From: Escherichia phage EP335
DNA length: 64,000 nucleotides
Sequence record: MG748548
Strand: one strand, 5' to 3'
Shown here: piece after piece, positions 1 to 64,000 of the stretch
Numbering within the stretch: the stretch's first letter is position 1
Layout of the letters: every line of letters begins with the position of its first letter
The notes under the pieces: model-generated
Databases searched by the model: none
The model's input: the letters and a program-made list of their open reading frames with translations, nothing else
What the model was told of the DNA's origin: nothing
Position numbers and translations under genes: made by a program

Positions 1-144
1 ATAACCCTTAAGACTTACCACAGAGTTCACAGTGGGGTTCCTTCTTTTGCTAGTAATGAAAAAGAAGGGGTTGTTGATGGAGAACCTGTTGACATTCCAG
101 AGGGCCGTTGGGTAGATCTTCGTGTAGAGATGCCAACCGAGTAA
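1..144 (+). CDS. 3' end of an upstream gene (partial, product unknown)
   Basis: Frame 1 is open from the window edge to TAA at 142-144; a hairpin follows immediately. Confidence 0.35.
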   Translation: MTLKTYHRVHSGVPSFASNEKEGVVDGEPVDIPEGRWVDLRVEMPTE

Positions 145-153
145 ATAATATAT

Positions 154-174
154 GCTCCCTTCGGGGAGCTTTAA
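154..174 (+). terminator. Hairpin terminator (GCTCCC-TTCG-GGGAGC then TTTAA)
   Basis: Perfect 6-bp stem with TTCG tetraloop directly after the upstream stop codon; T-run is weak. Confidence 0.45.
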
Positions 175-184
175 GGAGATTTTA

Positions 185-2374
185 ATGTCTAGAGAATTAA
201 TGCCCAAATCTGGCATAATGATGCCTCATGTTGTTATTAACCGAGATGCTGCGGTGGTGGGTGTCTCAACTGTTGATGGTGTTGCTGGTGCGGTTAATCT
301 GACTGATAAATATTTACAGAAAACAGATGCAGCTTCTACTTATTTAACTAGAGCCGAAGGTGCTACTAAAACTTTTGTAACAGATGCAATTGGACCTATC
401 ATGTCTGGTGCACTGTTTAAAGATGACCCTGTTGTTGCAAATGATGTAGCTTTCCGTTCAGGTGGAGCTAATGGTGTAGAATCTGTGGATATGATTAAAG
501 TCACTCCAGAGAATACTATCAAACTTGGTAGTTATGCATCTTCTGTTCAGGGAGTAGAGATTCACTCAGCTGGTCGTCTTCAGGTTGTTGATCAGAATGA
601 CAGTGGTGTAGAAACTAAATACCCTGTTTATTCTAAACGGTATCGTCCTGAGATTGAAGATTTACCTTTTGCTGCAATTGGGTCTTATGTTAAGGATTCT
701 AAAGGTCGTACTATTGGTGTTACTCGTACTGGTATCAACTCTGATATCAAACAGCTTACACAGAAAGTCACATTTACTCAGCCTGTAACTGTAGCAGATG
801 GTGTTGGGGACTACGATGCTGTAACAATGAGGCAGCTGCGTAATAGTGGTGGTGGCTCTGGTGGTCCTACCATGAGTGGTATTTCTAACTTTGGTATTGG
901 TGATTTTCACCTACGTGACAGTCGTGCTTTCATCCCCGCTTTTGAGGTAGTCTCTGACGGGCAGCTTTTGAATCGCGCTGACTACCCTGATTTATGGGCT
1001 TATGCTCAACTCTTAACTCCAATCAGTGACGCTGCTTGGTTGGCGGATGCACAGCAGAGAGGTAAATACTCTACTGGTGATGGTACAACCACTTTCAGGG
1101 TTCCGGATAGAAACGGCGTACAAGCAGGATCTCTTAAAGAACTGTTTGCCCGTGGTGACGGTGGTAATTCTTCTAATAACGGTATGATGTATGATGCAGC
1201 TCTTCCTAATATCGTGGGCTATACCGCACATACTCTGCTAACAGCGTCTAGCTCTCAAGGACAGGTGGCAACTGATGGAGCTTTCACTTCAACCACATCA
1301 ACCCAAGGTGTATGGCCTGTTAGTGGGGGGGGTGGTCTTTATACTAACATTCGTTTTGATGCTAATCAATCTGATCCTACCTATGGTAGATATGGAATTA
1401 CATCAAACGTAATACCTCGTAACTTTATAGGTGTTTGGACTATTCGTGCGCATGGTGGTTTTACTGCTGCTAATACTTCTTGGTCTGTTATTGATAGTGA
1501 CTCGACAGAGCCTGCATCCGGAACAGTTGTTAGGGGCGGTAGTGTCAAATCTGAATACAAGATTGGTACAAGCCCAAAATATCAAGCATATCTTCAGGCA
1601 TATGGGAAAATTGGTGGGTTAGCAATTGACCGAGGTGCAGTTCTATCAAACGGGGTACAGGAGTGGTTCTTTAATCAAGATGGGACTTTGTATTTCCCAG
1701 ACGCAGAGACGCAAATTGGTACATTAAGGTCTGATGGCGCGTTACATATTAGCGCATACGTCAGGCCAAAGGATGTCGTTGTAAATCCATTAAACTCTGT
1801 TGGGGTTGCAGCTTCAGAAAGAAACGCCGTCAGAATGATCAACTACGCAAATGTACCAGAAGGGGGTTATATTAACTCAGTTGGTGGCGACTGGTATGAT
1901 GGGAATTGGATGCTCGGCGGAGTCAGAAGTGGCACAACAGCATTGGACCGTGCGCAACTTAACATTTTGAATGGCATTGGCAGCAGCGCCTCGTATATAT
2001 TTGGCTCTGATGGTATAGCAAGATGTCAAGAATGGAGAAGTACATCTGATGAACGGATTAAAAGCAATATTGAGCGTATCAGTGATCCACTCTCCAAGAT
2101 GAAAAACATCAAGGGGGTTACGTGGGTTCTGGAAACCAACGGCTCGGTAGGGTACGGATTCATCGCACAGGACGTAGAGAAGGATTTTCCTGAAGCTGTA
2201 TCAGAAATAAAGGCTTCACCAGTCACTCTGCGAGACGGGTCTGTGTTGGACAATGTAAAGTCAGTTAACACCTCGGGAGTTGCTGCTGCGTTGCACCATG
2301 AAGCTATTCTTGAACTTATGAAGCAGGTTGAAGATCTTAAGAAAGAGGTGTCAGAGCTTAAGTCTAGTAAGTAA
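185..2374 (+). CDS. Tail fibre protein with phage tail-collar domain and C-terminal intramolecular chaperone (peptidase S74-like) domain
   Basis: AAGGAG at 174-179 then ATG at 185 (the track start at 152 lies inside the hairpin). Collar-like motif DYPDLWAYAQ...GDGTTTFRVPDRNG; C-terminal TSDERIKSNIERI...GVTWVLETNG...GFIAQDVEKDFPEAV typical of self-cleaving tail-fibre chaperone domains. Confidence 0.85.
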   Translation: MSRELMPKSGIMMPHVVINRDAAVVGVSTVDGVAGAVNLTDKYLQKTDAASTYLTRAEGATKTFVTDAIGPIMSGALFKDDPVVANDVAFRSGGANGVESVDMIKVTPENTIKLGSYASSVQGVEIHSAGRLQVVDQNDSGVETKYPVYSKRYRPEIEDLPFAAIGSYVKDSKGRTIGVTRTGINSDIKQLTQKVTFTQPVTVADGVGDYDAVTMRQLRNSGGGSGGPTMSGISNFGIGDFHLRDSRAFIPAFEVVSDGQLLNRADYPDLWAYAQLLTPISDAAWLADAQQRGKYSTGDGTTTFRVPDRNGVQAGSLKELFARGDGGNSSNNGMMYDAALPNIVGYTAHTLLTASSSQGQVATDGAFTSTTSTQGVWPVSGGGGLYTNIRFDANQSDPTYGRYGITSNVIPRNFIGVWTIRAHGGFTAANTSWSVIDSDSTEPASGTVVRGGSVKSEYKIGTSPKYQAYLQAYGKIGGLAIDRGAVLSNGVQEWFFNQDGTLYFPDAETQIGTLRSDGALHISAYVRPKDVVVNPLNSVGVAASERNAVRMINYANVPEGGYINSVGGDWYDGNWMLGGVRSGTTALDRAQLNILNGIGSSASYIFGSDGIARCQEWRSTSDERIKSNIERISDPLSKMKNIKGVTWVLETNGSVGYGFIAQDVEKDFPEAVSEIKASPVTLRDGSVLDNVKSVNTSGVAAALHHEAILELMKQVEDLKKEVSELKSSK
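2048..2371 (+). other. Intramolecular chaperone / autoproteolytic domain of the tail fibre (predicted cleavage before DERIK)
   Basis: Last ~108 codons carry the S/DERxK motif and conserved downstream block seen in T5 pb1 and K1F endosialidase C-terminal chaperone domains. Confidence 0.65.
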
Positions 2375-2380
2375 TCTAGT

Positions 2381-2400
2381 AGCCCCTTCGGGGGCTTTAG
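2381..2400 (+). terminator. Hairpin terminator (AGCCCC-TTCG-GGGGCT)
   Basis: Perfect stem with TTCG tetraloop 7 nt after the tail-fibre stop; short T tract. Confidence 0.5.
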
Positions 2401-2468
2401 TAGTAAGTATGTTCAAGAAGTAATGAAACTACTATATCACAAAAGGAATACACATAGGAGATACGAAG

Positions 2469-2687
2469 ATGAAAATGATGAAACAAATCAGTTATGGGTT
2501 AGCTTGTGTTGCTACCGGTTTTGCTGTGTCAGTGGCTGTTCCTGTTAACGCAGTGCATCCTCTGGTAACACACCCTGCACCAATTGAGAAGTTAAGTGCA
2601 TCTTGTAAGCAGCGTACAATTCAGAATAATCTTGTGGTTATTTGTCCAGACTCTGATTCTAGTGCTCTGAGAAACATGCTTCAGTAA
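2469..2687 (+). CDS. Small protein with N-terminal signal peptide / TM segment (possible holin, antiholin or lipoprotein)
   Basis: AGGAGA RBS; 20-residue hydrophobic N-terminus with L-A-C lipobox-like triplet; sits immediately upstream of the endolysin. Confidence 0.5.
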   Translation: MKMMKQISYGLACVATGFAVSVAVPVNAVHPLVTHPAPIEKLSASCKQRTIQNNLVVICPDSDSSALRNMLQ

Positions 2688-2718
2688 TTTAGGGCTAACT
2701 GGGAAGGGAGGTGAAAAA

Positions 2719-3210
2719 ATGGATAATGTCGCATTGCCACCGATACAGCTGAGCTTAAGCCCAGACGGGATGGAATTCATCATGAAGCATGAAGGTATGA
2801 GAACTCGTGCTTACCAAGATTCCGCAGGTATCTGGACGATATGTGTTGGGGCTACGCGCGATATGAATGGGTATCCAGTTAGACAGGGATTAACGTATTC
2901 TATAGAGGATTGTCTAGCTCTGCTAGATAGAGACACACAAGACTCTGTTCGTGCCACTCAGAAAAATATTAGGGTTCCTTTGTTAACCCACGAGTTTGAT
3001 GCTCTCACCTCTTTCAACTTCAACGTTGGTGGTGGGGCTTTATCAACTTCTAAACTTAGGAAAGTTATTAACGGAGATGTAAAGGGTGATGTTTATTCTG
3101 AGTTCCTCCGTTGGGATAAAATTACAGTTAAAGGTAAGAAGATTAGCAGTCCGGGATTGAAGAATCGTAGAACTGCTGAAGCTGACCTTTACACTGAAGG
3201 TAAATACTAA
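2719..3210 (+). CDS. Endolysin, glycoside hydrolase family 24 lysozyme
   Basis: GGAGG RBS; motif HEGMRTRAYQDSAGIWTICVGAT matches the E-x8-D-x5-T catalytic region of P22 gp19 / lambda R-type lysozymes. Confidence 0.85.
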   Translation: MDNVALPPIQLSLSPDGMEFIMKHEGMRTRAYQDSAGIWTICVGATRDMNGYPVRQGLTYSIEDCLALLDRDTQDSVRATQKNIRVPLLTHEFDALTSFNFNVGGGALSTSKLRKVINGDVKGDVYSEFLRWDKITVKGKKISSPGLKNRRTAEADLYTEGKY

Positions 3211-3221
3211 AAGGAGTTGTC

Positions 3222-4025
3222 ATGGCAGTAGAAACTAATGCTAACACAATTAATGACCTCAACCCCCTGTACCCTCGTGACAGGGATTATCTTTACGAAG
3301 GGGCGGCTCAGATTCGCCTCGTTAAACAAGTATTGCAGAACACTTTTCCAAACGTAACAGAACCAGTTCAATTGGACTCAGACTCTCTCAATATTCTGGC
3401 TAGCAAAGTTACTTTTACTGGTGACTCTATGGATGTTGGTGGGTTGATGATCAAGAATGCAACTCCGGGTACAGGTGATAGAGATGTTGTCACTAAAGGC
3501 CAGATGGAAGCTTTCATGCAGAACTGGATGGCTAACAAAGTATTCAGGATTGGTTCTTACTATATCACTGAAGAAGATATTAACCCCGGTGATAGTTCTT
3601 CTCTTGGTTTTGGCTCTTGGGCTAAAGTGACTGGTGTTATTATGGGTTCTGGTGTAGTAAACCCTGACGGTTCTGTTCCTAATGCTCAGCGTGTTGAATT
3701 CCAAGCAGGTGGTACAGGTGGTCGTGTGTTTAACACTATCCGTGCTGATAACCTACCTCTTGTAACTATCAATGGCTCAAGCTTCTCTGTATCTAGTAAC
3801 ACTCACGGTCACAACATGGTGTTTGGTCGTGGTGACGCAAGTGGTCATAACAGCTCCCCTAACTGGTATAGTCCGGGTGGTGGTTATAGTCAGAGAACTG
3901 AAAATGATACACACTCTCACACAATCTCTGGTTCTGTATCTTTTGGTCGTGATGATGTTTCTCGTCAGCCAATTAATACTTTACCACCTTTCCGATCTGC
4001 ACACATCTGGAGACGTATTAGCTAA
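3222..4025 (+). CDS. Tail fibre / receptor-binding-like protein with His-x-His motifs
   Basis: Position in the tail module; C-terminal THGHN, SGHN, THSHT motifs resemble metal-binding HxH repeats of fibre tips. Confidence 0.55.
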   Translation: MAVETNANTINDLNPLYPRDRDYLYEGAAQIRLVKQVLQNTFPNVTEPVQLDSDSLNILASKVTFTGDSMDVGGLMIKNATPGTGDRDVVTKGQMEAFMQNWMANKVFRIGSYYITEEDINPGDSSSLGFGSWAKVTGVIMGSGVVNPDGSVPNAQRVEFQAGGTGGRVFNTIRADNLPLVTINGSSFSVSSNTHGHNMVFGRGDASGHNSSPNWYSPGGGYSQRTENDTHSHTISGSVSFGRDDVSRQPINTLPPFRSAHIWRRIS

Positions 4026-4034
4026 GGAGGAATT

Positions 4035-7000
4035 ATGGCGTTATACCCTATAAAATCACTTGGGGCTGTCGGTGTTATCGCTGATCAGGCACCAACTGAT
4101 TTAGCACCTAACGCTTTCACCAACGCTATGAACGCTCGGTTTGTTGAGCAGAGAGTTTTTAAGACGGGGGGCAATGCCCCTCTTTCTTACGTGGAAGAAG
4201 ACAAAGATCTGACTCCACTCTCTTTTGTCTCCATGCCTTTCGATTATTATAGCGCAGGAAATAGCTTCCTTGTAGTAGGTACAGATAAGAAGTTATATAA
4301 ACTGACAGATGAAAGCTTAACTGATATCAGTCGTAAAGTTGCTACGGTAACTAAGAAAGCTTCTGCTATCATAAAGATTTATCCAGTGGTCTCAAGGATT
4401 GTTCCTAAAGAGAGTACTATCACAATGAACTTTAACCAGACAAAAGAGTTAGAAGTTCAGGTTTTTCCAGAGGATGCTAATAATGCTAATCTGACTTGGG
4501 AAGTAAGTAACCCTTCTTATGCCAGTATTGCAGTAAATCCTACAGATTCTAAAAAAGCCACCCTCACTACATTATCTACAGAAGGAACACTGTCCATTAC
4601 TGTTTCCATTGAAGATGAATCTGTGACAGCTCAAATCTCCGTTAACATTGTTGATGGGGATACGGGTATCTTCTTGAGTCAAGACACAATCACAATTCGA
4701 AGAGGTGGTACAACAACTCTTACTGCTATCTCAGGTAAGACTCCTATCACTTGGATTAGTAGCAATGGTGGTGCTTTGTCTGTGACACCCAATGCCAATA
4801 CACTAACTGCTGTTCTCAATGCCATGGGAGAAGGAACTTTTACTGTTACAGCTGATAATGGCTCTAAGTCTGCTACCTGTACAGTTAATGTGATACCTCA
4901 GATTGATTCTATTTCTCTGAGTCAGACAGATGTTCAGATGGATAGAGGGACTCAGTATGTTCTAACTGCAACAGTCAACCCTGCTGATGCTCCTAATAAA
5001 GCAATCACTTGGACTTCTTCCAATCCTAATATTGCTACAGTATCAGGGACAAGCACAGAGGCTACAATTACTGGACTTCTGGCTGGGTTTACAGAGATTA
5101 CAGCAGTAACAGAGGAAGGTAGTCGTTCAGCTGTTTGTACTGTTCGTGTCAACCTAGCAGGTAGAATGCTAAATACCAGAAGCCTAGCGATGGCTGCTAG
5201 TGCACCTCTAGTGGAAGAGTTCAAAGAGGAAGAAGAACCAGTTGTGCAGAATGAAGAAGTTGTTTACTTCATGTCTGACTCTATGGGAATTGATACCTCT
5301 GGCATGGCTGAAGGCAATAACTTCTTTGACTACTCTAACGTATTTGATATGGAAGGTTTTGCTCGTGCTGCGGAGAACTCAAGAGCTGCTCCTCTGACAA
5401 ATGTGACACTAGATATTGTTGAAGCTTCTCTAGATGTAGGTGAAGAAATTGTCATAACTGCTACAGCAGCTCCAGAAGGGGATTACTCCTATCAGTGGGT
5501 TGTTGACAAGAGTGGTTATGTTTCTACTACCTCAACAACTGGAAGATCTTTGAAACTTACAGCTGTTCGTAAAGGCGAGATTAAAGTTACATGTACGGCG
5601 AGTCAGATGACTCAAAGAGACTACGATGCTTTTGATGATTACCCTTGGTATCATGCAGTAATCTCTAACTGTGCAGTAGCGACAACTCACTATGAAACTC
5701 CTCAGGTTAAAGAATTCGAATCTGAATACTTTACAGACCTTCCGGGCTGGGGTGAACAAACAATTGTTGATGGTGATGGGAACCCTTCTGTTCGTAAGTT
5801 TAACTGGAAGTGCGAAAGGGTTAGAGCTTTTAACAACAGATTGTTTGCTCTGAATATGAGGGAATCTAATGCCTCTGGTGTTACCACTCACTATCCTTTA
5901 CGTCTTCGCTGGTCTAACTTTGCGAACGAGAACAAGGCTCCTACTTTGTGGGATGATTATGCTTACGATCGACTGACAACTTCTGATCTTTCAGCGAACA
6001 TTGTTGGGCAGACTGAAGCTCTTGAGAATGGTTATGCAGGGTATATTGATCTGGCTGACTCTAACGGTAGTTTGATTGATGTTCTCCCTTTGAAAGATTA
6101 CTTATTTGTTTACACCGAGTTTGAAACCTACATCGGTTCTCCTACTAACAACACATACCAGCCTCTGATGTTTAAGAAGCTGTTTAACGATTCAGGTATT
6201 CTTGCTCCTGAGTGTGTGGTTGAAGTAGAGGGTGGTCACTTTGTTGTAACACAGAACGATGTGATTCTTCATAACGGTGCATCTAAGAAATCTATTGCAT
6301 CTAACCGTGTCAAGAACATGCTTATTAATGAAGTGTGTTTGGTAAACCCTCTAGCTACTAGAGTTCACTTGCACCAAGATAAGAAAGAAGTTTGGGTCAT
6401 GTATGTTGGGCCGGGAGAGCCGAAAGAAAGTTTTGCTTGTACGAAGGCTGCGGTCTGGAATTACGAGTTTGATACTTGGTCTTTCCGTACTATCCCGTAT
6501 GCTCAATGTATTGGTCTTGTTGATCCTCCTGTTCTCGAAAGAGGTCCAGTGTGGACTGACTTCCAAACTATCACTTGGGACGACCCTGCTATTGATAAAC
6601 TGGTGTGGAGAAAGGATGCAACTAACTTCCGTCAGAGAATTACTATCGTAGGCTCTTTCTTAAGGGGTTTCTATCAAGTAGATGTTGGTGCTTTGGATTA
6701 TTTCTATGACAGAGCGAATGACAAAATAATAGAGCGCCCTCTGGAAATGAGGTTAGAGAGAACAGGGATTGATTTTGATAACGTCACTAACGAATGGAAT
6801 CAAAAACACATCAACCGGTTCAGACCTCAGACTACAGGTTCTGGTACGTATATCTTTGAAGCTGGAGGTAGTCAATTCTCTAACGAGTATGGTCACAACC
6901 ACACAACTAAGAGTTATACGATTGGAGTTGATAGGCACGTAGCTGTGAGACTGAACCATCCATACCTATTCTATAATGTTATAGATAATGATGTTAACAG

Positions 7001-7055
7001 TAACGCAGCCATAAATGGGCTGACAATAGAGTTTAATGTTGGCGGTCGAAGATAA
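4035..7055 (+). CDS. Large virion protein with tandem bacterial Ig-like (Big_2) domains
   Basis: Several ~80-aa repeats of the form ITWxSSNxxxATV...TxTxxxxG (Big_2-like) in the N-terminal half; 1006 aa; RBS AAGGAGG. Confidence 0.7.
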   Translation: MALYPIKSLGAVGVIADQAPTDLAPNAFTNAMNARFVEQRVFKTGGNAPLSYVEEDKDLTPLSFVSMPFDYYSAGNSFLVVGTDKKLYKLTDESLTDISRKVATVTKKASAIIKIYPVVSRIVPKESTITMNFNQTKELEVQVFPEDANNANLTWEVSNPSYASIAVNPTDSKKATLTTLSTEGTLSITVSIEDESVTAQISVNIVDGDTGIFLSQDTITIRRGGTTTLTAISGKTPITWISSNGGALSVTPNANTLTAVLNAMGEGTFTVTADNGSKSATCTVNVIPQIDSISLSQTDVQMDRGTQYVLTATVNPADAPNKAITWTSSNPNIATVSGTSTEATITGLLAGFTEITAVTEEGSRSAVCTVRVNLAGRMLNTRSLAMAASAPLVEEFKEEEEPVVQNEEVVYFMSDSMGIDTSGMAEGNNFFDYSNVFDMEGFARAAENSRAAPLTNVTLDIVEASLDVGEEIVITATAAPEGDYSYQWVVDKSGYVSTTSTTGRSLKLTAVRKGEIKVTCTASQMTQRDYDAFDDYPWYHAVISNCAVATTHYETPQVKEFESEYFTDLPGWGEQTIVDGDGNPSVRKFNWKCERVRAFNNRLFALNMRESNASGVTTHYPLRLRWSNFANENKAPTLWDDYAYDRLTTSDLSANIVGQTEALENGYAGYIDLADSNGSLIDVLPLKDYLFVYTEFETYIGSPTNNTYQPLMFKKLFNDSGILAPECVVEVEGGHFVVTQNDVILHNGASKKSIASNRVKNMLINEVCLVNPLATRVHLHQDKKEVWVMYVGPGEPKESFACTKAAVWNYEFDTWSFRTIPYAQCIGLVDPPVLERGPVWTDFQTITWDDPAIDKLVWRKDATNFRQRITIVGSFLRGFYQVDVGALDYFYDRANDKIIERPLEMRLERTGIDFDNVTNEWNQKHINRFRPQTTGSGTYIFEAGGSQFSNEYGHNHTTKSYTIGVDRHVAVRLNHPYLFYNVIDNDVNSNAAINGLTIEFNVGGRR

Positions 7056-7060
7056 CAACT

Positions 7061-7090
7061 AAGGGGCTTCGGCCCCTTTTCTTGTTTTTA
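7061..7090 (+). terminator. Rho-independent terminator (AAGGGGC-TTCG-GCCCCTT then T-run)
   Basis: GC-rich 7-bp stem, TTCG loop, TTTTCTTGTTTTT tail directly after the 1006-aa gene stop. Confidence 0.65.
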
Positions 7091-7106
7091 AACTTTGGAG
7101 GTACTT

Positions 7107-8117
7107 ATGGGTGCTGGAGGTTTTCGTAAGAATACTGGACGTAACAACACCACACTTCCCTACAACGTTGGGTTTCTCAACAGGGTAGAGGATACAGAAA
7201 CGTATAACACTGCTGTCTATGATGAATTACAGAAAGTCAGTACAGCGACTAACCAAATGTTCCAAGCAATCGACGAGATTCATGATGAGATTGATGTTCG
7301 TATCAAAGCTCTTAACGCAATGAATCTCCAGTTCGATGAGCTTGAGAATCGAATTACTACAGAGATTGAAACAGCTATTGCAGACATTCAAACTCAAATG
7401 GGCAATCTATCTACGGATGATATTTGGGATAACTCAACGAATCCTCCTACTAAATTGAACGGTACGGTAGCTGGTATTAAAACTAGCATTGAAGGTAATG
7501 ATTTAAAGATTCAAACTGTTCAAGGCATTGTGAATGAGCAAGGACAAGAGATTGCTTTAGTTCAAACAGAACTTACAACTCAAGGTCAGAAGATTGTGGA
7601 TGTTGATGGAAGGGTTACAACTGTACAGAACTCTCTTTCTCAATATATGAAGCTTACCGAATATGAAGCTACTTGGGGTGTGAACTCAAGTGTTAACGGT
7701 CGGTATGCAGGAGTTAAGTTAACTAACAACGGAACGAACAGTGCTTTCCAAGTAACTGCTCAGAAGTTTATTGTCGGTGATGGTAGCTCTGGTAACACCC
7801 CTTTCGTCTTTGAGAATGGTAGGGCTAGAATGGAGTTCGCTGATATAAAGAATGTCAACATCACAACTGCCATGATTGCTAATGCTCGTATCCAGTTTGC
7901 TCAGATTGATAATGTATGGATTCAAGATGGTCAGATTGCTAACCTAACAGCTAACAAGATTACTGCTGGTAGTATGTCCGGCTCTAACTGGAGACTTACA
8001 GTAGGTGGGGATTTTGTAATGGGCGGAACAGGTGGGGCACAGCTTTGGATGAATGGAAACAGAATTGATTTCTATGATGGGAGTGGTGCTTTGAGAATTA
8101 GAATAGGGAGTTGGTGA
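7107..8117 (+). CDS. Coiled-coil tail fibre-like structural protein
   Basis: GGAGG RBS then ATG at 7107 (track start at 7095 is TTG); heptad-rich central region; Gly-rich C-terminus. Confidence 0.55.
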   Translation: MGAGGFRKNTGRNNTTLPYNVGFLNRVEDTETYNTAVYDELQKVSTATNQMFQAIDEIHDEIDVRIKALNAMNLQFDELENRITTEIETAIADIQTQMGNLSTDDIWDNSTNPPTKLNGTVAGIKTSIEGNDLKIQTVQGIVNEQGQEIALVQTELTTQGQKIVDVDGRVTTVQNSLSQYMKLTEYEATWGVNSSVNGRYAGVKLTNNGTNSAFQVTAQKFIVGDGSSGNTPFVFENGRARMEFADIKNVNITTAMIANARIQFAQIDNVWIQDGQIANLTANKITAGSMSGSNWRLTVGGDFVMGGTGGAQLWMNGNRIDFYDGSGALRIRIGSW

Positions 8118-8118
8118 T

Positions 8119-9150
8119 ATGGCATATGGAATTTGGGCACAACCTGTAGGGCCGGGGCCAGCTGCCCCTGCTCCTCTCTTTATAGATAGCGGGAGTACTT
8201 TCCCTCAGATAAAGAATACCATAAGTGGTAGTTTCAACTTTAACGGCGGTGGGAGATCTTTCCCTATTAGTGGGTGGGATGGTTCAGGTCAGATTGTTAT
8301 TGTCCCAACAGGATCTCTTTGTTGGCAATGGGAAGTCCCACCTAACCTAGTACCAGATGTTTATTGTGTAAACAATATCTACGTAGAGAACACCACATCA
8401 TTTCGTGTCAACCTTAACCAGAACCCCGGAAGCAACCCTCTTTTCGATTGTGGTTTTAACGTTTACCAAATCTGGCCCAGAGCTGATAGGAACTACGGTA
8501 TAACCTTTTCTAACACAGCGGATTACTTCTCTATCTCTGATGCTGGAGTTGTTGGTCAGTGTGTTTGGGCTTGGCAAGGAACAATAAACAATGCTTTACA
8601 AATTCCAGATATCGGTGGATTCTACATGCCTAACGCTGTGGTTTTTGCTAACTGGTCTGATGGTGGTTTAGGTCTATCTTACACTTCTGGTGACAGGGTT
8701 ATACGTGTTTATCAAAACCGTCCATATATTAATGGAAACACTAACGAAGGTGGTTCTGTCTTTGCTAGGGTTGCTGTGTTTTGTAATGGTGCTGGAGTTC
8801 CTGAGCACAATGGTGGTTTGAATATTTACTCACCGGGAACTGCACAGTGTGTATTCTCGACAAATAGGACACCTTTTACCATCGACAATTTTATAGGCTC
8901 TGGTGGGGGTAACACTGGAATGGCTTACCCTATGATACCTCTTTCCTCTGGTATTGGGGCTATAAAGGGTCAAGGAAGTGGTTGGAGATATCAGCAGATG
9001 AGATCTCATACAATGTCCGGTTCTAGTGTAGGAACGGGTTATGGGAGATATCTTTTCCAGTGGGATCAGAATTATGATTTAGGGTCTGATACTGTGGTCA
9101 ATTTATCTATACCTGTAATTAATGCAGCTAAAGTTTTTGCTGGTTTATAA
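8119..9150 (+). CDS. Virion structural protein (function unknown)
   Basis: Start tightly coupled to the upstream stop; 343-aa Gly/Asn-rich protein within the structural operon. Confidence 0.5.
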   Translation: MAYGIWAQPVGPGPAAPAPLFIDSGSTFPQIKNTISGSFNFNGGGRSFPISGWDGSGQIVIVPTGSLCWQWEVPPNLVPDVYCVNNIYVENTTSFRVNLNQNPGSNPLFDCGFNVYQIWPRADRNYGITFSNTADYFSISDAGVVGQCVWAWQGTINNALQIPDIGGFYMPNAVVFANWSDGGLGLSYTSGDRVIRVYQNRPYINGNTNEGGSVFARVAVFCNGAGVPEHNGGLNIYSPGTAQCVFSTNRTPFTIDNFIGSGGGNTGMAYPMIPLSSGIGAIKGQGSGWRYQQMRSHTMSGSSVGTGYGRYLFQWDQNYDLGSDTVVNLSIPVINAAKVFAGL

Positions 9151-9162
9151 CAAGGAGAGATT

Positions 9163-9957
9163 ATGGATAGGATTTTAGGAGTTTCAGAACTAGACCCACT
9201 GGTTCAACAAGCTGCTAAGAAGTATGGTATTCCTGCTGCTCTTGTTCATGCGGTCATTCAGAGGGAATCTAGTGGTAAGCCCTCTGCCGCTTCAGGAACA
9301 GGGCCAGTAGGGCTAATGCAGATTAGTAAAAGTTTGGCTAAAGATTATGGTTACAAACTAGAAGACCGTCTAGACCCAGCTAAGAATATTGACATGGGTG
9401 CTAGATATATCAAGGACAACTTAAAAGCATTTAATGGTGATGTAAGAAAGGCAATGGTAGGTTATTCAGAAGGGACTGGTGGTGCTAAGCAAATGTTTGC
9501 TGGTAAGAAAGGGTTCACCCCTCAAGCACTAGACTCCATGAACAACAAACACTTCCTCCCTTTCTTCAACCCTAATGATGCAGCAAGACAGACAGCAAAC
9601 CCTGTAGGAGCTTTACAGGAGGCTCAAGTTGTAGATCAATACAATCCATCAACACTAACTCGTGAGGGTGCTGCAAACGCTCCTACACAGGCTGAGGTGA
9701 TGGCTAGTAAGACAGGCGCTCTTGGTGGGAAACCTGCCGAGTTCTACGCTGAAGAAGTACAAGGTCAAGATCAACAAAGACCTCAGAACTTTGGGAATGC
9801 TGCACTTGCTGCTGCTGCAATGTTGGCTGGTAAAGTTCCTAACTCACAGACTGTTCAAAGAGCACATGCACCTACTGGAGCTTCCTCTAATTACAGTTCT
9901 CAAACTCAAGCGGTGCTCAGACGTTTAGCAAGCATCGGTACAGACATTTACAGGTAA
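9163..9957 (+). CDS. Lytic transglycosylase (SLT domain), probably virion-associated
   Basis: Motif VIQRESSGKPSAASGTGPVGLMQIS (catalytic Glu in the E-S motif plus GLMQ) typical of soluble lytic transglycosylases; RBS AAGGAGAG. Confidence 0.8.
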   Translation: MDRILGVSELDPLVQQAAKKYGIPAALVHAVIQRESSGKPSAASGTGPVGLMQISKSLAKDYGYKLEDRLDPAKNIDMGARYIKDNLKAFNGDVRKAMVGYSEGTGGAKQMFAGKKGFTPQALDSMNNKHFLPFFNPNDAARQTANPVGALQEAQVVDQYNPSTLTREGAANAPTQAEVMASKTGALGGKPAEFYAEEVQGQDQQRPQNFGNAALAAAAMLAGKVPNSQTVQRAHAPTGASSNYSSQTQAVLRRLASIGTDIYR

Positions 9958-9966
9958 GGAGGTTCT

Positions 9967-11013
9967 ATGTCTCTCTTCGGTTCTTCGGCTAAATCTAAAG
10001 TTACAGTATCGCCTTCTTCTCAAGTGGATGCTCTGTTACGTCAGATTGTTTCCAACGCTCAAGGAATGAATAAAGGTCAATTTGTTGGTCGTGAAATGGC
10101 AGGATTCAATCAGAATCAAAGTGCTGCTCTCTCAGGTTTGGCTAACTCTGATGTACAGAAACAATTGGCTGCTCTTTATACGCCTCGTACTCAGCAAGGC
10201 TTAGACCAGATGAATACTCTGGCCCAGCGATATCAGAGTATGGCAAACGGTGGTGGTGTTACTGGTCAAGCTGTTAATGATTATAGCAAATCCCTGAATA
10301 ACTCGGCTCTTGCACAAGCCACAGGTAAAGCAGCTTCTAATGTATCTCTTGGCAATGGCTCTGATTCTGGTTCACTCCGTCGTGCTAGTGCTCAAGGTGC
10401 TGCTCTGGCTAGTGCAAACACTAACCTCTCTCGTAGTATAGATGGTAAGAACATGGGGATTAATAACCTCCAGAACAATGAAGCTTTCCAACGTGGTATC
10501 CTAGGTGCTCAGACAGGTCTGGCTGGTCAGAATCTTAACTTGGGTGCACAAGGTGTTCAGGCTACTCAGCAAGCCATTCAGAATCAGCTCTTGGCTGGTA
10601 ATCTGCAACAGCAGCAAGATCAGACTCAGGCTAACCTTAATTGGGAGAATGCTATTGGTAATCAACAGTTCGGTTGGAATCAACTCAACAACCAGCTTAA
10701 TGTACTTAACTCAGTAAGTCCTATGGCTGGGTACACAATCAAGAATGCACAACCCGGTGTTAGTCAAGGGCAGCAACTGCTTGGTGCAGGTATGACTGGA
10801 CTAGGTATTGCAGGTCGCTTAGGTGCTTTCACTCCTAATGCTCAGACTCAGAATGCTTGGAACTCTTACAACGCTTCTGGTGGACAATCCGGTATGGCTG
10901 GTCCTATGATTGGTGGGTCTAACCTTTCTAATCAACAGAGTCAAAACAACTGGCTATCTACCGCAGGTAATAATATTTTAGGTGGTGTTCTTGGAGCATT
11001 CGGGGCTAACTAA
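9967..11013 (+). CDS. Gln/Asn/Gly-rich virion protein
   Basis: RBS AAGGAGG; low-complexity Q/N/G-rich composition; adjacent to the transglycosylase. Confidence 0.5.
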   Translation: MSLFGSSAKSKVTVSPSSQVDALLRQIVSNAQGMNKGQFVGREMAGFNQNQSAALSGLANSDVQKQLAALYTPRTQQGLDQMNTLAQRYQSMANGGGVTGQAVNDYSKSLNNSALAQATGKAASNVSLGNGSDSGSLRRASAQGAALASANTNLSRSIDGKNMGINNLQNNEAFQRGILGAQTGLAGQNLNLGAQGVQATQQAIQNQLLAGNLQQQQDQTQANLNWENAIGNQQFGWNQLNNQLNVLNSVSPMAGYTIKNAQPGVSQGQQLLGAGMTGLGIAGRLGAFTPNAQTQNAWNSYNASGGQSGMAGPMIGGSNLSNQQSQNNWLSTAGNNILGGVLGAFGAN

Positions 11014-11025
11014 GGAGAAAACTTT

Positions 11026-11994
11026 ATGGCTTTATTCGGTGGTGGGGGTGGTTCTACTACCTCCAAAATGACAAGACCTGACTATATTCAGAGTTACATT
11101 GATCAATTAGTTAATCAAGTAAACAACACAAGTTCAGGCGATTATGTTTATCGAGAGAATGTAGGGTTTAATAATAACCAGAACCAAGCTCTTAACGATC
11201 TTGCTCAATCTGGTGCCCTAGGTGCTCTCTCTTCTCAATATATGGATGCAGCTGGTCAAGGGTTAGGTTATATGGATAATGCCTACCAAGGCTTTAATAA
11301 CCTCTCCGGACAGGGGCCTATCTCAGCAGAACAGATTGGTGCTCTTGCTGGTGAACTCTACGACGATTCTGCTGTACAAGCAGCTATTACTGCTAACAAC
11401 GAACAAACTCAACAGAGTCTGGCACGTAATGCTCTTCCTCAACTGGCTCAGCAATATGCTGGTCAACAAGGTTCTGGTGCTCGTATGGCTAAATCTTTTG
11501 CTCAGGGTGATGCTCTGAATCAGATGCAGAATACAGCAACCAACATTACTAACAGTGCTTATGACTCTGCTTTAGGACAAGCTCAGAACATCCTCTCTGG
11601 AAACAGACAGAACCAAGCAGCTGCTCTTAGTGGACTCTCTAACATTGGTGGTAACTTGGCAGGCCTTGGTCAGCAAGGTGCTCAGTTGTCACAACAGCAA
11701 TTAACTAATCAATGGGGTGCTGGTTTGCAGCAACAGCAACAGCAACAAGCCGGTTTGGATAATGCTTATCAGAATGCTCAGAACGCAGCTAATTGGGGAT
11801 GGCAAGATATTAATAATCAACTAGGTGCAGCAGGCGTCCTTAATGGTGCTCTCGGAACGACTACAACTACTAAAACAACTGGTGGCGGCGGTGGTTTCCT
11901 TGGTGGGGCAGCAAGTGGTGCAGCAGCTGGTTCAGCGTTTGGACCTTGGGGTGCATTAGCTGGTGGTGTTATTGGTGGCTTATCCTCTACCTAA
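11026..11994 (+). CDS. Gln/Gly-rich virion protein with C-terminal glycine-zipper hydrophobic segment
   Basis: RBS AAGGAGA; C-terminus GGGGGFLGGAASGAAAGSAFGPWGALAGGVIGG resembles a membrane-inserting glycine zipper. Confidence 0.5.
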   Translation: MALFGGGGGSTTSKMTRPDYIQSYIDQLVNQVNNTSSGDYVYRENVGFNNNQNQALNDLAQSGALGALSSQYMDAAGQGLGYMDNAYQGFNNLSGQGPISAEQIGALAGELYDDSAVQAAITANNEQTQQSLARNALPQLAQQYAGQQGSGARMAKSFAQGDALNQMQNTATNITNSAYDSALGQAQNILSGNRQNQAAALSGLSNIGGNLAGLGQQGAQLSQQQLTNQWGAGLQQQQQQQAGLDNAYQNAQNAANWGWQDINNQLGAAGVLNGALGTTTTTKTTGGGGGFLGGAASGAAAGSAFGPWGALAGGVIGGLSST

Positions 11995-12008
11995 CTAGGA
12001 GATTAATT

Positions 12009-13673
12009 ATGCAACAAACTTCATATGCGTACCTCCGTAGTCGAGACCCACGCAATCAGATTTATGGTGTAAGTCAGGGAGGGGCACAAGCCTCTCCTTA
12101 TGTTCCTCGTCCTGCTTACCCACAAGCAGATATGTCTGTTTATACCCGTCCTAATATGGCTCCTGCTGGATTAGCTGGATTGGTTTCTCAGGCTAATGAA
12201 GATCAAGAAGCAATGCTTGGTCCAAACAAACAAGTTGTTCAGGGTGCTAATATCCAACCTGATATTCCTAACGAAACTCCTGTAGCAGCCTCTCAGTCAG
12301 CTTCTCCGTTTGCTAACGATGAAAGCATGGTTGCTGCTGGCCTTTCTCCAGAAACTGCTTCTCAAGAGTTCTCAGACCCTCTACCGGTAAGTGTTCCTCC
12401 TAAACCGTTGGAACCTACTGATACAGAGTTTACTCAAGACCAAGTTAAACAGGCACAACAGGTTATGTCAACCCTTTCTTCCGGCTTACCTGAAGCTGAA
12501 GGTATGGCAGGTGCTTCTCGTAGCGCTGATCAAGAACGTGTTAACAAGGATTTAATGGAAGTGGCTAAGGCTAAGAACCCGATGGAAGAGTGGGGTAAGT
12601 TACAGAAACAACCTTTCTATCAGAACTCTAGCTTCTATACAGGTTTGATGGGTGTAGGTCTTTCTATTATGTCAGGTAAGTCTCCTATTGAAGCTTTCCA
12701 GATTGGTTCTGGTATGGCTGCACAGGATGAGACTAAGAACCAACTTGAAGCTAACCGCGAATCTCTTATTGAACAGGGTTACTCTCCAGACTCAGTTGCT
12801 GCTGCAATTGCTACTGGTGACCCTTCTGCTCTGAAGATGCGTCAGATTAGTCCTCAAGAGAAACTTGCTTTGTCTGCTATCGAAGATGAGAGAGCTAACC
12901 GTGAATGGGACAGACGCCAACAGGTTAGTGAGCAGTCTATGAGTCGTAGGATGGATGCAACTCGCCAAGCTGCTGAACAACGTGCACAAGAACAGTTTGC
13001 TCGTCAGAAAGAGTTGATTGGGTATCGTGATCAAGTGAAAGCTGATCGTGCTGAACAAGCTGCTAAGAGTTTTAATTTTAACCCGAAAGAAGTTCGTCTT
13101 GCTCAGAACACAGCTGAAGGTACAGTTGCTAAGCAGTGGGCAGAGAAAGGTGGTCTGTTTAACCAGTCCCATAAAGACTTGGACTTGGCAGATCAGGCAG
13201 TTAAAGATAAAGACTACCAGACAGCTCGTTCTGCTTACATGCAGGCTATCATGAACTCCGCAAGGGCTGAAATCGGTGCTACTCGTTCTCTGACTGAAGA
13301 AGACTTACGTCACTTTGCAGAAGACCCCTCAATCTTTGTTAAGGTTGGTAATACTTGGTCTCTGAAAGGTGGGTATCGTCCTACTGATGCTGCTCTTGCT
13401 TATGCTCGTAAGCAGGCAACCGTTGGTGCTACTTCAGCAATGAAGGGTGTTAAGGATGCTAAGAAAGCAACCATTGAAGCTTACGTTGGTTCTGGTATGG
13501 ATAAGAAACGTGCTACTGCACTTGTTAACCGTGCGATACCTTCTGGTGGTTTCTATGACCCGTTAGGTACTTTTGAATCACAGGCTGAGGAAGAGGTTGG
13601 TGGTGCTGCTACTAATCCACGCCTGAATGGTGCTCTTTCAGCTTCTGAAGATACTAGCTGGTTCACTCAATAA
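12009..13673 (+). CDS. Virion protein (function unknown)
   Basis: AGGAG RBS then ATG at 12009 (track start at 11946 lies inside the upstream gene); 554 aa. Confidence 0.5.
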   Translation: MQQTSYAYLRSRDPRNQIYGVSQGGAQASPYVPRPAYPQADMSVYTRPNMAPAGLAGLVSQANEDQEAMLGPNKQVVQGANIQPDIPNETPVAASQSASPFANDESMVAAGLSPETASQEFSDPLPVSVPPKPLEPTDTEFTQDQVKQAQQVMSTLSSGLPEAEGMAGASRSADQERVNKDLMEVAKAKNPMEEWGKLQKQPFYQNSSFYTGLMGVGLSIMSGKSPIEAFQIGSGMAAQDETKNQLEANRESLIEQGYSPDSVAAAIATGDPSALKMRQISPQEKLALSAIEDERANREWDRRQQVSEQSMSRRMDATRQAAEQRAQEQFARQKELIGYRDQVKADRAEQAAKSFNFNPKEVRLAQNTAEGTVAKQWAEKGGLFNQSHKDLDLADQAVKDKDYQTARSAYMQAIMNSARAEIGATRSLTEEDLRHFAEDPSIFVKVGNTWSLKGGYRPTDAALAYARKQATVGATSAMKGVKDAKKATIEAYVGSGMDKKRATALVNRAIPSGGFYDPLGTFESQAEEEVGGAATNPRLNGALSASEDTSWFTQ

Positions 13674-13693
13674 GACCTAAGTCCTGCCTTCTA

Positions 13694-13702
13694 TAATGTA
13701 TA
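13694..13702 (+). promoter_or_regulatory. TAATGTATA promoter-like element upstream of the 1473-aa gene
   Basis: Exact TAATGTATA about 37 nt before ATG 13739, in the loop of a hairpin (13681-13716); the same 9-mer recurs upstream of other genes. Confidence 0.4.
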
Positions 13703-13738
13703 TAGGGGGTAGGACATTTTTATTTATAAGGAGACGTT

Positions 13739-16700
13739 ATGGCTAACATTAAATCTTGGGAAGAAGCATCGAAAAGCCCCAAGTATATGAACGCAACTCC
13801 TGAGCAACAAGCTCAGTTGAGAGAGCAATACAAAGCGGCAGGTGGTACAATCCCTGAAGATAAGCCAGTACAACCACAACAAGAAGAGCGTGGCTTAGTT
13901 GGTGAGTTCGCTCAGGGCGTATCTAATGCTATCGAATCTGGTGGAGCTAATATTGCAGCTAGTACCGCTCGTGGTTTAGGTGGTCTGGTTGAAATGGGTG
14001 AGAACGTTCTCGGTTCCCAAACAAGTTATGGTAAAAGAATTCAAGATAACGCAAAACAAGTATTAGAAAAGCGTATGGCTGGTATCGAGGATGGCTTTGG
14101 TAAGACTGCTGGGCAGTATGCTGGAGTGGCTGCTGATATTGGTTTGACGGTTGCTAACCCAGCTTTGGCTGCTGGTGTTATTGCGGGACGTGAAGCAGGT
14201 CGAGCTTATGCAGACCAGACCCCAGAAGAGGGAGAAGACAAGTCAGTGTTAGATGCTGCTCTTGTTGGTGGTGCTAACTTTGCAGCTCAGAAGATTCTTC
14301 CGGGTTTTACAGGAACAGCTGAATCTACTTTAGGTCGTATTGGTCAGAGTGCTGCTTCTAACGCCGTGGCTGGCGCTAAGGGTGGTGCTCTCGTAGGTGC
14401 TGCTGAAGCTCAGAATAAGTATGGTGATGACACTACACTTGCCAATGTACTAGAAGGTGCAATTGATGAAGGTGTTGCTGGTGCTGCTTATGGTGGAGCT
14501 ATCGGTGGTGTTCATGGTGCAATTAGTCGCCCTAGTCCTCAAGTGTTTGATAAGACTCCTGAGAATGTTAAGACTGATATCTCCGCTGAAGATGAAGCAA
14601 TTCGTAGTGCGAAGAATGCTGATGAACTCCGTGAAGCTTACTCTCAAGCCGATACTGCTAACACAGCTTCCGCTCTTAACCTGCTAGACCAGAACGATTT
14701 CCGTATTACAGATGCTGTGGCTATGGATTCTCCTGCTGCCCAACGTATCCTTAATACTGACCAGACTCGTGCTGAGAAAGCTGCTTCCTCTCTTACAGAG
14801 CGTTCTAATATTCCGGGTCTTAATCCTCTTGTTTCTCCAAGTAAGGTCAAGGGTAAAGCTTTTGCGGATAACGAACATAACCAGAAGCAAGCCGTAGCAA
14901 TGAAAGATGCAATGGCTGACTACACTAAAGACAACACCAAGGCTCTTAATGATGTTCTTGATAACCTAGACCGAGAGTTGAACGACCTTCGTGTTCGTGG
15001 TGACTTTACTGGTAGTGCTATTGACATTAAGAATCAGACTCGTAACGATCGTGATTTCATTGATGCTTACAAGAACTTCTATACTGAAGCAAACAGATTC
15101 AAAGCTCGTGATGGCGAAGACTTTAATAACTTTGTAGAGAAAGCTACTGAACTACAGAAACTTGCTGACAATGTTTCTCCAGAGATGAAGCAAGCTATTG
15201 GCGGTTTGAAGAAACTCAAAGGTATGCCTGAAGGTTTCAACCCTATCCAAGATGCCTTTACTCTGAACAACACAGCTAAACTAATGAGTAATCAAGACCG
15301 TGGTTGGACGACACTGACAGATGATGGTTTCCGTGAAGCCTCTTCTCCAAGCTTTGTTATGAACACCCTAGGTGCTGCTAAGTATGCTCTGAACCGCTTC
15401 TCTTCAGAGAGGGCTAGATCTCAACGTGCTCGACAGCAGGACTCAAACAGTGAAGCAATTCGCTCTTTGGCTCGTGGTGATTTAGAGGTTGCTCGTGCTC
15501 GAAGAGCAGCAGCAAAAGCACGCGAAGAAATGGAAGCCGAACCGGTTGTTGATGACGTCCAATTTAAGACGCAAGCTGATGACCAAAATCAGGCTGGTTC
15601 TGAACCTTCTTCTCCAGCTACTGTGACGGAAGATTTCTCTCCTTCTCCAGCTCCTTTAACTGCTCGTGATTTGGTTGCTCAAAGACGTGCCATCCGACAG
15701 GCGGAACAACGCCGTGCAGAGGAAGAAGCGCAAGCTGCTCAGAATGCTCCAGTTGAACCAGAAGCTCCAGCAGAAACTTTACCTACGCGTAACCCTCTTG
15801 AGGAACGTAGAGTGCAAGAAGCTGAGATGGAACAACAGCGTGCAGCAGAAGAGGCTGCTAAAGCTCCTGAGACGCCCGTAGAAGAGTCTACAGCTAAAGC
15901 TGAGCCATTACCTGCTCGTGCTCCTAAAGCTCCTAAGGAAGCTGCTCCTGAGGTTAAACCGGCTACTGGTGTAGAACGTCTTGCTGCTATGTCAACAGCT
16001 GCTCGTCAGGCTACTAAAAACCGTGCTGAACGTTTTGCTCGTTCTCTGTATACTGCTGGTGCTAAAGCTAAAGCTACTGCGGAAAACTTCTTGGCTTACA
16101 AAGGGGACCCGAAAGAGTTAATGCGTCGTATCCGTCAGGAAGACCAAGCGAACAATGCTGCTCGTCATGAAGAGATGGCTCGCAACCAATTAACTTCTCA
16201 GCAAGGTATTGCAGCTGCTAAGTCTAACCGAGTTCGTTCTGCATTCTCCGATTGGGTTAAAGAACGTGGACTACCTTCTGAAATCGCCTCTAAAGCCCTG
16301 CGTGCTGAAGAACGTGGATTGGATGGTAACGTGTCAAGTCTAGACTCTCTGAAGCGTAGAGCTGAGCGTATGTATCAGAAAGAACGTGATGATGAGTTTG
16401 ATAGAATGTATCGTGAAGCTCTGGAAGAAAACAAAGCTTTCGATAAGAACGATGCACCTAAGCTGAAAGACCAGAAGGCTGAGTTCCAGTCAGAGATTGA
16501 TTCTCTGCTTGAGAGCGAACCTCTTCGTCCTGCTCAGAAAGATGCAATGCGTAAGATGATGAGTGATTTTGTTGATGGGAAGTTTAAAGCGGCTGAGAAA
16601 GCTGGAAGGGAAGAAGCTTTAGAGGTTGGTCAAATGAAGGATTTGTGGGATGGGTTTATTAATACCTACAATCGTGAAGTTGGCATGTTCAATAAAGCTA

Positions 16701-18160
16701 ACAAGAACTCTCAGTATGAAGCAGCAGCTAAACATCTACAGGCTCGTGAAGAACGTCTTACCTCTTTACGTAACAGAGCAGAAGCTCGTGCTCAAGCGAA
16801 AGCTACAGCAGAAGCTGAACGTCAGTCACTCGAAGCGATTGCTGGTCAGAAGACTGAGATAGAGAAGATGTTTGATGAGTTACCTAAACCTGTCCGCGAG
16901 GCTCAGGAAAGTCGTACTCTGAAACAGCTTGCAGCTCACCATGATAAGAACTCCCCTGTTCCTCCAGAACGTTTCCGTAGTATTATCGAACGTATCCATA
17001 ACGCAGAGTCAGACTACCTTGATCGTAAGCGTCGTCTCACTGATGCAGAGGAAGATGCTCGTGAAGCTAAGTGGAACAAGATGTATGAACAAGCAGAGGA
17101 GATGAACCGTAAGTTCGATATAGATGCTCGTGTATCCCGTGATAAGAGCCTCAAAGAAGCTCAGGAGCGACAGAATGATCTCATGGCAGTACAACGCCAA
17201 CGTGATGACATTCATAGCCGTCTGGTGCGTTCTATCGAAGATAAGGGCATCCCTAAAGCTGATGCTGAAGCATTTGCTGGTTCTTATATGGATAACCGTT
17301 ATGCTCTTCTTGAAAAACCTATGACCCCTACCGAACACCAGAATGCTCGTGCACGTATTGAGTCCGATGTAGAGAAGTTTGCTAAGAAGTATGAAAGCTT
17401 GTCTCCTATTGAGAAAGACGTGGTTAAGATTACTGGTGATGTGGAAGGTAAACTGGATGGGTTGGATGCTGAGACTGTGAAGGCAGTTGAGGAAGCTAGG
17501 AAGGTTGACTCTGATATTAAGAAACTTCAGGACGAAGAGTTGGAAATGGAGAAAATCCGTTCAGCTTTACCTGATGATGAAAAGTCTCAGGCAAATTCCG
17601 ACATTCTGGAAAGCATCAAAAAGCAAGAAGATGAGTTTGCAGGGAAGGTTGAGAAGGCATTCTTGGAAGGCAAGGACTTGAAGGAACTGGCTAGTGTTGC
17701 AGAGGTTCTGGATAGGGTTCATGGTGCTGACAAGGCTGGGAACAACCGTAGATTTGTTCGTGCTCTACAGACTGCTGCTGACAACAAGAAGAAGTATGGG
17801 GATAATCCGGTAGCTTGGTTTAGTGCTGATGATTACTCTGCTATTGCTAAACTTGGTGCTGCATCAGCGGGCGGTAACAAATCGAGAGCGTTGGAGAAGA
17901 TCTTTGGTTCTACAGCAGATCAAGCTAAGGCTAAGCTTTTGGGGAGAGATGATGTAGCGAAGATGAGACGTGTGATTGAAGCGAATCCTGAAGTCAAGAT
18001 TCCTTCTTACAAGACTACTACTCGTCAAGAGTATTTACAGTTCTTGGAGAAGTATAATGATGAGGGAGTGTTGAAAGTCAAACGTGGTTCTCTGTCTGAC
18101 AAATTAGAAAGGAATAAGCGTCAAGCTAAACTCCGTGTTAGAGTTCGCTCGAAAGAGTAA
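13739..18160 (+). CDS. Very large coiled-coil/charged virion protein (candidate internal ejection protein)
   Basis: RBS AAGGAGA; 1473 aa; Gly/Ala-rich hydrophobic N-terminal segments followed by an A/E/K/R-rich helical region; last gene of the + block. Confidence 0.6.
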   Translation: MANIKSWEEASKSPKYMNATPEQQAQLREQYKAAGGTIPEDKPVQPQQEERGLVGEFAQGVSNAIESGGANIAASTARGLGGLVEMGENVLGSQTSYGKRIQDNAKQVLEKRMAGIEDGFGKTAGQYAGVAADIGLTVANPALAAGVIAGREAGRAYADQTPEEGEDKSVLDAALVGGANFAAQKILPGFTGTAESTLGRIGQSAASNAVAGAKGGALVGAAEAQNKYGDDTTLANVLEGAIDEGVAGAAYGGAIGGVHGAISRPSPQVFDKTPENVKTDISAEDEAIRSAKNADELREAYSQADTANTASALNLLDQNDFRITDAVAMDSPAAQRILNTDQTRAEKAASSLTERSNIPGLNPLVSPSKVKGKAFADNEHNQKQAVAMKDAMADYTKDNTKALNDVLDNLDRELNDLRVRGDFTGSAIDIKNQTRNDRDFIDAYKNFYTEANRFKARDGEDFNNFVEKATELQKLADNVSPEMKQAIGGLKKLKGMPEGFNPIQDAFTLNNTAKLMSNQDRGWTTLTDDGFREASSPSFVMNTLGAAKYALNRFSSERARSQRARQQDSNSEAIRSLARGDLEVARARRAAAKAREEMEAEPVVDDVQFKTQADDQNQAGSEPSSPATVTEDFSPSPAPLTARDLVAQRRAIRQAEQRRAEEEAQAAQNAPVEPEAPAETLPTRNPLEERRVQEAEMEQQRAAEEAAKAPETPVEESTAKAEPLPARAPKAPKEAAPEVKPATGVERLAAMSTAARQATKNRAERFARSLYTAGAKAKATAENFLAYKGDPKELMRRIRQEDQANNAARHEEMARNQLTSQQGIAAAKSNRVRSAFSDWVKERGLPSEIASKALRAEERGLDGNVSSLDSLKRRAERMYQKERDDEFDRMYREALEENKAFDKNDAPKLKDQKAEFQSEIDSLLESEPLRPAQKDAMRKMMSDFVDGKFKAAEKAGREEALEVGQMKDLWDGFINTYNREVGMFNKANKNSQYEAAAKHLQAREERLTSLRNRAEARAQAKATAEAERQSLEAIAGQKTEIEKMFDELPKPVREAQESRTLKQLAAHHDKNSPVPPERFRSIIERIHNAESDYLDRKRRLTDAEEDAREAKWNKMYEQAEEMNRKFDIDARVSRDKSLKEAQERQNDLMAVQRQRDDIHSRLVRSIEDKGIPKADAEAFAGSYMDNRYALLEKPMTPTEHQNARARIESDVEKFAKKYESLSPIEKDVVKITGDVEGKLDGLDAETVKAVEEARKVDSDIKKLQDEELEMEKIRSALPDDEKSQANSDILESIKKQEDEFAGKVEKAFLEGKDLKELASVAEVLDRVHGADKAGNNRRFVRALQTAADNKKKYGDNPVAWFSADDYSAIAKLGAASAGGNKSRALEKIFGSTADQAKAKLLGRDDVAKMRRVIEANPEVKIPSYKTTTRQEYLQFLEKYNDEGVLKVKRGSLSDKLERNKRQAKLRVRVRSKE

Positions 18161-18165
18161 ACAAG

Positions 18166-18202
18166 AAAAGCCCCAACCGAAAGGAAGGGGCTTTATTTTT
18201 AT
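18166..18202 (+). terminator. Rho-independent terminator (AAAGCCCC ... GGGGCTTT then T-run)
   Basis: 8-bp stem followed by ATTTTTA, 6 nt after the stop; lies in the convergent junction between the + and - blocks. Confidence 0.65.
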
Positions 18203-18263
18203 CTAAATTTTAGAAACCATCAAATTCGTCATACATCCCAATTTTCTTCATTCATACAACCTC

Positions 18264-18518
18264 CTAGATTAAGTCGTAATATTGAATAATATCTTTCAGA
18301 GCAAAGTCACGAATCTGATCTTTCTCTGTATCATAGGCTGTCATAATCCAGCAAGGATTCCCGTCATTGTGATAAACGGAAACACCAACTGAAGTTCGGA
18401 TAGGAATAACGGCGCGGTCTGCAACCTCACCTCTCCAATTACGATAGCGAAAGCGAAGAATTTGTTTCGTAGAGACTGGAGCATCAGTTGTTTCCTTTTT
18501 TAAATTGTTTTCTAGCAT
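18264..18518 (-). CDS. Hypothetical protein (start uncertain; overlaps 3' end of the HNH gene)
   Basis: Track ORF 18264..18632 overlaps the HNH gene by 149 nt; the most internal Met gives 18518, still overlapping by 35 nt. Confidence 0.35.
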   Translation of the reverse strand: MLENNLKKETTDAPVSTKQILRFRYRNWRGEVADRAVIPIRTSVGVSVYHNDGNPCWIMTAYDTEKDQIRDFALKDIIQYYDLI

Positions 18519-18885
18519 TATTTTCTTCTTGAGTTTTAGTCTTGTGACAAGGTTCTTTACAAAGCACTTGGAATCCGTGTTTCTCAACAAGTGCTCTCTG
18601 AATAATTTCATCCCAAGTAGCTTCATGGTCAATAGGGACCAGAGGTTCTATATGGTCAATAGCCATTTCTTTAACAGGGTGATCGTTGCCACACATAGCA
18701 CATTGATAGTGCATTGCCAGCTTCCCTGTCTTGGGGTTTATCTTGCGTTCTGTTTGAGCATCTTTAAGAGCATCGAACATAGGCTTCCACTTCCTAGTCA
18801 GAGAACGAATCCCTGACTTGATGAAGGAATTGTATCGAGCTTCTGTCCAAGTGCCACTACAGCGAGTCTTCTCAACCTTCGCCAT
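18484..18885 (-). CDS. HNH endonuclease
   Basis: Cys/His motif CAMCGNDHPVKEMAIDHIEPL...LCKEPCHKTK matches the HNH zinc-binding nuclease core. Confidence 0.75.
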   Translation of the reverse strand: MAKVEKTRCSGTWTEARYNSFIKSGIRSLTRKWKPMFDALKDAQTERKINPKTGKLAMHYQCAMCGNDHPVKEMAIDHIEPLVPIDHEATWDEIIQRALVEKHGFQVLCKEPCHKTKTQEENNARKQFKKGNN

Positions 18886-19066
18886 AACCTACATCCATAT
18901 CATCCTCCTGCCAGACTCGTTTGTTAACACGGTGACTAACCTTGTCAGCTTTAGGGATACGACCAGTACGTTGATCAAACAGTTGGTGTTTAATCTTCTG
19001 ATCTTTACGAGTTTCACGGTTAGGTGAAGTTTCATCATAAGTACGGTAGTTGAATTTATTACCCAT
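18872..19066 (-). CDS. Small basic protein
   Basis: AAGGA RBS before internal ATG at 19066; Lys/Arg-rich 64 aa. Confidence 0.4.
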   Translation of the reverse strand: MGNKFNYRTYDETSPNRETRKDQKIKHQLFDQRTGRIPKADKVSHRVNKRVWQEDDMDVGYGEG

Positions 19067-19898
19067 TATCAATATCCTTATTCCAAATTTTATCAAGCCA
19101 TGACCACTCGAAGAGGTCTTCTGGTGTTTGACCTACGAATAGGAGACGAGCATTCTCAAGCATCTTCTCTTCCCATTCTGTATCAAACTTCTTATAATAT
19201 TCCATTCGCACTATATGATAAAGAGTCCACTTATCACTTACACCTTGTAAAAGGTTGATAGCGGCTTTCTTTCCAACCCCTTGACGACGGAGTTGTAACT
19301 TACCTCCCCACATAACTTCCTCACGTTCGCCACAACCGGGAATGTTATCTGTTCCATCACCAATGAGCATTTGATAAAAGAAGTTTTGCCAAGCAACCTC
19401 ATCTGATACATAGTGAGGAGGAACCTCTTTCTGCCTTTCTCCACATGCCCACCGATAATGCCAACCGGGAGTTATCAGTAAATCTTTGTCTCGTGTACAG
19501 ATGATGGTGTTCTTGTCAGTTCGCTGCCTTTCTGCTAATGCGTCATCAGCCTCTCTTCCGTAAACATCTATATACTCATAATTGTTTTTAATGTAATCAC
19601 CAACGTTCTGCCAGTGGAAAGGTCTTTCTCCCGGAGGTCGGTTGGCTTTGTATCCTTGCTGCTTTGCTACATCAAAACGGAAGTTACCGCCTTCACTGAA
19701 ATAGAAGACTGTCTTTCGACAGCCAGCGCGAGCAATGATTGTATCAAGTTTGTTTTGAAGTCGTTCAATTAGAAATCCATAATCTACTGGTGTACGTCCT
19801 GTATCTAGGAAAGGATGCTCCTGAGTCAGAGCACCCACTTCGTATCGGAGAACATCAGCATCCACTAAAGCTACTTCAGGATACTTAACGTCTTCCAT
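19059..19898 (-). CDS. 5'-3' exonuclease / flap endonuclease (FEN family)
   Basis: Motifs GYKANR, GREADDALA, CTRDKDLL and GDGTDNIPG match the metal-binding motifs of T5 D15 / Pol I 5' nuclease family; RBS GGGGAG. Confidence 0.85.
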   Translation of the reverse strand: MEDVKYPEVALVDADVLRYEVGALTQEHPFLDTGRTPVDYGFLIERLQNKLDTIIARAGCRKTVFYFSEGGNFRFDVAKQQGYKANRPPGERPFHWQNVGDYIKNNYEYIDVYGREADDALAERQRTDKNTIICTRDKDLLITPGWHYRWACGERQKEVPPHYVSDEVAWQNFFYQMLIGDGTDNIPGCGEREEVMWGGKLQLRRQGVGKKAAINLLQGVSDKWTLYHIVRMEYYKKFDTEWEEKMLENARLLFVGQTPEDLFEWSWLDKIWNKDIDNG

Positions 19899-19899
19899 A

Positions 19900-20491
19900 T
19901 TACTCCCCTAAAAGTTTACGAACTTCTTTCTTGAATGTTTCATACTCTTCAGGGTATTCAAACCCACACTCTAGCATTGCGTAGTGAACAACCTTAAGCA
20001 AGTCTTGAACCTTGTTCTTATCTTTGTGACGATAAGCATACTTAATCATGTTGCATTGCTGGAAATTGAGCTGAGGGTTATTTGCATAGAACATACTTAA
20101 TCATGTTGCATTGCTGGAAATTGAGCTGAGGGTTATTTGCATAGAACTCAATAGGTTGAATTTTCTTAGAGTCAGGGTCGTAGTGAGCACCACCAACCAT
20201 AACATCTAGTGCTGGACTTCTTTTGCTGGTTTGTTCAGTTGTATTCTTAAAACTGACCACAGGAACAGAAGAGTAAACTATATACTCTTCCCCTACTGGT
20301 GGTTTTACTCTTAGTCCACGCATGGCATATTCAATCTTTATGTCAGCGGAACCTGAAGCGACCTCTTCAATAGATTTTCGATAGCTGTCAATAACTGCTC
20401 TTAGCATAGAGATTGTTTTGGTCATATCTTTTACTTTCTCATTCAGTACAACAATCTCTGATTCTTTGAAATCGAACAAATTCATTTCCAC
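19900..20491 (-). pseudogene. DUF3310-like gene interrupted by a 55-bp tandem duplication (two ORFs 19900..20094 and 20078..20491)
   Basis: Both ORFs contain FYANNPQLNFQQCNMIKY; removing one repeat copy restores a single ~178-aa frame with an HY...NxIKY...R..K DUF3310-like core. Confidence 0.6.
20037..20146. repeat. Perfect 55-bp direct tandem duplication (2 copies)
   Basis: 20037-20091 and 20092-20146 are identical: catacttaatcatgttgcattgctggaaattgagctgagggttatttgcatagaa. Confidence 0.9.
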
Positions 20492-20874
20492 TCTCCAATG
20501 ATTTCCATATCAAATTTATCTCCTTTCTTCGTAAGGAGTATTGCCGGTTTATCTTTACTTTTCATGTACTCAAACATATGCAGAGAGCCTCTTGACTCTC
20601 CATCCCAGAAGACTATCGCTGAGTCAGCATACTCTCCCATGTCTACGTTTCGAAGGATACCAGCTTTCTTTCCTAAGGTTGTCCAAGAAGGGATAAACCT
20701 TTTAATACCAAGGCCGTTATGCTTAGCAATAACCTCTCCATGAGAGTCTGGCCCTTTTGCTCCCCCTGATACAACTTCAGTGAAGAGCTTAGGTATCTCT
20801 TTCGGGAGTAAATCCCACATCTGAATAAAAGAAGGCCAGTCAATAGACCGGCTTCCTGCTATAATCACTTTCAT
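20482..20874 (-). CDS. DUF2493 / SLOG-family protein
   Basis: Pattern IIAGSR...VVSGGAKGPDSHGE...GKKAGILRN...IVFWDGESRGS matches the DUF2493 (LOG/Smf-like Rossmann) family. Confidence 0.65.
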   Translation of the reverse strand: MKVIIAGSRSIDWPSFIQMWDLLPKEIPKLFTEVVSGGAKGPDSHGEVIAKHNGLGIKRFIPSWTTLGKKAGILRNVDMGEYADSAIVFWDGESRGSLHMFEYMKSKDKPAILLTKKGDKFDMEIIGEWK

Positions 20875-20875
20875 A

Positions 20876-21517
20876 TTAAGACCCTTGGAATTCTTCCTTG
20901 TCGAAGTGCTTCTCTACCACATACTCATACAGATCTTTATACTCTGCATAACGCCGATAGAAAGTCCCGTGTGAGATGCCTAGCTCTTTCTGAATAGAAT
21001 CATGAGGGATACCTAAGAAGAGCATTGAGAACATGCTTGCGAGCTTCTGTGTGTCCATTGTATCACTCAAATCTTGGAAGAAGTAGAAGATACGAGATTC
21101 CATGAAAGGGTCCCCAACTGAATCATGCTTATTAACTGCATATTCCAGAGGACCTTCTGAGTAAATGTCAGGGTTGTTAAACATATCTGCTTCTGGAATA
21201 GCATAGATACGTCGATCACCAACTGTCTGTCGATTAGAACGGATAGACCAGATGATATTCTTCACACGATAGGTCATGTGCTCAATCTCTACTTCACCTT
21301 CCAGTAGAAGCTCTTCTTGCTTGGAATAGATAAAACGCCAAACATTAAGCAACACCTCTTGAGCTACATCCTCTGCTTCATGATAGTCACGAATGTCATA
21401 CATAAAGAATTTGTGAACCACTTTCCAGTTCACCTTATAGAACTCATCGAAGGTTGGGAAGTATTTGATTGGAATACCGTGAATACGATATCGAGTAGGT
21501 GTTGTTTTCTTAGCCAC
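20876..21517 (-). CDS. Phage sigma factor (ECF-like, sigma-70 regions 2 and 4)
   Basis: Region-2-like [15 protein letters not shown] and C-terminal [19 protein letters not shown]; no phage RNA polymerase gene is seen in the window. Confidence 0.6.
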
Positions 21518-21547
21518 AAGTTATCCTTAACTTTGTTGGTTTTAAAT

Positions 21548-21754
21548 TTATACGCTGATCAAGTAAATAGCTGTTTCTGGGTTTGGTGTGTGTTGTTGTG
21601 GTGTTCCGGGGATACGAATCCACTCATCGTTTTCTGGTTCGTAATACAACCAAGCATCTGTGAATTTGAAAGTTCTTCCAAACACTTTATTATCATGTTC
21701 CCAAATTACGTGAACATTCCTAGTATCAGGTAATACTGTTTGCGCTCTAATCAT
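21548..21754 (-). CDS. Hypothetical protein
   Basis: 68-aa ORF in the - strand gene chain. Confidence 0.4.
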   Translation of the reverse strand: MIRAQTVLPDTRNVHVIWEHDNKVFGRTFKFTDAWLYYEPENDEWIRIPGTPQQHTPNPETAIYLISV

Positions 21755-22011
21755 TGGATACCTCTTTCTTTTAGAGCCTCTATTAACCCGTTGTGGTTAG
21801 CAGCACACTCTGTATATTGGTCTTGATACCACTCTAGTGTCGTTGATAGTGCAACACCTTGTGGGCCTTCTAGCATCGGTAAATCTACCCTACACTCAGC
21901 TTTTAGGTTTGCTGGTAAGGGCATTAATTGCCTGCTGTTGTCGCTCATTGAACAGCTTGACGTACTTATCACTAGCGCAAACATTATAAAAAACTGGCTT
22001 AGTCTTTTCAT
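21751..22011 (-). CDS. o-spanin-like outer-membrane lipoprotein (Rz1-like)
   Basis: Signal peptide plus lipobox-like ISTSSC, Pro-rich mature region; overlaps the 3' end of the i-spanin-like gene in another frame. Confidence 0.55.
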   Translation of the reverse strand: MKRLSQFFIMFALVISTSSCSMSDNSRQLMPLPANLKAECRVDLPMLEGPQGVALSTTLEWYQDQYTECAANHNGLIEALKERGIQ

Positions 22012-22246
22012 AGTGCATCTCTTTGTAAACTGTCTCAGTGTTCTTCTTCCAATCTGATAGACCGTTGAGAACTCTCATAGCAACCTCATCAGCTGCTTTG
22101 TTTCTCTCTATCTCTAATTCTTGCTGATGTTTCTCTTTGTCCAGATTATTACTATCTGTTTGATATTCGTTAAACTTCATACCACCAAAGAACACAAGAG
22201 CTGAAAAGACGATGAACCCTAAGTTATCACTTAACGTGTTTTGCAT
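21896..22246 (-). CDS. i-spanin-like protein (Rz-like; N-terminal TM, periplasmic coiled coil)
   Basis: ATG at 22246 with GGAGATAAT RBS; N-terminal TM LGFIVFSALVFFGG then charged helical region. Confidence 0.55.
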   Translation of the reverse strand: MQNTLSDNLGFIVFSALVFFGGMKFNEYQTDSNNLDKEKHQQELEIERNKAADEVAMRVLNGLSDWKKNTETVYKEMHYEKTKPVFYNVCASDKYVKLFNERQQQAINALTSKPKS

Positions 22247-22257
22247 ATTATCTCCAA

Positions 22258-22282
22258 CGAAAAAAGCCACCCGAAGGTGGCT
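22258..22282 (-). terminator. Rho-independent terminator (AGCCACC-UUCG-GGUGGCU then U-run) downstream of the SSB-like gene
   Basis: Perfect 7-bp stem with tetraloop; A6 on the + strand gives a U-tract on the - strand transcript. Confidence 0.6.
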
Positions 22283-22304
22283 AAACTATTACAAGGAGAG
22301 ATAC

Positions 22305-23045
22305 TTAGAATGGAGATTCGTCTTCTTCAAAAGTAGACTCAGGCTCACGATCGATAGTAGGGATAGAAGCAACCGGCTCTTTCTGCTCGTTCTCAGAAGC
22401 CTTAGTGACTTCACGACCAGCGAGAGGAATGTTCTTAGCGTCATTAGCTTGGGTAAGCAGGTTACGCTGGAATGGGAAGATTACCTGATAAGCAGCTACG
22501 TTATCATCTGTTTCAGCATACGGTTCGAAGAAGACCAGAGGACTGCGAGCAGCAGCAACAGCTTCACGATACTTGGTAGGAATCGGAGTAATCTGTTTGA
22601 TAGAGTTCTTAACTTCACCAGCTTTGTTGGTGTAAGAGTTGATTAGAACGTTTACAGGCTGACCTAACAGCATTTCTTTAAACCAAGCCAAATCACCTTT
22701 CAGTGCTTGGATGCTAGGGTCAACCATCTTAATTAGGTTGAGAATACCAGAGTTCTTAGCTCGTGGGTTTACATCGAAGCTCTTAAACTGACATGCAGGG
22801 CGCGGGTCAAGAGCATTGCCTTCAGAGTCCTTACCGGTTGCATCAACACCAATCAGCTCAAACGCCAAGTCCATACGGAAAGCTGGGTTCTTAGGAGTAA
22901 CTGCTTTAGTCTTAGGGTCAACCCAAGGGTCACGATTGTGAACACCAAGACCAACAACACGAACGATACGAGCTTCGTACTCACCATCAGGGATTACGTC
23001 GTAGTTGGATTTACGGGAAACGGACATAGTTGGGATAGAAGACAT
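22305..23045 (-). CDS. Putative single-stranded DNA-binding protein
   Basis: 246-aa protein ending in acidic tail EEDESPF (terminal Phe, as in SSB C-termini); weakly supported. Confidence 0.45.
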   Translation of the reverse strand: MSSIPTMSVSRKSNYDVIPDGEYEARIVRVVGLGVHNRDPWVDPKTKAVTPKNPAFRMDLAFELIGVDATGKDSEGNALDPRPACQFKSFDVNPRAKNSGILNLIKMVDPSIQALKGDLAWFKEMLLGQPVNVLINSYTNKAGEVKNSIKQITPIPTKYREAVAAARSPLVFFEPYAETDDNVAAYQVIFPFQRNLLTQANDAKNIPLAGREVTKASENEQKEPVASIPTIDREPESTFEEDESPF

Positions 23046-23102
23046 ATTTTAATTTCCTTATTTAATTTAAGATTGTTGCTCACTTTGAGCGGTTATGTAT
23101 AG

Positions 23103-23111
23103 TATACATTA
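23103..23111 (-). promoter_or_regulatory. TAATGTATA promoter-like element upstream of the SSB-like gene
   Basis: Reverse complement of 23103-23111 is TAATGTATA, about 60 nt upstream of the start at 23045; a second copy in + orientation lies at 23175-23183. Confidence 0.4.
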
Positions 23112-23590
23112 CACCTATACCGATAAGGGTGCTATATAGTATAAGCAGTAGTGGTAGTAGATATTGACTACTAGTAATGTATATATTGTATAGATGATAA
23201 TTCTATTGCAGGCTTGTATATTGGGCAATTCTCAGAATCCCTTGCAAGTACCGAAGGGCAGGAGACACCTGCGAGATAAAAATAGAGAATTAAGGAATCC
23301 TTGATTTAGGTTGTAGGGACTCCTAGGGACTTTGATTCTCTATTTAAAAGAAATATTAATTACTTACTACCTAAATAGTTAACTAACTTACTTAAAACCT
23401 TTTCAATAAGAATTGCTAAAAGGATAATTCCTAAGAAAGCTAATAAGAGAAAGGCATAAGTTACCATTCCATCATTCCTTTTAATCTAGATTCTTCTACT
23501 ATTCGCTGATAGAGTAAGTTAGACTCAGCTTGATCTTTTAACATTTTACTGTATTGATCTCTGAGACTATCTTTATAAACAACAGGTGGT

Positions 23591-24097
23591 TTAAATAGTG
23601 ATGATACTTTGTTCTTTTCTTCTTTCATCAAAAGTCTTCCTAATCTCTTGCAGAGATACAGCTTTAAAGTTGATTTGTTCCATCGAGGTACAGAAGTATC
23701 TCCAATCATCAATCACATGATTGTGAGTATGAGCATAGATGTTGAACTTCCCTCTCATTTCATCAGCGTGAATGGGAATGTGAGTCACCCAAAACTCTTT
23801 GTACTTGAAGTCACCTGATACAGTTCTGAACACTTTCATAATCTGTGGTAACAAATCCAGTCTGTCATGATTCCCTAAGACAAGATGCTTCTCGCCTTTA
23901 ATCTCATAGATGATATCCAGTGCATATGGTTCAAACACCCAATCACCAGTGAAGAAAGTCTTATCTCGTTTAGTCACATGGTCAAACGCTGAAAGAACTG
24001 CTTTATCGTGCTCTTCAATACTACCAAACTGTTTACGAAACTTGCAGATATTACGATGACCTAAGTGACCATCTCCTGCGAAATATACTTCAGCCAT
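23591..24097 (-). CDS. Metallophosphoesterase (calcineurin-like phosphatase)
   Basis: Motifs GDGHLGH, GDWVF, GNHD and HTH match the MPP signature D-x-H...GD...GNH[DE]. Confidence 0.8.
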   Translation of the reverse strand: MAEVYFAGDGHLGHRNICKFRKQFGSIEEHDKAVLSAFDHVTKRDKTFFTGDWVFEPYALDIIYEIKGEKHLVLGNHDRLDLLPQIMKVFRTVSGDFKYKEFWVTHIPIHADEMRGKFNIYAHTHNHVIDDWRYFCTSMEQINFKAVSLQEIRKTFDERRKEQSIITI

Positions 24098-24106
24098 AAA
24101 GACCTC

Positions 24107-24328
24107 TTAGATTGTGCAACCATCACACACGAAATCCCCACTCAGGGATTCTTGTAATAAACGACTTTGTTCATCAGAGACTAACTGATTAACAACTTTC
24201 TGTAACTCTAACAGTTGATCAAAATCTATATATCCCCCTTCCTCAAGAACGTTAGTTTCAATCCCCCATAAAGGTGATGGCATGTTTCTGCTTGCATTAA
24301 AAATCATCGTATGTTTCCTTATGTCCAA
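24107..24328 (-). CDS. Hypothetical protein
   Basis: 73-aa ORF directly downstream of the phosphatase gene. Confidence 0.4.
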   Translation of the reverse strand: MDIRKHTMIFNASRNMPSPLWGIETNVLEEGGYIDFDQLLELQKVVNQLVSDEQSRLLQESLSGDFVCDGCTI

Positions 24329-24458
24329 GATTTAGCTTTTACTTCAACGTAGGTTTTAACTTCACCTTTCAGAACCTCTTGAGAAGCGATAGCGCTTTCT
24401 TCAGAGTGGTGTACAACAGTAATTACTTTCTTCCCAATCTTATAAGTATGAACCCAAA

Positions 24459-24665
24459 TCATTTAACTTCCTCAATATCAACTAGTTCAAAACTTCCTAT
24501 TTCTTCAAGCTGGATAATCTCTTTAACCTTCTCAACAGCTTTAATAGGGTTTTCTTCTTCTACAACTTTACACCCTGACACTTCGAGACTGCCTGTTCCA
24601 CGAAGGTATAGATTTAACTTATAGATCACTTTGTAATATTTCATCGTATTCCCAATTTCTTTCAT
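24459..24665 (-). CDS. Hypothetical protein
   Basis: 68-aa ORF; start uncertain. Confidence 0.35.
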   Translation of the reverse strand: MKEIGNTMKYYKVIYKLNLYLRGTGSLEVSGCKVVEEENPIKAVEKVKEIIQLEEIGSFELVDIEEVK

Positions 24666-24798
24666 AATATCCAGAGTTGTAGTTTAGGGCGCATTTCTCA
24701 GCCTCTTCTATGTCATCTGTGTTTAGGATATTAACCCAACCACCAACTTCATCAAAACCCTCTTCTTCTTCATTAAACCATACGCTGTATTTCTTCAT
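24619..24798 (-). CDS. Hypothetical acidic protein
   Basis: Internal Met of track ORF 24619..24819, coupled to the stop of an upstream small gene. Confidence 0.35.
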   Translation of the reverse strand: MKKYSVWFNEEEEGFDEVGGWVNILNTDDIEEAEKCALNYNSGYYERNWEYDEILQSDL

Positions 24799-24974
24799 CT
24801 TGATAAGACTCTTCCCCAATCCTTGATGTAACAGCGACCATCAACCCACTTGGTCTCTGATTTAAACTCTTGAGAGATTCTTGTTTCACAGTCTTCTTTA
24901 CTGTAATCACCAAGCATCTCCATCACACAAATAAACAGAGCTATACCAATGGCCCACAGAATTAATTTCTTCAT
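24798..24974 (-). CDS. Small membrane protein (59 aa, not in ORF track)
   Basis: My own translation MKKLILWAIGIALFICVMEML...; stop overlaps the next start (ATGA). Confidence 0.35.
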
Positions 24975-25363
24975 CGAATCACCAAAGGCTCATCAGAATA
25001 CACAGGAGCTGCTATTTCTACAGGAGGTGCTGCTCTGAGGTCATTAAGTCTTACACCTTTTAGCATTCCATCTAGATGGTCCATTTTAGGAATTCCAACA
25101 GGGAAGTCGTCAATCCAAATATCTACAAAGAAACCAAGCTGACGACACACATCATCCTTCTGTACGCCGTTACAAAAGATAATAGGAATCTGCAAGCACT
25201 CTGCATCAATCTTAATGTCGTGGTTGTCGTACCCATTAGGCTCTGCAAAGCGATAAGTTACGAATCGTACATCATAACCCTTCGACTGCATTAATGCTAC
25301 CACAGAACGCCACAACTCTTTATCAGAGGTGTAGGTATCATCGTAATCTAAACCAATGTTCAT
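24971..25363 (-). CDS. HAD-like hydrolase (possible nucleotidase)
   Basis: N-terminal IGLDYDDTYT resembles HAD motif I (DxDxT); later IWIDDFP resembles motif IV. Confidence 0.5.
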   Translation of the reverse strand: MNIGLDYDDTYTSDKELWRSVVALMQSKGYDVRFVTYRFAEPNGYDNHDIKIDAECLQIPIIFCNGVQKDDVCRQLGFFVDIWIDDFPVGIPKMDHLDGMLKGVRLNDLRAAPPVEIAAPVYSDEPLVIR

Positions 25364-25379
25364 ATCTAATCCTTAGACA

Positions 25380-25406
25380 AGAAAAGCCGCCCGAAGGCAG
25401 CTTTTT
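25380..25406 (-). terminator. Terminator-like hairpin (AGCCGCC-CGAA-GGCAGCT) with flanking A/T runs
   Basis: 6/7-bp stem, tetraloop, T5 on one side and A4 on the other. Confidence 0.45.
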
Positions 25407-25409
25407 AGT

Positions 25410-25607
25410 TTATGCTTCTTGTTCTTCTGGCTCTTCAGCATTCAGCTGTTCCAGCCGATCATTCTCAATACTCAGATCGATAACTACACCAGTAAGCTCT
25501 ACTACAGCCTGACGCAGTGCATCTTTACCCATCGAGTTAACTTGGGTCAGGAAGAATGCTTTACCTTCTTCGGTGGATAGGGTTTCTTTAAGTTCAATAG
25601 GGGTCAT
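25410..25607 (-). CDS. Hypothetical acidic protein
   Basis: 65-aa ORF; start coupled to the stop of an upstream small ORF. Confidence 0.4.
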   Translation of the reverse strand: MTPIELKETLSTEEGKAFFLTQVNSMGKDALRQAVVELTGVVIDLSIENDRLEQLNAEEPEEQEA

Positions 25608-25954
25608 TTATTATCTCTCATAAATTCGGGTTACTGTACCACCCGCAGCTTCTACTTGAGCTACGAATGAATCACGCTCTTCGTCTGTATAAACCAGCTC
25701 ATTCAGGAACGTCCCTTCAGAGTCTTGGTACAGGATGTTCCACTTAGGCAGGGGCTTACGAATCAAGTCCATCATTCTTTATCCTCCCGTTCTTTCCACA
25801 GTTGGGCTAGTTCTAAATAATACTCAGCTTCTTCAGTGCGTCCTTGTTCTTTACAGACACTGTACTGACGGAAGCACCAATCTGAAGGTTGCTCTTCCAC
25901 TTCCTTGTCTCCTTGAGAAGTAATCAATAAGACTACTTCATTTGTTTTTCCAAT

Positions 25955-26146
25955 TCACTCTGCCATTTGAGGAATCTCTAGATGCTTTATAGAGAAACTT
26001 TTATTTGGGAAAGTCTTTATTAGCCAAGCTGCTTCTTGGATAGCTTTGTTTTCTTTCTCGTAAATACAAAGCCTAGCATCCAAGGAAACAATTCTCCCGG
26101 TTTCACTGACGACTACCCATGTTTTATATGTGTAAGTAGGTGTCAT
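25955..26146 (-). CDS. Hypothetical protein
   Basis: 63-aa ORF. Confidence 0.4.
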   Translation of the reverse strand: MTPTYTYKTWVVVSETGRIVSLDARLCIYEKENKAIQEAAWLIKTFPNKSFSIKHLEIPQMAE

Positions 26147-26518
26147 TTATTTCTCCAACACTGAGATACTGTACCAATTGTGTAAGGTTTTTCTAACCCA
26201 AGCAATGCGTTTAGGGTTTTTGTGATGAGAGCCTGTGTAACGTTCTCTGTGGTATGTGTCACAACCGAAAGGGTATACCGGGTCCTCAAACCCTTCGTGT
26301 TCAAACATATACGTCAGGTCATTAAAGTCTATATGTTTTGTGAAGAAGTAATAGCTTTTATAACAACGGTAGTTGAAACACAAACCGTGCTCAGGACTGA
26401 ACCATTTTGGGTATTCGTCTGTCTGAGAGATGTTATAATACTGGAGGAGGAAATCCTCCATCCCCCTTTCTTTGGCAATACATCTTAGTGTTCGGTACAT
26501 AATGTTACTCTGCTTCAT
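26147..26518 (-). CDS. Hypothetical protein
   Basis: 123-aa ORF immediately downstream of the polymerase gene. Confidence 0.45.
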   Translation of the reverse strand: MKQSNIMYRTLRCIAKERGMEDFLLQYYNISQTDEYPKWFSPEHGLCFNYRCYKSYYFFTKHIDFNDLTYMFEHEGFEDPVYPFGCDTYHRERYTGSHHKNPKRIAWVRKTLHNWYSISVLEK

Positions 26519-26527
26519 TGTGAATTC

Positions 26528-28375
26528 TCAGTGTGTGTGATTCCAGTTTAATCCAATCTGACAATCAGATGCCAGAGGGCATTCCATCTTGAGATACTCA
26601 CCAGCTTTCTTAACACAAAGCTCTGTAAGTTCTTTTAGTTTTTGTGCATCATTACGGTGAACAGAGAACTGCCCTTCATCGTGCATGTCAATAACCTTCG
26701 CACAACGAACACTATCACGCTCAATCCACTTGTTAAGGAAAAGCATGGCATACTTCATAACAATCGCACCAGCACTCTGTAAGAGTGTATTCAGTGCTTT
26801 ATGAACCATAACCTTACCTGTTGCGTCACGTCTCATTGTAATACGACGACCATCAACACCCAAGATATAACCTTGAGCTGCTTTCTCTGTCATACGCTCA
26901 ATAAGAATTGCAATACAAGGATTCTCTGCCAAGAAACGTGTTCTCATTACTGAACCTTCTTCAGAGCCTCCACCAACAATAGAACCAAGCTTAGCATCAC
27001 CTGCTCCGTAGTTGAACGCATAGATAAACGTCTTAGCGTTGTCACGAGTAGGAAGACCAGCAAGTCTCTGGTTGTGGGAGTGGATATCACCTTCTAATAG
27101 AATGTCACGATACATAACAGCAGAAGCTAAACCACGTTCAGCTAATGCTTTCTTACCAGCGTTACCTTCTGCAATTGCTTCAGCAAGCATGTCTCTACAC
27201 TCTTTAATGAGGTAGTGAGCAAGCATACGAAGTTCTAATCCAGAACCATCATAACCTAGGAAGAGTTCTCTACCAGCTGGTACATAATACTTATACAGCC
27301 CTACTGGTTTGTCTTTCTTTCCGGGTTTTCCACGTTCGTAGATAACGTTTGTATTTTTTCGTAAGTAACACCCATCAGGGATATTGTTGGTAATGATGAA
27401 AGGATAGTTATGACTATCATCTGTGGAGTAGTTAGATTGAAATAAACTCCTACACTCGTGACCAAACAGACCGCGAGAAGGAATATTAACAACAATGCGA
27501 TGTTTAAAACGAAATGTCGGAGTAGCGCAGCTATTAGCTTCCGCTGAGAGTTTACCATCTGGACGTTCCTTATCAATCAGTCCATTAATCAAGCCTAGTC
27601 TGTGAGCCGCTACAACACGTCTCTTAAGCAGACTTCCCACTTTACCTAGATCACCCTCAAGACCTTCTTCAAGAGTCTCTTCGAGGTTTGTAGGAGCTGT
27701 GGGCCACTTGTTCGAAGTAGCTAATGCTCTCTTAATTTCATCAAAGGTTACAGGTTTCTTCCTGTTAGGGTTTAAACCTAAACCAAAGACATAAGCCTTC
27801 ATGTAGTTGACAGTTTTGTGACGAAAGTGCTTATCCAAGAACTTCTTGATATCAGCATCAACCATCTGAGCTGTCTGTCGCTCTTTCTCATTGCCACGCA
27901 TCCAAGAGTTGTACCATTCTTGATACGTTCCACACTTACGCATGGCTCGCTTAATCTCAAATGTGTTCCAAGGCTTCTTAGATGTATTAAATTCTGGAGG
28001 AAGAAAACCTTCATCCATCAGTGCTTCTTTAACTCGTGCATCCTTTGATGGGTCAAAGTCAACATACTCAACACAAGTAAAAGCTCCACCAATATCTTCT
28101 CTCTTTAACCCCACTCTGTCGCAATATAATTGAGGCCACTTCTGAAGAGCACCAGTCTTCTTAAAGGGTTTCATGTAAGTAGAACCATCAACCCTCATCT
28201 TAGGTAACAGAGGAATCAGCTCTCTGTCGATGTTAACGATAATCTCTCTGAGAAGGTGAACATACCACCGTGCATTCCTCCGATTAAAGTTGACACCACT
28301 CTTCGCTTGCTTTGAAATTATATCAGCGACAGTCATCTCCGTTAAGAACGGAAGTACATCAGGGTTCTCCATCAC
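26528..28375 (-). CDS. DNA polymerase, family A (T7 gp5-like), polymerase domain only
   Basis: Motif A DGSGLELRMLAHY, motif B RDNAKTFIYAFNYGAG, motif C VIDMHDE; C-terminal half aligns by eye with the T7 gp5 C-terminus; no 3'-5' exonuclease motifs in this ORF. Confidence 0.9.
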   Translation of the reverse strand: MMENPDVLPFLTEMTVADIISKQAKSGVNFNRRNARWYVHLLREIIVNIDRELIPLLPKMRVDGSTYMKPFKKTGALQKWPQLYCDRVGLKREDIGGAFTCVEYVDFDPSKDARVKEALMDEGFLPPEFNTSKKPWNTFEIKRAMRKCGTYQEWYNSWMRGNEKERQTAQMVDADIKKFLDKHFRHKTVNYMKAYVFGLGLNPNRKKPVTFDEIKRALATSNKWPTAPTNLEETLEEGLEGDLGKVGSLLKRRVVAAHRLGLINGLIDKERPDGKLSAEANSCATPTFRFKHRIVVNIPSRGLFGHECRSLFQSNYSTDDSHNYPFIITNNIPDGCYLRKNTNVIYERGKPGKKDKPVGLYKYYVPAGRELFLGYDGSGLELRMLAHYLIKECRDMLAEAIAEGNAGKKALAERGLASAVMYRDILLEGDIHSHNQRLAGLPTRDNAKTFIYAFNYGAGDAKLGSIVGGGSEEGSVMRTRFLAENPCIAILIERMTEKAAQGYILGVDGRRITMRRDATGKVMVHKALNTLLQSAGAIVMKYAMLFLNKWIERDSVRCAKVIDMHDEGQFSVHRNDAQKLKELTELCVKKAGEYLKMECPLASDCQIGLNWNHTH

Positions 28376-28387
28376 CCTCTCCTTTTA

Positions 28388-28765
28388 TTATCGGTATAGT
28401 AAATCTGTAAACGCTTGGTTGTCTGCTATTACGTCCAAAGCCTCATCCGTGCTAGGAACTTCAGTTTCTTCCACTTGGTACGCAACCTCACGTACACGGA
28501 AAGCTCTTGCAGGAACCCTAAAGCCAGCATGTCTCTCCATAACATCTTTCTGAACCTGTGCAAGCTTCATACCCCACACTTCTTCATAAAGCTCTGGATG
28601 TTTATTACTAATAACTACATACTGACGATGTACGGACTTCGACTCTCTGACCTTAGCTAATAACTCATTAAACAAGTCTAACTCTTCTTCAGAGAGCGCA
28701 TCTACAACGTCTTCCCACTTCTCTACACAGAAGCGGTGGGCATGTCTGATAGGAAGTGACATCAT
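28388..28765 (-). CDS. Hypothetical protein
   Basis: 125-aa ORF immediately upstream of the polymerase-domain gene. Confidence 0.45.
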   Translation of the reverse strand: MMSLPIRHAHRFCVEKWEDVVDALSEEELDLFNELLAKVRESKSVHRQYVVISNKHPELYEEVWGMKLAQVQKDVMERHAGFRVPARAFRVREVAYQVEETEVPSTDEALDVIADNQAFTDLLYR

Positions 28766-29020
28766 TTACCCCTTAGGAAAAGGAAGAAGATTCTCTACTG
28801 CAACACGATAAACCTTTTCTACGTTTTTGTTTTTATAGGAGATGAACTTGCCATCAGCACCACGAAGGATTACATTAGTGCGAGCAGTCTTCGGGTTCTG
28901 GGAAATCTGACCAGCAATGATAGATGCATTAAGTGCGTTCTCAGCGTAGTTAGTAAACTTCCACTTAACAAGTTTATTGGCAATTGAATCGATAATGGTT
29001 ACAGTTTTTACGATAGACAT
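28766..29020 (-). CDS. Hypothetical protein
   Basis: 84-aa ORF. Confidence 0.45.
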   Translation of the reverse strand: MSIVKTVTIIDSIANKLVKWKFTNYAENALNASIIAGQISQNPKTARTNVILRGADGKFISYKNKNVEKVYRVAVENLLPFPKG

Positions 29021-29049
29021 AATTTCTTACCTAAGAAGTTTAATTTGGT

Positions 29050-29085
29050 TTATATAAAAGAAAAGGCCACCCAAACGGGTAGCCT
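29050..29085 (-). terminator. Rho-independent terminator (AGGCUACCC-GUUU-GGGUGGCCU then U-run)
   Basis: 9-bp stem with one G-U pair followed by UUUCUUUUAU on the - strand, just downstream of the stop at 29090. Confidence 0.6.
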
Positions 29086-29089
29086 CTGA

Positions 29090-29404
29090 TTAACTAGAGC
29101 TTAAAGCTCCTTTGCGACCGCCAGCTGATTTTCCAGCGCGATCTCCACTTTTGCCGCCAGCTGAACGATTTCCGCTGACTGTCTCAACACGTAAATTGCT
29201 TGACGCATTAGAGCCTCCTGATTTAATGGCTCGTTTGTGTCCGACATCTTTACCTTTGAGTGCAGATTTTCCAACGCGTTTTTCAACGATGCGACGTGCA
29301 CGGTGGCGCTGAGCATCTCCGCTCTTACTTCCAATTCCCGTTTCACCTCTTGCGATGGCTGTACGTCTTTCTTGTGCATAATCTCTTTTAGCCTTATCAG
29401 TCAT
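29090..29404 (-). CDS. Highly basic Gly/Ser/Arg/Lys-rich protein
   Basis: Strong RBS AAGGAG 7 nt before ATG 29404 and an upstream TAATGTATA motif; an alternative-frame ORF (29101..29379) is embedded. Confidence 0.45.
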   Translation of the reverse strand: MTDKAKRDYAQERRTAIARGETGIGSKSGDAQRHRARRIVEKRVGKSALKGKDVGHKRAIKSGGSNASSNLRVETVSGNRSAGGKSGDRAGKSAGGRKGALSSS

Positions 29405-29440
29405 TTACAACTCCTTAATATATCAGTGTACACTAAGGAG

Positions 29441-29449
29441 TATACATTA
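29441..29449 (-). promoter_or_regulatory. TAATGTATA promoter-like element upstream of the basic-protein gene
   Basis: Reverse complement of 29441-29449 is TAATGTATA, about 40 nt upstream of ATG 29404. Confidence 0.4.
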
Positions 29450-29462
29450 TGAGAGGGTAGCT

Positions 29463-30203
29463 TTAGTTGCCATCCTTCTCCATAGCTTTAACGATTGCTT
29501 TACAGAAACCAGAACGAACAATATCATCCGAGTCACCATCAACAATATCAGCGAACTCATACAGATCGTGCTCGTCAATGAACTCGGTAGCCCAAGTAAG
29601 ACCACTCTCTCGACCTTTCATATCGTGCTGGTTAGTGTCACCCATGCAGAACAGCTGGGATGTTTCACCCAAGCGAGTCATAATAGAGAATGCTTCATCT
29701 TTGGTTGTATTCTGGAACTCATCCACAATAACAATGGCATCATTGAAAGAGCGACCACGGAGATATTCCAGAGGTACGAACTCAATATTACCGTTACCAA
29801 GCTGGCATTCATAGAAACCTTTACCATACCGCTGAGTGATTACATCAACAATAGGCATTAGGTACGGTTCGAACTTATCACGAAGCCCACCCGGAAGTAG
29901 TCCAAGAGAGTTACCCATGCCAACAGAAGGTCGGCTAATGATAATCTTTTGAATCTTACCGCTCTTCAGTGCATCAATGACAGTAGAGGTGATGACGAAC
30001 GTCTTACCACAGCCCGCAGGAGCGTCTGTGAACACCACTTGTTTAGTCTTGATAGCATTGAGCAGCTCAGATTGAAACTGATTCTGAGGGACCACTGGCT
30101 TCGCTAAAACAACCTCTTCATATTCACGCTTACCCTTCTTGGTGACTAAGGCTTCACGACGTAAATCTTTACGAGACTCTCTACGGGACTGTCTACGGCT
30201 CAT
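29463..30203 (-). CDS. phoH: PhoH-like ATPase
   Basis: Walker A DAPAGCGKTF, Walker B IVIVDEFQN and overall PhoH-like layout. Confidence 0.8.
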   Translation of the reverse strand: MSRRQSRRESRKDLRREALVTKKGKREYEEVVLAKPVVPQNQFQSELLNAIKTKQVVFTDAPAGCGKTFVITSTVIDALKSGKIQKIIISRPSVGMGNSLGLLPGGLRDKFEPYLMPIVDVITQRYGKGFYECQLGNGNIEFVPLEYLRGRSFNDAIVIVDEFQNTTKDEAFSIMTRLGETSQLFCMGDTNQHDMKGRESGLTWATEFIDEHDLYEFADIVDGDSDDIVRSGFCKAIVKAMEKDGN

Positions 30204-30385
30204 TTGCGCTCTCCTAGCTCTTCGTAATTAAATACAGAGGTTCGACAATCTTTACATGTTGTTGTATAGACCCGAACATTAATGAACTTCTTGTTCTTCC
30301 CTTTGGTGGGTGAGCCTTTAGCAAGCTCACTAATAACCTTAGAACTCAGGTTTAGGTTTGTGCCCTCGCATTTAGAGCACTTCAC
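30200..30385 (-). CDS. Small zinc-ribbon protein
   Basis: Two CxxC pairs (CSKC...CKDC); GTG start overlapping the upstream stop (GTGA). Confidence 0.45.
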   Translation of the reverse strand: MKCSKCEGTNLNLSSKVISELAKGSPTKGKNKKFINVRVYTTTCKDCRTSVFNYEELGERK

Positions 30386-30548
30386 TCAGGCTCACCAACA
30401 GTAACTTCCCATACAACTTGAGAGATGATATTGTTGATCTGTTTGATTTGCTCGTGAGTCAGTTGCATGCCTTTCATTTTCCGAGAGGCATTACTTCGTG
30501 CTCTTCGCTGACGGTAGAAGTTATTCTTCTTAACAGAGTGTAAGCTAC

Positions 30549-30794
30549 TCATTTCACAAGCTCCACTTCTTCAATGCTGTACCCTTCATAATCCCACTCA
30601 TCTCCCCAATAACTCTCCTTACCTTCGAGAAGTGATTCAATAACTCGCTCACGGTGTTTATCTGGAATAGGAAGACTTTCTAAATCCTTGCGTTCAGGGG
30701 GTGATAGAAAAACTTTGACAGCATAGGAGTAATCAGAACTCCCTTCCATCTCTCCTGCAAGTTTTGTTAAGACGAAACATTTAGATGCAGTCAT
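30549..30794 (-). CDS. Hypothetical acidic protein
   Basis: 81-aa ORF. Confidence 0.4.
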   Translation of the reverse strand: MTASKCFVLTKLAGEMEGSSDYSYAVKVFLSPPERKDLESLPIPDKHRERVIESLLEGKESYWGDEWDYEGYSIEEVELVK

Positions 30795-30976
30795 TTCACA
30801 ACCTTAAACTTAAATGTTGTTGGGTGGTAGTAGTGTAACCTGTTTATTGTATGCTTAGTCTCATGATACAGGATACAAGAGTGGCACATTGAATGGTGCA
30901 AACAGGTTACTGGATTACGTTTGAAATTGGCAATAAGCTTCCGCTTGTTACAGAAGCTACATGTTTTGTGTAAGTC
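30791..30976 (-). CDS. Cys/His-rich small protein (zinc-finger-like)
   Basis: Internal ATG immediately after the ThyX-like stop; CSFC...CLHHSMCHSC. Confidence 0.4.
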   Translation of the reverse strand, partial: DLHKTCSFCNKRKLIANFKRNPVTCLHHSMCHSCILYHETKHTINRLHYYHPTTFKFKVVK

Positions 30977-30978
30977 CA

Positions 30979-31635
30979 TTAACTCTCCAGAGTTTTCCTT
31001 AGAGCTGACCAAGAAATTGGGTAGAGTTTAGCCATCTCTTCATCTAATGACTGAGCAAACAGTCGAACTTCATACTGAGCATGGGATGATAGTCGTTGAC
31101 GACACAATTCAAACCAGCCATACAAACTACCAGTCCATACCCACTCAGTAATCATCCCCTGAGGAAGAACAAAGCGAGCTTGCTCTGGTGCAACAAATTC
31201 AATTAATTTGTCATAGGCTGCCAGTGAAGCCTCATACGCATTATTGATTAGCATTAATGCTTCGGCTCGTTCTCCGTTGACAAGCTGTGTCCCTGAACCT
31301 GCATGGAGGTCCGAAGGTCTCGCAAAAATCTCTTTAGGGATGAAGACTTCAACTGCTCCATCTTTATACCGCCGGGACATTTCGTTCCACGAGAATCCAA
31401 CCTGATGTTTTTGTAGTTGACGAGCTATTGCAATTGGAGCTTTACATCGAAAAGATACTTGAGGGTGTCTGAACGGAGTACAGTGTTTCTCTCTGGCAAG
31501 AAAGTTGATTAATCGAGTATCACGATCATTCAAATCACCCTCTCGCACAACACCGAAAGAAACTCTTGCAGCATTAACAACTGTTTTATCACTACCCATA
31601 GCTTCAATCAATGTTGCCTTCAATTGTTCATTCAT
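30979..31635 (-). CDS. thyX: ThyX-like protein (flavin-dependent thymidylate synthase family; RHR motif replaced by KHQ)
   Basis: FRHPQVSFRC and QLQKHQVGFSWNEMSRRY align with ThyX FEHVSF and QLVRHRxxSxxxxSxRY blocks. Confidence 0.65.
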   Translation of the reverse strand: MNEQLKATLIEAMGSDKTVVNAARVSFGVVREGDLNDRDTRLINFLAREKHCTPFRHPQVSFRCKAPIAIARQLQKHQVGFSWNEMSRRYKDGAVEVFIPKEIFARPSDLHAGSGTQLVNGERAEALMLINNAYEASLAAYDKLIEFVAPEQARFVLPQGMITEWVWTGSLYGWFELCRQRLSSHAQYEVRLFAQSLDEEMAKLYPISWSALRKTLES

Positions 31636-32110
31636 ACTTCAACTTCTCCTTGTTATAAGCAATCTCTGCTTCCTCTGGAGTGTGGAAAGTTCCCAAATGT
31701 TTAGTCTTTCCGCCAACTCCGATGATAGCTCTGAATTTTGTACCACTCGCCGTCTCTCTGATATAGACACCCATTGGGAGCTTTCCAGCTTTTCCGGCTC
31801 TGTTATATTGTTTCCTGTTATGACAGTTTGTAGATGGGTCAACATCTCTTAGGTTTTTAAGAGAGTCATCCAGTTTAATCTGGTTGATATGATCAATCTC
31901 AAACTCAGGCATCTTTCCATAAGAGAAAAACCAAGCTAAACGACAAGCTCTGTAAGATTTTCCTTCGTAATAAATATACCTGTAACCTAGTGTAGAGATA
32001 CACCCAGCAATATTCCCAGCCACCCGTCTACCTTTGGTATTCTTCCACCGAAAGATTCCAGTTTCAGGGTCATAAGACAGGTCTTCTTTTATCTTGTCAG
32101 TTAATATCAA
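31628..32110 (-). CDS. HNH homing endonuclease with AP2-type DNA-binding domain
   Basis: HNH core EIDHINQIKLDDSLKNLR plus AP2-like GVYIRETASGTKFRAIIGVGGKTKHLGTFHTPEEAEIAYN. Confidence 0.75.
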   Translation of the reverse strand: MILTDKIKEDLSYDPETGIFRWKNTKGRRVAGNIAGCISTLGYRYIYYEGKSYRACRLAWFFSYGKMPEFEIDHINQIKLDDSLKNLRDVDPSTNCHNRKQYNRAGKAGKLPMGVYIRETASGTKFRAIIGVGGKTKHLGTFHTPEEAEIAYNKEKLKYE

Positions 32111-32372
32111 AAGCTGTTACCAAGAAAGATTTCAGGTTTGCTTCAGTCTGCATACCAGATAAGCTATAATGTGCACCGCTGTTACGGTTAGGTACGATGA
32201 AAGCAGGAATACTTCGTACACCGTATTCGATAGCTCGATCACGACCATTGCCTTCGAGGATGTTAACCTCTTCAACTTCTAGGTTAAGCTCTTCAGCTAA
32301 TTTGTTGAGGGTAGGGGCCATTGCTTTGCAAGGAGCACACTGATTACTATAAAACTTAATAACTTTATTCAT
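32097..32372 (-). CDS. Thioredoxin
   Basis: Active-site CAPC in the expected position of an ~90-aa thioredoxin fold. Confidence 0.7.
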   Translation of the reverse strand: MNKVIKFYSNQCAPCKAMAPTLNKLAEELNLEVEEVNILEGNGRDRAIEYGVRSIPAFIVPNRNSGAHYSLSGMQTEANLKSFLVTAFDIN

Positions 32373-32552
32373 TCACTCTTCCCATTTACAAACAGCTCAA
32401 GATGTCGCTTGGTAGTGGGGACTACGATATAGTCCTTGTAGCCATGAGACTTAGCAAGCTCTTCTGCTATCTTTTTGGTAGCACCTAATGCTACTACACA
32501 TCGGCACACGATGATTGTGTGCGCTTTGTATTCATCTTTGTTCATAAAAACC

Positions 32553-32738
32553 TTAAGCAGTGATCAGGTGGAGGATAAACGGGATGACTACAGAGATGAT
32601 AACCCAAGCAACAGATGCGATTTGAATTTCAGCTTTCTTGTCAGGAGTTTCTTCAATAAGTTTCTTGCTACCATAATAAACACCTCCGCCAATGAGAAGT
32701 GCCCAAATACTCCAAATGATTGCTGATAACATATTCAA
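32553..32738 (-). CDS. Small membrane protein with two TM segments (holin-like topology)
   Basis: Two hydrophobic helices separated by a charged loop. Confidence 0.4.
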   Translation of the reverse strand: MNMLSAIIWSIWALLIGGGVYYGSKKLIEETPDKKAEIQIASVAWVIISVVIPFILHLITA

Positions 32739-32790
32739 TTCCTTATAAATAAGTTCGCCCTACCTCGGATTAGGAGACAGGGCGGAGGTT

Positions 32791-33378
32791 TTAGTATGAG
32801 ACGTCACTAGAGTGTGACATGTTACTTTTAACGAAGTAGCAATACTTGCCTAACCCTTCGTTGATTTCTTGGAGCATGCTCTGGTCAACTGGATACTCGC
32901 TCAAACATCCATCGAACTCATCCATTTTGTCAATCATGCACATTAAAGACATGCACATATCAGAGAGCATACCATCCATATCTAGGTCTGCATTTCCTTC
33001 AGAGAACCAAGAGTGTGATAGGTAGTTAGAAGCAGTTGCATCCACCTTAATACAGTGGAAACGCATACGTTCAGCTATCCGATCACCTGTCTCACGAGCA
33101 TAATCTTCAAGCTCATCAAACATTCCATGAACACCCTGAAATCCTGCACCAGATACGTTCCAGTGATAATTCTTAGCTTTGATATGCAAGAGTTCTAAAT
33201 TAGCTTGAATACCGCATAGAATGTGTTCTAGGCTGTTTCCACTAATCATCCCTTGCATACGCTCTAAACGGGAGATAGAAGAGTCTGTTTCACGTAATAC
33301 ATCACGGAAAGAAGTCTCTTTTGTTAGAGTTGGTAGGTCGAAAACATTGTGATTAGGCATTAGGATTCTCTCCATCAA
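32791..33378 (-). CDS. Dps/ferritin-like protein
   Basis: NYHWNVSGAGFQGVHGMFDELEDYARETGDRIAERM matches the Dps ferroxidase-centre region (HWN..G..F...H..F.E...........AER). Confidence 0.6.
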   Translation of the reverse strand: MMERILMPNHNVFDLPTLTKETSFRDVLRETDSSISRLERMQGMISGNSLEHILCGIQANLELLHIKAKNYHWNVSGAGFQGVHGMFDELEDYARETGDRIAERMRFHCIKVDATASNYLSHSWFSEGNADLDMDGMLSDMCMSLMCMIDKMDEFDGCLSEYPVDQSMLQEINEGLGKYCYFVKSNMSHSSDVSY

Positions 33379-33682
33379 GTTCTACTGAGTTCGCAACATT
33401 GCGTGTAATGTTATCCATTACCTGTTGGGTGATAACGATGCAGTTCTGTGGGTCAACCGACTTAGAACGTCCCATCTCAGGGTCATACACTTTAACGCGC
33501 TTTGCTGTAGAACCAGTTACCTGTAACACCTTGAGAAGATAACCCTGATTCCCGATAGACCATGCAACAACATCACGATTCTTGATGAATCGACCAAGCA
33601 TATCACGATGATAGAACTGCTGCATAACCTTTGATTTATTAATCTCTTCGGCTGGCGGAGCCACTTTACTCAAATCTAACAT
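33353..33682 (-). CDS. Hypothetical protein
   Basis: 109-aa ORF; AAATGTATATA motif 40 nt upstream. Confidence 0.45.
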   Translation of the reverse strand: MLDLSKVAPPAEEINKSKVMQQFYHRDMLGRFIKNRDVVAWSIGNQGYLLKVLQVTGSTAKRVKVYDPEMGRSKSVDPQNCIVITQQVMDNITRNVANSVELDGENPNA

Positions 33683-33754
33683 TTCACTCTCTCCTGTTCA
33701 ATACAATATTCTTATACTGTATATACATTTGAGAGTGATCATATCTACTACCAA

Positions 33755-33961
33755 CTAGTAGAAAACTGCTTTGGATATAAAAGAGCCAGTATTAGGGTCC
33801 TCATGCCATCGATGCATAGTGACTTTTGAGATAACCTTGCAAGCTTTCAAGTTTTTCTTGGTGAGACGAGCTTCTTCTCTGGTGTTGAATAACTTGATGG
33901 TATCTTTACCCACACGCTCTTCTACTCTCCACACTATTCGTATAGCCCACATCTTTTTCAT
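33755..33961 (-). CDS. Small protein, member 1 of a tandem paralog triplet
   Basis: MKKMWAIRIVWRVEE..., similar in length and pattern to the next two genes. Confidence 0.45.
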   Translation of the reverse strand: MKKMWAIRIVWRVEERVGKDTIKLFNTREEARLTKKNLKACKVISKVTMHRWHEDPNTGSFISKAVFY

Positions 33962-34176
33962 TAGTAATGTACCTTTCCGCTGATATAAATACGGCCTGAG
34001 GTATACTCATAGCCCTTGAGGATTTTGACAGAGGAAACACTATTCATCCCACTGAGAGATTTCTTAAGATTACGTGAACCCTCTCGTGTTTTCTGATAGG
34101 TCATGGTTGTATTACCATTATCCCACTCTATCTTAACTATCCAAATTCTTTTCATAAGACCTGCTCTCTTTACCAT
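33961..34176 (-). CDS. Small protein, member 2 of the tandem paralog triplet
   Basis: MVKRAGLMKRIWIVKIEWDNG...; stop/start coupled to neighbours. Confidence 0.45.
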   Translation of the reverse strand: MVKRAGLMKRIWIVKIEWDNGNTTMTYQKTREGSRNLKKSLSGMNSVSSVKILKGYEYTSGRIYISGKVHY

Positions 34177-34373
34177 TAGTAGTACACCTTGCTATTGGCG
34201 AAAAAAGCACCTTCGCTATTCACAATAGCTTTTCCTAATGTAACCTTGTTAAGTCTAAAAGTAGACTTGTATTGATTTTTGACCCTACGTGCGTGATCTC
34301 GAGTCTTAACAAAATCTACAGCTACCAAGTCTCCAGTCATGTTATCATGTACACGAACAATCCACTTTTTCAT
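34176..34373 (-). CDS. Small protein, member 3 of the tandem paralog triplet
   Basis: MKKWIVRVHDNMTGDLVAVDF...; ends in YY like member 1. Confidence 0.45.
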   Translation of the reverse strand: MKKWIVRVHDNMTGDLVAVDFVKTRDHARRVKNQYKSTFRLNKVTLGKAIVNSEGAFFANSKVYY

Positions 34374-34907
34374 TTACACACCCTTAGAAGCAACAACACC
34401 TTCGCTACCATTGTAGCGACCTTTAACTGCATAGGAATGCTCACCAGCATGTGAATGCTCAAACATCACCATCTGACCGACACGCATACCAGCACGAACC
34501 CGTAAGCTGTGGTGCTTGGTTACGTTATGGAACTCAAATGTCAGCTTGCTATTGTTAAACCCAGCGTCTGCCCAACCAGCGTGCAAGTGGTTCAAGCCAC
34601 AACGAGCCATTGAAGATCGTAGAACAAACAAGCTGGAGATGTTATCTGGGAGGTTGAACTCTTCCATTGAGTGAGCCAAGAAGAATTGTCCCGGAGTGAT
34701 GATAATGCCATCTTCAGGGATTTTTACTTCTTTCCACTTGAGGTTTTCTTTCGCATCAATGTCAACAATCCCATCAGCCTGTTCTTCAATAAGGATAGTA
34801 TCACCAACACGGATATCCACACTAGCAGCGTTAACATACTTATGCTCCGCATCCAGAAAACCGTTGTCGATAACGTCGTGTAATTCCATGCTTCCTAATA
34901 AACTCAT
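34374..34907 (-). CDS. dcd: dCTP deaminase (dUTPase-fold)
   Basis: SVDIRVGD, PGQFFLAHSMEEFNLPDN, RSSMARCGL and AGWADAGF align with E. coli Dcd TVDVRLG, PGELALAVTLESVTLPAD, RSSLARLGL, PGWSG. Confidence 0.8.
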   Translation of the reverse strand: MSLLGSMELHDVIDNGFLDAEHKYVNAASVDIRVGDTILIEEQADGIVDIDAKENLKWKEVKIPEDGIIITPGQFFLAHSMEEFNLPDNISSLFVLRSSMARCGLNHLHAGWADAGFNNSKLTFEFHNVTKHHSLRVRAGMRVGQMVMFEHSHAGEHSYAVKGRYNGSEGVVASKGV

Positions 34908-34921
34908 TCTTATTCCTTATG

Positions 34922-36202
34922 TTAATCTGCGATACTGTCGCTTTCGTCCATCCAGACTGGACTGTTAACCTGTCCTAGACGACGAGCTGATGTTTCGTTA
35001 ATAGAGTTAACCCCTGCTGTGCGAGGGTTTGTGTACCACGGTCGAGCTATGGTGCCCTCTCGAATCACTTGGTTCGTTTCGACATGCCATCTGTTTGATA
35101 CCGTGTTGGCTCCGAAGTTACCACCCGCCCCACCACTAACAGGTACAGCTTGAGCTGGTTGGTTTACTCGGTTAGTTCCTGCCCCAAAGGCTGCTGCAAA
35201 TTCAGACACACGTGCATCAAATGAAGAACGAACACGCTGAGTAGGTGATATATCATTTCGTGTATCTACTGCACGAGGCATAGCCCAAGTATCATCTGTT
35301 GAGATATCAGGGGTAGGCTCTTGCTCTAGAGGTTGAAGATTAGCTGTCCATTGACTATTCAGTATACGATAGAAATCTGCACCATAACCACTTCGGATAA
35401 CATCCTCTCTGACACCAAAGAAGCGACTGATATCCCCACCGATTCGGGCTAGTTTGTCATTGTATGCAGGTATGATTATTCCACCCTCTGTCACTAAATC
35501 AGAGACACGACTTGTTGTAAGTGGTGAAGTGATCCAACAATAATAATCAGTAATGTGACCATCGTATCCGAAGAATGCAATCTCTGCATCAGGCCATTTC
35601 TTGTGGACATATGCCACTTCACGGTTAGAACAAACAGGGATTGCACCTGTTTCAGTCATTGCATAGAAGCCGTCAGAAGAGAACCAAAGTGAATCTAGTG
35701 CTAAGAATCCACGACACACGCTCGGGAAAGTAGCAGCCAGCGCCCCAAGTGAGGTAGGTTCATTGAACATTAACTGAATCTTTGCACCCTGATAATTAAT
35801 CTCTAGGATATCTACAAAATTCAAAGAAGACCCAGGGGCATATTGATTATTACTTCGTCCAATATCCTGCTCAATGAGAAGAGATCTTGTTTCAACACCA
35901 TGAGCCTCTGCCCACTCTTTGAAATCTTCAAGGAACAAGCGAGCCTTAGCTCGCCACATCGACCGATCAATTACAGACTGTCTCGGCAATCCACCCTCTG
36001 TAGTGATGAGAAAGATATCAATGTCGTGAGGTTCACGCGTCTGAAAGATTGCATCCCTAACAGCACCACCTGCAATGATAGGGTACACACCATCAGGGAT
36101 TAAACGGTTTGCAATCAACTCGTTAATTAACGTAAGACCAGACACAAGCTGCGGACTATCATCAATCCGTCGACGAATTAGTGCATTAGGGATATTATAC
36201 AT
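34922..36202 (-). CDS. Pol-beta superfamily nucleotidyltransferase (CCA-adding-enzyme-like head domain) with long Gly/Asn-rich C-terminal region
   Basis: IIAGGAVRDAIFQTREPHDIDIFLI matches the GG-x-R-D ... D-x-D nucleotidyltransferase motif of class II CCA-adding / poly(A) polymerase enzymes. Confidence 0.55.
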   Translation of the reverse strand: MYNIPNALIRRRIDDSPQLVSGLTLINELIANRLIPDGVYPIIAGGAVRDAIFQTREPHDIDIFLITTEGGLPRQSVIDRSMWRAKARLFLEDFKEWAEAHGVETRSLLIEQDIGRSNNQYAPGSSLNFVDILEINYQGAKIQLMFNEPTSLGALAATFPSVCRGFLALDSLWFSSDGFYAMTETGAIPVCSNREVAYVHKKWPDAEIAFFGYDGHITDYYCWITSPLTTSRVSDLVTEGGIIIPAYNDKLARIGGDISRFFGVREDVIRSGYGADFYRILNSQWTANLQPLEQEPTPDISTDDTWAMPRAVDTRNDISPTQRVRSSFDARVSEFAAAFGAGTNRVNQPAQAVPVSGGAGGNFGANTVSNRWHVETNQVIREGTIARPWYTNPRTAGVNSINETSARRLGQVNSPVWMDESDSIAD

Positions 36203-36751
36203 TTACATTTTCCAATATAAAGATGGGGGGTCATTTGGGTCAAAGTTTGCAATATGACAAAGATATTTATAAACCTTAACCGTTAAGTTTACGTCCTGTT
36301 CACAATAAGTAAACATGTCCTCTGTAAAGGCATCCCATGCTTCTTCCTGTTCACCGTAATCGCCCTTAAGCTCTTCTAAGAACTCACCCCATTGCTTTAA
36401 GCCATGACCTCTTGGGCCATGTCTAGGGTCGCCTTTCGGATACTCAGGACTGTCACCAATACGGTCAGGTTTAAGATACCGACTCAGACATAAAGTGTCT
36501 AGGACGTTGAATTTGTATTTGATTAATTTCGGATATACTTTCTTCAGAGCTGGAAGGTCGAAGTCAATAATATTATGACCTACAACAATATCAGCCTCTG
36601 TAAGTTTCTTGATACCCTCTTCAATCTGGTGAGGACGAAATCCCCACCGTTCACCAGTTGCTATATCGAAGATAAAGATACACCATACGTTTGTGATATT
36701 GTCGTACAGTGCATCACTCTCAATATCAAATGCGTAGACTTTCTTTACCAC
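36203..36751 (-). CDS. DNA polymerase family A, 3'-5' exonuclease domain (T7 gp5 N-terminal-like), separate gene
   Basis: Exo I AFDIESD, Exo [13 protein letters not shown], Exo [12 protein letters not shown]; [11 protein letters not shown] and [19 protein letters not shown] resemble T7 gp5 N-terminal blocks; stop after ~182 aa. Confidence 0.85.
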
Positions 36752-38535
36752 GGGCTTTTCTCTCCATCTTGAGCAAGAAGTGATGCTGCATCCTCTCCAT
36801 TTGTCAGCGAGAATGGATTTTCTTCATCAATTTCATGATCTTCACGCTCAAGCAACCGTCCCGTCTCTCCTACATACTTCGTATAGCACACCCCTGTTTG
36901 TCCATAGTTACGCTCTTTGAGGAGTCGTATAATGGATAGGTTCTTAGCCAGACCATCTGCTTGTTTGTCACGTTCAAAACCGATGATACATTGACACCAA
37001 CGCATAAGAGAACGAGAACCAGTAAACTGTACCTCTCGAACCTGACCACCTTCTTCATGAGGTGCACCACCTGCCGGAGCATTAAGATGAGATAGCACGA
37101 ATGCTGTGAAGTTTAATTCTTGACACATACCAGCAAGCTCTGAAGCAATCTTACTGATTTCAGTGTTAATCTCTGAAGGTGTTAAATGGGATACCAGAGC
37201 GGTAATGTTATCAAGGATGATAAACTTACACTGGTTTTCAACAACCCAGAAACGGATACACTGTTTAATGTCGGCCCATTCATTCTGACCAAAGTTATCA
37301 TAGAGGAAGAATTTATCTGCATATCGAAGAGCTTCGTTACGCAATGTATCTTCATCATACTCAACATCAGGTCTGTGGAAAGGAATAGATGCTGACTTAC
37401 CTGCAATATTCTTAACGGACATTCCGACCTTCTCTTCCAAGAAGAATCCACCACCATTAAAACCATGCTCAAGACAAAGCCAAGCAACCAGTTCATGTGC
37501 AATCAATGTTTTACCAGAGCCTACACCTCCACCAATTGCTACCATCTCTCCCCAACGAATACCGTAGGTCATCTCATTAAGAGTCTTCCACGGATATGGG
37601 ATACCCCACTCTGCTTTCTTCAGAGCATCATCTAAGCAATCAAAAACAGTTACAGCACCAGCTGGGGATTCCCGCTTCGCTGAATATTTAAGAATGTTAA
37701 ACAACTCCTGACCACGACCAGAGAGGAGCATATCATTCGCATCTTTAAGCTCTTTCTCAACACCGTTGTACTGGAAAGAACCTTTAGGAATACGAGCAAA
37801 CTTCACATGGGGGAACAGAGCACGCCCTTTGGTAAGAGCAATCTCACCAGCATCATCGTTGTCCATACAGAGAACAACCTCTTCAAAACCATTCAAGAAC
37901 TCACGGTTGCGAGATAAAACGGAAGAGATTGACCCTGCACCGAAGGGTAAAGAGACGCACGCTGGTTTAATATTTGTTGCATTTGTAAAAGCTGTAAGAA
38001 CATGGAAACCAGACATGCAAGACAAAGGGTCTTCAAAGATGAAGAGCTTCTTATTGTACACATCTCCACGTTTAGCCTGTGCCATACCAAACAAATCAGC
38101 TTCTTTCACACTACCGATGTAATAAAACTTTTTACTATCAAGTAGTTTAACCTCATAACCAACAATGTTTCCATCACGTTCACGAGGGAAGAAGTAACTG
38201 TCTGGTGTCTGACCATCAGTTTGACTGAGACCGATACGACATTCAAAACGCTCTGATACAGCTTTAGGGATTAATCGACGAGTGAGTTCTCCTTGAGGTA
38301 ACTCCAAGCAATCATCCAAGACTTCTCGAAGTTCTTCAGGGGACAGCTCTTTCTTTTCGTTTGGTGTAGGTGTCGTGCCTTTCTCAAAGACTTCGTAATT
38401 ACCACACCGGTTACAACTACCCCACTCTTCACCGGATTCCTCATTACGGAAGAGAATCATGTGATTGTGGGTTTTATCACGACCATGAGAGATGCACTCT
38501 TTACAGCCTGTATCTCCCAAAATGATCTTTGACAT
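36745..38535 (-). CDS. Primase-helicase (T7 gp4-like)
   Basis: N-terminal zinc-binding Cys cluster, [15 protein letters not shown], DnaB-family Walker [10 protein letters not shown]. Confidence 0.9.
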
Positions 38536-38572
38536 GCTCTATCCTCCTTGGATTCTCCTTGAGCAAACTACC

Positions 38573-38782
38573 TTACTTATAAAAACTTCGAATCATGTCC
38601 CAGATTTCTTCCTGCTGGACCCTAAAGAAAGCTAAACGTGTCGATGTACGTTCAATAAATTCTTCACTATGCTTTTCTCTATCTAGCATACTGACAAGCT
38701 TTTCATATTTATTGATCTTCCATCGCATTTTTAAATAGTCTGATTCCAGTGTCCTTAACCTCTGACACTCAATCAAACCCAT
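38573..38782 (-). CDS. Hypothetical protein
   Basis: 69-aa ORF. Confidence 0.4.
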   Translation of the reverse strand: MGLIECQRLRTLESDYLKMRWKINKYEKLVSMLDREKHSEEFIERTSTRLAFFRVQQEEIWDMIRSFYK

Positions 38783-39201
38783 TAGTTATCCTCTGACAGA
38801 TAAAGAGACCAGTCACCAGATTCAACCAGCTCATCCTGCTCTTCATCGATGTGATAAATCCAAGCAGTGATAGTTTCACCACTATCCATTACAACTTCGA
38901 TAGGAGTACGCTTATAGAAAGTGTGTGGGTTGTCATTACCGCGATGCCCTTCCAGCATATCATAAGCACCCTCAACACCATCCATATCCGTCTTAAATAC
39001 TTCAACACGAACAGGTTTACCGTTGCTGTTGTGTTCCAGAGAAACACTTGGGAAGTATGAACCACCGTAGCGGTACAAGTTGTAGTTTTCTTTAGTGAAG
39101 CCTTCACCAATTGATTCAGCACCTGCACGAGCATTCACTCGGAAGTTGGCCTGACCAGTGCGAAGAGAACCGTAAGTTGCTACATAAATTACTTCTGACA
39201 T
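38782..39201 (-). CDS. Gamma-glutamyl cyclotransferase-like (AIG2/GGCT family) protein
   Basis: N-terminal VATYGSLRTGQ (YGSL motif) and downstream AYDMLEG with conserved Glu. Confidence 0.6.
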   Translation of the reverse strand: MSEVIYVATYGSLRTGQANFRVNARAGAESIGEGFTKENYNLYRYGGSYFPSVSLEHNSNGKPVRVEVFKTDMDGVEGAYDMLEGHRGNDNPHTFYKRTPIEVVMDSGETITAWIYHIDEEQDELVESGDWSLYLSEDN

Positions 39202-39202
39202 T

Positions 39203-39412
39203 TTAAATACCTTTCCAATCGTTCATGATTTTTTCAATATAAGCACACTGTTGATCAGTGGCACCTGTTACAAATATTTCACACCCTAACTGTTCACAGA
39301 AAGGATTGAGTATTAAGATTTGAGATTTACCATATGAGTGATGCTCTCTGTAAATAACACAACCAGCATCCCAAACTGAATCTAATGCCTTACTTAACCT
39401 TTTGTGTTTCAT
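39203..39412 (-). CDS. Hypothetical protein
   Basis: 69-aa ORF. Confidence 0.4.
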   Translation of the reverse strand: MKHKRLSKALDSVWDAGCVIYREHHSYGKSQILILNPFCEQLGCEIFVTGATDQQCAYIEKIMNDWKGI

Positions 39413-39468
39413 ACAGTCTCCAGTTAATCCGAACTAGCCTCCTCTTTCGAAGAAGCTAGAGCAGATTG

Positions 39469-39651
39469 CTATGCTGTGAAGTTTTTGATTACACCGCAAA
39501 TAACATCTGTTTCAAACGTACCCACCAGAACATCGTCTCGGTAGAAATTAATCGCTTTACCATCTCGGTTAAAGTGATCTGCTTCAATGAGCATAGATTG
39601 TACCTGACCATCTGGGGTGGAGGTTCGAAAGATGACGTTATACTGACTCAT
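39469..39651 (-). CDS. Hypothetical protein
   Basis: 60-aa ORF. Confidence 0.35.
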   Translation of the reverse strand: MSQYNVIFRTSTPDGQVQSMLIEADHFNRDGKAINFYRDDVLVGTFETDVICGVIKNFTA

Positions 39652-39890
39652 AAAGAAGTTACTCCCTTATCTTCTTGAGCGATAGAGATGATACGACTCA
39701 CACACTGCATTGAGTACTCATCACCACGCTTTAGGAACGTTACGATAGCAGAGAATTGATTACCAATCATCCGCTCATTTGTAATACCGAACTCTTTGCA
39801 GAGTTCTTTCAGTTTGCTACGAGAACCAATAATCAGAGGTTCTTTTTCTTCAGTCATTCCACGACTAATCAAATCTTCAATAGACAACAT
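39648..39890 (-). CDS. Hypothetical protein
   Basis: 80-aa ORF; start coupled to neighbours. Confidence 0.4.
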   Translation of the reverse strand: MLSIEDLISRGMTEEKEPLIIGSRSKLKELCKEFGITNERMIGNQFSAIVTFLKRGDEYSMQCVSRIISIAQEDKGVTSL

Positions 39891-39913
39891 AATTCCATTC
39901 CTTGGGGGTTTAA

Positions 39914-41131
39914 TTAAAAGTTTACTGCTTCACCATCAACGGTAGTTACTGATGCAAGACGACGAACACGGCCAATCTGTTCACGACTGATTGGAGTATT
40001 CCAACCAGAGCGATAGAAGTTGCGACCACAGAAGAACACAACAACATTAGAAGCAATCCGTCCGTAGTTACGATCAGGGTGATTGATGTTAGCAAGATAA
40101 TAACCACGGGTCAAGTTTGCATTTTCGTTGATATGCCGAGCATTTGGTGCAGTTGTTTCAGCTTGCATCATTTCAGGAACATCTTCTACGATAGGCTCAA
40201 CCGTAGGTTCATCACCAGCTAAAGCAAAGTTCTCATCAGCAGCCTCTTCTGCATCATCTTCCAGCTCCACAGTTTCCTGAATAACTGGCAGAGGGTATGC
40301 TACACGATACTCAGGGTTTTGACCACGGAGAGATTCAACATACTGCAAGAAGTTGTGCTGGTAAGTTTCCAGAGTTGTACCAGTCAGGCCCGGAGCGGTA
40401 TTAACTTCTAACACCCACGCTTCCTCACCTTTACTGATAAGATCAACAGCACCAAAGTTAAGACCGAGTGCTTGTACTGCTTTGTGCGCTTGAATTAGAA
40501 CCTGATCAGGTGGTGAATCATTAAAAGAGTTGGAATAAACCCAACCAGTGTGGTGATTACGAACATCTTCACGATAGTCAGGGTTATCACGATACCCATT
40601 ACGACGAATCTTCTTCTGGACGTAAGTAATAACACCTTCAAAAACATGCACACGCCATTCACGACGTGGACCAGTGATTGCTTTTGTATACAGAGGAGCC
40701 TCAGCAACACCCTCACGAGGAAGACGAACAGTGATGCCTTCACCAGAGTGACCATTAAGTACACCACGTTCGTAAACAATACTGTTTTGGTTCCAGTTAA
40801 GTGCTTCATCTCGGTTAGTGGTATACTCAACAGTCTTGACTTCCGCAAGACGCATGGCATTGAAAGCTGCAACCTTGTTAGCCGCACGATTCAATGCTGC
40901 TACGTTGTTCAGAACCGTTGCACCTTCGAAGAAGGATTCTTGATAACGACGGTTTCCATAGTTGATAATCACGTCACCAGAACGAGCACGGAATCGGCTG
41001 GTTCCATCAGACAGAAGAGCCATTGCGTTGGCATTGATTCGGTTGTCACGGAGATGTTGATTCAAGCTGGATACCAGAGCATTAACAGAATCAGAAGGGC
41101 CATAAGGGAGAACACGGATACGAGTAGTCAT
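39914..41131 (-). CDS. ATP-grasp domain ligase
   Basis: WVLEVNTAPGL matches the ATP-grasp E-x-N-x-x-PG loop; 405 aa. Confidence 0.7.
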   Translation of the reverse strand: MTTRIRVLPYGPSDSVNALVSSLNQHLRDNRINANAMALLSDGTSRFRARSGDVIINYGNRRYQESFFEGATVLNNVAALNRAANKVAAFNAMRLAEVKTVEYTTNRDEALNWNQNSIVYERGVLNGHSGEGITVRLPREGVAEAPLYTKAITGPRREWRVHVFEGVITYVQKKIRRNGYRDNPDYREDVRNHHTGWVYSNSFNDSPPDQVLIQAHKAVQALGLNFGAVDLISKGEEAWVLEVNTAPGLTGTTLETYQHNFLQYVESLRGQNPEYRVAYPLPVIQETVELEDDAEEAADENFALAGDEPTVEPIVEDVPEMMQAETTAPNARHINENANLTRGYYLANINHPDRNYGRIASNVVVFFCGRNFYRSGWNTPISREQIGRVRRLASVTTVDGEAVNF

Positions 41132-41133
41132 TT

Positions 41134-41367
41134 TTAGATACCTTTAAGTTTAAGAATTTCGTTGCGAGTACGTTGGATACGTTCTTCAAGAGTATGATAA
41201 TCAAAGATGCACATCTCTTCTGCTTCATCAGAAGGTGCATCCATTAAACCCATAGCAATCGGATACACCTTTCGCTGTTCCGTTGTCATGTCCTGTAGCC
41301 GGAGTCGTTGATACTCCAGCAGGGTAATTTTCGGCTTGTTAGTTTCCTTGCTTGACATGAGGCTCAA
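41134..41367 (-). CDS. Hypothetical protein
   Basis: 77-aa ORF. Confidence 0.4.
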   Translation of the reverse strand: MSLMSSKETNKPKITLLEYQRLRLQDMTTEQRKVYPIAMGLMDAPSDEAEEMCIFDYHTLEERIQRTRNEILKLKGI

Positions 41368-41572
41368 CCTTGATACCTTTCAGTTTCACATAGTCAGCCA
41401 GCACGTTGTTAATAACTGTTGGGAAAGGAATCTCAACAGGTGCATTAACTAACCCACCAATACCCTCTTGCATCCACTTCTGGATTGCACGAAGGTTATC
41501 ACATCCTGTGCTTGTCATTGGAATACGGCGAGTGGTTACAACGTTATCCAACATCATCTTACGAATTTCCAT
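41339..41572 (-). CDS. Hypothetical protein
   Basis: 77-aa ORF. Confidence 0.4.
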   Translation of the reverse strand: MEIRKMMLDNVVTTRRIPMTSTGCDNLRAIQKWMQEGIGGLVNAPVEIPFPTVINNVLADYVKLKGIKVEPHVKQGN

Positions 41573-41582
41573 AATACACCTC

Positions 41583-43601
41583 TTAATTATGACCTTTACA
41601 GTGCACTGAATCGCACACCACTTGATTGGTATTGTTTAGTGTGCAGAGTTCTGCATCACGCCACGGAATCTTTTTAAAACAGACTGCACAAAACCCAAGA
41701 GTAGACCAGAGGGCTTTTGTGAAGGTTGCTGATCGGTTTCCATCGAAGGACGCAACTGTTCTGGTAATTGAGACTTTTGACTCACGAAAGGTTTCCGCTG
41801 CTGGAGCGGGTTCCTCCTTTGGGGTAGTCACTGCAATAGCATAAACACCACCCCAACGCTTCTCAATGTAAGCACCGAACACATCTTCCAGAGTGATTTC
41901 ACTCTTACGTTTGGTTGAGGATTCCATGACAATCATGTTGTCCAGAATCTTTTGATCAACACGAAGAGCTACTTCAGGACGTCGAGCACTTGTTGTATCA
42001 ACATACTTGGTCCAAACATAACCCTCTTTCAGAGTGACTTGAGTTGCTTGCTTCTTTGCTTTATTAGCACAGATTTTACAAACATCGTCACCACGAAGTT
42101 TACTGAACTCTTCATCAAATTCAAAGTCAGACTTCACTTCGCCGCACACTGAACAAACGCCGATAGGAATCTCATCCTCTTCAACGTCTTCCACTTGCTT
42201 CTGGATAGAATCAAAACAAGCTTTATGCCAATATGCTTGGTATGCGAAGATCGCACTTGGTGCTTCTTTCCAGTCAATGTGCTTATCACATCCACCACAA
42301 TCACCGTGGGAATGGGCTTCCCAGAACTTACGAGTGATAGTCACCCCATTCTTGCTGACAAAACTATCCTCTGCATCAAAAGGGATATCATCATCGAAAT
42401 CAGCTGTAGTGCTTTCCGGCTCCTTTTTCGACAAGTCAAAGAAGTGACCAGAGATCAACACCAAACGAATCATGCTATTAACTTCAGAGATACAGCCAAC
42501 CGTACCACGGTAAACCATATGCTTGTTCTTAAGAGCAGCTTCGTAATCAGTTTGCAGGATGTTATGAACATCACCCTCAATATACTCTTGAGCTTTGTCA
42601 TCATAAATATAACCAACCATCTTACCGCGATCGGTATCTTTATAACAAACAAACTCGTGAGGAATAATATCAACCTGCATATCACGACGGACATCAACAC
42701 CTTTGTCAGAGGCGATCTTGTTTTGTTTCAAGATTGCTTCACGACGACGTACATCACCTGCGGTTACGCCGGGCTTTCTTTGCTCGTCGCTGTTCCCGTT
42801 TACGTAACTTTTTGTCACGCTTGAGTGATTGTTGCTGTAGCTGTTCGAGTAATAACTTCCCCAACGCGTTGCTACCGTAAAAACCGGGAGTTCATGTACG
42901 ACCTCCTCTACCAAAGTCATCTTGTTGTCAGAAACATCAAAGATGTACTCTGTACCGACTTTACACTCAAAGTGCTCATCAATTCGGTTCTTGTGGCTCT
43001 TAGAACGCTGAAGAATCCACATTAGCATCGCTTCTTCTGAAGCACCAAACCATGAAGTTCCCAGACGGGCCAGATGGAAAGGACGTTCATCGTTACGAAT
43101 GATGTGAAGACGGTTATCACTTGCATCATGCCAGATTAGAGTGAATGCACCATCCAACTTCTGAATAGTCTCTGCTGCACCAATCTTGTTAATAGAGTGG
43201 CAGATGTTCTCACTATCAACCTCAAAAGCCTTACTGTCAGGCAGAAGGTCTTGATCAACTAAGGTTCCGTTATGAACCAGAGTAATATTTCCGTGAGAGA
43301 ATGGGTGAGCGTTACGTGAGTTAATAGCGCCTTTCGTAGCATGTCGGCTGTGACCAACAATCCATGAAGGAGGCACTGTGTAATTAGTAAGGCCAGTTGT
43401 CAGCTCGGTGTACTCTTTCTGTAACATGAAAGCATAGGAAGGCAGTGCTTCTTTGTAAGAGAACACAGATCTTTCGCTTTTACGCTGACCGAAAATACCA
43501 GTTGAGTGTTGACCACGAAATACACCAGCATAAAGAAGCTGGTTGTAAATATCTAAGTCATAACTTGAGAGGCTTCCACCTGCTAATACGATACCACAAA
43601 T
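41583..43601 (-). CDS. Class II (Ntn-hydrolase) glutamine amidotransferase domain protein with Cys-rich C-terminal extension; probable non-canonical ATT start
   Basis: Frame stays open 45 codons above the track start; first codons after the in-frame TAG are AAA ATT TGT GGT ATC (K-I-CGIV..., classic Ntn Cys1 context); AGGTGG sits 8 nt upstream of ATT; GHSRHATKG...NAHPF...LVHNG follows. Confidence 0.65.
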   Translation of the reverse strand: MCGIVLAGGSLSSYDLDIYNQLLYAGVFRGQHSTGIFGQRKSERSVFSYKEALPSYAFMLQKEYTELTTGLTNYTVPPSWIVGHSRHATKGAINSRNAHPFSHGNITLVHNGTLVDQDLLPDSKAFEVDSENICHSINKIGAAETIQKLDGAFTLIWHDASDNRLHIIRNDERPFHLARLGTSWFGASEEAMLMWILQRSKSHKNRIDEHFECKVGTEYIFDVSDNKMTLVEEVVHELPVFTVATRWGSYYSNSYSNNHSSVTKSYVNGNSDEQRKPGVTAGDVRRREAILKQNKIASDKGVDVRRDMQVDIIPHEFVCYKDTDRGKMVGYIYDDKAQEYIEGDVHNILQTDYEAALKNKHMVYRGTVGCISEVNSMIRLVLISGHFFDLSKKEPESTTADFDDDIPFDAEDSFVSKNGVTITRKFWEAHSHGDCGGCDKHIDWKEAPSAIFAYQAYWHKACFDSIQKQVEDVEEDEIPIGVCSVCGEVKSDFEFDEEFSKLRGDDVCKICANKAKKQATQVTLKEGYVWTKYVDTTSARRPEVALRVDQKILDNMIVMESSTKRKSEITLEDVFGAYIEKRWGGVYAIAVTTPKEEPAPAAETFRESKVSITRTVASFDGNRSATFTKALWSTLGFCAVCFKKIPWRDAELCTLNNTNQVVCDSVHCKGHN

Positions 43602-43675
43602 TTTCTAATCCACCTGAAGGGTAAACCCTTTCATCTAATTAACCTTTAGTTGTGCCCCTTTCGAGGCACCCATTG

Positions 43676-44776
43676 TTACAGCAGTCGTTCTAACTGAATT
43701 TCCAAGTGATCTGGAATATATTCAGTGACGTTGTTATCGGAGACGCCAGATTCACGCATCATGTTGAGCATGCTACGAATCTGTCCTTCTGTTGCTTCAC
43801 GAGTTTCACTAATCTCTGTTTCATACAGAGCCATGATCTCGTTATGAACATCTTGAGCATTACCACGGACATATCCGAGGAAGCCATAGAAGTCAGACAT
43901 ATCACGAAGGGATACAACTACCGACCCACTATTATCAAGAGTTTGTAAACGAATACGCCCAACCTGACGGACAGAACGATTACGACAGAACAGGATATCA
44001 CGAGCCAGACGATAACCACTATCAAGATCTTCGTGTCTTGGGGTGTAGTCTAGAGGTAGGTGAGGGAGCATAGGGTCAAAACGAACCCTGTTAAGCATCT
44101 CAACAAACTCTTCATTGTCCATCTCTGCATTTTCAACTGCTAATTTCTTAAGAACCAAGAAGCGGTTTACCAGATTTAACAGCTGACCTTTCTTCCACTT
44201 AGGCTCTGAGATACGGAACTCAACAGAACCGAACTGAGCCAGAGGAAGTAGGTTAAGTGATGTGTACTTATCCCAACGATCAACAATGTGTCGGAAGAAG
44301 TTCTCACCTTCGTAGTTAAATGCTTCAGAAGCATTCATTACTTGAGCCTGCACTACCGCAAAAGCAGGACAGAAATTACTACGGTAACGGTGATAACCAG
44401 AGCACTTAAACATCAATGCTTCATAGAAAGTCCACCCAAGGATAACTTTCTTAACGATATTGCTATCAGCATCTCGCATATCCATATGAACGTGAGTGGA
44501 ACAGCGCCAAGTCCCTTCTGCTTCGGACTCCATCACTGCCTCACTCAGATTGTTGATAGCGTCAAACAGTTCTACACCATTGTAAGGGCGAGAACAGACC
44601 ATTTCACATCCGTTGCGAAGCGAGCCATCCTCTGTACATTCCCACATATCTGCTTCGATATGATCGTCACCTTCAAGCTCCAGCTCAATACCAATACCGC
44701 ATTGGAATGCGATACTCGGATGTGCTTCACTCAGACGATTACTACGGTATCCAAAAGCTTGCGCTACAGTTGTCAT
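43676..44776 (-). CDS. Amidoligase (GCS2/YbdK-like carboxylate-amine ligase family)
   Basis: N-terminal GIGIELELEG and later STHVHMD resemble GCS2-type amidoligase blocks. Confidence 0.55.
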   Translation of the reverse strand: MTTVAQAFGYRSNRLSEAHPSIAFQCGIGIELELEGDDHIEADMWECTEDGSLRNGCEMVCSRPYNGVELFDAINNLSEAVMESEAEGTWRCSTHVHMDMRDADSNIVKKVILGWTFYEALMFKCSGYHRYRSNFCPAFAVVQAQVMNASEAFNYEGENFFRHIVDRWDKYTSLNLLPLAQFGSVEFRISEPKWKKGQLLNLVNRFLVLKKLAVENAEMDNEEFVEMLNRVRFDPMLPHLPLDYTPRHEDLDSGYRLARDILFCRNRSVRQVGRIRLQTLDNSGSVVVSLRDMSDFYGFLGYVRGNAQDVHNEIMALYETEISETREATEGQIRSMLNMMRESGVSDNNVTEYIPDHLEIQLERLL

Positions 44777-45387
44777 AACGACTCCACTAACTCCACAGTG
44801 TATTGGTTAAAATCACTTTGAATATGCTTGAACACATCAAGCAGTTGTACGGTCTGACGACCACGGCTGTCATGTCCAGCACCGAGAAGCACGCGACCAA
44901 CGTGTGCTCCTTTATAATAAACAAGACCATCGGAAGGGTTGATGAAGATAAAGCGAGTCAACAAACCTTCAAAAGATGGATTAAACAGGTTATAAACCAT
45001 CTCACCGGAGATGTTACGACCAAGAGAAGTTACGCCACGGAGTTTGTTACCCATCAACCCCTTAGCTCGCTGACGAACTGGATTGATATGGGTCCAACTT
45101 ACCATGTTACGACCATGTTGAAGATAACCAACATCAGGGGATTCCAGAATCAGGTTAGGGTTGAACACTCCAATCTGAACTGTTGTACGGTTAAACCCTG
45201 AGTCTGTTTTAACCCAACGCTCTGCTTCGAACATCAAAGCCATCTCTGCTTCGTGAGAGAAGTCATCACGAGAGAACTCGCCTTGTTGGAATACGTTCAT
45301 AACAAACAATGGGATGTTTAAGTTCCCACGTCTTTCAGCAATCCATGTCCCACAATAGTAATGAGAGAAGTCAGTTACTAAGCTCAC
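44773..45387 (-). CDS. Hypothetical protein inside the amidoligase cluster
   Basis: 204-aa ORF coupled to both neighbours. Confidence 0.45.
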   Translation of the reverse strand: MSLVTDFSHYYCGTWIAERRGNLNIPLFVMNVFQQGEFSRDDFSHEAEMALMFEAERWVKTDSGFNRTTVQIGVFNPNLILESPDVGYLQHGRNMVSWTHINPVRQRAKGLMGNKLRGVTSLGRNISGEMVYNLFNPSFEGLLTRFIFINPSDGLVYYKGAHVGRVLLGAGHDSRGRQTVQLLDVFKHIQSDFNQYTVELVESL

Positions 45388-45396
45388 GATAACCCC

Positions 45397-46284
45397 TTAC
45401 GCTACCTGTAAACGTTTCAAGAACACATCTGCTTCACGAACATCGTTGGTGTTGATGATCTGGTGCAGCTTTTCAATCGGAAGGCGAGAGTGGAGGCCCA
45501 TCAAGAACTCCATGTCGCTGTTTTGTACAACCTTGTCAACTTGATCATACACAAATTGACGATCTTCTTTCTTGCCAATCCAGAAGTTTGACAGAGAGCG
45601 ATACTCAATGCCATAAGGTTTGTAACGGATTGCGGATGCTTTACCGTATAGCTCTTTACGACGAGCATCACCGTCCATCAGAACAGCAGGCAATGACAGG
45701 AAGTAATCACACAGAACGCCCAGCATCATCTGAACCTTCTTATTCACATCCAGAGAGCCAGTGACACCGATATGCACATGACCGCCTGCTGTACGCAAGC
45801 CCTTGTTCTCTGAAGTTGGGGAAGCATTCTTTTGACCAGTGAATGCGTTGAAGTCTGGAGTACAACCAAACACGAAAGCGGACGGATGGAATGATTCCAA
45901 TTCTTCTTTAGAGAAGATATGAGAACTTACACCCAGAGCCGCTTCCATGTCCTGTTTCTTCAGAACTTCGTTGGTAAGATCAATACCACGCTGAACGTTG
46001 TCATTAAACGCTTCAAAACCTTGTTGTGGGTTGATATCAAATTCAGCAAGAACGTTGTCTTCTTGGAGACGAACATCCTTAGCCAGATCGATTTTATTTT
46101 CTTTAGAACAGCCCAGCTTTCCAGCAACAGAGGTGATGATGCCAGAAGAAGTACGAACAAACATTTCAGGGTCAGTGCCGATTAAAAAGATGCGCTTAGT
46201 CATTGTAGTATTCCACCAATTCTTTAAAGAGGGATGTGATTGTTTCTTTGTTGCTCTCTGTACTAGAGTCACAACGACTTTCAA
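45397..46284 (-). CDS. Second amidoligase-like protein (GCS2-like)
   Basis: IGTDPEMFV and GGHVHIGV in positions analogous to the first amidoligase. Confidence 0.5.
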   Translation of the reverse strand: MKVVVTLVQRATKKQSHPSLKNWWNTTMTKRIFLIGTDPEMFVRTSSGIITSVAGKLGCSKENKIDLAKDVRLQEDNVLAEFDINPQQGFEAFNDNVQRGIDLTNEVLKKQDMEAALGVSSHIFSKEELESFHPSAFVFGCTPDFNAFTGQKNASPTSENKGLRTAGGHVHIGVTGSLDVNKKVQMMLGVLCDYFLSLPAVLMDGDARRKELYGKASAIRYKPYGIEYRSLSNFWIGKKEDRQFVYDQVDKVVQNSDMEFLMGLHSRLPIEKLHQIINTNDVREADVFLKRLQVA

Positions 46285-47125
46285 TACGTTCTAAGAAACC
46301 ATTTACACTGATGTTAGAAATCTTTTCATCAAGAGATGAACGTTTCCAACCAGTGCTCATAGACCAAACTCTCAAAAAGGTACTCATTGAAGAGTACATC
46401 TCTGCGTTTTGGTTTCGACGACGAGCAATACGACGAAGGGCTGCACGGTCATGGTTTCGGATATACCCTGATGTGTTATCACCTTCTCCAACTTTGTTTT
46501 GCAACCAAACATCGGTTGAAAACTCATCTGTATTGCAAATGATCGGAAGAAATGCAAATGCTGGTAAGTCGTGCGGTAAGTAGATAGATGTTGATTCATC
46601 AGTGGAATCATTAACTCTATCAAAGTTAAGCTCCCCAAAGAAATCCTTACTTACCCCAGCAAGAGCTAGAGCTAATCCAACACGACGACGGAATAGCCAT
46701 TCTTCTCTATCATCAACTCCCTCTGAAAGAAAATCCATAGATTCATACTCGCAATCGAGATAACTACGGAAAGTCATTAGTCCTGTAAAAACTTTATCTG
46801 CTGCGTGTTCACGAAGATCAACCTCTACACTATTAGCAGAAGTGATTGTGAACATATCTTTGTACATAGAACAGGAGTTTAGTACATCAGCAGTATCCAA
46901 CAAATGAGACTCAATCTCATCCATGTTGCAGTGAGGCCAGTAGTTAATCTTACCCATGTGTGCTGTGAAGTTATCTAAGCTGGTTCGATTACTCAGGCCA
47001 TTAATATCACGAGTGCTGAAGTTGTGCATAGAGTTGTGGATACCGAAACAGACTCGGCTCGTAAAACTCTGCTCACCCACCATATCACTAACTTCTACAG
47101 GAGCTAATGTTGTGGAAATTGCCAT
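46196..47125 (-). CDS. Hypothetical protein
   Basis: 309-aa ORF; 5' end overlaps the preceding gene, start uncertain. Confidence 0.45.
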   Translation of the reverse strand: MAISTTLAPVEVSDMVGEQSFTSRVCFGIHNSMHNFSTRDINGLSNRTSLDNFTAHMGKINYWPHCNMDEIESHLLDTADVLNSCSMYKDMFTITSANSVEVDLREHAADKVFTGLMTFRSYLDCEYESMDFLSEGVDDREEWLFRRRVGLALALAGVSKDFFGELNFDRVNDSTDESTSIYLPHDLPAFAFLPIICNTDEFSTDVWLQNKVGEGDNTSGYIRNHDRAALRRIARRRNQNAEMYSSMSTFLRVWSMSTGWKRSSLDEKISNISVNGFLERIESRCDSSTESNKETITSLFKELVEYYND

Positions 47126-47137
47126 TGTCTTTAACCT

Positions 47138-48331
47138 TTAATTTCCTAAGAAAAGTTTCGTGAGAATTGAATCCCACTCCGTACTAGGCAGTACATCAAA
47201 ACTGCTATTATTTGACAGATTCGACTGTTGAAAGTGGCGAATCATTGTGTAAGTATTAACACGGTCATTGCCAAATCGAGTATACAACAACTCATTTCGA
47301 GTCTTGTCTGATAGGGAAATAGCTTTGGCAAAAGCTACAATCAGCATAGGCTCTTTGAGGGCACGATCTTGAAGGGCTTCCGGTTGAAGAATAGGTAAGA
47401 ACATTGAGTTGTTTACATACAGCTCATGCTCTTCGTGTCCGGGAACGTCATACCAAACACTCGAATAGTCTTCATCACGGAAATGTCCTTCACCAGCCAT
47501 ATATGACGGTTGACGCCACGCAGTCTGGCGAGGTTCTGCCATATTAGCTCCGATGCCCACTGTGTACAGTGTTACAGGGAACAGGCAGTTATCGTATTCA
47601 TTACCAGTAAAGGCAACTCGTACTTCGCCAAACAGATTCTCTTTTGCGTTAATCAATCGAGAATAGGCAAGAGCTTGTAACGGAGACCAATCGTCCATAA
47701 AGAGCTTATCAAGGAAAGTCCACACATTTGCTTGCTCATCTTCTTGATAAAACAGACGATTAACCATAAGATAGAACAGGCAACGATCAGCAGGCACTGG
47801 TTCAGATACATCTTCTGTTACCACACCCATAAAACCTTTTTCATGCCAAACAAGACATGAAGGACGATCTTTATCCATGAAAGCTTCAAGTGCTTCCATA
47901 ACTGACTTGACAGTTACATCAGGTCGTTCACGATATTCAGCCCAAAGCTCAACTGCGTTCTTAGGCTTTTCATCCCCTACATCAGCGTGATAGAAAGCAT
48001 ATTGGAAGGAGATGATGTTGTTGCTCCCATCCTTTCCACGCATAGGGATATGGGTTCCAGAGTTCCAGATAATACGAATATCTTCCATTGACATTAAACT
48101 GCTTAGGAGTTCATCGCTGCCAGAGCTTTGCATCAAGCTATAGCTGCTATCCCAAACATGGACATACTGCGTCCAGCCTTCATTGGCTTCGTAGGTAATG
48201 GGGTCGTAATAATCACTATCTTCGTCACAATCATCACCACCGTGGTAGTTGCTGTGCTGAAGAAAGCCATAGCAAGGAGGCCAGACTGTTACTACATTGT
48301 CCTGCTTATCCTGCAATGTTACTGGAAACAT
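47138..48331 (-). CDS. Hypothetical protein
   Basis: 397-aa ORF. Confidence 0.5.
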   Translation of the reverse strand: MFPVTLQDKQDNVVTVWPPCYGFLQHSNYHGGDDCDEDSDYYDPITYEANEGWTQYVHVWDSSYSLMQSSGSDELLSSLMSMEDIRIIWNSGTHIPMRGKDGSNNIISFQYAFYHADVGDEKPKNAVELWAEYRERPDVTVKSVMEALEAFMDKDRPSCLVWHEKGFMGVVTEDVSEPVPADRCLFYLMVNRLFYQEDEQANVWTFLDKLFMDDWSPLQALAYSRLINAKENLFGEVRVAFTGNEYDNCLFPVTLYTVGIGANMAEPRQTAWRQPSYMAGEGHFRDEDYSSVWYDVPGHEEHELYVNNSMFLPILQPEALQDRALKEPMLIVAFAKAISLSDKTRNELLYTRFGNDRVNTYTMIRHFQQSNLSNNSSFDVLPSTEWDSILTKLFLGN

Positions 48332-48342
48332 TTTGAAACCTC

Positions 48343-48705
48343 TTATTGTTGTTTGATCAACTCAACGGACTTACGGATGTAAAGAATATCACGGAAGTTA
48401 CGGTAGTTGTTCATGAATTGATGCTTCTGGAACTCCGCTTCAAGCAGAGATTCTTTGGCACTTTCATAACTCTTACGGGCAAGATACACAACCCGCTCTG
48501 GTAATACGTTTGCACGACGGATGATATACTTGTGAGCTTTCATATTGCTCTGCTCACGAGATATCTTACTTTTCGCTACCGTAATGCCATTTGCAAGCCA
48601 AACAAGCTCTTGCTCAAGCTCTTCGTTGGACATTCCACCGAGGTTTGATGCAACCTTGTTCAGAGTTTCAATGTTAACGTTGCCCTTGATGGGACGTGTA
48701 TTCAT
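48343..48705 (-). CDS. Hypothetical protein
   Basis: 120-aa ORF. Confidence 0.45.
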   Translation of the reverse strand: MNTRPIKGNVNIETLNKVASNLGGMSNEELEQELVWLANGITVAKSKISREQSNMKAHKYIIRRANVLPERVVYLARKSYESAKESLLEAEFQKHQFMNNYRNFRDILYIRKSVELIKQQ

Positions 48706-49096
48706 ACCTACTCCTGTTGTTTACACTCACCAATAACCCACTGATAAGAAGTGGATTGACCTGAAAAGAAACACTGAATAAATCCAGACGTTCTCTGCGT
48801 TACCAGTGCTAGTGCACATATCACTACCGCTGCTGCTAGCAGTTTCATATCTAATTTAGACATATTTCCTCTCTTTGAATTTAAAAAAGGACTCTCCGAA
48901 AAGAGCCAAGCTTTAAATACAAAAAGATATTACCCAATATCTGTGGATAACCTGCTCTTAAAATATCTATCCGACGGATGTTCGAGGATTGTTCCTCTCC
49001 CTAGCATCGGCCCCATACGGGAAATATATTAAGATTAGGTTAGTTGAGTCAGAATGACTCACATAGCCCTCCGAAGGGAAGGCTATAAATGTCACT

Positions 49097-49339
49097 CTAT
49101 TTATCCCCACCAAAGGCGAGGTAGGCATCTCTGATTTCAGTAACCTGTGAATCAGGTTTGAATGCAGACAAATGTCCTGTGTTCAGGTTAACTGCGTTGG
49201 CAGGGATGATGCAACCCTCTACTTTAGTATCAGGGATTTTCATGTAGTAACTTGAAAAGTGCTCTGCTGAGAAAACTTCTCCAACAGTGATATCACTAAT
49301 CTTCGCTAGAACATCCTTAGCTGGTTGCCCTATTTTCAT
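49097..49339 (-). CDS. Small-paralog-family protein A
   Basis: Family motif ISDITVGEVF...YYMKI...AVNLNTG shared with ten other small genes. Confidence 0.55.
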   Translation of the reverse strand: MKIGQPAKDVLAKISDITVGEVFSAEHFSSYYMKIPDTKVEGCIIPANAVNLNTGHLSAFKPDSQVTEIRDAYLAFGGDK

Positions 49340-49572
49340 TACTCACCTTTCTTAGCACGGTCTTTGGCAGTTTTACCAGTGCGGATACGATGGGAAACGT
49401 TAACCAGAGTGCCACCTTCAATAATGGTAACGCTCTTGTTCTTGGCAATGTCAAACACAGACTTCTCTGTGCCACCCAAGCGAATCTGCTTAGGCTCGCT
49501 GAAGGTTTGAGTGGACTTGGATTGGATGTTGAACGGCTGACGGATTGCATCGATTGCGCTTACTTTACTCAT
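49339..49572 (-). CDS. Hypothetical basic protein
   Basis: Internal ATG at 49572 with AGGAG upstream; alternative-frame ORF 49317..49550 considered less likely. Confidence 0.4.
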   Translation of the reverse strand: MSKVSAIDAIRQPFNIQSKSTQTFSEPKQIRLGGTEKSVFDIAKNKSVTIIEGGTLVNVSHRIRTGKTAKDRAKKGE

Positions 49573-49805
49573 AGGGGAATAGCTCCTAAAAATCATGACT
49601 GCGCAGAGGGAATTCCCTACGCAAAAACGACGCTAAAAGAAGCGTCACAGTAGTTGAAAAGAGGTACAGAAACAGGGGTTATTTAGCTACCTTTTTCTGA
49701 CCGTTTACGAACCAGATAATTGAACCGTCAGGCTGTCGTTGACCGAAGCCTTTCATGGTTAGCATGTCTTCCGAAAACTCTTTAAAAGTAATCACTTACT
49801 TACCC

Positions 49806-50051
49806 TTACATTGGAGTTAATATAATCTCTGCTTTGGCATACTTAACACCGACTTCAAGATTGTCAGCAACAGGACGAGGTTTGCCTGTACCCAAATTAA
49901 CTGCTCTGCGATATCCTCCGGATACAGTCATCATCAAATAGATGGTGCTGCTGTCATCTTCTTTTAAAGTGAAGATATCAGCGGTTGACAGATCTTTAAC
50001 AAAGAGTTTCTTTTCTTCTTCGTGACGAACCTTGATATGTATTGTGCTCAT
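49806..50051 (-). CDS. Small-paralog-family protein B
   Basis: VKDLSTADIF...YLMMTV...AVNLGTG. Confidence 0.5.
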   Translation of the reverse strand: MSTIHIKVRHEEEKKLFVKDLSTADIFTLKEDDSSTIYLMMTVSGGYRRAVNLGTGKPRPVADNLEVGVKYAKAEIILTPM

Positions 50052-50053
50052 AC

Positions 50054-50305
50054 CTACTCCTGAACCACGGACATACGAATCATTTCTACCGGAGTGTCAC
50101 CCTTCATAACACCCAGCACGCCAGTCAGAAGGTTAACTGTAGTAATCCAGTCTTTTTCTACAGAGATTTTGCTGGATACATTGGCAACACGCATATGATA
50201 CTGAGGTGATGCTGAACCTCGCTGAATTACGAAAGGGTTTCCGGGGATGATAGTATCCAGTGGATAAGTGTTATCTTTAACCTTGGGGATAATTTTCATT
50301 AGCAA
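50054..50305 (-). CDS. Small-paralog-family protein C (divergent)
   Basis: PLDTIIPGNPF...YHMRV...TVNLLTG. Confidence 0.45.
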   Translation of the reverse strand: MLMKIIPKVKDNTYPLDTIIPGNPFVIQRGSASPQYHMRVANVSSKISVEKDWITTVNLLTGVLGVMKGDTPVEMIRMSVVQE

Positions 50306-50568
50306 CCACTCACTAAAAGTTCAGCTGATACAGGGACAACATGGCACGTAGAATCTGGTGCTGTTACCAATCCATCACACAGACGAAGGGCTAAGGTACG
50401 TCCACTTTTTACGGACACATTAGGAGTATTGTGAACAAAGCCTTTAACATAGAGGGTGTCGCTGTCTGGGTGCTTGAACACCGCTCCATTTTCTAAGGAC
50501 TCGAGTCGGACACGATCTGTTCTGTTGGTAATTTTCACATTAACCCTTAACAACCTTAGCTTCAACAT
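50299..50568 (-). CDS. Small-paralog-family protein D
   Basis: LESLENGAVF...LYVKG...NVSVKSG. Confidence 0.5.
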   Translation of the reverse strand: MLKLRLLRVNVKITNRTDRVRLESLENGAVFKHPDSDTLYVKGFVHNTPNVSVKSGRTLALRLCDGLVTAPDSTCHVVPVSAELLVSGC

Positions 50569-50785
50569 TGACAGGATAAACCTTCATGCCATCAACAGGG
50601 GCACTCAGTTCGCCATTTTCCAGTTTAACACACACAATACGACCGAGAGGTGGCTCAATCCAAGACGTCTTATCTGTTGTACATACCATGTGAATAGGTC
50701 CACATGACTCTTTTCTGAAGGTGTCTCCGCTTTTTAACTCGGACAGCTTTACAGTTTTAGTAGGACTAACATCATTAACTTTCAT
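50540..50785 (-). CDS. Small-paralog-family protein E
   Basis: Internal start MKVNDV...; LSELKSGDTF...IHMVCT...VKLENG. Confidence 0.5.
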   Translation of the reverse strand: MKVNDVSPTKTVKLSELKSGDTFRKESCGPIHMVCTTDKTSWIEPPLGRIVCVKLENGELSAPVDGMKVYPVNVEAKVVKG

Positions 50786-50786
50786 A

Positions 50787-51017
50787 TTATTTACCCTGAA
50801 TAATAAGTTTAGACTCGAACATCTCAACAGTATTGGATTGAGGGACTGGATAGAAAATTTCTTTGGAGTTCTGAACACCCATTGCAGAGTGGTCTCCTAT
50901 TTTCATCCAGAACTTAGGGGCTATGCTGTCACCAGTAAAACGGAAAACATCTCCATTCTCTAAGTCAGAGAAGGTCTTGGAGGGTTCTTTGCTTTTTGGT
51001 ACTTGCTCAAAGTTCAT
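50787..51017 (-). CDS. Small-paralog-family protein F
   Basis: FSDLENGDVF...FWMKI...GVQNSKE. Confidence 0.55.
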   Translation of the reverse strand: MNFEQVPKSKEPSKTFSDLENGDVFRFTGDSIAPKFWMKIGDHSAMGVQNSKEIFYPVPQSNTVEMFESKLIIQGK

Positions 51018-51025
51018 CTTGATTC

Positions 51026-51349
51026 CTATTTAAGTTTAAGGCTGATATTAAGGTGCATACACGCCCTGTTCTGTACAGCGGCATAACTTCTACCGAGCAT
51101 GTCTGCCATTCTCTGAATAGGCATGAATCCAGCATTACGAATAACAAACTGATCTTCTTCTTCCGTCCACTTGACACGTAGAGTAGCTCTGGAAATTTTG
51201 AATTTAGTACAAGCTGTGTTAACAGCATTCTCTGTAACATTCATAATCAAAGCTATCTCAGGGATAGAGTATTCTTTGATCAACCGTCTAAGATTCTCGA
51301 TTTGCATCGGAGTCCATATGGTTCTTCTGGCTTTCATCTCACCACCCAT
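51026..51349 (-). CDS. DNA-binding protein with two Myb/SANT-like helix-turn-helix repeats
   Basis: Two ~45-aa repeats each beginning W-T and containing a basic recognition-helix-like segment. Confidence 0.45.
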   Translation of the reverse strand: MGGEMKARRTIWTPMQIENLRRLIKEYSIPEIALIMNVTENAVNTACTKFKISRATLRVKWTEEEDQFVIRNAGFMPIQRMADMLGRSYAAVQNRACMHLNISLKLK

Positions 51350-51560
51350 GTCTACTTTTAACTAGGATGCCATCAATTATTAGATAGTGGGAATGGTTAA
51401 TCATATCCGAAGACAAATCTCCGTGAGAGCTATTCCATTTAAGGAAGTTCATATTTTCCCAATCGGTGTAGTGCTTCTTGGCCTCTTCCTCTACCTGACT
51501 AAGAGTTACCCTTCTGAAAGGATAAGGACTGTACTTGATAAGCATTTCACATTTTGTCAT
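51339..51560 (-). CDS. Hypothetical protein
   Basis: Internal ATG with GGAGGA RBS; the track start at 51641 lies in a hairpin. Confidence 0.4.
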   Translation of the reverse strand: MTKCEMLIKYSPYPFRRVTLSQVEEEAKKHYTDWENMNFLKWNSSHGDLSSDMINHSHYLIIDGILVKSRHGW

Positions 51561-51989
51561 ACATCCTCCAATTAAACATTTATGTAAGACTTGCTTAGAT
51601 AAAGATTCAATAAAATAGGGGGAGGGGACGAATCCTCCCATATCCTATTAATTAATTTTGCATGTAAGATCTAACAATCGGCTGCCTTTGTAGGATAAGC
51701 GTTATGCTTTTCCAGCACTAAACTCCCGCCCCCTTAGTGGGCTGGGTTATTAAAGGGTAACGCCCTTGTAGGCTAGTTACGTGAATGTTAGTTTGATAGG
51801 AGATCTGAAGTCCTATCTCAAAGGACTCTCGTAAGAATCCTTCACGATATTACTTATTCATTTTTCGTCGGCTATCTCTCCAAGCCAACCAAGTGTAGGT
51901 TTTCAACTCTTCAAAATCTTCTGGAGAGAATAGATATTCTTTGAAGGTGTCACCAAACCACTCTAAAAACTCTTTAGTCATAAATACCC

Positions 51990-52238
51990 CTACTCCTTTT
52001 TAGGGAGAATGAAACCCCACAGCCCTGCCCACAAGCAAAGGGATATAAACATCACAGCAACAATGGGCCATAGAAAAACCATAATTGCTATCTTTGATAG
52101 GTTTGGTTCGTTACCCCATCCTCTGAACTCGACACTACCTTTTACGTCAAGGATTTTTATCAGGGCTGAAGATAACACCATACCTATCAGATAAACGATT
52201 AACACACTAACAAGACTCATCGCAAGGTTGGTCTCCAC
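51990..52238 (-). CDS. Small membrane protein (two TM segments)
   Basis: Two hydrophobic helices; start uncertain. Confidence 0.4.
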   Translation of the reverse strand: METNLAMSLVSVLIVYLIGMVLSSALIKILDVKGSVEFRGWGNEPNLSKIAIMVFLWPIVAVMFISLCLWAGLWGFILPKKE

Positions 52239-52389
52239 ATGTTTTACAAATCACTGGCGAATAACTACAGGCAGGATATACTGACACACCATCCCACGTC
52301 TCACATCCACAGTCAGGGCATTCACCGTTGGATTCCATGTCATCATCGTCACACACTTCACCGCCACCATAACAGCTCATGTGAACTCC

Positions 52390-52611
52390 TTAGTAAACTA
52401 AACCTACAACCTTTGCATCAGGCTGAGGTACTACTTGTGCATTAGGGCGATAACCATCTACTGAACCATTCCAAATATTGATGCAGGTTATATACCCGTC
52501 ATTTACAGTATCTGTTTTAATCCAGAAATGTTTATCGTGCCCAAAAACATCCCCGTTAGAGAGGGAGGACAGTTCAACAGTTTTAAGGCACTGTTTAGAA
52601 TTCAGTTTCAT
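52390..52611 (-). CDS. Small-paralog-family protein G
   Basis: LSSLSNGDVF...FWIKT...CINIWNG. Confidence 0.55.
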   Translation of the reverse strand: MKLNSKQCLKTVELSSLSNGDVFGHDKHFWIKTDTVNDGYITCINIWNGSVDGYRPNAQVVPQPDAKVVGLVY

Positions 52612-52623
52612 GATAACCTCTGA

Positions 52624-52845
52624 TTAATAAGTGACACCAGTTAATGTAGCTTCAGGCATATGGACCACTTTAACTCCTGCTGCGAACCCATCCATATCAC
52701 CGTTGTGCAGGTTGACTGCTTTATAGTAACCGGACAAGAAACTAGAGGTCTTTACCCAAAAGCCATTATTCCATTTGAATACAGACCCACCTTTGAGAGT
52801 GGAAATCTCAACTGTAGTCTCACTGTTTGTTGCATCAATAATCAT
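52624..52845 (-). CDS. Small-paralog-family protein H
   Basis: ISTLKGGSVF...FWVKT...AVNLHNG; internal start assumed. Confidence 0.5.
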   Translation of the reverse strand: MIIDATNSETTVEISTLKGGSVFKWNNGFWVKTSSFLSGYYKAVNLHNGDMDGFAAGVKVVHMPEATLTGVTY

Positions 52846-53080
52846 AATCAGTGTTCCAATGTTCGTAGTTAATATGACTTCTAGGACGACCATACATAAT
52901 GAAGTGGGTCTTATTAATCCTTTCTTTCAAGGTATAATAAAGATCGCTATCGAAATTACCAATCTTTACTTGCCATCTAAGAGAGCGGGCATCCATTCGA
53001 AGCATTGATATCATCTGATTATGACTCTGACTACTCATTGCTTCCAGAAGCTTCTTCGTATTCCAATAATGAGTTGTCAT
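52835..53080 (-). CDS. Hypothetical protein
   Basis: 81-aa ORF. Confidence 0.4.
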   Translation of the reverse strand: MTTHYWNTKKLLEAMSSQSHNQMISMLRMDARSLRWQVKIGNFDSDLYYTLKERINKTHFIMYGRPRSHINYEHWNTDYDY

Positions 53081-53081
53081 A

Positions 53082-53369
53082 TTACCACTCCTTACCAGAT
53101 GTTGTTACAGAACCACTGCACCACTGTGCATTCGACAGTGTTTTAGTTTCTTCATCAACAGATGCACCATTAAGGCAAGAGATTCCATTATAGCGCATAT
53201 CAATCTCACCACTAGGAACCTTGTTCCCTGAATGCCAGCGAGATACGCACACACCTTCAACAGACACTGCACACCATCCATCAGGACGGCTCTGTACACA
53301 GCCTGTAAGGACCACACAAGCGATGAAGATACAGATTAAGGATATTACACCACCCCAACTCATAGGCAC
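53082..53369 (-). CDS. Cys-rich lipoprotein
   Basis: Signal peptide with lipobox VLTGC and five further Cys in the mature part. Confidence 0.5.
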   Translation of the reverse strand: MPMSWGGVISLICIFIACVVLTGCVQSRPDGWCAVSVEGVCVSRWHSGNKVPSGEIDMRYNGISCLNGASVDEETKTLSNAQWCSGSVTTSGKEW

Positions 53370-53503
53370 CTCCTAATTAAAGTGGTGGACTATCTGGAAT
53401 CGAACCAGAAGCTCACTAAGAAAGCAATTCCCACTGTTATAAAAGCACTTGCCTCAACAGGGATACACTAACTTTGGTGCCGTACCCATACTAGCCCTAA
53501 ATG

Positions 53504-53579
53504 TGGTGCGCCCTACAGGATTCGAACCTGTAACCAATAGCTTAGAAGGCTACTGCTCTATCCGTTGAGCTAAGAGCGC
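53504..53579 (-). tRNA. tRNA-Arg (anticodon UCU), CCA encoded
   Basis: Reverse complement folds as a canonical cloverleaf: acceptor GCGCTCT/AGGGCGC, D-arm GCTC-AACGGATA-GAGC, anticodon arm GTAGC-CTTCTAA-GCTAT, T-arm ACAGG-TTCGAAT-CCTGT, then A-CCA. Confidence 0.9.
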
Positions 53580-53938
53580 AGAATTATTTAAATCATGTCA
53601 CGCTTGGTAACATGACCACACACTTTACACTGCATAACATAGCGAAGACCTTTGTGCTTTGTCTCACCGTAATCGTCAGTAATCCTCAGTGTATATTTTT
53701 CAAGGATTACCCAATCATGCAGATGCACAAGACGTTTAAACCATTTGAACATAGTCAGGAACCTTTAACAGAAAAGGATATAGCTTCATTTAGAGAACGA
53801 AACCGTCCAACATACTGACCTGCGGCAGAAGTTACAACAAACCACTGACCTACAAAAGAGATTCCAGCAATCCGTCGGTTGTCATCATCAGCTACTCTCC
53901 AGTAGTCTTTATGAATTTGTTTTACTTTCACATCAACC

Positions 53939-54190
53939 TCAAGCACATGCAGGGAGTGTAACGATCTCAGGTTTACCTTCGAACTCTTCAAACAAACCCA
54001 AGAACGTCGGGCTATACGTACCAGTACAAACAAACTCATCAAAGAGTTCATTGTACGAAGGCTTAATCTTCCAAGCCCACACATAGCCCATCTTATCAAT
54101 CGCAATGTGACGAGTGTTCAGAGGAACAGCCATCATCACATCACCTACTGCAATAACTTTGGTTATCGGTGCAGCTTGGAAGTTTTTCAT
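53939..54190 (-). CDS. Hypothetical protein (possible distant member of the small-paralog family)
   Basis: 83-aa ORF; VIAVGDVMM...YVWAWKIK loosely resembles the family motif. Confidence 0.4.
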   Translation of the reverse strand: MKNFQAAPITKVIAVGDVMMAVPLNTRHIAIDKMGYVWAWKIKPSYNELFDEFVCTGTYSPTFLGLFEEFEGKPEIVTLPACA

Positions 54191-54362
54191 ACTTTACCTT
54201 TGATTCGCACGTTGTTGATGTAACAGGAAGGACAAGGACGAACAACTTCCCCGCCTTCTTTGATTATCTTAATCTCACTACGAGTGATATTCACACGAGC
54301 ACCACAACAAGGAGAATTAACGTAAGAGTAACCAGATTGGGTATGTTTGATGATTTGCTTGT

Positions 54363-54626
54363 TCATATTACACCTCTTTCGGAGATTTCAGCAACAAACC
54401 AGACTTGTGGAGTGTGTTGATAAACTTCATACGACTTGACTACGGATAAGCAGTATTCTAAGAAACCTTTCACAAGAATTGTTGTTTTCTCTACAGGGAT
54501 TTCTGAAATGTCAACACCAAAGATTTCCATAACAACCTCACCCTTTTGGATGATGCGAACATTCATATCAGTACCTCTTGTTAGTTTAAGTAAGAGTTGG
54601 CCCTTAATTAAAACAACAAAGGCCAC
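54363..54626 (-). CDS. Hypothetical protein
   Basis: 87-aa track ORF; start uncertain. Confidence 0.35.
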   Translation of the reverse strand: MAFVVLIKGQLLLKLTRGTDMNVRIIQKGEVVMEIFGVDISEIPVEKTTILVKGFLEYCLSVVKSYEVYQHTPQVWFVAEISERGVI

Positions 54627-54639
54627 CCGAAGGTAGCCT
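54605..54639 (-). terminator. Rho-independent terminator (AGGCUACC-UUCG-GGUGGCCU then U-run)
   Basis: 8-bp stem, UUCG tetraloop, then UUUGUUGUUUUAAUU on the - strand just downstream of the stop at 54647. Confidence 0.65.
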
Positions 54640-54646
54640 TATTTGA

Positions 54647-54868
54647 TCAGTTTTGCTTTAAGCCGAGCAGTCTGTTCTGTAAGAACTCATCCTCTGCATT
54701 GTACAGGAAAGCGAACAACAACTCTTTAGCCATATCTCGTGAGCAGTTAAGGCACTTAGAGATTTGAGTCAGTTGGAGATTTCGATCATCGTGTTCAACT
54801 ACAGCAATGCGAATGATCTCTCGCATACCGAACACATGAGTTGACTTAGCCGCCATAAGACCAATCAC
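54647..54868 (-). CDS. Hypothetical protein
   Basis: 73-aa ORF followed by a strong terminator. Confidence 0.45.
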   Translation of the reverse strand: MIGLMAAKSTHVFGMREIIRIAVVEHDDRNLQLTQISKCLNCSRDMAKELLFAFLYNAEDEFLQNRLLGLKQN

Positions 54869-55344
54869 CTTGACGTTTACGGATGTTACCAGTCAGACGC
54901 AGCATGGCAGACTCAATCTTCAGAGCACCATTTGCTACTGCATCCATACGCTCAGGACGGTTCATACGCTTGGTTGACTTCTTCATAACGTTCTCTCTTT
55001 GTTAGTGGAGGCATTATTGCCAGTTGATATAAGGGATAGCCCTAGTCAGGAGGCTAATTCTGACCGCGTACTCATTGCCGACCTTCTCTGCCTAAGAGTT
55101 CAGGTTCTAGAGCTATCTCTTATTCCAACTGGTGAAGACCTCCTACCCCTAGGAGATCTCCCAAATCCCAAACCAATACGTACCCCTACGTAGTGGAAAG
55201 TCTACCGAAATTGAACAGGTTTTAGTCTAACACCGGATGTTCGAGCAAGCTCTCCCTAGCGGTGCGGCATATGCCTGATTGATATATTTAATGAGGAACA
55301 CCCTCACATAGCCCTCTGATAAACACAAGGGCTATAAGTCGGTG

Positions 55345-55563
55345 TTACTTTTGGGATAAACACAGATCAGGACGTGGCATAACAGTGGTTGATAGACCGA
55401 AGACTTCAACAGAACCGCTGTTCAGATCGGCGGCCTTACACAAACCATCAGGAGTTTTATCTTCTAACATCAGCCAGAAACGTCTATCGTAAGAGAAAAC
55501 ATCACCACCTTTAACATCTTCTGCATTTGCATATTTAGGATAATCCACTACTTTAATTTCCAT
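55345..55563 (-). CDS. Small-paralog-family protein I
   Basis: AEDVKGGDVF...FWLML...AADLNSG. Confidence 0.55.
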   Translation of the reverse strand: MEIKVVDYPKYANAEDVKGGDVFSYDRRFWLMLEDKTPDGLCKAADLNSGSVEVFGLSTTVMPRPDLCLSQK

Positions 55564-55818
55564 CTACTTACCTTTATTAGTAACTACTGCATCAGGAATA
55601 AGGACTACAGGAATATCTGAAGCGAGCTTCATGACCTGATTGATGTTTAAATTGATCACCACACAACCCGCACTAGGCTTAACTTCGGCTACGTGTGGAG
55701 TGAAGAGTTGAACAACCATGTAATAACTTATACCGGTGTTTTTAACTTGGAACACATCGCCTAGTTTCAGATCACTCAACTTAAGTTCTGGATTCTTCCA
55801 CTCAAGATCAATCTTCAT
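55564..55818 (-). CDS. Small-paralog-family protein J
   Basis: LSDLKLGDVF...YYMVV...VINLNIN. Confidence 0.55.
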   Translation of the reverse strand: MKIDLEWKNPELKLSDLKLGDVFQVKNTGISYYMVVQLFTPHVAEVKPSAGCVVINLNINQVMKLASDIPVVLIPDAVVTNKGK

Positions 55819-56065
55819 CTTTAACCTCTATATTGGTTATGTGGAGATCATTGCGCACTTGGCAGATTTCATTTCTACTGATAGCGACAAGCACCCCTGA
55901 TACTACACTAACACAGTTTACGTGATAGTCAGTTGTTGAACCTGTTCTGATAAAAAGTTTATCTCGGAAAGAAAATAAAACCCCTGGCTTCATATTGCCC
56001 AAACGGAGTATCGTACCATCAGATTTAATATTAACCTTCACTGTTGATCTCCTGTTGCTTGGCAA
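55808..56065 (-). CDS. Small-paralog-family protein K (divergent)
   Basis: ILRLGNMKPGVLF...LFIRTG...VSVVSG. Confidence 0.45.
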   Translation of the reverse strand: MPSNRRSTVKVNIKSDGTILRLGNMKPGVLFSFRDKLFIRTGSTTDYHVNCVSVVSGVLVAISRNEICQVRNDLHITNIEVKDED

Positions 56066-56336
56066 TAGCTACTCGCAAGTCTTCATTAGCACGAGCAAGG
56101 CGTTTAACTTCATGATCAAGGCTGATAAGGCGCTTATTTCTATCTTCAACCTGTTCAACCAGATCAAAAAGCTCAACTCTCACCTTTTCTGTATACATCT
56201 CCTCTACTTTAACCAGACTGTTATAGCGACGTTCCCAGCTGGCTGCTTTATTGCGTAGCATAATAAAACCTAACACAGCAACAGTTAACAGCAATACAAG
56301 TAAGAATTTATATACTTCAATACTCATCTTATTCAC
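56031..56336 (-). CDS. Membrane-anchored coiled-coil protein
   Basis: N-terminal TM FLLVLLLTVAVLGFIM followed by a charged heptad region. Confidence 0.45.
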   Translation of the reverse strand: MNKMSIEVYKFLLVLLLTVAVLGFIMLRNKAASWERRYNSLVKVEEMYTEKVRVELFDLVEQVEDRNKRLISLDHEVKRLARANEDLRVAIAKQQEINSEG

Positions 56337-56525
56337 CTTTAAAGTAAGTTATTATAAGAAATATTATTTAGAATTATTATTTTCTAAACATAATTTCTAT
56401 AATCTTTTTCAGAGGTCTATATACAGTCATTACCCCTAGTTCCAAATTGCTTCCACTTTTCAGCGACTATTTTCTAAGTGGTTGGTTTATAAGGGAATTT
56501 AGTTTGTCAATTCTGGCACCTATGA

Positions 56526-56912
56526 TTATTCATGAGCATCATTATTGAACACTAAATCACCACAATACATCGGATTGGTATACCACTTTGGCACCCCCTC
56601 GCTCTTACTCTGAAAGTAGGTTCCACTATACAGAGGAACATAATTCTTCTTGAGAGCACGTCTAGCAAGCTGTTCGCTTTCCCTTATGGCTTGTTTAGTC
56701 ATAGGATTATCATCACGAATCAACTTTACATAACGCTTAAAAGGTTTCTCCTTTCTAAGTAATACAGGAATCCACTCAAACTGGTTCTTTTGTCTTATCA
56801 CCTGTTCAGCGGTCAGTTTTCGTTGTGACATTCTGTTTATTACGGTATCCGCAACTAGTGCTTTACATGCGGTTGGCTGATTCCCTGCCTCATAATAAAT
56901 AGTCAATGTCAA
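56526..56912 (-). CDS. Cell-wall hydrolase (SleB-like, Hydrolase_2 family)
   Basis: TIYYEAGNQP...ACKALVADTVINRM resembles the SleB-type motif AR.IYAEARGE...AVA.VVLNRV. Confidence 0.55.
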   Translation of the reverse strand: MTLTIYYEAGNQPTACKALVADTVINRMSQRKLTAEQVIRQKNQFEWIPVLLRKEKPFKRYVKLIRDDNPMTKQAIRESEQLARRALKKNYVPLYSGTYFQSKSEGVPKWYTNPMYCGDLVFNNDAHE

Positions 56913-57301
56913 AAGTAGCTGGGCCGTTGTTATCAGAACTTACTACCCCCTATTCTATGGGTACAAAAAAGCCCCAGCCGTAGCCGGGGCAAACCTGAAA
57001 GCAATACATGACTATTGCAGTAAATGCACTCGTAAATGCGCTTACGGCAACGACAAAAGCCGCTCAAAGGCGGCTATGTGGAAGCTTCAAATGGGGAGAG
57101 GGCACGACGCTACAGAAAGAGCGTCATAGTACTAAAAAGAGAGGCTATTGGAGAGGTTACTTATTGCCTTCCTTAATGCCTTGTTTTCTTGTTTAACCAA
57201 TTCGTTTTCTTCTTGCAAGGATGCTACCAGATGGACCAGAACATCAACTACTGCATCACCTTGCCGCATCTCTCTGACTTTATTTAGAATCTCTGAATAA
57301 A

Positions 57302-57745
57302 TCATTTTACCCTCGCCTCTTTGATGGGGTCAATGTATTTTTCAACTCCCCATTTGTGTTTACTATCTGCGTAGAAAACATCAGGTGCACACTGGCTTGT
57401 CTTAGGAAAGGCTTGCGGGTCTTTTGTGCTACCTTTAAACTTCTGCTTACCGCGAGTGCGACCGTTACAAAAGATTTCTAACTTCTTCTCGTCTTCTGTT
57501 TTAGCGCCCCCGCTCTGTAACAAAGAACGCTTATGATCAGCTAACAGCAAGGCATCAGCACGATGGGTACGATGGCCTACACGCTTAGGCACACTAGAAG
57601 GAATATGAGATTCAGCTTCAGCCTTTGCAGCACGACGTTTTAAACTACGCTTGCTGACGTGATTGGTTGCTTTTGGTTTCTCTTTTTCCAGTTCAGAGAT
57701 AGAGAAACAGCGCCCGCCCTTCATGCTGATTTTAGATTTAGCCAT
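57302..57745 (-). CDS. Basic protein (function unknown)
   Basis: 147-aa Lys/Arg-rich ORF. Confidence 0.45.
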   Translation of the reverse strand: MAKSKISMKGGRCFSISELEKEKPKATNHVSKRSLKRRAAKAEAESHIPSSVPKRVGHRTHRADALLLADHKRSLLQSGGAKTEDEKKLEIFCNGRTRGKQKFKGSTKDPQAFPKTSQCAPDVFYADSKHKWGVEKYIDPIKEARVK

Positions 57746-58020
57746 TATCTTATTCCTTTCAGTGATAAGTTATATCGGGCAAGCCCATCAAGGTGACAGG
57801 CTTGAACAAACAACTCAATCAAGTAAACTAAATGATTTCCAACTACGCAACAAAACTGTTCCGTCATCCATCGCTACGCTTAACTGTAGTAGCTTCTTAT
57901 TAATACTACTTACCGTTAAAATCCGTCCAGTTGTAGCTTTACCTTTATTACTATAAAGATACACTACACGACGACTCAATAAACGAGATGGCGCTTTCTT
58001 AAATTCAGATATATTAGTTA

Positions 58021-58245
58021 TCATGATGCTTGATACCTTTGAATATGTTCGATACGGGTGGATTGAGCAAAAGACGCTTTAACAGCCATTTCTTTAACTT
58101 CTTCTTTACGCTGATTAGCGTGTACAGTATCCCAATGTTTATGGTCACGACGTCGCTGTAATATCTTACTACATTTGCGATGGTTTCCACTGCTTCGATG
58201 TTTCTCACAAATAGGACACTTACCAAAATTACTACTAAAGATCAT
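58021..58245 (-). CDS. Small Cys/His-rich basic protein
   Basis: CPICEKHRSSGNHRKC...H...H; zinc-binding-like. Confidence 0.4.
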   Translation of the reverse strand: MIFSSNFGKCPICEKHRSSGNHRKCSKILQRRRDHKHWDTVHANQRKEEVKEMAVKASFAQSTRIEHIQRYQAS

Positions 58246-58469
58246 TTTCTCAATCCCAGCTTGCGTAATACACGGCCTAACATTGTTTCTTGTGTTATGG
58301 TGTAGCTAATTGCTTCACGTTCTAGCATCTCAATTTTCATTGGCGACGGATACCATTCACCGGTAAGCATACATTTGCACTCGACACCATATTTTTTAGA
58401 TAGGCGGTAATGTTGACCGTTGCGAAGGTTTCTATAAACCGTGGTATGTGTAGTTAACATAATCGTCAC
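58242..58469 (-). CDS. Hypothetical protein
   Basis: 75-aa ORF coupled to the downstream gene. Confidence 0.4.
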   Translation of the reverse strand: MTIMLTTHTTVYRNLRNGQHYRLSKKYGVECKCMLTGEWYPSPMKIEMLEREAISYTITQETMLGRVLRKLGLRK

Positions 58470-58569
58470 CTTTGATTAGATTCTTTGATTAGCACACTGA
58501 ATCAATGCACTGATAAAAGAAAAGGCGCTACCCGTTAAGATAGCGCCTTATGTTGTTTATATTGTGGTG

Positions 58570-59481
58570 TTATGCTGCATTTTGACGTGCTGCCATAATC
58601 TCAGCCGCTTTCCGCAAGATCTCTTCTTGCTCAGCCGCCGCCGCTTGTTCTGTACGGATTGCAACCGTTGAAGAGATACGACCGCGCAGATTATCTAACT
58701 TCTCCTGCATTTTTGTGATGGTTGATTCCATTTCATCGGCATAAGAATCCAGTGATTCCAATTCCTTGCTTGATGCGTTCATCAAGTAGTCATCAGAGAT
58801 CGCTACGGTTGAAGCCGTTACTTTCTTAATCAGTGAATCGAAGGACTTCTTAACCTTGCCCACTTCTTCACTAAGGGCAATAGTGTTATCACTGGTAGCG
58901 CCGTTACGTTCATCAGCCAATAATTTGGCTTCAATACGGATTGCATTTAAGCGTTCTACCAGATTGTAAATATCCTGATTAAAATCTTCTTTAACTTTCG
59001 CCGGGATTTGCAGGTGTGCCGCTACGTTATCGTTACAACCTTTGAAGAAGTTAGGATTATCTACTTCGATTTCATCACCTTTGGCGAATTTTTCGAAAGA
59101 GTTAGACCAACGAGCGCGGTTTTGTTCCATTTTCGCCTTAATTTGCGCTTCTTTCGCATCTTCTTTCGCTTTCGCTTCACCTTCCAGATTAATCCACTTT
59201 TTACGACCATTTGCCGCATCAGTGTTATATTTGATAGGAGTTAAGAAAGTAATTGCAGTGGCGATCACATCCATATCGCGGAAACGTTCGGTTAACAGGA
59301 AGTCAACCGCCGCCTGCAATACGTCCAACTTCTTACCGTTGCTACGGAAGTGCTGCAAATGTCCTAACAGGAAGTTAGAAACATCTTGTTTGATCGCCGC
59401 GTTGTTGCTACGAATGTTGTTAGCCAGTGCATTAAAACCAGATTCGTTAACCAGATTAAAGATTTTAGCCATGATATTCAC
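58570..59481 (-). CDS. Hypothetical protein (first gene leftward of the long non-coding region)
   Basis: 303-aa helical, Ala/Lys/Glu-rich ORF; its 5' third (GCCGCCGCCGC) is more GC-rich than the surroundings. Confidence 0.5.
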   Translation of the reverse strand: MNIMAKIFNLVNESGFNALANNIRSNNAAIKQDVSNFLLGHLQHFRSNGKKLDVLQAAVDFLLTERFRDMDVIATAITFLTPIKYNTDAANGRKKWINLEGEAKAKEDAKEAQIKAKMEQNRARWSNSFEKFAKGDEIEVDNPNFFKGCNDNVAAHLQIPAKVKEDFNQDIYNLVERLNAIRIEAKLLADERNGATSDNTIALSEEVGKVKKSFDSLIKKVTASTVAISDDYLMNASSKELESLDSYADEMESTITKMQEKLDNLRGRISSTVAIRTEQAAAAEQEEILRKAAEIMAARQNAA

Positions 59482-60391
59482 CTTTCAATTGTAAGGGCGC
59501 TATTGCCCCGCTCTCTATGAGCTTTTTTAAGTCACTATTGACTTATCGATAACCACTCATTTTTAAGTAGTTATTGATAAGTAAGGGAGTCTTATCAGGA
59601 ATTAACCTTGCTCCCTTATTATCTGCGATGTTTCATCCGGTATCTTTAATTAGTCGCTATAAACTAAGCCGACCTGATAGCGATGATCAATCATCACAAT
59701 AAGGCAGTGTGCCCGACTCTAATTAGTTACTTTATTGTAACCGTCGGTAATATCGTTTACTCTGTTTTCGCTCCCGCCTATCCTTTTGTACCGACTCTTA
59801 ATCGCTAACCATCGCCCACTACGGGAGGTTATTACGAGAAAGTCATCAGCCGTCTAATACATTGACGTTTTATATCTTTCAGCAGGTTTACTACATAAAC
59901 TGACTATGTACGCCATCAATAGTGACCTCAAATCATTCACTTCGTAAACGTTCACACTAAACCTTATTGTTAAATAGCAATTTGCTACTCTTTAACCACT
60001 CCCCGCCGCTCGCAATTGAGCTTGTATTCGTCGGAATTGCCTACCCTGATTAACTTCTTTCACCGTAGCGCCTTGTTAGCGATGACCGCCGCTACCCTTA
60101 ACCGTGGGCGATTAGCTTAAGTCTTTGCGTGCACTCGATGAATCTGCTTATCAGTGGTGACGTTTCCAGTAAGGGATTGTAAGATTGTTTACTCTGATAA
60201 CTTAGAGAATCTTACACCGTTTTATCTGGTATGCTATCCGATGGTTATTATCATCTAGCATATTCAACCGATATAGGAGAATGTTTAAATTGTTAAAGAG
60301 CGGTAAATCTATCAGTGTGCTTTCTCACACTATGCAACTGTTAGCCGTTGTTACGCTGTTCACTTCGCGGTGATTTGCTTAGTGAGTGCTC

Positions 60392-60420
60392 ATTATGAAT
60401 CATGTTGTTTTAGCTGTCAA
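60392..60420 (-). promoter_or_regulatory. Sigma-70-like promoter candidate (TTGACA-17 bp-CATAAT) directing leftward transcription
   Basis: Reverse complement of 60415-60420 is TTGACA and of 60392-60397 is CATAAT, with exactly 17 bp between. Confidence 0.4.
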
Positions 60421-61347
60421 CCGCTTTTTAATCTTTTTCGTCGTTCCCTTTATTGGGAGGAGATATCAATCAGCTATATTTGATTGAAGATTAAGCGGTA
60501 ATGCTTAACTTATGATTCATATTTTTAAAGAGCGGTTACTACACTTTCAGCTTAACACATCGTGTTAGCTTGTCAACCTCTTTTTTATCATCTTCTTTTA
60601 ATTCCGTTCCCTTATCTCGCGTGAATCTTTGCGAAAGGGCAAGACGATAAGTCTGATTTGTCTTTTAGGAATCTAGTGCGCTTTCAAGCATCGACCATTT
60701 GAAAGTATCGAACAAATGAGGCTTATTTTGTTGCTCATCGTCCGCCTGTTTCACGTATGAATCAGGAATCAATTCTAGCGGTCAACTAAGCGCCTTATAG
60801 TAATGACGTTACCGCCACCTGTAAGACAAATCATATTTTTAAAGAGCGTAGCACTTCGTTGTGCGTCTTACCATCGGTATTCCTACCGCTCCCCCGTTGA
60901 AGCCTTTTACCGTGATGCTAATCACCTATCAGGGAGTCTTGTTGCTTGTTGCTTACTGCTTACTACGGGATTCATATTAATATACAGGAAAATTATGTCA
61001 ATACCCTTTTTTCAAATTATTTTACATCTCATTGATTTATAAAGGTTTTTATTTTACTTCACTCTGGAACTAGCAACGATTTATAGGCTGGCAGTGTTAT
61101 AAAGTAACATAAAAAGTATCATAATCGTGACGTAATAGACCACGCGCGGGATAACATACGCAAAACAGGCTGTAAAGCAGTTTCTAACGTCCTGTAAGCC
61201 ATTCTAACGAGCTAAAAGGGGGCAAGGCATACAATCACCCTATAAATGAAAAAAGCCTCATAGAGAGGCTTATAGGAAGGATTTAAAGTATTAGATAGAT
61301 TATGACCATAGGCATGACTACGGCACAATACAGGAGAAAGATTAATC

Positions 61348-61725
61348 CTATGGATTTACACATTGACCGTTACCGGATGCCACTTCATTCATAGACTCAT
61401 CGAACAAGGTTAGGGATGAGCGTAACAGGTGATCAATCATGATTTGCTTGCCAGTGGTTTCATTTACCAGTTGAATAGTTTTATCGAATGATAATACCTG
61501 ATCGAAATCACCAACGTGTAAAATAATAACCTTCGGTGATTGTTTACCAGTATCATAATTTTCTATGAGATAGGTACATTGCAAGCCTTCGATAGTCTTA
61601 GGTGTGAATGTTGCAGCCTTAACACTACCCATAGACGATAGGAGAACACCCAGCAGGAGAACAACCAGAAAGAAGCCTACGAACACTTTTACCACAAATT
61701 TGATAATACCCATGATGATAATCAC
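61348..61725 (-). CDS. Membrane-anchored protein
   Basis: Strongly hydrophobic N-terminus FVVKVFVGFFLVVLLLGVLL followed by a soluble domain. Confidence 0.45.
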   Translation of the reverse strand: MIIIMGIIKFVVKVFVGFFLVVLLLGVLLSSMGSVKAATFTPKTIEGLQCTYLIENYDTGKQSPKVIILHVGDFDQVLSFDKTIQLVNETTGKQIMIDHLLRSSLTLFDESMNEVASGNGQCVNP

Positions 61726-61807
61726 CTATAGTTAGAGAATGTAAGAATAAAGCATATCAGCGACGAATAACGCCACTGTAGCAACGAACAAGCAACGCCA
61801 AAAATAA

Positions 61808-62089
61808 TCATGAATCATCGTTGCCATCCTCGCCAAAAAAGGATATACTGATTTGTTCCACTTCTTCCAGCGACAACAAAATCCCACGTTGGGCTAAATA
61901 CTTCCCAACAGTCAGATAGTCCTGCACTAAACAGACAACAGGAAAGCGGATAGTCTGTATCTCACCTTTAGAAAGAAAAGACAAATAACCAACGTCACTT
62001 GACTCATCAAAGGATAAAGTAACGCCACCGTAATTATGCGTATCAATTAACGCGATAGTTTCATTTCCCATAATGTTTCCAATCCTCAT
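61808..62089 (-). CDS. Hypothetical protein
   Basis: 93-aa ORF coupled to the upstream gene. Confidence 0.45.
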   Translation of the reverse strand: MRIGNIMGNETIALIDTHNYGGVTLSFDESSDVGYLSFLSKGEIQTIRFPVVCLVQDYLTVGKYLAQRGILLSLEEVEQISISFFGEDGNDDS

Positions 62090-62961
62090 TATTGTTTAGC
62101 ACTGATACAATCAGCCAGATTAAAATGAATGGTGTACATCGCATTATTTTCGCTATTGTAAACCGTGGTAGCGAGCATTGATTCATTCATCGGGCCATAG
62201 CTGACCAGATTAGTGACAGCTTTCGCATGGCTGTAACGTTGTACAGTACCAAATGTGACTAGTTCGGGATCATTATCAGTACGCTTTAATAACAGATCTT
62301 CATTGCCCTGATTATCTAGTGTTTTGGTACTAACGACCAGACCATCACGGGAAACATTACTAAATTTAACCTTTAAAACGACCTGATTGGTGTCACTATC
62401 CGCACCATTACAGACTAGCCATTGCTTAGGTGCAACCTTAACGAATAGATTAGCGGCATCACTAGCAACAGGAGCAGGACTAGCAATAGCGTTATCAGAG
62501 ATAGCACCAACGACAGCACTGACACCGATAGCTGCAACCAGTGCATAACTTGCAAGGTTGACAGACTTCATAATCTTACCTGCAATAGAAGGCTTGCTAT
62601 CTTTCTTCTTCATGTTCTGGATAGCTTCAACCATAGCAGACAAGCGGGATAATAATGCGTTAACATCACGGCAAGATTCAGGCCAATCGTTTTGAGTCCA
62701 ACTATCTAAGTTAGCCTGAATGTAACAGTTAATAGCGTCCTGCATATCGGTAAAACCATTCTCTTTGAATGACTCACTATCTTCACACTGTAAAGCGTTC
62801 GCAGCAGAATCGATGATAAGACAAGCCAGAATAATAGAGTTTTTAAAGCTGGTACGGGCTTGCTGGTTATCCATCCATTGAGTAGGCACACCAACGGAAA
62901 GACCTAACGGGGAAAGTTTTTCATTTGCTTGATTCAGATGTTTGATTGCTAACTTTGACAT
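62089..62961 (-). CDS. Hypothetical protein (most upstream gene of the leftward block in this window)
   Basis: 290-aa ORF directly left of the non-coding region 62962-63830. Confidence 0.5.
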   Translation of the reverse strand: MSKLAIKHLNQANEKLSPLGLSVGVPTQWMDNQQARTSFKNSIILACLIIDSAANALQCEDSESFKENGFTDMQDAINCYIQANLDSWTQNDWPESCRDVNALLSRLSAMVEAIQNMKKKDSKPSIAGKIMKSVNLASYALVAAIGVSAVVGAISDNAIASPAPVASDAANLFVKVAPKQWLVCNGADSDTNQVVLKVKFSNVSRDGLVVSTKTLDNQGNEDLLLKRTDNDPELVTFGTVQRYSHAKAVTNLVSYGPMNESMLATTVYNSENNAMYTIHFNLADCISAKQ

Positions 62962-63165
62962 TTTCGCTAATCCTTTCGGTTGATGTGAACTACAAACTAC
63001 ACTCGCAACTATATATTAAAGGAAAAAACTGTCAACTATTTATTTTCTAACTTTCTTATAACTCACTGAATCATAAAGGAATTTAATTTACTAAACTTTC
63101 TCATTCAGGGCATAGCTTACTACTCTTATTGTTACTTTATAACATAACGCCAGACCAACGGGGAG

Positions 63166-63236
63166 AACGTGCCGCATAAACAGATCTACGGGGCAACGGT
63201 ACAACGCAACCAGCACGGGGGAGTATAAACGGGTAA
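63166..63236. repeat. Cluster of four ACGGGG-type short repeats
   Basis: caACGGGGag, ctACGGGGca, gcACGGGGga, aaACGGGtaa at ~20-27-bp spacing. Confidence 0.5.
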
Positions 63237-63600
63237 CATATAATGTATGTTGTTACATGATGCTATTGTTAGCGGCTTGCGGAAGTAATATACCAATCAA
63301 ATATTTCGCTACTGACGTAGCTCATATGCTTCACTCATCAAACTATCACGCACTGCGTGCAACGCTGAAAAAGAAAAGATTAAAAGAATAACATAAAGAA
63401 ACAATTAAAAGAATAATAATAACATCAATTATTAAATCCAATCTAATTAATACATACATCATTAATCCACTCATAATCATCACACTAATCATTATTTACA
63501 TTCAAACTATGGGGCGATGTGATTGTTACTATCCGGTATTATTAGTCATGAAATGGTGTGCCCTGTACAGTGCTGGCCTCTCATACCCTCCCAATTAATG

Positions 63601-63707
63601 AATGAAATAAACGGGGCAAAAGTAATGGGTACTATATTACACGGGGTAATGATTGCACGGGATAGGACACGGGGGGAGGTTAGGCATTCAGGCACGTTCA
63701 CGGGGAA
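63601..63707. repeat. Cluster of five (C)ACGGGG-type short repeats
   Basis: ACGGGGc, acACGGGGt, gcACGGGat, acACGGGGgg, tcACGGGGaa at ~13-30-bp spacing. Confidence 0.5.
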
Positions 63708-63830
63708 GTAAGGAAGTGAGGGAATAGCCATAAAATAAATGAGGACTCCCCCTTTTTGGGAAACGCGCGCGAGGCGGCTAGGCACACTCGGTCAAATCAG
63801 AATTTTAAACTGTTATATATAAGGTTGAAT

Positions 63831-63977
63831 ATGAATCTCGATACTAAAGAGTTTATTAAAATTGCAATAGAAGATAACTTAAAGAAGATTGGTGATATTT
63901 CTTTATCAGATAGAGAACGGGTGGAATCAGCTCAGATGCTAGTGTTACTAACCAAAGCTTTACGGGAGGTGGAATGA
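63831..63977 (+). CDS. Small protein, first rightward gene after the strand switch (49 aa)
   Basis: Internal ATG of track ORF 63756..63977 (MNLDTKEF...); the stop overlaps the next start (GGAATGA). Confidence 0.4.
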   Translation: MNLDTKEFIKIAIEDNLKKIGDISLSDRERVESAQMLVLLTKALREVE

Positions 63978-64000
63978 ATCTAGTTAAAGTGTTTAGACGG

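What the first reader, a model, noticed from the sequence alone, without database searches (positions are those of the whole stretch)
38782..46284. Phage-borne cluster of amide-bond enzymes: GGCT-like, ATP-grasp, Ntn glutamine amidotransferase and two GCS2-like amidoligases
Five enzymes of peptide/amide-bond chemistry sit co-directionally within 7.5 kb, between the replication genes and the small-protein arrays: GGCT-like (38782..39201), ATP-grasp ligase (39914..41131), class II glutamine amidotransferase with a Cys-rich C-terminal half (41583..43601) and two GCS2/YbdK-like amidoligases (43676..44776, 45397..46284). Such combinations have been predicted computationally to synthesise or conjugate a gamma-glutamyl-type metabolite or peptide tag, but I know of no demonstrated substrate or function in a phage. 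Candidate targets are a virion or host protein, a nucleotide, or a small molecule.
Basis: partly seen in the sequence, partly recalled or inferred. Interest (0 to 1): 0.8.

Follow-up and report, generated by a model that had tools for sequence, protein, structure and literature searches.

The report
Known phage amide-ligase gene cassette
This is a real set of amide-bond-forming enzyme genes, but it is the already described phiEco32-type cassette found in hundreds of lytic phages; its product is still unknown, and close relatives that infect laboratory E. coli now make that testable.

Summary
The five ORFs exist on the minus strand and belong to the stated enzyme classes. Catalytic residues are near-invariant across 37-79 distinct homologues of each family. 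Two starts need correcting: the amidotransferase starts at ATT 43601, and the second ligase at ATG 46203, not 46284.

The window is a Nieuwekanaalvirus (Gordonclarkvirinae) about 97% identical to phages KBNP1711 and Bas89. The cluster is the phiEco32-type cassette predicted by Iyer et al. in 2009. Pfam PF14395 is named after it, and later papers call it a "putative peptidoglycan modification module". I found no experimental function in the library.

New here:
- The cassette is larger than reported (38782-48331).
- Its invariant core is five genes: PF14395 ligase, a ~200-aa beta-barrel protein (X3), PF12224 ligase, class-II amidotransferase and ATP-grasp ligase.
- Two upstream ORFs (X1, X2) are fast-evolving paralogues of an unknown family.
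- The GGCT-like gene and a Peptidase_C26 gamma-glutamyl hydrolase replace each other between lineages, which points to a gamma-glutamyl amide intermediate.
- The cassette is essentially confined to phages.

Best reading (confidence 0.4): an early-expressed cytoplasmic pathway that attaches and later removes a gamma-glutamyl group on an unidentified amine. Rivals are a protein tag, cell-wall precursor modification and DNA modification.

The parts
47138..48331 (-). X1, 397 aa. Unknown family, paralogue of X2. Very acidic (net charge -31). N-terminal 'PPCYG' motif.
   Evidence: ORF. No Pfam hit. PHROG 13063, unknown function. The X2-seeded HMM captures all 9 X1 members at E about 1e-55. Only 44-46% identical to phiEco32-group homologues, whereas the ligase is 80% identical. 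Charge.
46196..47125 (-). X2, 309 aa. Unknown phage family. C26 and R120 invariant, Q209 nearly so, in a 29-sequence alignment ('CFG' and 'PADR' motifs).
45397..46203 (-). COOH-NH2 ligase type 2 (PF14395), 268 aa. The true start is ATG 46203.
   Evidence: Pfam 1.6e-7. PHROG 3815, 1e-113. D11, E13, E54, H142, H144, E200 and R202 are invariant in 74 distinct homologues. Present in 315 phage records and 502 IMG/VR stretches.
44773..45387 (-). X3, 204 aa. Universal core member, probably a non-enzymatic beta-barrel adaptor. Its stop overlaps the Amidoligase_2 start (ATGA).
43676..44776 (-). Amidoligase_2 (PF12224), 366 aa.
   Evidence: Pfam 1.3e-5, above gathering. PHROG 7469, 2e-146. E31/E33/E35, D50, E58, H95/H97 and E186/R188 are near-invariant in 75 homologues.
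41583..43601 (-). Class-II (Ntn) glutamine amidotransferase, 672 aa, with an ATT start. Glutaminase domain about residues 1-230, then an unassigned middle region and three Cys-rich zinc-ribbon-like motifs.
   Evidence: start codon. Pfam GATase_6, 3.8e-14. Alignment to GlmS covers R73/N98-G99/D123 equivalents. A family profile matches the GlmS N-terminal domain at E 4e-19 and only over that domain. C2, R83, N108-G109 and D126 are invariant. No Pfam hit for the C-terminal 438 aa.
41339..41572 (-). Small ORF, 77 aa, DUF7195. Conserved between the amidotransferase and ATP-grasp genes.
   Evidence: Pfam DUF7195, 1.1e-17. Present in 20 loci across Gordonclarkvirinae, Privateer-like phages and Bruynoghevirus.
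41134..41367 (-). Small ORF, 77 aa, restricted to Gordonclarkvirinae and their nearest relatives.
   Evidence: No Pfam hit.
39914..41131 (-). RimK-like ATP-grasp ligase, 405 aa. Catalytic part about residues 1-280, then an acidic linker and a ~70-aa C-terminal domain.
   Evidence: Weak Pfam hits. PHROG 2599, 9e-177, and PHROG 20552 for residues 338-405. The Mg-binding region aligns with RimK and Ddl structures. K86, E158, R160, K174, D230, E242 and N244 are near-invariant in 74 homologues. The orthologue was detected by mass spectrometry in an SU10 preparation.
39203..39890 (-). Three small ORFs (80, 60 and 69 aa) between the ATP-grasp and GGCT genes. Lineage-specific, unknown function.
   Evidence: Found in only 3-9 loci. 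The one scanned (39648-39890) has no Pfam hit.
38782..39201 (-). GGACT/AIG2-like gamma-glutamyl cyclotransferase, 139 aa.
   Evidence: Pfam 4.2e-17. PHROG 2520, 1.7e-43. Y10-G11-x-L13 and E84 are invariant in 37 homologues. Largely mutually exclusive with Peptidase_C26 across lineages.
48343..48705 (-). 120-aa ORF immediately upstream of X1, conserved with the cassette in Gordonclarkvirinae and close relatives. Possible first gene of the unit.
   Evidence: PHROG 11370, unknown function. Found in 8 loci. A terminator-like hairpin lies at 48907-48890 just upstream. Membership of the cassette is uncertain.

Best explanation
This is the phiEco32-type amidoligase cassette. It is an early-expressed operon, confined to phages, that sits at the head of the replication module.

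The invariant core has five genes:
- a PF14395 carboxylate-amine ligase;
- a small beta-barrel protein (X3) that probably docks onto or recruits substrate for the ligases;
- a PF12224 carboxylate-amine ligase;
- a class-II glutamine amidotransferase;
- a RimK-like ATP-grasp ligase.

Proposed mechanism (inferred): the proteins form a short cytoplasmic, ATP-driven pathway. Each of the three ligases activates a carboxylate as an acyl-phosphate and joins it to an amine. At least one of the bonds is a gamma-glutamyl amide. The amidotransferase hydrolyses glutamine to feed ammonia (or glutamate) into one step. The GGCT-like enzyme later removes the gamma-glutamyl group as 5-oxoproline; in other lineages a Peptidase_C26 removes it as glutamate. 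Glutamate would therefore serve as a transient handle or protecting group, or the conjugate would be turned over.

I judge the acceptor more likely to be a small cytoplasmic amine or peptide than DNA or a protein. Its identity is unknown.

What is shown: the folds and families, intact catalytic residues, conserved gene order, phage restriction, and that the proteins are made.
What is inferred: every chemical step, the direction of the pathway, the role of X3, and the acceptor.
For: - Enzyme classes are assigned and catalytic residues are near-invariant.
- The order ligase-X3-ligase-amidotransferase-ATP-grasp is kept in about 85 loci with 30-40% protein identity. All 49 well-covered loci hold all four enzymes. 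X3 is present in every locus.
- Genes are tightly packed, with overlapping stops and starts. One natural X3::Amidoligase_2 fusion exists.
- Two unrelated gamma-glutamyl-bond-cleaving enzymes substitute for each other: GGCT only in 27 loci, Peptidase_C26 (PF07722, E 6e-23) only in 15, both in 2, neither in 5; Fisher p = 1e-6.
- None of the proteins has an N-terminal hydrophobic segment or a clear membrane-spanning stretch, so the chemistry is cytoplasmic.
- SU10 orthologues of the ATP-grasp, amidotransferase and GGCT proteins, plus a 23-kDa hypothetical protein, were detected by mass spectrometry and listed as early gene products.
- From my own knowledge: a GS-like ligase paired with a C26 hydrolase is the logic of the E. 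coli Puu and Pseudomonas Pau polyamine pathways, and an ATP-grasp ligase paired with a GGCT-family enzyme (BtrJ/BtrG) adds and removes a protective gamma-glutamyl group in butirosin biosynthesis.
Against: - No substrate is identified by any analysis here.
- The GGCT/C26 exclusivity is confounded by phylogeny. The two enzymes mark two large clades, so the Fisher p-value overstates independence.
- Five well-covered loci show neither enzyme within the flanks.
- The amidotransferase has no recognisable acceptor domain, so where its ammonia goes is a guess.
- X3's beta-barrels and the fast-evolving X1/X2 proteins would fit a macromolecular target at least as well as a small one.
- The best PDB matches of the ATP-grasp are RimK-type enzymes, and RimK modifies a protein.
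- The published hypothesis (cell wall) is different and has not been excluded.
Confidence: 0.4

Rival explanations
1. Protein or peptide tagging. The ligases build a glutamate-containing tag, or an isopeptide, on a host or phage protein, in the manner of RimK polyglutamylation of ribosomal protein S6 or pupylation by PafA/Dop. X3 or X1/X2 would act as adaptors or targets, and the GGCT enzyme would recycle released gamma-glutamyl-lysine.
For: - The best structural-sequence matches of the ATP-grasp are RimK-type alpha-L-glutamate ligases, and its PHROG annotation agrees.
- X3 is made of SH3/Tudor/KOW-like barrels, typical macromolecule binders. It has a conserved flexible loop R-x-P-x-RQ-x-x-KG with lower pLDDT.
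- X1/X2 evolve about twice as fast as the enzymes, as host-interacting proteins often do.
- The Pfam match of the cyclotransferase is to the GGACT type, which to my knowledge acts on epsilon-(gamma-glutamyl)-lysine.
- Iyer et al. 2009 proposed peptide modifications for such systems (title cited).
Against: - There is no Pup-like or ubiquitin-like small protein. None of the six small ORFs ends in Gln, Glu or Gly-Gly.
- The X3 termini are not conserved, so it is not a LysW-type C-terminal carrier.
- X1/X2 are absent from about half of the cassettes.
- The X2-Dop similarity is not supported by profile comparison.
- Peptidase_C26 and GGCT enzymes are known (my knowledge) for small-molecule substrates.
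Confidence: 0.2
2. Cell-wall (peptidoglycan precursor) modification. This is the published guess: the ligases and amidotransferase alter the stem peptide of cytoplasmic murein precursors so that the infected cell's surface changes and superinfecting phages are excluded.
For: - The hypothesis is stated for this cassette in PMC5498523, PMC11945000 and PMC10580990, citing Iyer 2009 and Hardies 2013.
- The ATP-grasp also aligns with D-Ala-D-Ala ligases.
- Stem peptides contain a gamma-glutamyl bond and can be amidated by glutamine-dependent enzymes (my knowledge).
- Early expression would suit superinfection exclusion.
Against: - No experiment supports it in any paper I could read.
- No Mur-ligase, transpeptidase or envelope-targeted protein belongs to the cassette, and all products appear to be soluble.
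- A GGCT-type enzyme needs a free alpha-amino group on an L-gamma-glutamyl residue. In murein the glutamate is D and N-acylated (my knowledge).
- In every lineage the cassette sits next to the primase/helicase gene, not the lysis or envelope genes.
- A lytic phage with a short latent period gains little from remodelling a wall it is about to destroy.
Confidence: 0.13
3. DNA or nucleotide hypermodification. The cassette attaches an amino-acid-derived group to a base or nucleotide. This would explain why Gordonclarkvirinae resist restriction-modification systems without any known modification pathway.
For: [quoted passage not shown]
- The window keeps 25 EcoRV, 9 EcoRI, 5 EcoKI and 95 EcoP1 sites, so site avoidance alone cannot explain that resistance.
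- The cassette abuts replication and nucleotide-metabolism genes in all lineages.
- Lee et al. 2021 saw unassigned amidoligase and amidotransferase genes next to thymidine-hypermodification genes in viral contigs (PMC8989533).
Against: - The window has none of the known entry points: no dUMP/dCMP hydroxymethylase, 5-HMUDK, aGPT-Pplase, DpdA or TET/JBP. The phage encodes ThyX and dCTP deaminase, which is ordinary dTTP supply.
- The genome shows strong restriction-site avoidance (CCWGG 2 observed against 84 expected; 13 six-base palindromes absent; all palindromes 614 against 922). This is the signature of DNA exposed to restriction, not of blanket modification.
- No cassette protein has a recognisable DNA-binding, glycosylase or transferase domain.
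Confidence: 0.1

Closest known systems
phiEco32-type phage amidoligase cassette (Iyer, Abhiman, Burroughs & Aravind 2009; 'peptidoglycan modification cassette' of Hardies et al. 2013)
   Same: Same gene families, same order, same position next to the primase/helicase. The ligase is 79.5% identical to phiEco32's, and Pfam PF14395 is named after it. Papers list the same set in phiEco32, 7-11, LUZ24, PaP3, tf, PA11, CW02 and RIO-1.
   Different: Nothing essential differs; this is a member. Relative to published descriptions, this analysis adds X3 as a universal core gene, shows that X1 and X2 are paralogues, and finds GGCT and Peptidase_C26 alternating between lineages. I could not read the 2009 paper itself.
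Gamma-glutamyl polyamine pathways: E. coli PuuA/PuuD, Pseudomonas PauA/PauD (own knowledge)
   Same: A glutamine-synthetase-fold ligase makes a gamma-glutamyl amide on an amine, and a Peptidase_C26 (class-I amidotransferase-like) hydrolase later removes the glutamate. Peptidase_C26 genes are cassette members in 17 of 49 well-covered loci.
   Different: The phage ligases belong to PF14395 and PF12224, not the GlnA/PuuA family. There is no oxidase or dehydrogenase. The cassette additionally has an ATP-grasp ligase, a class-II amidotransferase and X3. The window itself carries GGCT, not C26. No substrate has been shown.
Butirosin side-chain pathway: BtrJ (ATP-grasp) and BtrG (GGCT family) (own knowledge)
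   Same: An ATP-grasp ligase adds a gamma-glutamyl group that a GGCT/AIG2-family enzyme later removes by cyclisation. This is the 'glutamate as protecting group' logic proposed here.
   Different: Butirosin chemistry runs on an acyl carrier protein and ends on an aminoglycoside. The phage cassette has no carrier protein, acyltransferase or PLP enzyme.
RimK polyglutamylation of ribosomal protein S6
   Same: The best solved-structure matches of the ATP-grasp are RimK-type alpha-L-glutamate ligases, with the Mg/ATP-site residues conserved. PHROGs labels the family 'ribosomal protein S6 glutaminyl transferase'.
   Different: The similarity covers only about 60 residues at E 0.01-0.5, and the Pfam RimK score (16.1) is below gathering (21). 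There is no evidence that S6 is a substrate. RimK works alone, not in a five-gene module.
Pupylation system: PafA ligase and Dop deamidase (own knowledge for the biology)
   Different: There is no Pup-like tag gene and no proteasome link. X2 lacks the ligase catalytic motifs, and profile comparison with the cassette ligases is negative.
Gamma-glutamyl cycle / glutathione synthesis: GCL, ATP-grasp glutathione synthetase, GGCT (own knowledge)
   Same: The same three enzyme folds appear in one pathway: a GCS-superfamily ligase, an ATP-grasp ligase and a gamma-glutamyl cyclotransferase.
   Different: The phage has two different GCS-superfamily ligases plus an amidotransferase and X3. Nothing indicates cysteine or glycine as substrates.

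Membership tests
phiEco32-type phage amidoligase cassette | PF14395 COOH-NH2 ligase type 2 present | tested here: met
   Pfam 31.3 bits against a cut-off of 25; 79.5% identical to the phiEco32 protein.
phiEco32-type phage amidoligase cassette | PF12224 Amidoligase_2, class-II amidotransferase, ATP-grasp and GGCT genes co-directional with it | tested here: met
phiEco32-type phage amidoligase cassette | Conserved gene order and position upstream of the primase/helicase | tested here: met
   Same order in Bruynoghevirus Ab22, CW02, Privateer and about 80 IMG/VR loci. Primase/helicase at 36745-38535.
Class-II (Ntn) glutamine amidotransferase | Cys as first residue after Met removal | tested here: met
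   ATT-Cys start. Cys2 invariant in 16 diverse homologues.
Class-II (Ntn) glutamine amidotransferase | Glutamine-binding and oxyanion residues (GlmS R73, N98, G99, D123) | tested here: met
   Aligned; invariant. Family profile against the GlmS N-terminal domain gives E 4e-19.
Class-II (Ntn) glutamine amidotransferase | A recognisable acceptor (synthase) domain fused to the glutaminase domain | tested here: not met
   The C-terminal 438 aa have no Pfam hit. The profile matches PDB proteins only over the glutaminase domain. The acceptor may be a separate protein.
ATP-grasp / RimK family | ATP- and Mg-binding residues (Lys, Asp, Glu-x-Asn) | tested here: met
   D230/E242/N244 align to RimK and Ddl. 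K86, K174, E158, D230, E242 and N244 are near-invariant in 74 homologues.
ATP-grasp / RimK family | Score above Pfam's curated threshold for RimK or Dala_Dala_lig_C | tested here: not met
   16.1 against 21 bits, and 18.7 against 24 bits. This is a divergent ATP-grasp; membership of RimK proper is not established.
ATP-grasp / RimK family | Glutamate ligation to the C-terminus of ribosomal protein S6 | not testable with these tools
   Needs biochemistry.
   Pfam reports only PF12224 and PF14395. No PDB relatives by sequence or profile. The Glu / His-x-His / Glu-x-Arg motif pattern is shared. hhalign between the two phage families finds only the His-x-His segment, E 0.01. The relationship is therefore at superfamily level and inferred.
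GGCT / GGACT (AIG2-like) cyclotransferases | Pfam GGACT above threshold, YGSL motif and catalytic Glu | tested here: met
   63.2 against 22.8 bits, full-length match. Y10-G11-x-L13 and E84 invariant in 37 homologues.
Known phage DNA hypermodification pathways (thymidine, 7-deazaguanine, Mom) | Entry enzyme present (dUMP/dCMP hydroxymethylase, 5-HMUDK, aGPT-Pplase, DpdA or TET/JBP) | tested here: not met
   The annotation of the 97%-identical Bas89 genome lists none. Window ORFs scanned give ThyX, dCTP deaminase, PhoH, a metallophosphoesterase and a ferritin-like protein. I did not profile-scan every small ORF.
Pup-like or ubiquitin-like tagging systems | Small tag protein with C-terminal Gln/Glu or Gly-Gly encoded in the cluster | tested here: not met
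   The C-termini of the six small ORFs are QGN, KGI, TSL, FTA, KGI and FYK.

The most novel reading that the evidence does not exclude
The cassette could be a phage-encoded polyamine-handling module. The ligases would gamma-glutamylate putrescine or spermidine, and GGCT or Peptidase_C26 would release or recycle them, giving the phage control of free polyamine levels while its DNA is replicated.

This would counter the host response described in P. aeruginosa, where infected cells shut down polyamine catabolism and the accumulated polyamines block phage genome replication (PMC9992862). It would be a new kind of metabolic counter-defence carried by hundreds of lytic phages.

The reading fits three observations: the pairing of GS-fold ligases with C26 or GGACT-type enzymes, the constant position beside replication genes, and restriction of the cassette to phages. 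No result here tests the substrate.
Probability: 0.1. Interest if true: 0.8.

Novelty: already known. Interest (0 to 1): 0.45.

Why it matters
The cassette is common.
- Its ligase is in 315 of 50,697 deposited phage genomes.
- At least 502 IMG/VR stretches encode it.
- Its X3 protein has 6,723 cluster representatives at 50% identity.
- It is almost absent from 100,044 cellular species genomes.

It costs these small genomes 8-10 kb, it keeps every catalytic residue, and its proteins are made early in infection. Seventeen years after it was predicted, no product has been identified. Whatever it makes is likely to be a new phage-specific metabolite, modification or counter-defence.

The practical point is that close relatives of this window (BASEL phages Bas86-94) infect E. 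coli K-12 with restored O-antigen. Knock-outs, isotope tracing and defence-panel plating are therefore now feasible.

As a finding from this window it is a re-discovery, not a discovery.

Tried and rejected
- **Solved structures.** Sequence and profile searches with the two ligases found nothing useful, so their fold assignment rests on Pfam and motifs. The same search with the GGCT-like protein gave only spurious hits.
- **Profile comparison tool.** Protein comparison on two alignments failed, so I ran hhalign locally instead.
- **X3 as a carrier protein.** Rejected as a C-terminal LysW-type carrier because its termini are not conserved.
- **X3-like domains in long Amidoligase_2 proteins.** None found in the N-terminal extensions.
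- **Bacterial context.** A scan of 100,044 species genomes returned only 17 hits, all MAG or short contigs, so no cellular operon is available to infer function from.
- **Transcription signals.** Promoter and terminator scans gave nothing beyond chance for sigma-70 sites.
- **Literature.** Ten searches found no experimental function. The 2009 source paper is not held.
- **My ORF caller.** It first missed X3 in 22 loci and the ligase in the window because of its overlap rules. Both errors were found and corrected.

Full report
**What the window is.** Region 38500-46500 is 97.6% identical to Escherichia phage KarlSchell_Bas89 and 96.7% identical to KBNP1711. It is about 74% identical to the phiEco32/SU10 group. 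KBNP1711 is a Nieuwekanaalvirus (Gordonclarkvirinae, Mtkvariviridae). The minus strand is transcribed from small early ORFs (above 48.7 kb), through the cluster, into primase/helicase, the exonuclease subunit, a nucleotidyltransferase, dCTP deaminase, ThyX and DNA polymerase.

**Observation check.** All five ORFs exist and are co-directional on the minus strand.
- Pfam gives GGACT (4e-17), GATase_6 (3.8e-14), Amidoligase_2 PF12224 (1.3e-5) and COOH-NH2_lig PF14395, 'phage phiEco32-like' (1.6e-7). All four are above their curated thresholds.
- The ATP-grasp gives only sub-threshold Pfam hits. It matches its PHROG family at 9e-177, and its Mg-binding segment aligns with RimK and Ddl structures.
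- The amidotransferase begins with ATT at 43601, 8 nt after AGGTGG, followed by Cys.
- The second ligase begins at ATG 46203, not TTG 46284.
- Catalytic residues are present, and near-invariant across 37-79 distinct homologues of each family.

**The cassette is larger than reported.** I compared annotated distant phages (Bruynoghevirus Ab22, Salinivibrio CW02, crAss-like cr108_1, Proteus Privateer) and 80 IMG/VR loci retrieved with a ligase alignment. I used my own ORF calling and iterative HMM searches.
- All 49 loci with enough flanking DNA contain both ligases, the amidotransferase and the ATP-grasp, almost always in the order PF14395 ligase, X3, PF12224 ligase, amidotransferase, ATP-grasp. 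The primase/helicase usually follows.
- X3 (44773-45387, 204 aa) has no Pfam family. A homologue lies between the two ligase genes in every locus, and its stop overlaps the next gene's start.
- The X3 family has 6,723 representatives at 50% identity in 1.84 billion proteins. One of them is a natural X3::Amidoligase_2 fusion lying just downstream of a PF14395 gene.
- X1 (47138-48331) and X2 (46196-47125) are paralogues: the X2 profile captures every X1. The family occurs in 41 of 85 loci. C26 and R120 are invariant and Q209 nearly so.
- X1 and X2 evolve about twice as fast as the enzymes. They have no convincing structural relative.
- A DUF7195 small ORF (41339-41572) is conserved between the amidotransferase and the ATP-grasp in 20 loci.

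**Two comparative results bear on function.**
- The GGCT-like gene is not universal. In the CW02/Zobellviridae-like and crAss-like branches a ~218-aa Peptidase_C26 gamma-glutamyl hydrolase (PF07722, E 6e-23) lies upstream instead. Among the 49 well-covered loci, 27 have GGCT only, 15 have C26 only, 2 have both and 5 have neither (Fisher p = 1e-6). Two unrelated enzymes that both cleave gamma-glutamyl amides replace each other. This is the best evidence here that a gamma-glutamyl amide lies on the pathway. The caveat is that the two states follow clades, so the p-value overstates independence.
- The cassette is essentially confined to phages. There are 502 confirmed stretches in IMG/VR, against 17 in one genome each of 100,044 bacterial and archaeal species. 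All 17 are on MAG or short contigs.

**Literature.**
- The cluster was described computationally by Iyer et al. in 2009. That paper is not held; it is cited.
- Later genome papers call it a putative peptidoglycan modification cassette that might block superinfection (PMC5498523; PMC11945000 of 2025). PMC10580990 says the functions 'remain to be explored'.
- Ten full-text searches found no experimental function.
- SU10 proteomics detected the ATP-grasp, amidotransferase and YtfP/GGCT proteins and a 23-kDa hypothetical protein, listed as early gene products.
- The BASEL paper reports that Gordonclarkvirinae resist restriction-modification systems without any known modification pathway or inhibitor.

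**How it most likely works.**
- Shown: three ATP-dependent amide ligases of two folds, a glutaminase with an intact GlmS-type active site but no recognisable acceptor domain, a universal beta-barrel partner, a gamma-glutamyl-cleaving enzyme, proteins without obvious export or membrane segments, and early expression.
- Inferred: a short cytoplasmic pathway in which carboxylates are activated as acyl-phosphates and joined to amines. At least one link is a gamma-glutamyl amide. Glutamine supplies ammonia or glutamate. The gamma-glutamyl group is later removed as 5-oxoproline (GGCT) or glutamate (C26).
- The logic resembles the Puu/Pau polyamine pathways and the BtrJ/BtrG protecting-group step of butirosin synthesis (my own knowledge). 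I put 0.4 on this reading with a small-molecule acceptor.

**Rivals.**
- A protein tag (0.2) is favoured by the RimK-like ATP-grasp, the X3 fold and the fast-evolving X1/X2. It lacks any tag protein.
- The published cell-wall idea (0.13) has no supporting experiment and fits GGCT chemistry and the genomic position poorly.
- DNA modification (0.1) would explain the RM resistance. EcoRV and EcoRI sites are indeed retained, but no known entry enzyme is present. The genome also shows strong restriction-site avoidance (CCWGG 2 against 84 expected; 13 six-base palindromes absent), which is typical of unmodified DNA.

**Novelty and score.** The entity is already known and named, and the window nearly duplicates published genomes, so this is a re-discovery. 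The function is an open question of real interest, now testable in K-12-infecting relatives. My additions (X3 as a universal core member, X1/X2 paralogy, GGCT/C26 substitution, phage exclusivity) narrow the question but do not answer it. Interest 0.45.

**Limits.**
- The X2 fold remains unresolved.
- Every chemical step is inferred.

Noticed in passing
window 43599-43601 (- strand): The amidotransferase uses the rare start codon ATT, 8 nt after a strong AGGTGG Shine-Dalgarno sequence, followed by the catalytic Cys. My ORF calls for phiEco32-group loci were also truncated at this gene, which suggests the non-canonical start is conserved. It may be a translational control point.
   Followed up: partly
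L001 (Bas89) 3520-4011, 6839-7348, 11173-12484 versus window 38535-38573, 41572-41583, 45397-46203: Bas89 carries three HNH homing-endonuclease insertions in or next to the cassette that the window lacks. One splits the COOH-NH2 ligase CDS into two joined pieces (intron-like). The window holds the uninterrupted alleles.
   Followed up: no
whole window 1-64000: Strong, selective restriction-site avoidance. CCWGG occurs 2 times against 84 expected, GATC 130 against 240, GGCC 49 against 111. Thirteen six-base palindromes are absent (including BamHI, PstI, KpnI and SacI sites). All 64 six-base palindromes together occur 614 times against 922 expected. EcoRV, HindIII and NdeI sites are not avoided.
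   Followed up: partly
window 30979-31635 and 34374-34907 (- strand): The phage encodes ThyX (Thy1, 7.7e-44) and a dCTP deaminase (6.3e-35). This is an ordinary dTTP supply route and argues against the BASEL paper's suggestion that dU replaces T.
   Followed up: partly
L106 857-2539 (protein P0083): A single 560-aa protein fuses an X3 domain (residues 4-203) to Amidoligase_2 (residues 227-408), directly downstream of a COOH-NH2_lig gene, on a 3.3-kb NCBI contig. It is a possible Rosetta-stone link between X3 and that ligase, but only one example was seen.
   Followed up: partly
L004 4018-4842 (Ab22 ORF17) and L007 4154-5092 (Privateer gp101): An SPFH/band-7-like protein gene lies a few genes upstream of the cassette in two distant phage groups. 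I did not check whether the window has a counterpart.
   Followed up: no
window 47138-48331 and 46196-47125 (- strand): X1 and X2 are strongly acidic (net charge -31 and -18), and X1 has an Asp/Glu-rich N-terminal patch. I did not test whether they could act as DNA mimics or restriction inhibitors in these RM-resistant phages.
   Followed up: no
window 34922-36202 (- strand): A 426-aa nucleotidyltransferase (PHROG 12715; only a faint PolyA_pol head-domain hit in Pfam) sits between the polymerase exonuclease subunit and the dCTP deaminase. The BASEL authors flagged it as a possible DNA-modification gene. Its role is unknown.
   Followed up: no
window 41339-41572 (- strand): The DUF7195 small protein has a conserved 'vvtRKxPMtxxgCDxLRai' N-terminus that resembles a ribbon-helix-helix strand-helix pattern. 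It may be a small regulator embedded in the cassette.
   Followed up: no
L006 (crAss-like phage cr108_1) 4700-11756: A rearranged version of the cassette occurs in a human-gut crAss-like phage, between the primase and uracil-DNA glycosylase genes. Its order is ATP-grasp, two paralogous ~300-aa proteins, Peptidase_C26, COOH-NH2 ligase, amidotransferase, then a long Amidoligase_2. The cassette therefore crosses very distant phage orders.
   Followed up: partly

What the first reader, a model, noticed from the sequence alone, without database searches (positions are those of the whole stretch)
43464..43607. Glutamine amidotransferase appears to initiate at an ATT codon placing the catalytic Cys at position 2
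The frame of ORF 41583..43466 stays open 45 codons further upstream and, right after an in-frame TAG, reads AAA ATT TGT GGT ATC GTA... (K-I-C-G-I-V-L-A-G-G). CGIV is the canonical N-terminus of Ntn-type amidotransferases, where Cys1 must follow the initiator Met directly. No ATG, GTG or TTG is available, but AGGTGG lies 8 nt upstream of ATT. Starting at the track's GTG would delete the nucleophile and the first beta-strand.
Basis: seen in the sequence. Interest (0 to 1): 0.6.

Follow-up and report, generated by a model that had tools for sequence, protein, structure and literature searches.

The report
ATT start codon of phage amidotransferase
This phage enzyme gene almost certainly starts at the rare codon ATT so that its catalytic cysteine sits at the protein's very tip; phiEco32's own database record already annotates that start, but the same ATT/ATC trick recurs in roughly one in seven members of this widespread phage enzyme family.

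Summary
On the minus strand the sequence reads AGGTGG-ATTAGAAA-ATT(43601-43599)-TGT-GGT-ATC-GTA, with an in-frame TAG two codons before the Cys and no ATG/GTG/TTG in between.

- **The upstream segment is coding.** The 45 codons above the ORF-track GTG are under purifying selection. They supply the invariant Cys1-Gly2 and first strand of a class-II (Ntn) glutamine amidotransferase (Pfam, a confident AF2 model, Foldseek hits to GlmS/PurF).
- **It is not a base-call error.** All 95 sequenced phiEco32-like phages keep ATT inside a ~57-nt leader with no substitutions in the ten sequences compared. Aeromonas phage BUCT695 keeps ATT too.
- **It is not new as an annotation.** phiEco32 (phi32_83), SU10 and the BASEL phages already start this CDS at the ATT.
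- **What I add.** ATT/ATC directly before the Cys recurs in several lineages, an estimated ~15% of the family and more than GTG+TTG. It usually sits behind a strong GGAGG SD with an 8-nt spacer, often the identical AGGAGGATTAGAAA-ATT. Gene callers truncate these genes.
- **In phiEco32-like phages** a 9-codon in-frame uORF with its own RBS stops 3 nt before the ATT. This is the geometry of the E. coli thrS-infC junction, which suggests weak, IF3-sensitive initiation fed partly by reinitiation. That part is inferred, not shown.

The parts
41583..43601 (-). Full glutamine amidotransferase CDS as it should be drawn: ATT start 43601-43599, stop TAA 41585-41583. It encodes 672 codons including the initiator; the mature protein is 671 aa and begins with Cys.
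   Evidence: It has the same length and start as the Bas89 CDS (2019 nt) and the same start as phiEco32 phi32_83.
43599..43601 (-). ATT, the proposed initiation codon (decoded by initiator tRNA as fMet).
   Evidence: It is the only near-cognate start between the in-frame TAG and the Cys. It is present in every clade sequence read.
43596..43598 (-). TGT, the catalytic Cys1 nucleophile codon.
   Evidence: C1 and G2 are invariant in alignment A1. The AF2 model starts strand 1 at residue 2. Foldseek hits are GlmS/PurF/ASNS/EgtC.
42879..43598 (-). N-terminal class-II (Ntn) glutaminase domain, about 240 aa.
   Evidence: Pfam GATase_6 53.3 bits (cut-off 27) and GATase_7 28.6 bits (cut-off 25). AF2 pLDDT 88.7. 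Foldseek E ~1e-13 to the GlmS glutaminase domain 1xff.
43467..43598 (-). The 44 codons (Cys1..Ser44) lost if the gene is started at the ORF-track GTG (43466).
   Evidence: pN/pS 0.16-0.32 at pS 0.5-0.8, the same regime as the downstream codons. The segment contains invariant C1, G2, R28, G29, G34.
43610..43615 (-). SD2, AGGTGG, 8 nt upstream of the ATT. It lies inside the uORF.
   Evidence: Duplex energy with the anti-SD is -5.9 kcal/mol. BUCT695 has AGGCGG.
43605..43607 (-). In-frame TAG: the stop of the uORF, 3 nt before the ATT (UAG-AAA-AUU).
   Evidence: The same GAT TAG AAA ATT TGT GG occurs in distant family members. In L161, L180 and L241 the upstream gene proper ends at this TAG.
43605..43634 (-). 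9-codon uORF, ATG AAA GGG TTT ACC CTT CAG GTG GAT TAG (MKGFTLQVD*), in frame with the GATase.
   Evidence: It is retained (MKGLTLQAD*) in Aeromonas phage BUCT695.
43642..43647 (-). SD1, AAAGGT, 7 nt upstream of the uORF ATG, within 'CTAAAGGTTAAT tag ATG'.
   Evidence: The same RBS type precedes real genes at window 47141, 50550 and 56342.
43617..43630 (-). Small hairpin AAGGG-TTTA-CCCTT inside the uORF.
   Evidence: dG -5.4 kcal/mol. The stem is kept and only the loop changed (TTAA) in BUCT695. There is no covariation, so function is unproven.
43594..43648 (-). Invariant leader / translation-initiation region, about 55 nt from SD1 to TGTGG.
   Evidence: Zero substitutions among 10 clade sequences whose CDS has pS 0.5-0.8. 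It is >=98.4% identical over 64 nt in 95 phage records. It is about 90% identical to BUCT695, where the CDS is 57% identical at nucleotide level.
43652..43669 (-). GC-rich hairpin GTGCCTC-GAAA-GGGGCAC just after the amidoligase stop codon. It has no U-tract.
   Evidence: dG about -12 to -14 kcal/mol in three clade members, with compensatory stem changes (GUGCCUC/GGGGCAC vs GCGCUCU/AGGGCGC). The terminator consensus scan did not call it.
43464..43466 (-). GTG used by the mechanical ORF list and by the KBNP1711 RefSeq annotation. It is not the real start.
   Evidence: Starting here removes the nucleophile and strand 1.

Best explanation
The gene is a class-II (Ntn) glutamine amidotransferase of a phiEco32-like coliphage, and it is translated from the non-canonical codon AUU at 43601-43599. 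A 30S subunit positioned by the AGGUGG Shine-Dalgarno 8 nt upstream pairs initiator fMet-tRNA with AUU. Deformylase and methionine aminopeptidase then expose Cys1, the obligatory N-terminal nucleophile. AUU is a weak start that IF3 discriminates against, so enzyme output is kept low and probably responsive to the state of the host initiation machinery.

In phiEco32-like phages the start is embedded in an invariant leader. A 9-codon in-frame uORF with an ordinary phage RBS terminates at UAG, 3 nt before the AUU. This is the same stop-3nt-AUU geometry as the E. coli thrS-infC junction. Ribosomes finishing the uORF therefore probably reinitiate at the AUU and add to de novo initiation.

Shown here: the reading frame, the family, the conservation, and the recurrence of ATT/ATC starts in the family. 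Inferred: that AUU is physically the initiation codon, the contribution of the uORF, and IF3 sensitivity.
For: - **Anatomy**: TAG-AAA-ATT-TGT, with AGGTGG 8 nt upstream.
- **The N-terminal 45 codons are coding**: pN/pS 0.16-0.32. C1/G2/R28/G29/N110-G111/D128 are invariant.
- **Family and fold**: Pfam GATase_6/7. AF2 pLDDT 88.7 with strand 1 at Cys1, and Foldseek to GlmS/PurF/ASNS/EgtC.
- **The protein is made in infection**: SU10 gp85, 9 peptides (PMC4281155).
- **ATT is conserved**: in all phiEco32-like sequences read and in BUCT695. The leader is >=98.4% identical in 95 records.
- **Family census**: 93 distinct viral loci gave ATG 73, ATT 15, ATC 2, TTG 1, and no GTG directly before the Cys.
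- **Sampled 'truncated' gene calls**: 6 of 7 hide ATT/ATC and 1 hides TTG.
- **SD strength**: ATH loci outside the clade have stronger SDs (-8.6 vs -6.2 kcal/mol, p=3e-6) at a constant ~8-nt spacing. Many share the exact AGGAGGATTAGAAA-ATT-TGT-GG although the proteins are <40% identical.
- **The uORF RBS** is the phage's normal RBS type.
- **infC precedent**: UAA-GGU-AUU translation is roughly equal parts reinitiation and de novo initiation, and AUU is 6-8x weaker than AUG (PMC3592434). AUU/AUC are the IF3-discriminated codons (PMC5499595).
Against: - There is no direct protein N-terminus, toeprint or ribosome-profiling evidence.
- The SD in this clade is only moderate (-5.9 kcal/mol), and BUCT695 weakens it further to AGGCGG.
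- Canonical out-of-frame TTG and GTG triplets overlap the site (ATTTGTGG) and could compete for ribosomes.
- The leader is invariant, so no covariation or synonymous-site test can separate uORF coding, RNA structure and protein-binding constraints.
- Predicted leader structure is not significantly more stable than shuffles (z = -1.0).
- In BUCT695 the uORF lacks an SD.
- Across the family, ATH starts are on average further from the upstream gene than ATG starts (median 29 vs 3 nt). Coupling is therefore not a general requirement.
Confidence: 0.85

Rival explanations
1. Amber read-through makes a propeptide. Translation starts at the uORF ATG (43634) and reads through the UAG, giving a precursor MKGFTLQVD-X-KI-Cys... 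The 12-residue propeptide is then removed autocatalytically, as in B. subtilis PurF.
For: The uORF is in frame and has a good RBS. L077 has an uninterrupted in-frame ATG 12 codons upstream (MTVFIRLGDEKI-C), the same length as the window's leader peptide and sharing F-9, D-4, K-2 and I-1. L005/P0003 reads GTG ACT AAA ATT TGT with an SD placed for the GTG. Propeptide-bearing Ntn amidotransferases exist (B. subtilis PurF, from general knowledge; its structure 1ao0 is among the hits).
Against: The window has no suppressor tRNA, only tRNA-Arg(TCT). At least 8 other ATH lineages have an in-frame stop 2-8 codons before the Cys and no upstream in-frame ATG ORF. The SD is always positioned for the ATH, not for an upstream start. 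Both uORF differences in BUCT695 are non-synonymous. Natural E. coli hosts generally lack amber suppressors (general knowledge).
Confidence: 0.05
2. The protein really starts at the downstream GTG 43466 (as in the ORF track and KBNP1711 RefSeq) or at an internal ATG (as in SU7). It would then lack the nucleophile, and the upstream similarity would be a decaying remnant.
For: These are the first canonical starts. Several GenBank records annotate the gene this way.
Against: The 45 upstream codons are under the same purifying selection as the rest of the domain. They contain the invariant Cys1/Gly2/Arg28/Gly29 and the first beta-strand and helix of the fold. No SD precedes the GTG. A truncated domain would lack the catalytic residue that defines the family.
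Confidence: 0.03
3. The ATT is a sequencing error, or the gene is a recently inactivated pseudogene.
For: ATT differs from ATG by one base. More distant homologues have ATG-TGT.
Against: The same ATT and the same leader occur in independently sequenced phages from many laboratories and in metagenomes. There is strong purifying selection. The protein was detected by MS in SU10. Every exception in the census is ATT/ATC/TTG rather than a random ATG mutant.
Confidence: 0.01
4. AUU is the start, but the invariant leader is not a coupling device. Its conservation would reflect something else: a binding site for a phage or host RNA-binding translational repressor, an SD-sequestering switch, a 5'-end stabilising hairpin of a transcript that begins near the uORF ATG, or a DNA-level element.
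For: Nucleotide-perfect conservation over ~55 nt exceeds what an SD, a start codon and a 9-codon peptide need. BUCT695 replaces SD1 with TAAATGTAATA, which resembles the phiEco32 gp36 promoter element tAATGTAtA (transcription start 6-8 bp downstream; PMC8948821). That would place the 5' end at about the uORF ATG. The T->C change in BUCT695 turns a U.G into a C-G pair in a weak hairpin pairing SD2 with AUU-UGU.
Against: No motif copies of the leader exist elsewhere in the window beyond ordinary RBS-like matches. Predicted structures are weak. No candidate binding protein was identified.
Confidence: 0.3

Closest known systems
E. coli infC (IF3) AUU start at the thrS-infC junction; also pcnB AUU
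   Same: It has a non-canonical AUU (AUC in some species) start, an SD upstream, and an upstream ORF stop codon followed by a 3-nt gap and then AUU (UAA-GGU-AUU vs UAG-AAA-AUU). The start codon is conserved across orthologues. The start region is A/U-rich. Expected behaviour is low efficiency, IF3 discrimination, and roughly half of initiation by reinitiation (PMC3592434, PMC5499595).
   Different: The gene product here is not IF3, so there is no obvious autoregulatory loop. The upstream ORF is a dedicated 9-codon mini-ORF rather than a full gene. The second codon is constrained to be the catalytic Cys. IF3 sensitivity was not tested.
Class-II (Ntn) glutamine amidotransferases: GlmS, PurF, AsnB, EgtC
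   Same: It has the N-terminal Cys nucleophile (CGIV...), the conserved Arg-Gly, Asn-Gly and Asp positions, and the alpha-beta-beta-alpha glutaminase fold.
   Different: Those enzymes are made from AUG-UGY starts or from a propeptide. The C-terminal ~430 aa here has no Pfam match and contains several Cys-X2-Cys pairs. It is not an isomerase, PRT or synthetase domain. The acceptor substrate is unknown.
B. subtilis PurF / glutamate synthase propeptide-processed Ntn amidotransferases
   Same: They need a free Cys1. A short (11-12 residue) N-terminal extension is conceivable here from the in-frame uORF and is uninterrupted in L077.
   Different: Here an in-frame TAG interrupts the putative propeptide, and no suppressor tRNA was found.
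Phage amidoligase / ATP-grasp / COOH-NH2 ligase / GATase-II gene module (predicted peptide-ligase or metabolite-synthesis systems; Iyer et al. 2009, cited from memory; listed in LUZ24-like phages in PMC3890496)
   Same: The same neighbours are present in the window: ATP-grasp 39914-41131, amidoligase 43676-44776, COOH-NH2 ligase around 45397-46284. They are also present in the distant loci.
   Different: This concerns the function of the module rather than the start codon. No biochemical function has been shown for it in any paper I could find.

Membership tests
Class-II (Ntn) glutamine amidotransferase | Catalytic Cys is residue 1 of the mature protein, directly after the initiator Met or exposed by propeptide cleavage | tested here: met
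   TGT is the codon immediately after the only possible initiation codon. Cys1-Gly2 are invariant and 98/120 homologues start M-C-G. This is conditional on ATT initiation, which is inferred.
Class-II (Ntn) glutamine amidotransferase | Significant match to curated family profiles | tested here: met
   Pfam GATase_6 53.3 bits (cut-off 27) and GATase_7 28.6 bits (cut-off 25). GATase_4 at 20.2 bits is below its cut-off of 23.
Class-II (Ntn) glutamine amidotransferase | Ntn alpha-beta-beta-alpha sandwich fold with the nucleophile at the start of strand 1 | tested here: met
   AF2 pLDDT 88.7, pTM 0.86, strand E2-7. Foldseek hits GlmS 1xff, PurF 1ao0/1ecf, ASNS and EgtC at E 1e-13..1e-10, prob 1.00.
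Class-II (Ntn) glutamine amidotransferase | Conserved glutamine-binding and oxyanion residues (Arg, Asn-Gly, Asp) | tested here: met
   R28, G29, H83, R85, T88, N110-G111 and D128 are invariant in the 41-sequence alignment. Equivalence to GlmS/PurF residue numbers is from memory and was not aligned residue by residue.
Class-II (Ntn) glutamine amidotransferase | Glutaminase activity coupled to an acceptor (synthase) domain | not testable with these tools
   The C-terminal ~430 aa has no Pfam hit. There are no PDB sequence hits for the N-domain by phmmer.
AUU/AUC-initiated bacterial genes (infC type) | No canonical in-frame start between the upstream stop and residues essential for function; AUU/AUC at the expected position | tested here: met
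   TAG AAA ATT TGT. The same holds in >=8 other lineages.
AUU/AUC-initiated bacterial genes (infC type) | Shine-Dalgarno at functional spacing from the AUU | tested here: met
   AGGTGG + 8 nt. In other lineages GGAGG + 8 nt, mean -8.6 kcal/mol vs -6.2 for ATG loci.
AUU/AUC-initiated bacterial genes (infC type) | Start codon conserved among orthologues despite single-step access to AUG | tested here: met
   ATT is present in every phiEco32-like sequence read and in BUCT695, while synonymous sites are near saturation. ATT/ATC alternate in other lineages.
AUU/AUC-initiated bacterial genes (infC type) | Upstream ORF stop 3 nt before the AUU (thrS-infC junction), allowing reinitiation | tested here: met
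   The uORF UAG-AAA-AUU geometry is present. Real upstream genes end at the same TAG in L161, L180 and L241. Only the geometry is shown; reinitiation itself is not.
AUU/AUC-initiated bacterial genes (infC type) | Experimentally determined N-terminus / IF3-dependent repression | not testable with these tools
   SU10 proteomics detected the protein but used a shorter model and reports no N-terminus. No paper in the library discusses this start.
Propeptide-processed Ntn amidotransferase (B. subtilis PurF type) | Uninterrupted ORF from a canonical start through a short propeptide to the Cys | tested here: not met
   An in-frame TAG lies at codon -3, and there is no suppressor tRNA in the window.

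The most novel reading that the evidence does not exclude
The ATT/ATC start is not an isolated oddity. It may be an ancient, selected translational-control module of this phage amidotransferase family: a portable initiation region (AGGAGG-AUUAGAAA-AUU-UGU-GG, with an in-frame stop 3 nt before the start) retained or re-acquired across proteins that are <40% identical. It would make synthesis of a potentially harmful glutamine-hydrolysing enzyme weak, dependent on upstream termination and sensitive to IF3, so that the phage reads out the host's initiation capacity. In phiEco32-like phages this would be elaborated into a dedicated uORF-hairpin leader that has been frozen at every nucleotide.
Probability: 0.25. 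Interest if true: 0.6.

Novelty: new member of a known kind. Interest (0 to 1): 0.4.

Why it matters
- **Practical consequence.** Automatic gene callers that allow only ATG/GTG/TTG cut the catalytic nucleophile off this enzyme. KBNP1711 RefSeq, SU7, BUCT695 and most of the 22 of 120 metagenomic homologues that do not begin MCG are affected, since 6 of the 7 checked hide an ATT/ATC start. Those database entries describe a dead enzyme.
- **Biological consequence.** A widespread phage enzyme family appears to use AUU/AUC about as often as ~15% of the time, more than GUG and UUG together. The strong SDs look compensatory, and the initiation region is conserved. That would make it one of the larger natural collections of non-canonical bacterial start sites. 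It offers a tractable system for asking why a phage would want IF3-discriminated, reinitiation-assisted translation of an early enzyme.
- **Limits.** The bare fact of an ATT start in this gene is already in GenBank for phiEco32. The mechanism belongs to a known kind (infC/pcnB-type AUU initiation).

Tried and rejected
- **Sequencing error:** rejected by conservation in 95+ records and in metagenomes.
- **Pseudogene or GTG start:** rejected by pN/pS and the invariant residues.
- **Leader as a phage gp36 promoter:** TTAAAGGTTAAT does not match tAATGTAtA and is the phage's ordinary RBS context. A promoter-like element does occur at this position in BUCT695, ECO319P1 and other ATG-start relatives, but I could not test it.
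- **Suppressor tRNA for the TAG:** none in the window.
- **Frameshift or hop into the frame:** the +1 and +2 frames upstream have no start codon before the site, and there is no take-off/landing codon match (manual reading). Rejected.
- **Significant RNA structure in the leader:** z = -1.0. The hairpins are weak and there is no covariation because the leader is invariant. Inconclusive.
- **General dependence of ATH starts on a closely abutting upstream gene:** not supported (median gap 29 nt vs 3 nt for ATG starts).
- **Searches that failed:** the metagenome search with alignment A1 failed for lack of a conserved stretch. PDB sequence search of the N-domain gave nothing. The phiEco32 genome paper (PMC2587145) is not held. 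Literature searches for an ATT start in this gene found nothing.
- **Tree:** the NJ tree has long deep branches, so the exact number of independent ATG<->ATH transitions is uncertain.
Full report
**1. What is in the sequence.** Read on the minus strand, the region is: TAA (amidoligase stop, 43678-43676); a GC hairpin GTGCCTC-GAAA-GGGGCAC (43669-43652); AAAGGT (43647-43642); ATG (43634-43632) AAA GGG TTT ACC CTT CAG GTG GAT TAG (43607-43605); AAA; ATT (43601-43599); TGT (43598-43596) GGT ATC GTA TTA GCA GGT GGA...

- AGGTGG (43615-43610) ends 8 nt before the ATT.
- The mechanical ORF begins at GTG 43466, 45 codons downstream.
That mini-ORF is in frame with the enzyme and has its own ribosome-binding site.

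**2. The upstream 45 codons are part of the enzyme.**

- Pfam finds the class-II glutamine amidotransferase core at residues 77-190 (GATase_6, 53 bits).
- Of 120 metagenomic homologues, 98 begin M-C-G and align colinearly with the window's CGIVLAGG.
- In a 41-sequence alignment, Cys1, Gly2, Arg28, Gly29, His83, Arg85, Asn110-Gly111 and Asp128 are invariant.
- An AlphaFold model of residues 1-266 is confident (pLDDT 88.7), with the first strand starting at residue 2.
- Foldseek matches the GlmS glutaminase domain, PurF, asparagine synthetase and EgtC at E 1e-13 to 1e-10.
- Between the window and four clade members, codons 1-45 show pN/pS 0.16-0.32 while pS is 0.5-0.8. This is the same regime as codons 46-240.
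- A start at the GTG would delete the nucleophile, so it can be dismissed.

**3. It is not an error, and it is not new as an annotation.**

- The window is a phiEco32-like (Gordonclarkvirinae) coliphage, closest to KBNP1711 and Bas89.
- Every clade sequence I read has the same ATT (KBNP1711, Bas86/89/94, SU7, NC-B, ECBP2, phiEco32, SU10, five IMG/VR contigs, five metagenome contigs).
- A 64-nt leader query is >=98.4% identical in all 95 E. coli/Shigella records.
- phiEco32's own record (NC_010324, phi32_83), SU10 (SU10_085) and the BASEL phages already start the CDS at this ATT.
- KBNP1711 RefSeq uses the GTG, and SU7 and BUCT695 use internal ATGs.
- I found no paper that discusses the start. 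The phiEco32 genome paper is not held.
- SU10 proteomics detected the protein (9 peptides) but with a shorter model and no N-terminal information.

**4. The same solution recurs across the family.**

- In 93 distinct viral loci, the codon immediately before the catalytic Cys is ATG in 73, ATT in 15 (10 from the phiEco32 clade) and ATC in 2. TTG occurs once and ATG-TGC-TGT once, and GTG never sits directly before the Cys.
- Cultured phages add one GTG (APT65) and several ATG starts.
- Every ATT/ATC case has an in-frame stop 2-8 codons upstream and no canonical start in between.
- I traced seven of the 22 homologues that do not begin M-C-G back to DNA. Six hide ATT/ATC and one hides TTG. This suggests roughly 15% ATT/ATC starts in the family.
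- A rough NJ tree places ATT/ATC starts in at least four separate positions.
- Outside the phiEco32 clade, ATT/ATC loci have markedly stronger SDs than ATG loci (mean -8.6 vs -6.2 kcal/mol; Mann-Whitney p=3e-6; lineages are not independent). The spacing is nearly constant at 8 nt.
- At least nine very divergent members share exactly AGGAGGATTAGAAA-ATT-TGT-GG. The window's version differs by one base (AGGTGG).
- A strong, precisely spaced SD in front of an ATT or ATC that directly precedes an invariant Cys, seen repeatedly, is what functional non-canonical starts should look like. Decayed genes would not show it.

**5. The phiEco32-type leader.**

- From SD1 to TGTGG (~55 nt) there is not one substitution among ten clade sequences whose synonymous sites are near saturation.
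- The hairpin just upstream does vary, with compensatory changes.
- The uORF's RBS (TTAAAGGTTAAT-tag-ATG) is the type used by real genes in the window. It does not match the gp36 promoter consensus tAATGTAtA (PMC8948821).
- Aeromonas phage BUCT695 belongs to a different family and is only 51% identical in the N-domain and 57% at CDS nucleotide level. It keeps the uORF (MKGLTLQAD*), the AAGGG/CCCTT stem and TAG-AAA-ATT-TGT. Its SD2 is AGGCGG, and SD1 is replaced by a promoter-like TAAATGTAATA.
- ECO319P1, an ATG-start relative, reads ...AATGTAAATAGATGAAAGGAtttttgtATGTGT. The 'ATGAAAGG' that opens the uORF is therefore the ancestral SD region.
- The phiEco32/BUCT695 lineage has about 25-30 extra nucleotides (3' hairpin arm, SD2, TAG-AAA-ATT) in place of 'spacer + ATG'.
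- Predicted structures are weak and cannot be tested by covariation.

**6. Mechanism.**

- The best-supported reading is initiation at AUU by fMet-tRNA, with Met excision exposing Cys1.
- The stop-3nt-AUU arrangement equals the E. coli thrS-infC junction (UAA-GGU-AUU). For that junction, reporter work attributes about half of translation to reinitiation and half to de novo initiation, and finds AUU 6-8x weaker than AUG (PMC3592434).
- AUU/AUC are the codons IF3 discriminates against (PMC5499595).
- I therefore propose weak, IF3-sensitive initiation fed partly by ribosomes terminating at the uORF. In this clade the uORF would substitute for the very strong SD seen in other ATT/ATC lineages.
- Three distant loci in which the real upstream gene ends at the same TAG fit this idea.
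- Across the family, however, ATT/ATC starts are not closer to upstream genes than ATG starts. Coupling is therefore plausible for this clade but not a general rule.
- Read-through of the TAG, giving a 12-residue propeptide, cannot be excluded. It is unnecessary and poorly supported: there is no suppressor tRNA, other lineages lack an upstream in-frame ORF, and the SD is always placed for the ATT/ATC.

**7. Verdict.** As a bare fact it is already in GenBank, and mechanistically it belongs with infC/pcnB-type AUU starts. The parts I could not find documented are:

- the family-wide recurrence of ATT/ATC starts;
- the conserved initiation region;
- the compensatory SDs;
- the frozen uORF leader;
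- the systematic truncation of these genes by gene callers.

I rate the interest as moderate.

Noticed in passing
window 39914-46284 (minus strand): The GATase sits in a conserved module: ATP-grasp/RimK-like (39914-41131), two small ORFs, the GATase, an amidoligase (43676-44776), a hypothetical gene (44773-45387) and a COOH-NH2 ligase (~45397-46284). The same neighbours occur around very distant homologues and in LUZ24-like Pseudomonas phages. I found no biochemical function for the module.
   Followed up: partly
window 41586-42800 (minus strand), GATase residues ~270-671: The C-terminal ~400 aa has no Pfam match and carries several Cys-X2-Cys pairs (e.g. CGGCDKH, CSVCGE, CKICANK, CAVCFKK). 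Most homologues are only 380-460 aa, so the phiEco32-type protein has about 200 extra residues.
   Followed up: no
window 43652-43669 (minus strand): A GC-rich GNRA-type hairpin lies right after the amidoligase stop. Its stem covaries between clade members (GUGCCUC/GGGGCAC vs GCGCUCU/AGGGCGC), it has no U-tract, and the terminator scan does not call it. It may be an RNA-stability or processing element.
   Followed up: partly
L002 (Bas89) vs window 41339-41572 and 45397-46284: Bas89 carries HNH endonuclease genes absent from the window. One lies directly downstream of the GATase gene. One lies inside a two-piece (joined) COOH-NH2 ligase CDS, which looks like a homing-endonuclease intron.
   Followed up: no
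L154 (BUCT695), L158 (ECO319P1), L012, L038, L042, L043: 20-45 nt upstream of the GATase start: There is a shared motif TTTAAATGTAA(A/T)A resembling the phiEco32 gp36 promoter element tAATGTAtA. In the phiEco32 clade the homologous position has become the uORF's SD (TTTAAAGGTTAAT).
   Followed up: partly
L077 and L075 (IMG/VR contigs): Two related loci share the leader CTAGGAGATGAGAAA-AT(T/C)-TGT. L077 has an uninterrupted in-frame ATG 12 codons upstream (MTVFIRLGDEKI-C). L075 has a TAA in that stretch. This could be the remnant of an ancestral propeptide, or it could be chance.
   Followed up: partly
window 53504-53579 (minus strand): tRNA-Arg (anticodon TCT) is the only tRNA gene in the window.
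   Followed up: no
window 43597-43599 and 43595-43597 (minus strand): The Cys-Gly codons force canonical out-of-frame start triplets to overlap the ATT (ATTTGTGG contains TTG and GTG). These open short ORFs (13 and 4 codons in the window) that are not conserved in relatives. They could act as competing decoy starts.
   Followed up: partly
window 45397-46284 (minus strand): The mechanical ORF for the COOH-NH2 ligase starts at a TTG 27 codons upstream of the ATG used in the KBNP1711 annotation (807-nt CDS). The real start is probably the internal ATG (MTKRIFLIG...).
   Followed up: no

What the first reader, a model, noticed from the sequence alone, without database searches (positions are those of the whole stretch)
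48955..49095. Conserved ~130-bp non-coding element, copy 1 (downstream of paralog A)
The intergenic sequence after gene A contains GGATGTTCGAG...CTCTCCCTAGC...CGGC...CACATAGCCCT(loop)GGCTATAA, and the same blocks in the same order recur after gene I (55228-55345), 6.2 kb away. The terminal hairpin keeps its stem (ATAGCC/GGCTAT) but changes its loop between copies, the pattern expected for a structured RNA or a conserved terminator/processing site rather than chance similarity.
Basis: seen in the sequence. Interest (0 to 1): 0.6.

Follow-up and report, generated by a model that had tools for sequence, protein, structure and literature searches.

The report
Conserved structured RNA in phage early operon
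Two copies of a roughly 115-base RNA that folds into four hairpins sit between early genes of this phiEco32-like coliphage; the RNA recurs in related Salmonella, Klebsiella and Citrobacter phages, matches no catalogued RNA family, and probably controls whether host RNA polymerase reads through the terminator that follows it.

Summary
The window is a Kuravirus (phiEco32-like) genome whose early genes lie on the minus strand. Both copies (48971-49087 and 55230-55335, minus strand) start at the stop codon of paralogous small genes.

Read on the minus strand, each copy folds into four hairpins, H1 to H4. H4 carries an almost invariant 7x7 internal loop, CUAGGGA/GAACAUC.

- **Structure:** across 41 distinct homologues, 96% of the proposed pairs hold and 15 of 25 pairs show compensatory changes. 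Recurrent U.G pairs, and the mostly stronger folding of that strand, favour the minus strand.
- **Distribution:** Kuravirus and Suseptimavirus have two copies. Moazamivirus (7-11) has one. Divergent versions occur in Citrovirus phages and one metagenomic phage.
- **Known families:** it matches nothing in Rfam, HK022 put, or lambda boxA/boxB.
it is the 5' hairpin of the RNA and has no U-tract, so it is not a terminator. The real intrinsic terminator lies about 65 nt downstream of copy 1 (48883-48907), directly before the next gene.

My best reading, at about 0.35 confidence, is a cis-acting termination-control RNA that works like nut or put and lets early transcription continue. Rivals are a stable processed RNA, an mRNA processing and stability cassette, and an attenuator.

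The parts
48971..49087 (-). Copy 1 core, four hairpins H1 to H4. H1 is 49062-49087. H2 is 49045-49061. An A/U-rich linker spans 49023-49044. H3 is 49011-49022 (UCCC GUAU GGGG). H4 is 48971-49010.
   Evidence: Single-sequence folding, RNAalifold, pair counts, covariance model hit at 128.8 bits.
48977..49004 (-). Conserved 7x7 internal loop of H4 in copy 1. The 5' side is CUAGGGA (48998-49004) and the 3' side is GAACAUC (48977-48983). They flank the inner hairpin GAGGA-ACAA-UCCUC (48984-48997).
   Evidence: Invariant in all Kuravirus, Suseptimavirus and Moazamivirus copies and in L165, except for one correlated position pair: A..G 23, C..A 16, A..A 2, C..G 0 of 41 distinct sequences.
48948..49042 (-). 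Long-range helix of copy 1. UAACCU (49037-49042) plus UCUUAA (49029-49034) pair with UUAAGA (48956-48961) plus AGGUUA (48948-48953). This encloses H3 and H4 in a three-way junction.
   Evidence: RNAalifold. 95.8% of cells are paired, against 36-60% when the partners are slid. Three pairs show compensatory change between Kuravirus and Moazamivirus. Support is weaker than for the core.
48942..48950 (-). TTATCCACA, the only perfect DnaA-box 9-mer in the window. It overlaps the 3' strand of the long-range helix. The stretch GGUUAUCCACA is conserved in all copy-1 homologues, including the Salmonella phages.
   Evidence: Its meaning, whether RNA pairing or a DNA site, is unresolved.
48883..48907 (-). 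Intrinsic terminator: GGCUCUUUUCGGAGAGUC, then C and U6. It ends about 20 nt before the start codon of the next gene (48863), so no promoter fits between them.
   Evidence: Terminator scan. Hairpin energy is -7 to -10 kcal/mol in five homologues. It is annotated as a terminator in 7-11, SU7 and 4E8.
55230..55335 (-). Copy 2 core. H1 is 55308-55335. H2 is 55291-55307. The linker spans 55276-55290. H3 is 55266-55275 (GGC AUAU GCC). H4 is 55230-55265, with loop CUAGGGA (55253-55259) / GAACAUC (55236-55242).
   Evidence: Covariance model hit at 116.9 bits.
55010..55196 (-). 3' extension of copy 2. H5 is 55173-55196 (loop GUAGGGGUAC). H6 is about 55134-55161 (loop CUAGGGGUAG). H7 is a large variable stem, 55035-55117. 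Then come UUAUAUCAAC and the small hairpin GGCAAUAAUGCC (55010-55021), just before the ribosome-binding site.
   Evidence: RNAalifold shows compensatory pairs in H5 and H6. Comparison of nine phages. An analogous 3' hairpin followed by UUAUUAA occurs in Citrovirus.
49097..49339 (-). Gene upstream of copy 1 (80 aa), the last member of an array of at least 10 paralogous small beta-barrel proteins.
   Evidence: phrog_12612 and phrog_6570. Family search within the window.
55345..55563 (-). Gene upstream of copy 2 (72 aa, homologue of phi32_113), a paralogue of the gene upstream of copy 1.
   Evidence: phrog_6570, E = 7.5e-32. The AlphaFold model has pLDDT 88.8 and an SH3/Tudor/KOW-like fold.
54846..54986 (-). 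Gene downstream of copy 2 (46 aa, phi32_112 family, basic N-terminus KKSTKRMNRPER). I treat it as a speculative candidate trans-acting partner.
   Evidence: Present in the Kuravirus, Suseptimavirus and Moazamivirus phages examined, and also in PKM.Hi.22.6, which has only a doubtful element. Not found in the GAP52 locus or the Citrovirus loci. No annotation in any library.
54619..54640 (-). Terminator-like hairpin (AAGGCUACC UUCG GGUGGCCUU, then UGUUGUUUUA), the first one after copy 2 and its two downstream genes.
   Evidence: 4E8 annotates a terminator directly after its phi32_112 homologue.

Best explanation
The two sequences are paralogous copies of a cis-acting structured RNA module. They are transcribed as part of the long early operon, which host sigma-70 RNA polymerase reads on the minus strand.

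Each module folds into four hairpins. The fourth presents an invariant, largely non-Watson-Crick internal loop.

I propose that this fold is a recognition surface that makes the elongating host polymerase resistant to the terminators downstream. It could act alone, as HK022 put RNA does, or with a small phage or host factor, as lambda nut does with N. The first terminator affected would be the intrinsic terminator about 65 nt after copy 1. That terminator separates the hypervariable host-takeover genes from the conserved amidoligase module and everything downstream of it.

Shown: the RNA fold, the strand, the conservation, the position relative to genes and terminators, and the lack of a promoter after the terminator.

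Inferred: that the fold acts on termination, and through what partner.
For: 1. **The fold is real, and the evidence favours the gene-sense strand.** 96.4% of cells are paired, against 83.9% in shuffles and 36-49% with slid partners. 15 of 25 pairs show compensatory change. Recurrent U.G pairs would be A.C mismatches on the other strand. Ten divergent homologues each fold the same way on their own, and nine of them fold more stably in sense than in antisense.

2. **A specific binding surface.** The 7x7 loop is invariant apart from a correlated A..G / C..A switch. That switch arose repeatedly in separate clades and never gives the Watson-Crick C..G.

3. **Copy 1 is always followed by an intrinsic terminator that abuts the next ribosome-binding site.** This holds in Kuravirus, Suseptimavirus and Moazamivirus.

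4. **Genes downstream must depend on read-through.** Published work places the mapped early promoters far upstream: the 120/121 spacer in phiEco32 and SU10 (PMC4281155), and only upstream of gene 151 in 7-11 (PMC8948821).

5. **Element and terminator go together.** Both are missing upstream of the endolysin homologue in PKM.Hi.22.6 and GAP52.

6. **The layout mirrors lambda.** Upstream gene, copy 1, terminator, next genes resembles cro-nutR-tR1-cII. Copy 2, long structured leader, small basic protein, terminator resembles nutL-N-tL1. The comparison with lambda rests on my own knowledge.

7. **Two diverged copies with conserved structure per genome**, as with putL and putR (PMC9378689).
Against: - No experiment bears on function.
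- The covariance model finds nothing significant in the HK022 immunity region. No boxA or boxB is present. So it is not a member of either known family.
- Strong terminator-like hairpins at 58522-58549 and 56971-56990 lie upstream of copy 2, so they cannot be handled by it.
- put and nut sites lie close to promoters. These copies lie kilobases downstream of the mapped early promoters.
- A constitutive antiterminator placed next to a terminator has no obvious net purpose unless a factor makes it conditional. The only candidate, the phi32_112 family, is unannotated, is not next to the element in 7-11, and was not found in Citrovirus.
- The tail of copy 1 is conserved in sequence right up to the terminator. 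That fits a discrete RNA molecule at least as well.
Confidence: 0.35

Rival explanations
1. Copy 1 is the body of a discrete, stable non-coding RNA of about 205 nt. It would be derived from the 3' UTR: the 5' end made by processing after the upstream gene, and the 3' end made by the intrinsic terminator. It would act in trans, either as a base-pairing sRNA using the conserved single-stranded UAUCCACAG or as a protein decoy using the H4 loop. Copy 2 would be a second, differently tailed version.
For: The whole stretch from stop codon to terminator is conserved between Kuravirus and the Salmonella phages at about 70% identity. That includes the terminator stem, its A/U flanks and GGUUAUCCACAG. 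The compact three-way junction plus terminator resembles many stable RNAs. Element and terminator are lost together in PKM.Hi.22.6 and GAP52.
Against: Copy 2 and the Citrovirus versions lack a canonical terminator and run into a ribosome-binding site. There is no convincing promoter: the only site is CTGACT-18-TATATT at 9 of 12, inside the element, and it is not conserved in 7-11. The element has no similarity to any E. coli sequence or Rfam sRNA.
Confidence: 0.2
2. The module is an intercistronic processing and stability cassette. RNase E would cut in the A/U-rich single-stranded linker, or RNase III in H4. That leaves H1 and H2 as a 3' protective cap on the upstream message, and H3 and H4 as a 5' protective structure on the downstream one, as the RNase III sites do in the T7 early region.
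For: The module starts within about 10 nt of a stop codon. H1 is a very stable GC-rich hairpin without a U-tract. The linker is 15-28 nt, A/U-rich and flanked by hairpins. The module also marks a mosaic boundary: many phages align only up to window 49097-49103.
Against: It does not explain the invariant 14-nt internal loop or the correlated non-canonical pair. In copy 1 the linker is predicted to be base-paired. H4 offers only about 18 stacked pairs and its length varies between lineages, which makes it a poor RNase III substrate (the RNase III requirement is from my own knowledge).
Confidence: 0.2
3. The module is a sensor, either a riboswitch or a protein-binding operator. It would decide locally, by alternative folding, whether the adjacent terminator (copy 1) or the ribosome-binding-site hairpins (copy 2) form.
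For: The architecture is a three-way junction closed by a long-range helix and followed by a terminator. In Kuravirus, AAGAGC in the 3' strand of that helix is complementary to GCUCUU in the terminator's 5' arm, so it is a possible anti-terminator. The loop is conserved like a binding pocket.
Against: The anti-terminator pairing is not conserved in 7-11 or pSal-SNUABM-01 (reading). The downstream genes are unrelated to one another: a small membrane protein, an endolysin, the phi32_112 protein, and others. No Rfam riboswitch matches.
Confidence: 0.12
4. The conservation acts at the DNA level. The element would be a promoter, a replication origin or DnaA site, or a recombination anchor for shuffling gene cassettes, like the PeSL cassettes of T4-type phages.
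For: A perfect DnaA box lies in the copy 1 tail. A mosaic breakpoint falls exactly at the 5' edge of copy 1. The distance between the two copies varies among the phages.
Against: Compensatory changes and strand-specific U.G pairs point to a folded single strand. There is no gp36 promoter consensus and only a weak sigma-70 match. GC skew shows no feature here. The DnaA box is absent from copy 2 and from Citrovirus.
Confidence: 0.05

Closest known systems
HK022 putL / putR antiterminator RNAs
   Same: Both have two diverged copies per phage genome, placed in the early operons upstream of terminators. Both are multi-hairpin RNAs with essential non-canonical pairs. Both sit in operons transcribed by unmodified host RNA polymerase (PMC9378689; layout).
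   Different: There is no detectable sequence or structure similarity: the model R1 scores at most 14 bits in the HK022 immunity region. This element has about 115 nt and four hairpins, against about 70 nt and two. It lies kilobases from the mapped promoters. Its action on RNA polymerase is untested.
Lambda nutL / nutR sites with N protein
   Same: The gene order matches. A first gene is followed by the site, a terminator and the next genes, as in cro-nutR-tR1. A site is followed by a long structured leader, a small basic protein gene and a terminator, as in nutL-N-tL1.
   Different: There is no boxA and no boxB-type hairpin. The candidate protein, phi32_112, has no detectable relation to N and no annotation. 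In 7-11 its gene is not next to the element.
RNase III processing hairpins between T7 early genes
   Same: Both are conserved intercistronic hairpins with an internal loop, repeated along an early operon read by host polymerase.
   Different: The helices here are much shorter and vary in length. Four hairpins replace one. The loop sequence is conserved to a degree not needed for RNase III. No cleavage data exist.
PeSL (promoter-early stem-loop) cassettes of T4-type phages
   Same: Both are short conserved non-coding cassettes with a stem-loop at the borders of hypervariable early genes, and both coincide with mosaic breakpoints.
   Different: This element has no early promoter. It has only two copies. 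Selection acts on an RNA fold rather than on a promoter and terminator.

Membership tests
   H1 is followed by GUGAG (copies 1 and 2) or UGGAG (7-11). The terminator scan does not report it.
Intrinsic terminator: 48883-48907 | A G+C-rich hairpin immediately followed by a U-tract | tested here: met
   GGCUCUUUUCGGAGAGUC, then CUUUUUU. Reported by the scan. Hairpin energy is -7 to -10 kcal/mol and is conserved in five lineages.
HK022 put RNA | Sequence and structure homology to putL/putR | tested here: not met
   R1 searched with filters off over HK022 27000-36000 gives a best hit of 13.9 bits at a site unrelated to put. Rfam at E <= 10 lists nothing related.
HK022 put RNA | Acts in cis on RNA polymerase (beta' zinc-binding domain) to suppress pausing and termination without protein factors | not testable with these tools
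   This needs transcription assays.
Lambda-type nut site | A boxA (CGCUCUUA / UGCUCUUUAACAA) upstream of a boxB hairpin (5-bp stem with a GNRNA pentaloop) | tested here: not met
   Neither intergenic region has a match, at up to 1 mismatch (8-mer and 11-mer) or 3 mismatches (13-mer). Neither has a boxB-type hairpin.
Lambda-type nut site | A cognate small arginine-rich antiterminator protein | tested here: inconclusive
   The phi32_112 family is small and basic and is encoded next to copy 2. It has no homology or annotation and was not found in the Citrovirus loci.
Any Rfam 15 family (riboswitches, ribozymes, sRNAs, tRNA-like) | A covariance-model score at or near the gathering threshold | tested here: not met
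   At gathering threshold only tRNA-Arg is found in the window. At E <= 10 only terminator-driven noise appears. ARAGORN finds no tRNA or tmRNA here.
Transcriptional riboswitch or attenuator | Conserved, mutually exclusive anti-terminator pairing | tested here: not met
   AAGAGC/GCUCUU is available in Kuravirus only. It is not kept in 7-11 or pSal-SNUABM-01.
RNase III site (T7 type) | About two helical turns of mostly paired RNA | tested here: inconclusive
   H1 has 9-11 bp. H4 has 6-7 plus 3-5 bp around a 7x7 loop, and its total length varies between lineages.
Promoter (sigma-70, or phiEco32 gp36 tAATGTAtA) | A consensus match conserved among homologues | tested here: not met
   The only match is CTGACT-18-TATATT at 9 of 12, inside copy 1, and it is absent in 7-11. 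No gp36 motif lies within either element.

The most novel reading that the evidence does not exclude
A previously unrecognised class of transcription-antitermination RNA operates in virulent podophages (Kuravirus, Suseptimavirus, Moazamivirus, Citrovirus). It would either act alone like put or be read by the 46-aa basic protein encoded next to copy 2. It would set the boundary between immediate-early and delayed-early genes in phages that were thought to rely only on sigma-factor switching.
Probability: 0.3. Interest if true: 0.75.

Novelty: new variant of a known kind. Interest (0 to 1): 0.55.

Why it matters
phiEco32 and 7-11 are model phages for takeover of host transcription through a phage sigma factor and the gp79 protein. 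How host polymerase crosses the intrinsic terminators inside their 25 to 40 kb early operons has not been addressed in the papers I could read.

A conserved RNA fold with strong covariation, placed just before such a terminator, gives a concrete and mutable candidate. If it acts on RNA polymerase, it would be one of the few RNA-based antitermination devices known, and it would come from lytic phages that are used for therapy. Even if it proves to be a stable RNA or a processing cassette, it is a well-supported RNA family for Rfam-type curation that I could not find described, and a useful landmark for annotating and engineering these genomes.

Tried and rejected
- **Rfam:** searched at the gathering threshold and at E <= 10, on the window copies and on two divergent homologues. 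Nothing found.
- **tRNA or tmRNA:** none here.
- **Relaxed loop pattern in IMG/VR:** returned 120 or more chance hits. None has the flanking stems.
- **Host mimicry:** blastn against 5,426 E. coli genomes gave no match.
- **put homology:** none.
- **boxA and boxB:** none.
- **gp36 promoter and sigma-70 promoter:** rejected.
- **Replication origin from GC skew:** no signal.
- **Riboswitch-style anti-terminator:** not conserved beyond Kuravirus.
- **K-turn reading of the H4 loop:** rejected by inspection, because the loop is symmetric 7x7 with no 3-nt bulge next to the tandem G.A pairs.
- **Identity of phi32_112:** Pfam, PHROGs, NCBIfam, PDB sequences and the 5.8-billion-protein search returned only unannotated close relatives.
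- **Primary phiEco32 papers:** the genome and transcription papers (PMC2587145, PMC3275717) are not held, so I could not check whether these intergenic regions were mentioned there.

Full report
**What the window is.** The region is 92-98% identical to Kuravirus phages such as KBNP1711, SU10, NJ01 and phiEco32. In phiEco32 the two copies lie between genes 91/90 and genes 113/112. All genes here are on the minus strand, in the block that the literature assigns to the early class. That class is transcribed by host sigma-70 polymerase from promoters in the 120/121 spacer and upstream of gene 125 (PMC4281155). Everything below is therefore read on the minus strand.

**Checking the observation.**
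- The listed blocks are present at the stated coordinates.
- The composite motif GCTAGGGAGAG...CTCGAACATCC occurs exactly twice in the window and never in 100 shuffles.
- The two intervals align with z = 8.6 against 2000 dinucleotide shuffles.
- The genes that end just before each copy are paralogues, both hitting phrog_6570. They belong to an array of at least ten related small genes between 49.1 and 55.8 kb.

**Anatomy of the core.** Each copy folds into four hairpins.
- H1 is a stable G+C-rich stem that starts about 9 nt after the stop codon.
- H2 follows directly.
- An A/U-rich linker of 15-28 nt comes next.
- H3 is a 3-4 bp stem with a GUAU or AUAU loop.
- H4 abuts H3. It has a 5-7 bp outer stem, a symmetric 7x7 internal loop (CUAGGGA on the 5' side, GAACAUC on the 3' side), and an inner hairpin whose sequence varies.

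**Tails.**
- In copy 1 the linker pairs with sequence after H4 (UAACCU..UCUUAA with UUAAGA..AGGUUA), which closes a three-way junction. After that come the conserved GGUUAUCCACAG, a small A/U hairpin, and an intrinsic terminator at 48883-48907 that ends about 20 nt before the next start codon.
- Copy 2 continues differently. Two hairpins follow that both have a UAGGGGUA apex, then a large variable stem, then UUAUAUCAAC, then a small hairpin, and then the ribosome-binding site of the phi32_112 homologue.

**Evidence that the fold is selected.** I built a covariance model from 22 sequences. I then collected homologues from phage records, IMG/VR, metagenomes and bacterial genome assemblies using an exact loop pattern.
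- On 41 distinct sequences, 96.4% of cells form standard pairs. The figure is 83.9% in column shuffles and 36-49% when the 3' partners are slid by 1-3 columns.
- 15 of 25 pairs show changes on both sides.
- U.G pairs recur at three positions. On the plus strand they would be A.C mismatches, so they favour the minus strand.
- Nine of ten representative sequences fold more stably in sense than in antisense.
- The position pair next to the inner helix is A..G in 23 sequences, C..A in 16, A..A in 2, and never C..G. The search pattern allowed all four combinations.
- That switch occurs separately within Moazamivirus, within Kuravirus copy 1, and between the copy 2 lineages.
- From my own knowledge of base-pair isostericity, A.G, A.A and C.A can replace one another in a sheared (trans Hoogsteen/sugar-edge) pair. 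Together with the neighbouring G.A, this suggests tandem sheared pairs. That is a recollection, not a test.

**Distribution.**
- The model finds exactly two copies in Kuravirus and Suseptimavirus genomes.
- It finds one copy, of the copy 1 type with the same terminator, in the Salmonella phages 7-11, SE131, SeKF_80 and pSal-SNUABM-01.
- It finds none in Cronobacter phage GAP52, and only a doubtful 16-bit hit in PKM.Hi.22.6.
- A contig binned with a Flavobacterium MAG carries a 64-bit hit. Every stem has a different sequence, but the loop is intact. This contig is really a Citrovirus-like phage.
- That led to weaker but significant hits at the equivalent early position in Klebsiella phage Klyazma (36 bits) and Citrobacter phage CVT22 (27 bits). 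The four-hairpin fold is kept there, but the loop has partly diverged.
- The family therefore spans Gordonclarkvirinae, Grimontviridae and Zobellviridae. All of these share the amidoligase / glutamine amidotransferase gene module.

**What it is not.**
- Rfam 15 has no match at any threshold tried.
- There is no tRNA or tmRNA here.
- No E. coli genome has a similar sequence.
- The phage-sigma promoter consensus tAATGTAtA (PMC8948821) is absent. The only sigma-70-like site is weak and is not conserved.
- H1 is not a terminator, because it has no U-tract.
- GC skew gives no hint of a replication origin.

**Reasoning toward a mechanism.**
- The terminator after copy 1 leaves no room for a promoter before the next gene.
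- On the minus strand the next perfect gp36 promoter is about 19 kb further on, at 29441.
- In 7-11 the only validated sigma-70 promoters lie at the far right end of the genome (PMC8948821).
- Host polymerase must therefore read through this terminator to express a large block of early genes.
- Where the element is missing at the homologous junction (PKM.Hi.22.6 and GAP52), the terminator is missing too.
- Two structurally conserved but sequence-diverged copies, each upstream of terminators, recall putL/putR of HK022 (PMC9378689).
- The gene order recalls lambda: cro-nutR-tR1, and nutL-N-tL1. Copy 2 sits in the long leader of a 46-aa basic protein, whose gene is followed by a terminator-like hairpin at 54619-54640.
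- I therefore favour a termination-control element that works like nut or put.

**Why the element is not filed under put or nut.** The model does not detect put, and there is no boxA or boxB.

**Weaknesses of the favoured reading.**
- Strong terminator-like sites lie upstream of copy 2.
- The copies are far from the mapped promoters.
- The candidate protein has no annotation and was not found in Citrovirus.
- The sequence of the copy 1 tail is conserved all the way to the terminator, which suits a discrete RNA equally well.
- For these reasons my confidence is only about 0.35.

**Rivals.**
- A stable RNA of about 205 nt derived from a 3' UTR fits copy 1 well, but fits copy 2 and the Citrovirus versions poorly.
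- A processing and stability cassette fits the position and the A/U linker, but does not explain the invariant loop.
- A local attenuator or riboswitch lacks a conserved alternative pairing.
- DNA-level roles are contradicted by the strand-specific pairing.
- These readings are not fully exclusive. The element also coincides with a mosaic breakpoint: many phages align only up to window 49097-49103.

**Novelty.** I found no description of this element in Rfam or in the accessible papers on phiEco32, SU10, SU7, 7-11 or gp79. The two primary phiEco32 papers were not available. On this evidence it is an undescribed RNA family of a familiar general kind: a structured cis-acting RNA in a phage early operon.

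Noticed in passing
[not shown]
   Followed up: partly
window 48942-48950, minus strand: The only perfect DnaA-box 9-mer (TTATCCACA) in 64 kb. It sits between copy 1 and its terminator, and is conserved as GGTTATCCACA in all copy-1 homologues, including the Salmonella phages. It could be explained by RNA pairing (AGGUUA), or it could be a real DnaA site.
   Followed up: partly
window 55134-55196, minus strand: Two adjacent hairpins after copy 2 both end in a UA-GGGG-UA apex, with UUUGGGAUUUGGGAG between them. The stems covary. A GGGG-containing loop also tops the 3' hairpin in Klyazma and in L165. The same stretch has four G-runs that could form a quadruplex instead.
   Followed up: partly
window 55035-55117, minus strand: The last big stem of the copy 2 leader carries an insertion of about 60 nt in the window, phiEco32, KBNP1711 and 4E8. 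In NJ01 and the SU7-type phages a plain hairpin occupies this position.
   Followed up: no
window 54846-54986, minus strand; L002 6893-7072: The phi32_112 / 7-11 gp135 family is a 46-59 aa protein with a conserved KRMNRP(E/S)(R/K)M(D/E)..NGALK core and a basic N-terminus. It is unannotated everywhere. In 7-11 it is adjacent to a DnaJ-type CxxCxGxG zinc-finger protein that is annotated as 'Q-like'.
   Followed up: partly
L002 7072-7784 (Salmonella phage 7-11, record about 82133-82845): A 712-nt non-coding gap after gp135. It contains two T-arm/acceptor-like ends (GGTTCGAATCC..., GGTTCGACTCC...CCA) and a sub-threshold Rfam hit to permuted tmRNA (29.6 bits against a gathering score of 47). ARAGORN calls nothing there.
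   Followed up: partly
window 46000-64000, minus strand: Terminator-like hairpins are about twice as frequent as expected (27 against 12 +/- 3.5) and lie almost all on the minus strand. Strong ones are at 56971-56990 and 58522-58549. Strong sigma-70-like promoters are at 63008-63035, 60974-61001 and 60392-60420.
   Followed up: no
window 49097-49103: A mosaic breakpoint. At least thirteen of the related phages listed align with the window only up to the stop codon of the gene upstream of copy 1. KBNP1711, XT73 and pEC-N1203-2Af.1 have an insertion of about 220 bp somewhere in the 800-bp query.
   Followed up: no
L018 4200-4460 and 7672-7735 (Salmonella phage PKM.Hi.22.6): A 250-nt intergenic region with hairpin, AACUAAC, GCCC-AUAA-GGGC and ...GGCAUCCG features. 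These loosely resemble the element (16 bits, E = 0.3). Separately, a hairpin followed by AACUAACCU lies directly before the endolysin homologue.
   Followed up: no
window 53504-53579, minus strand: tRNA-Arg (anticodon TCT) between the two copies. It is annotated in related phages.
   Followed up: no
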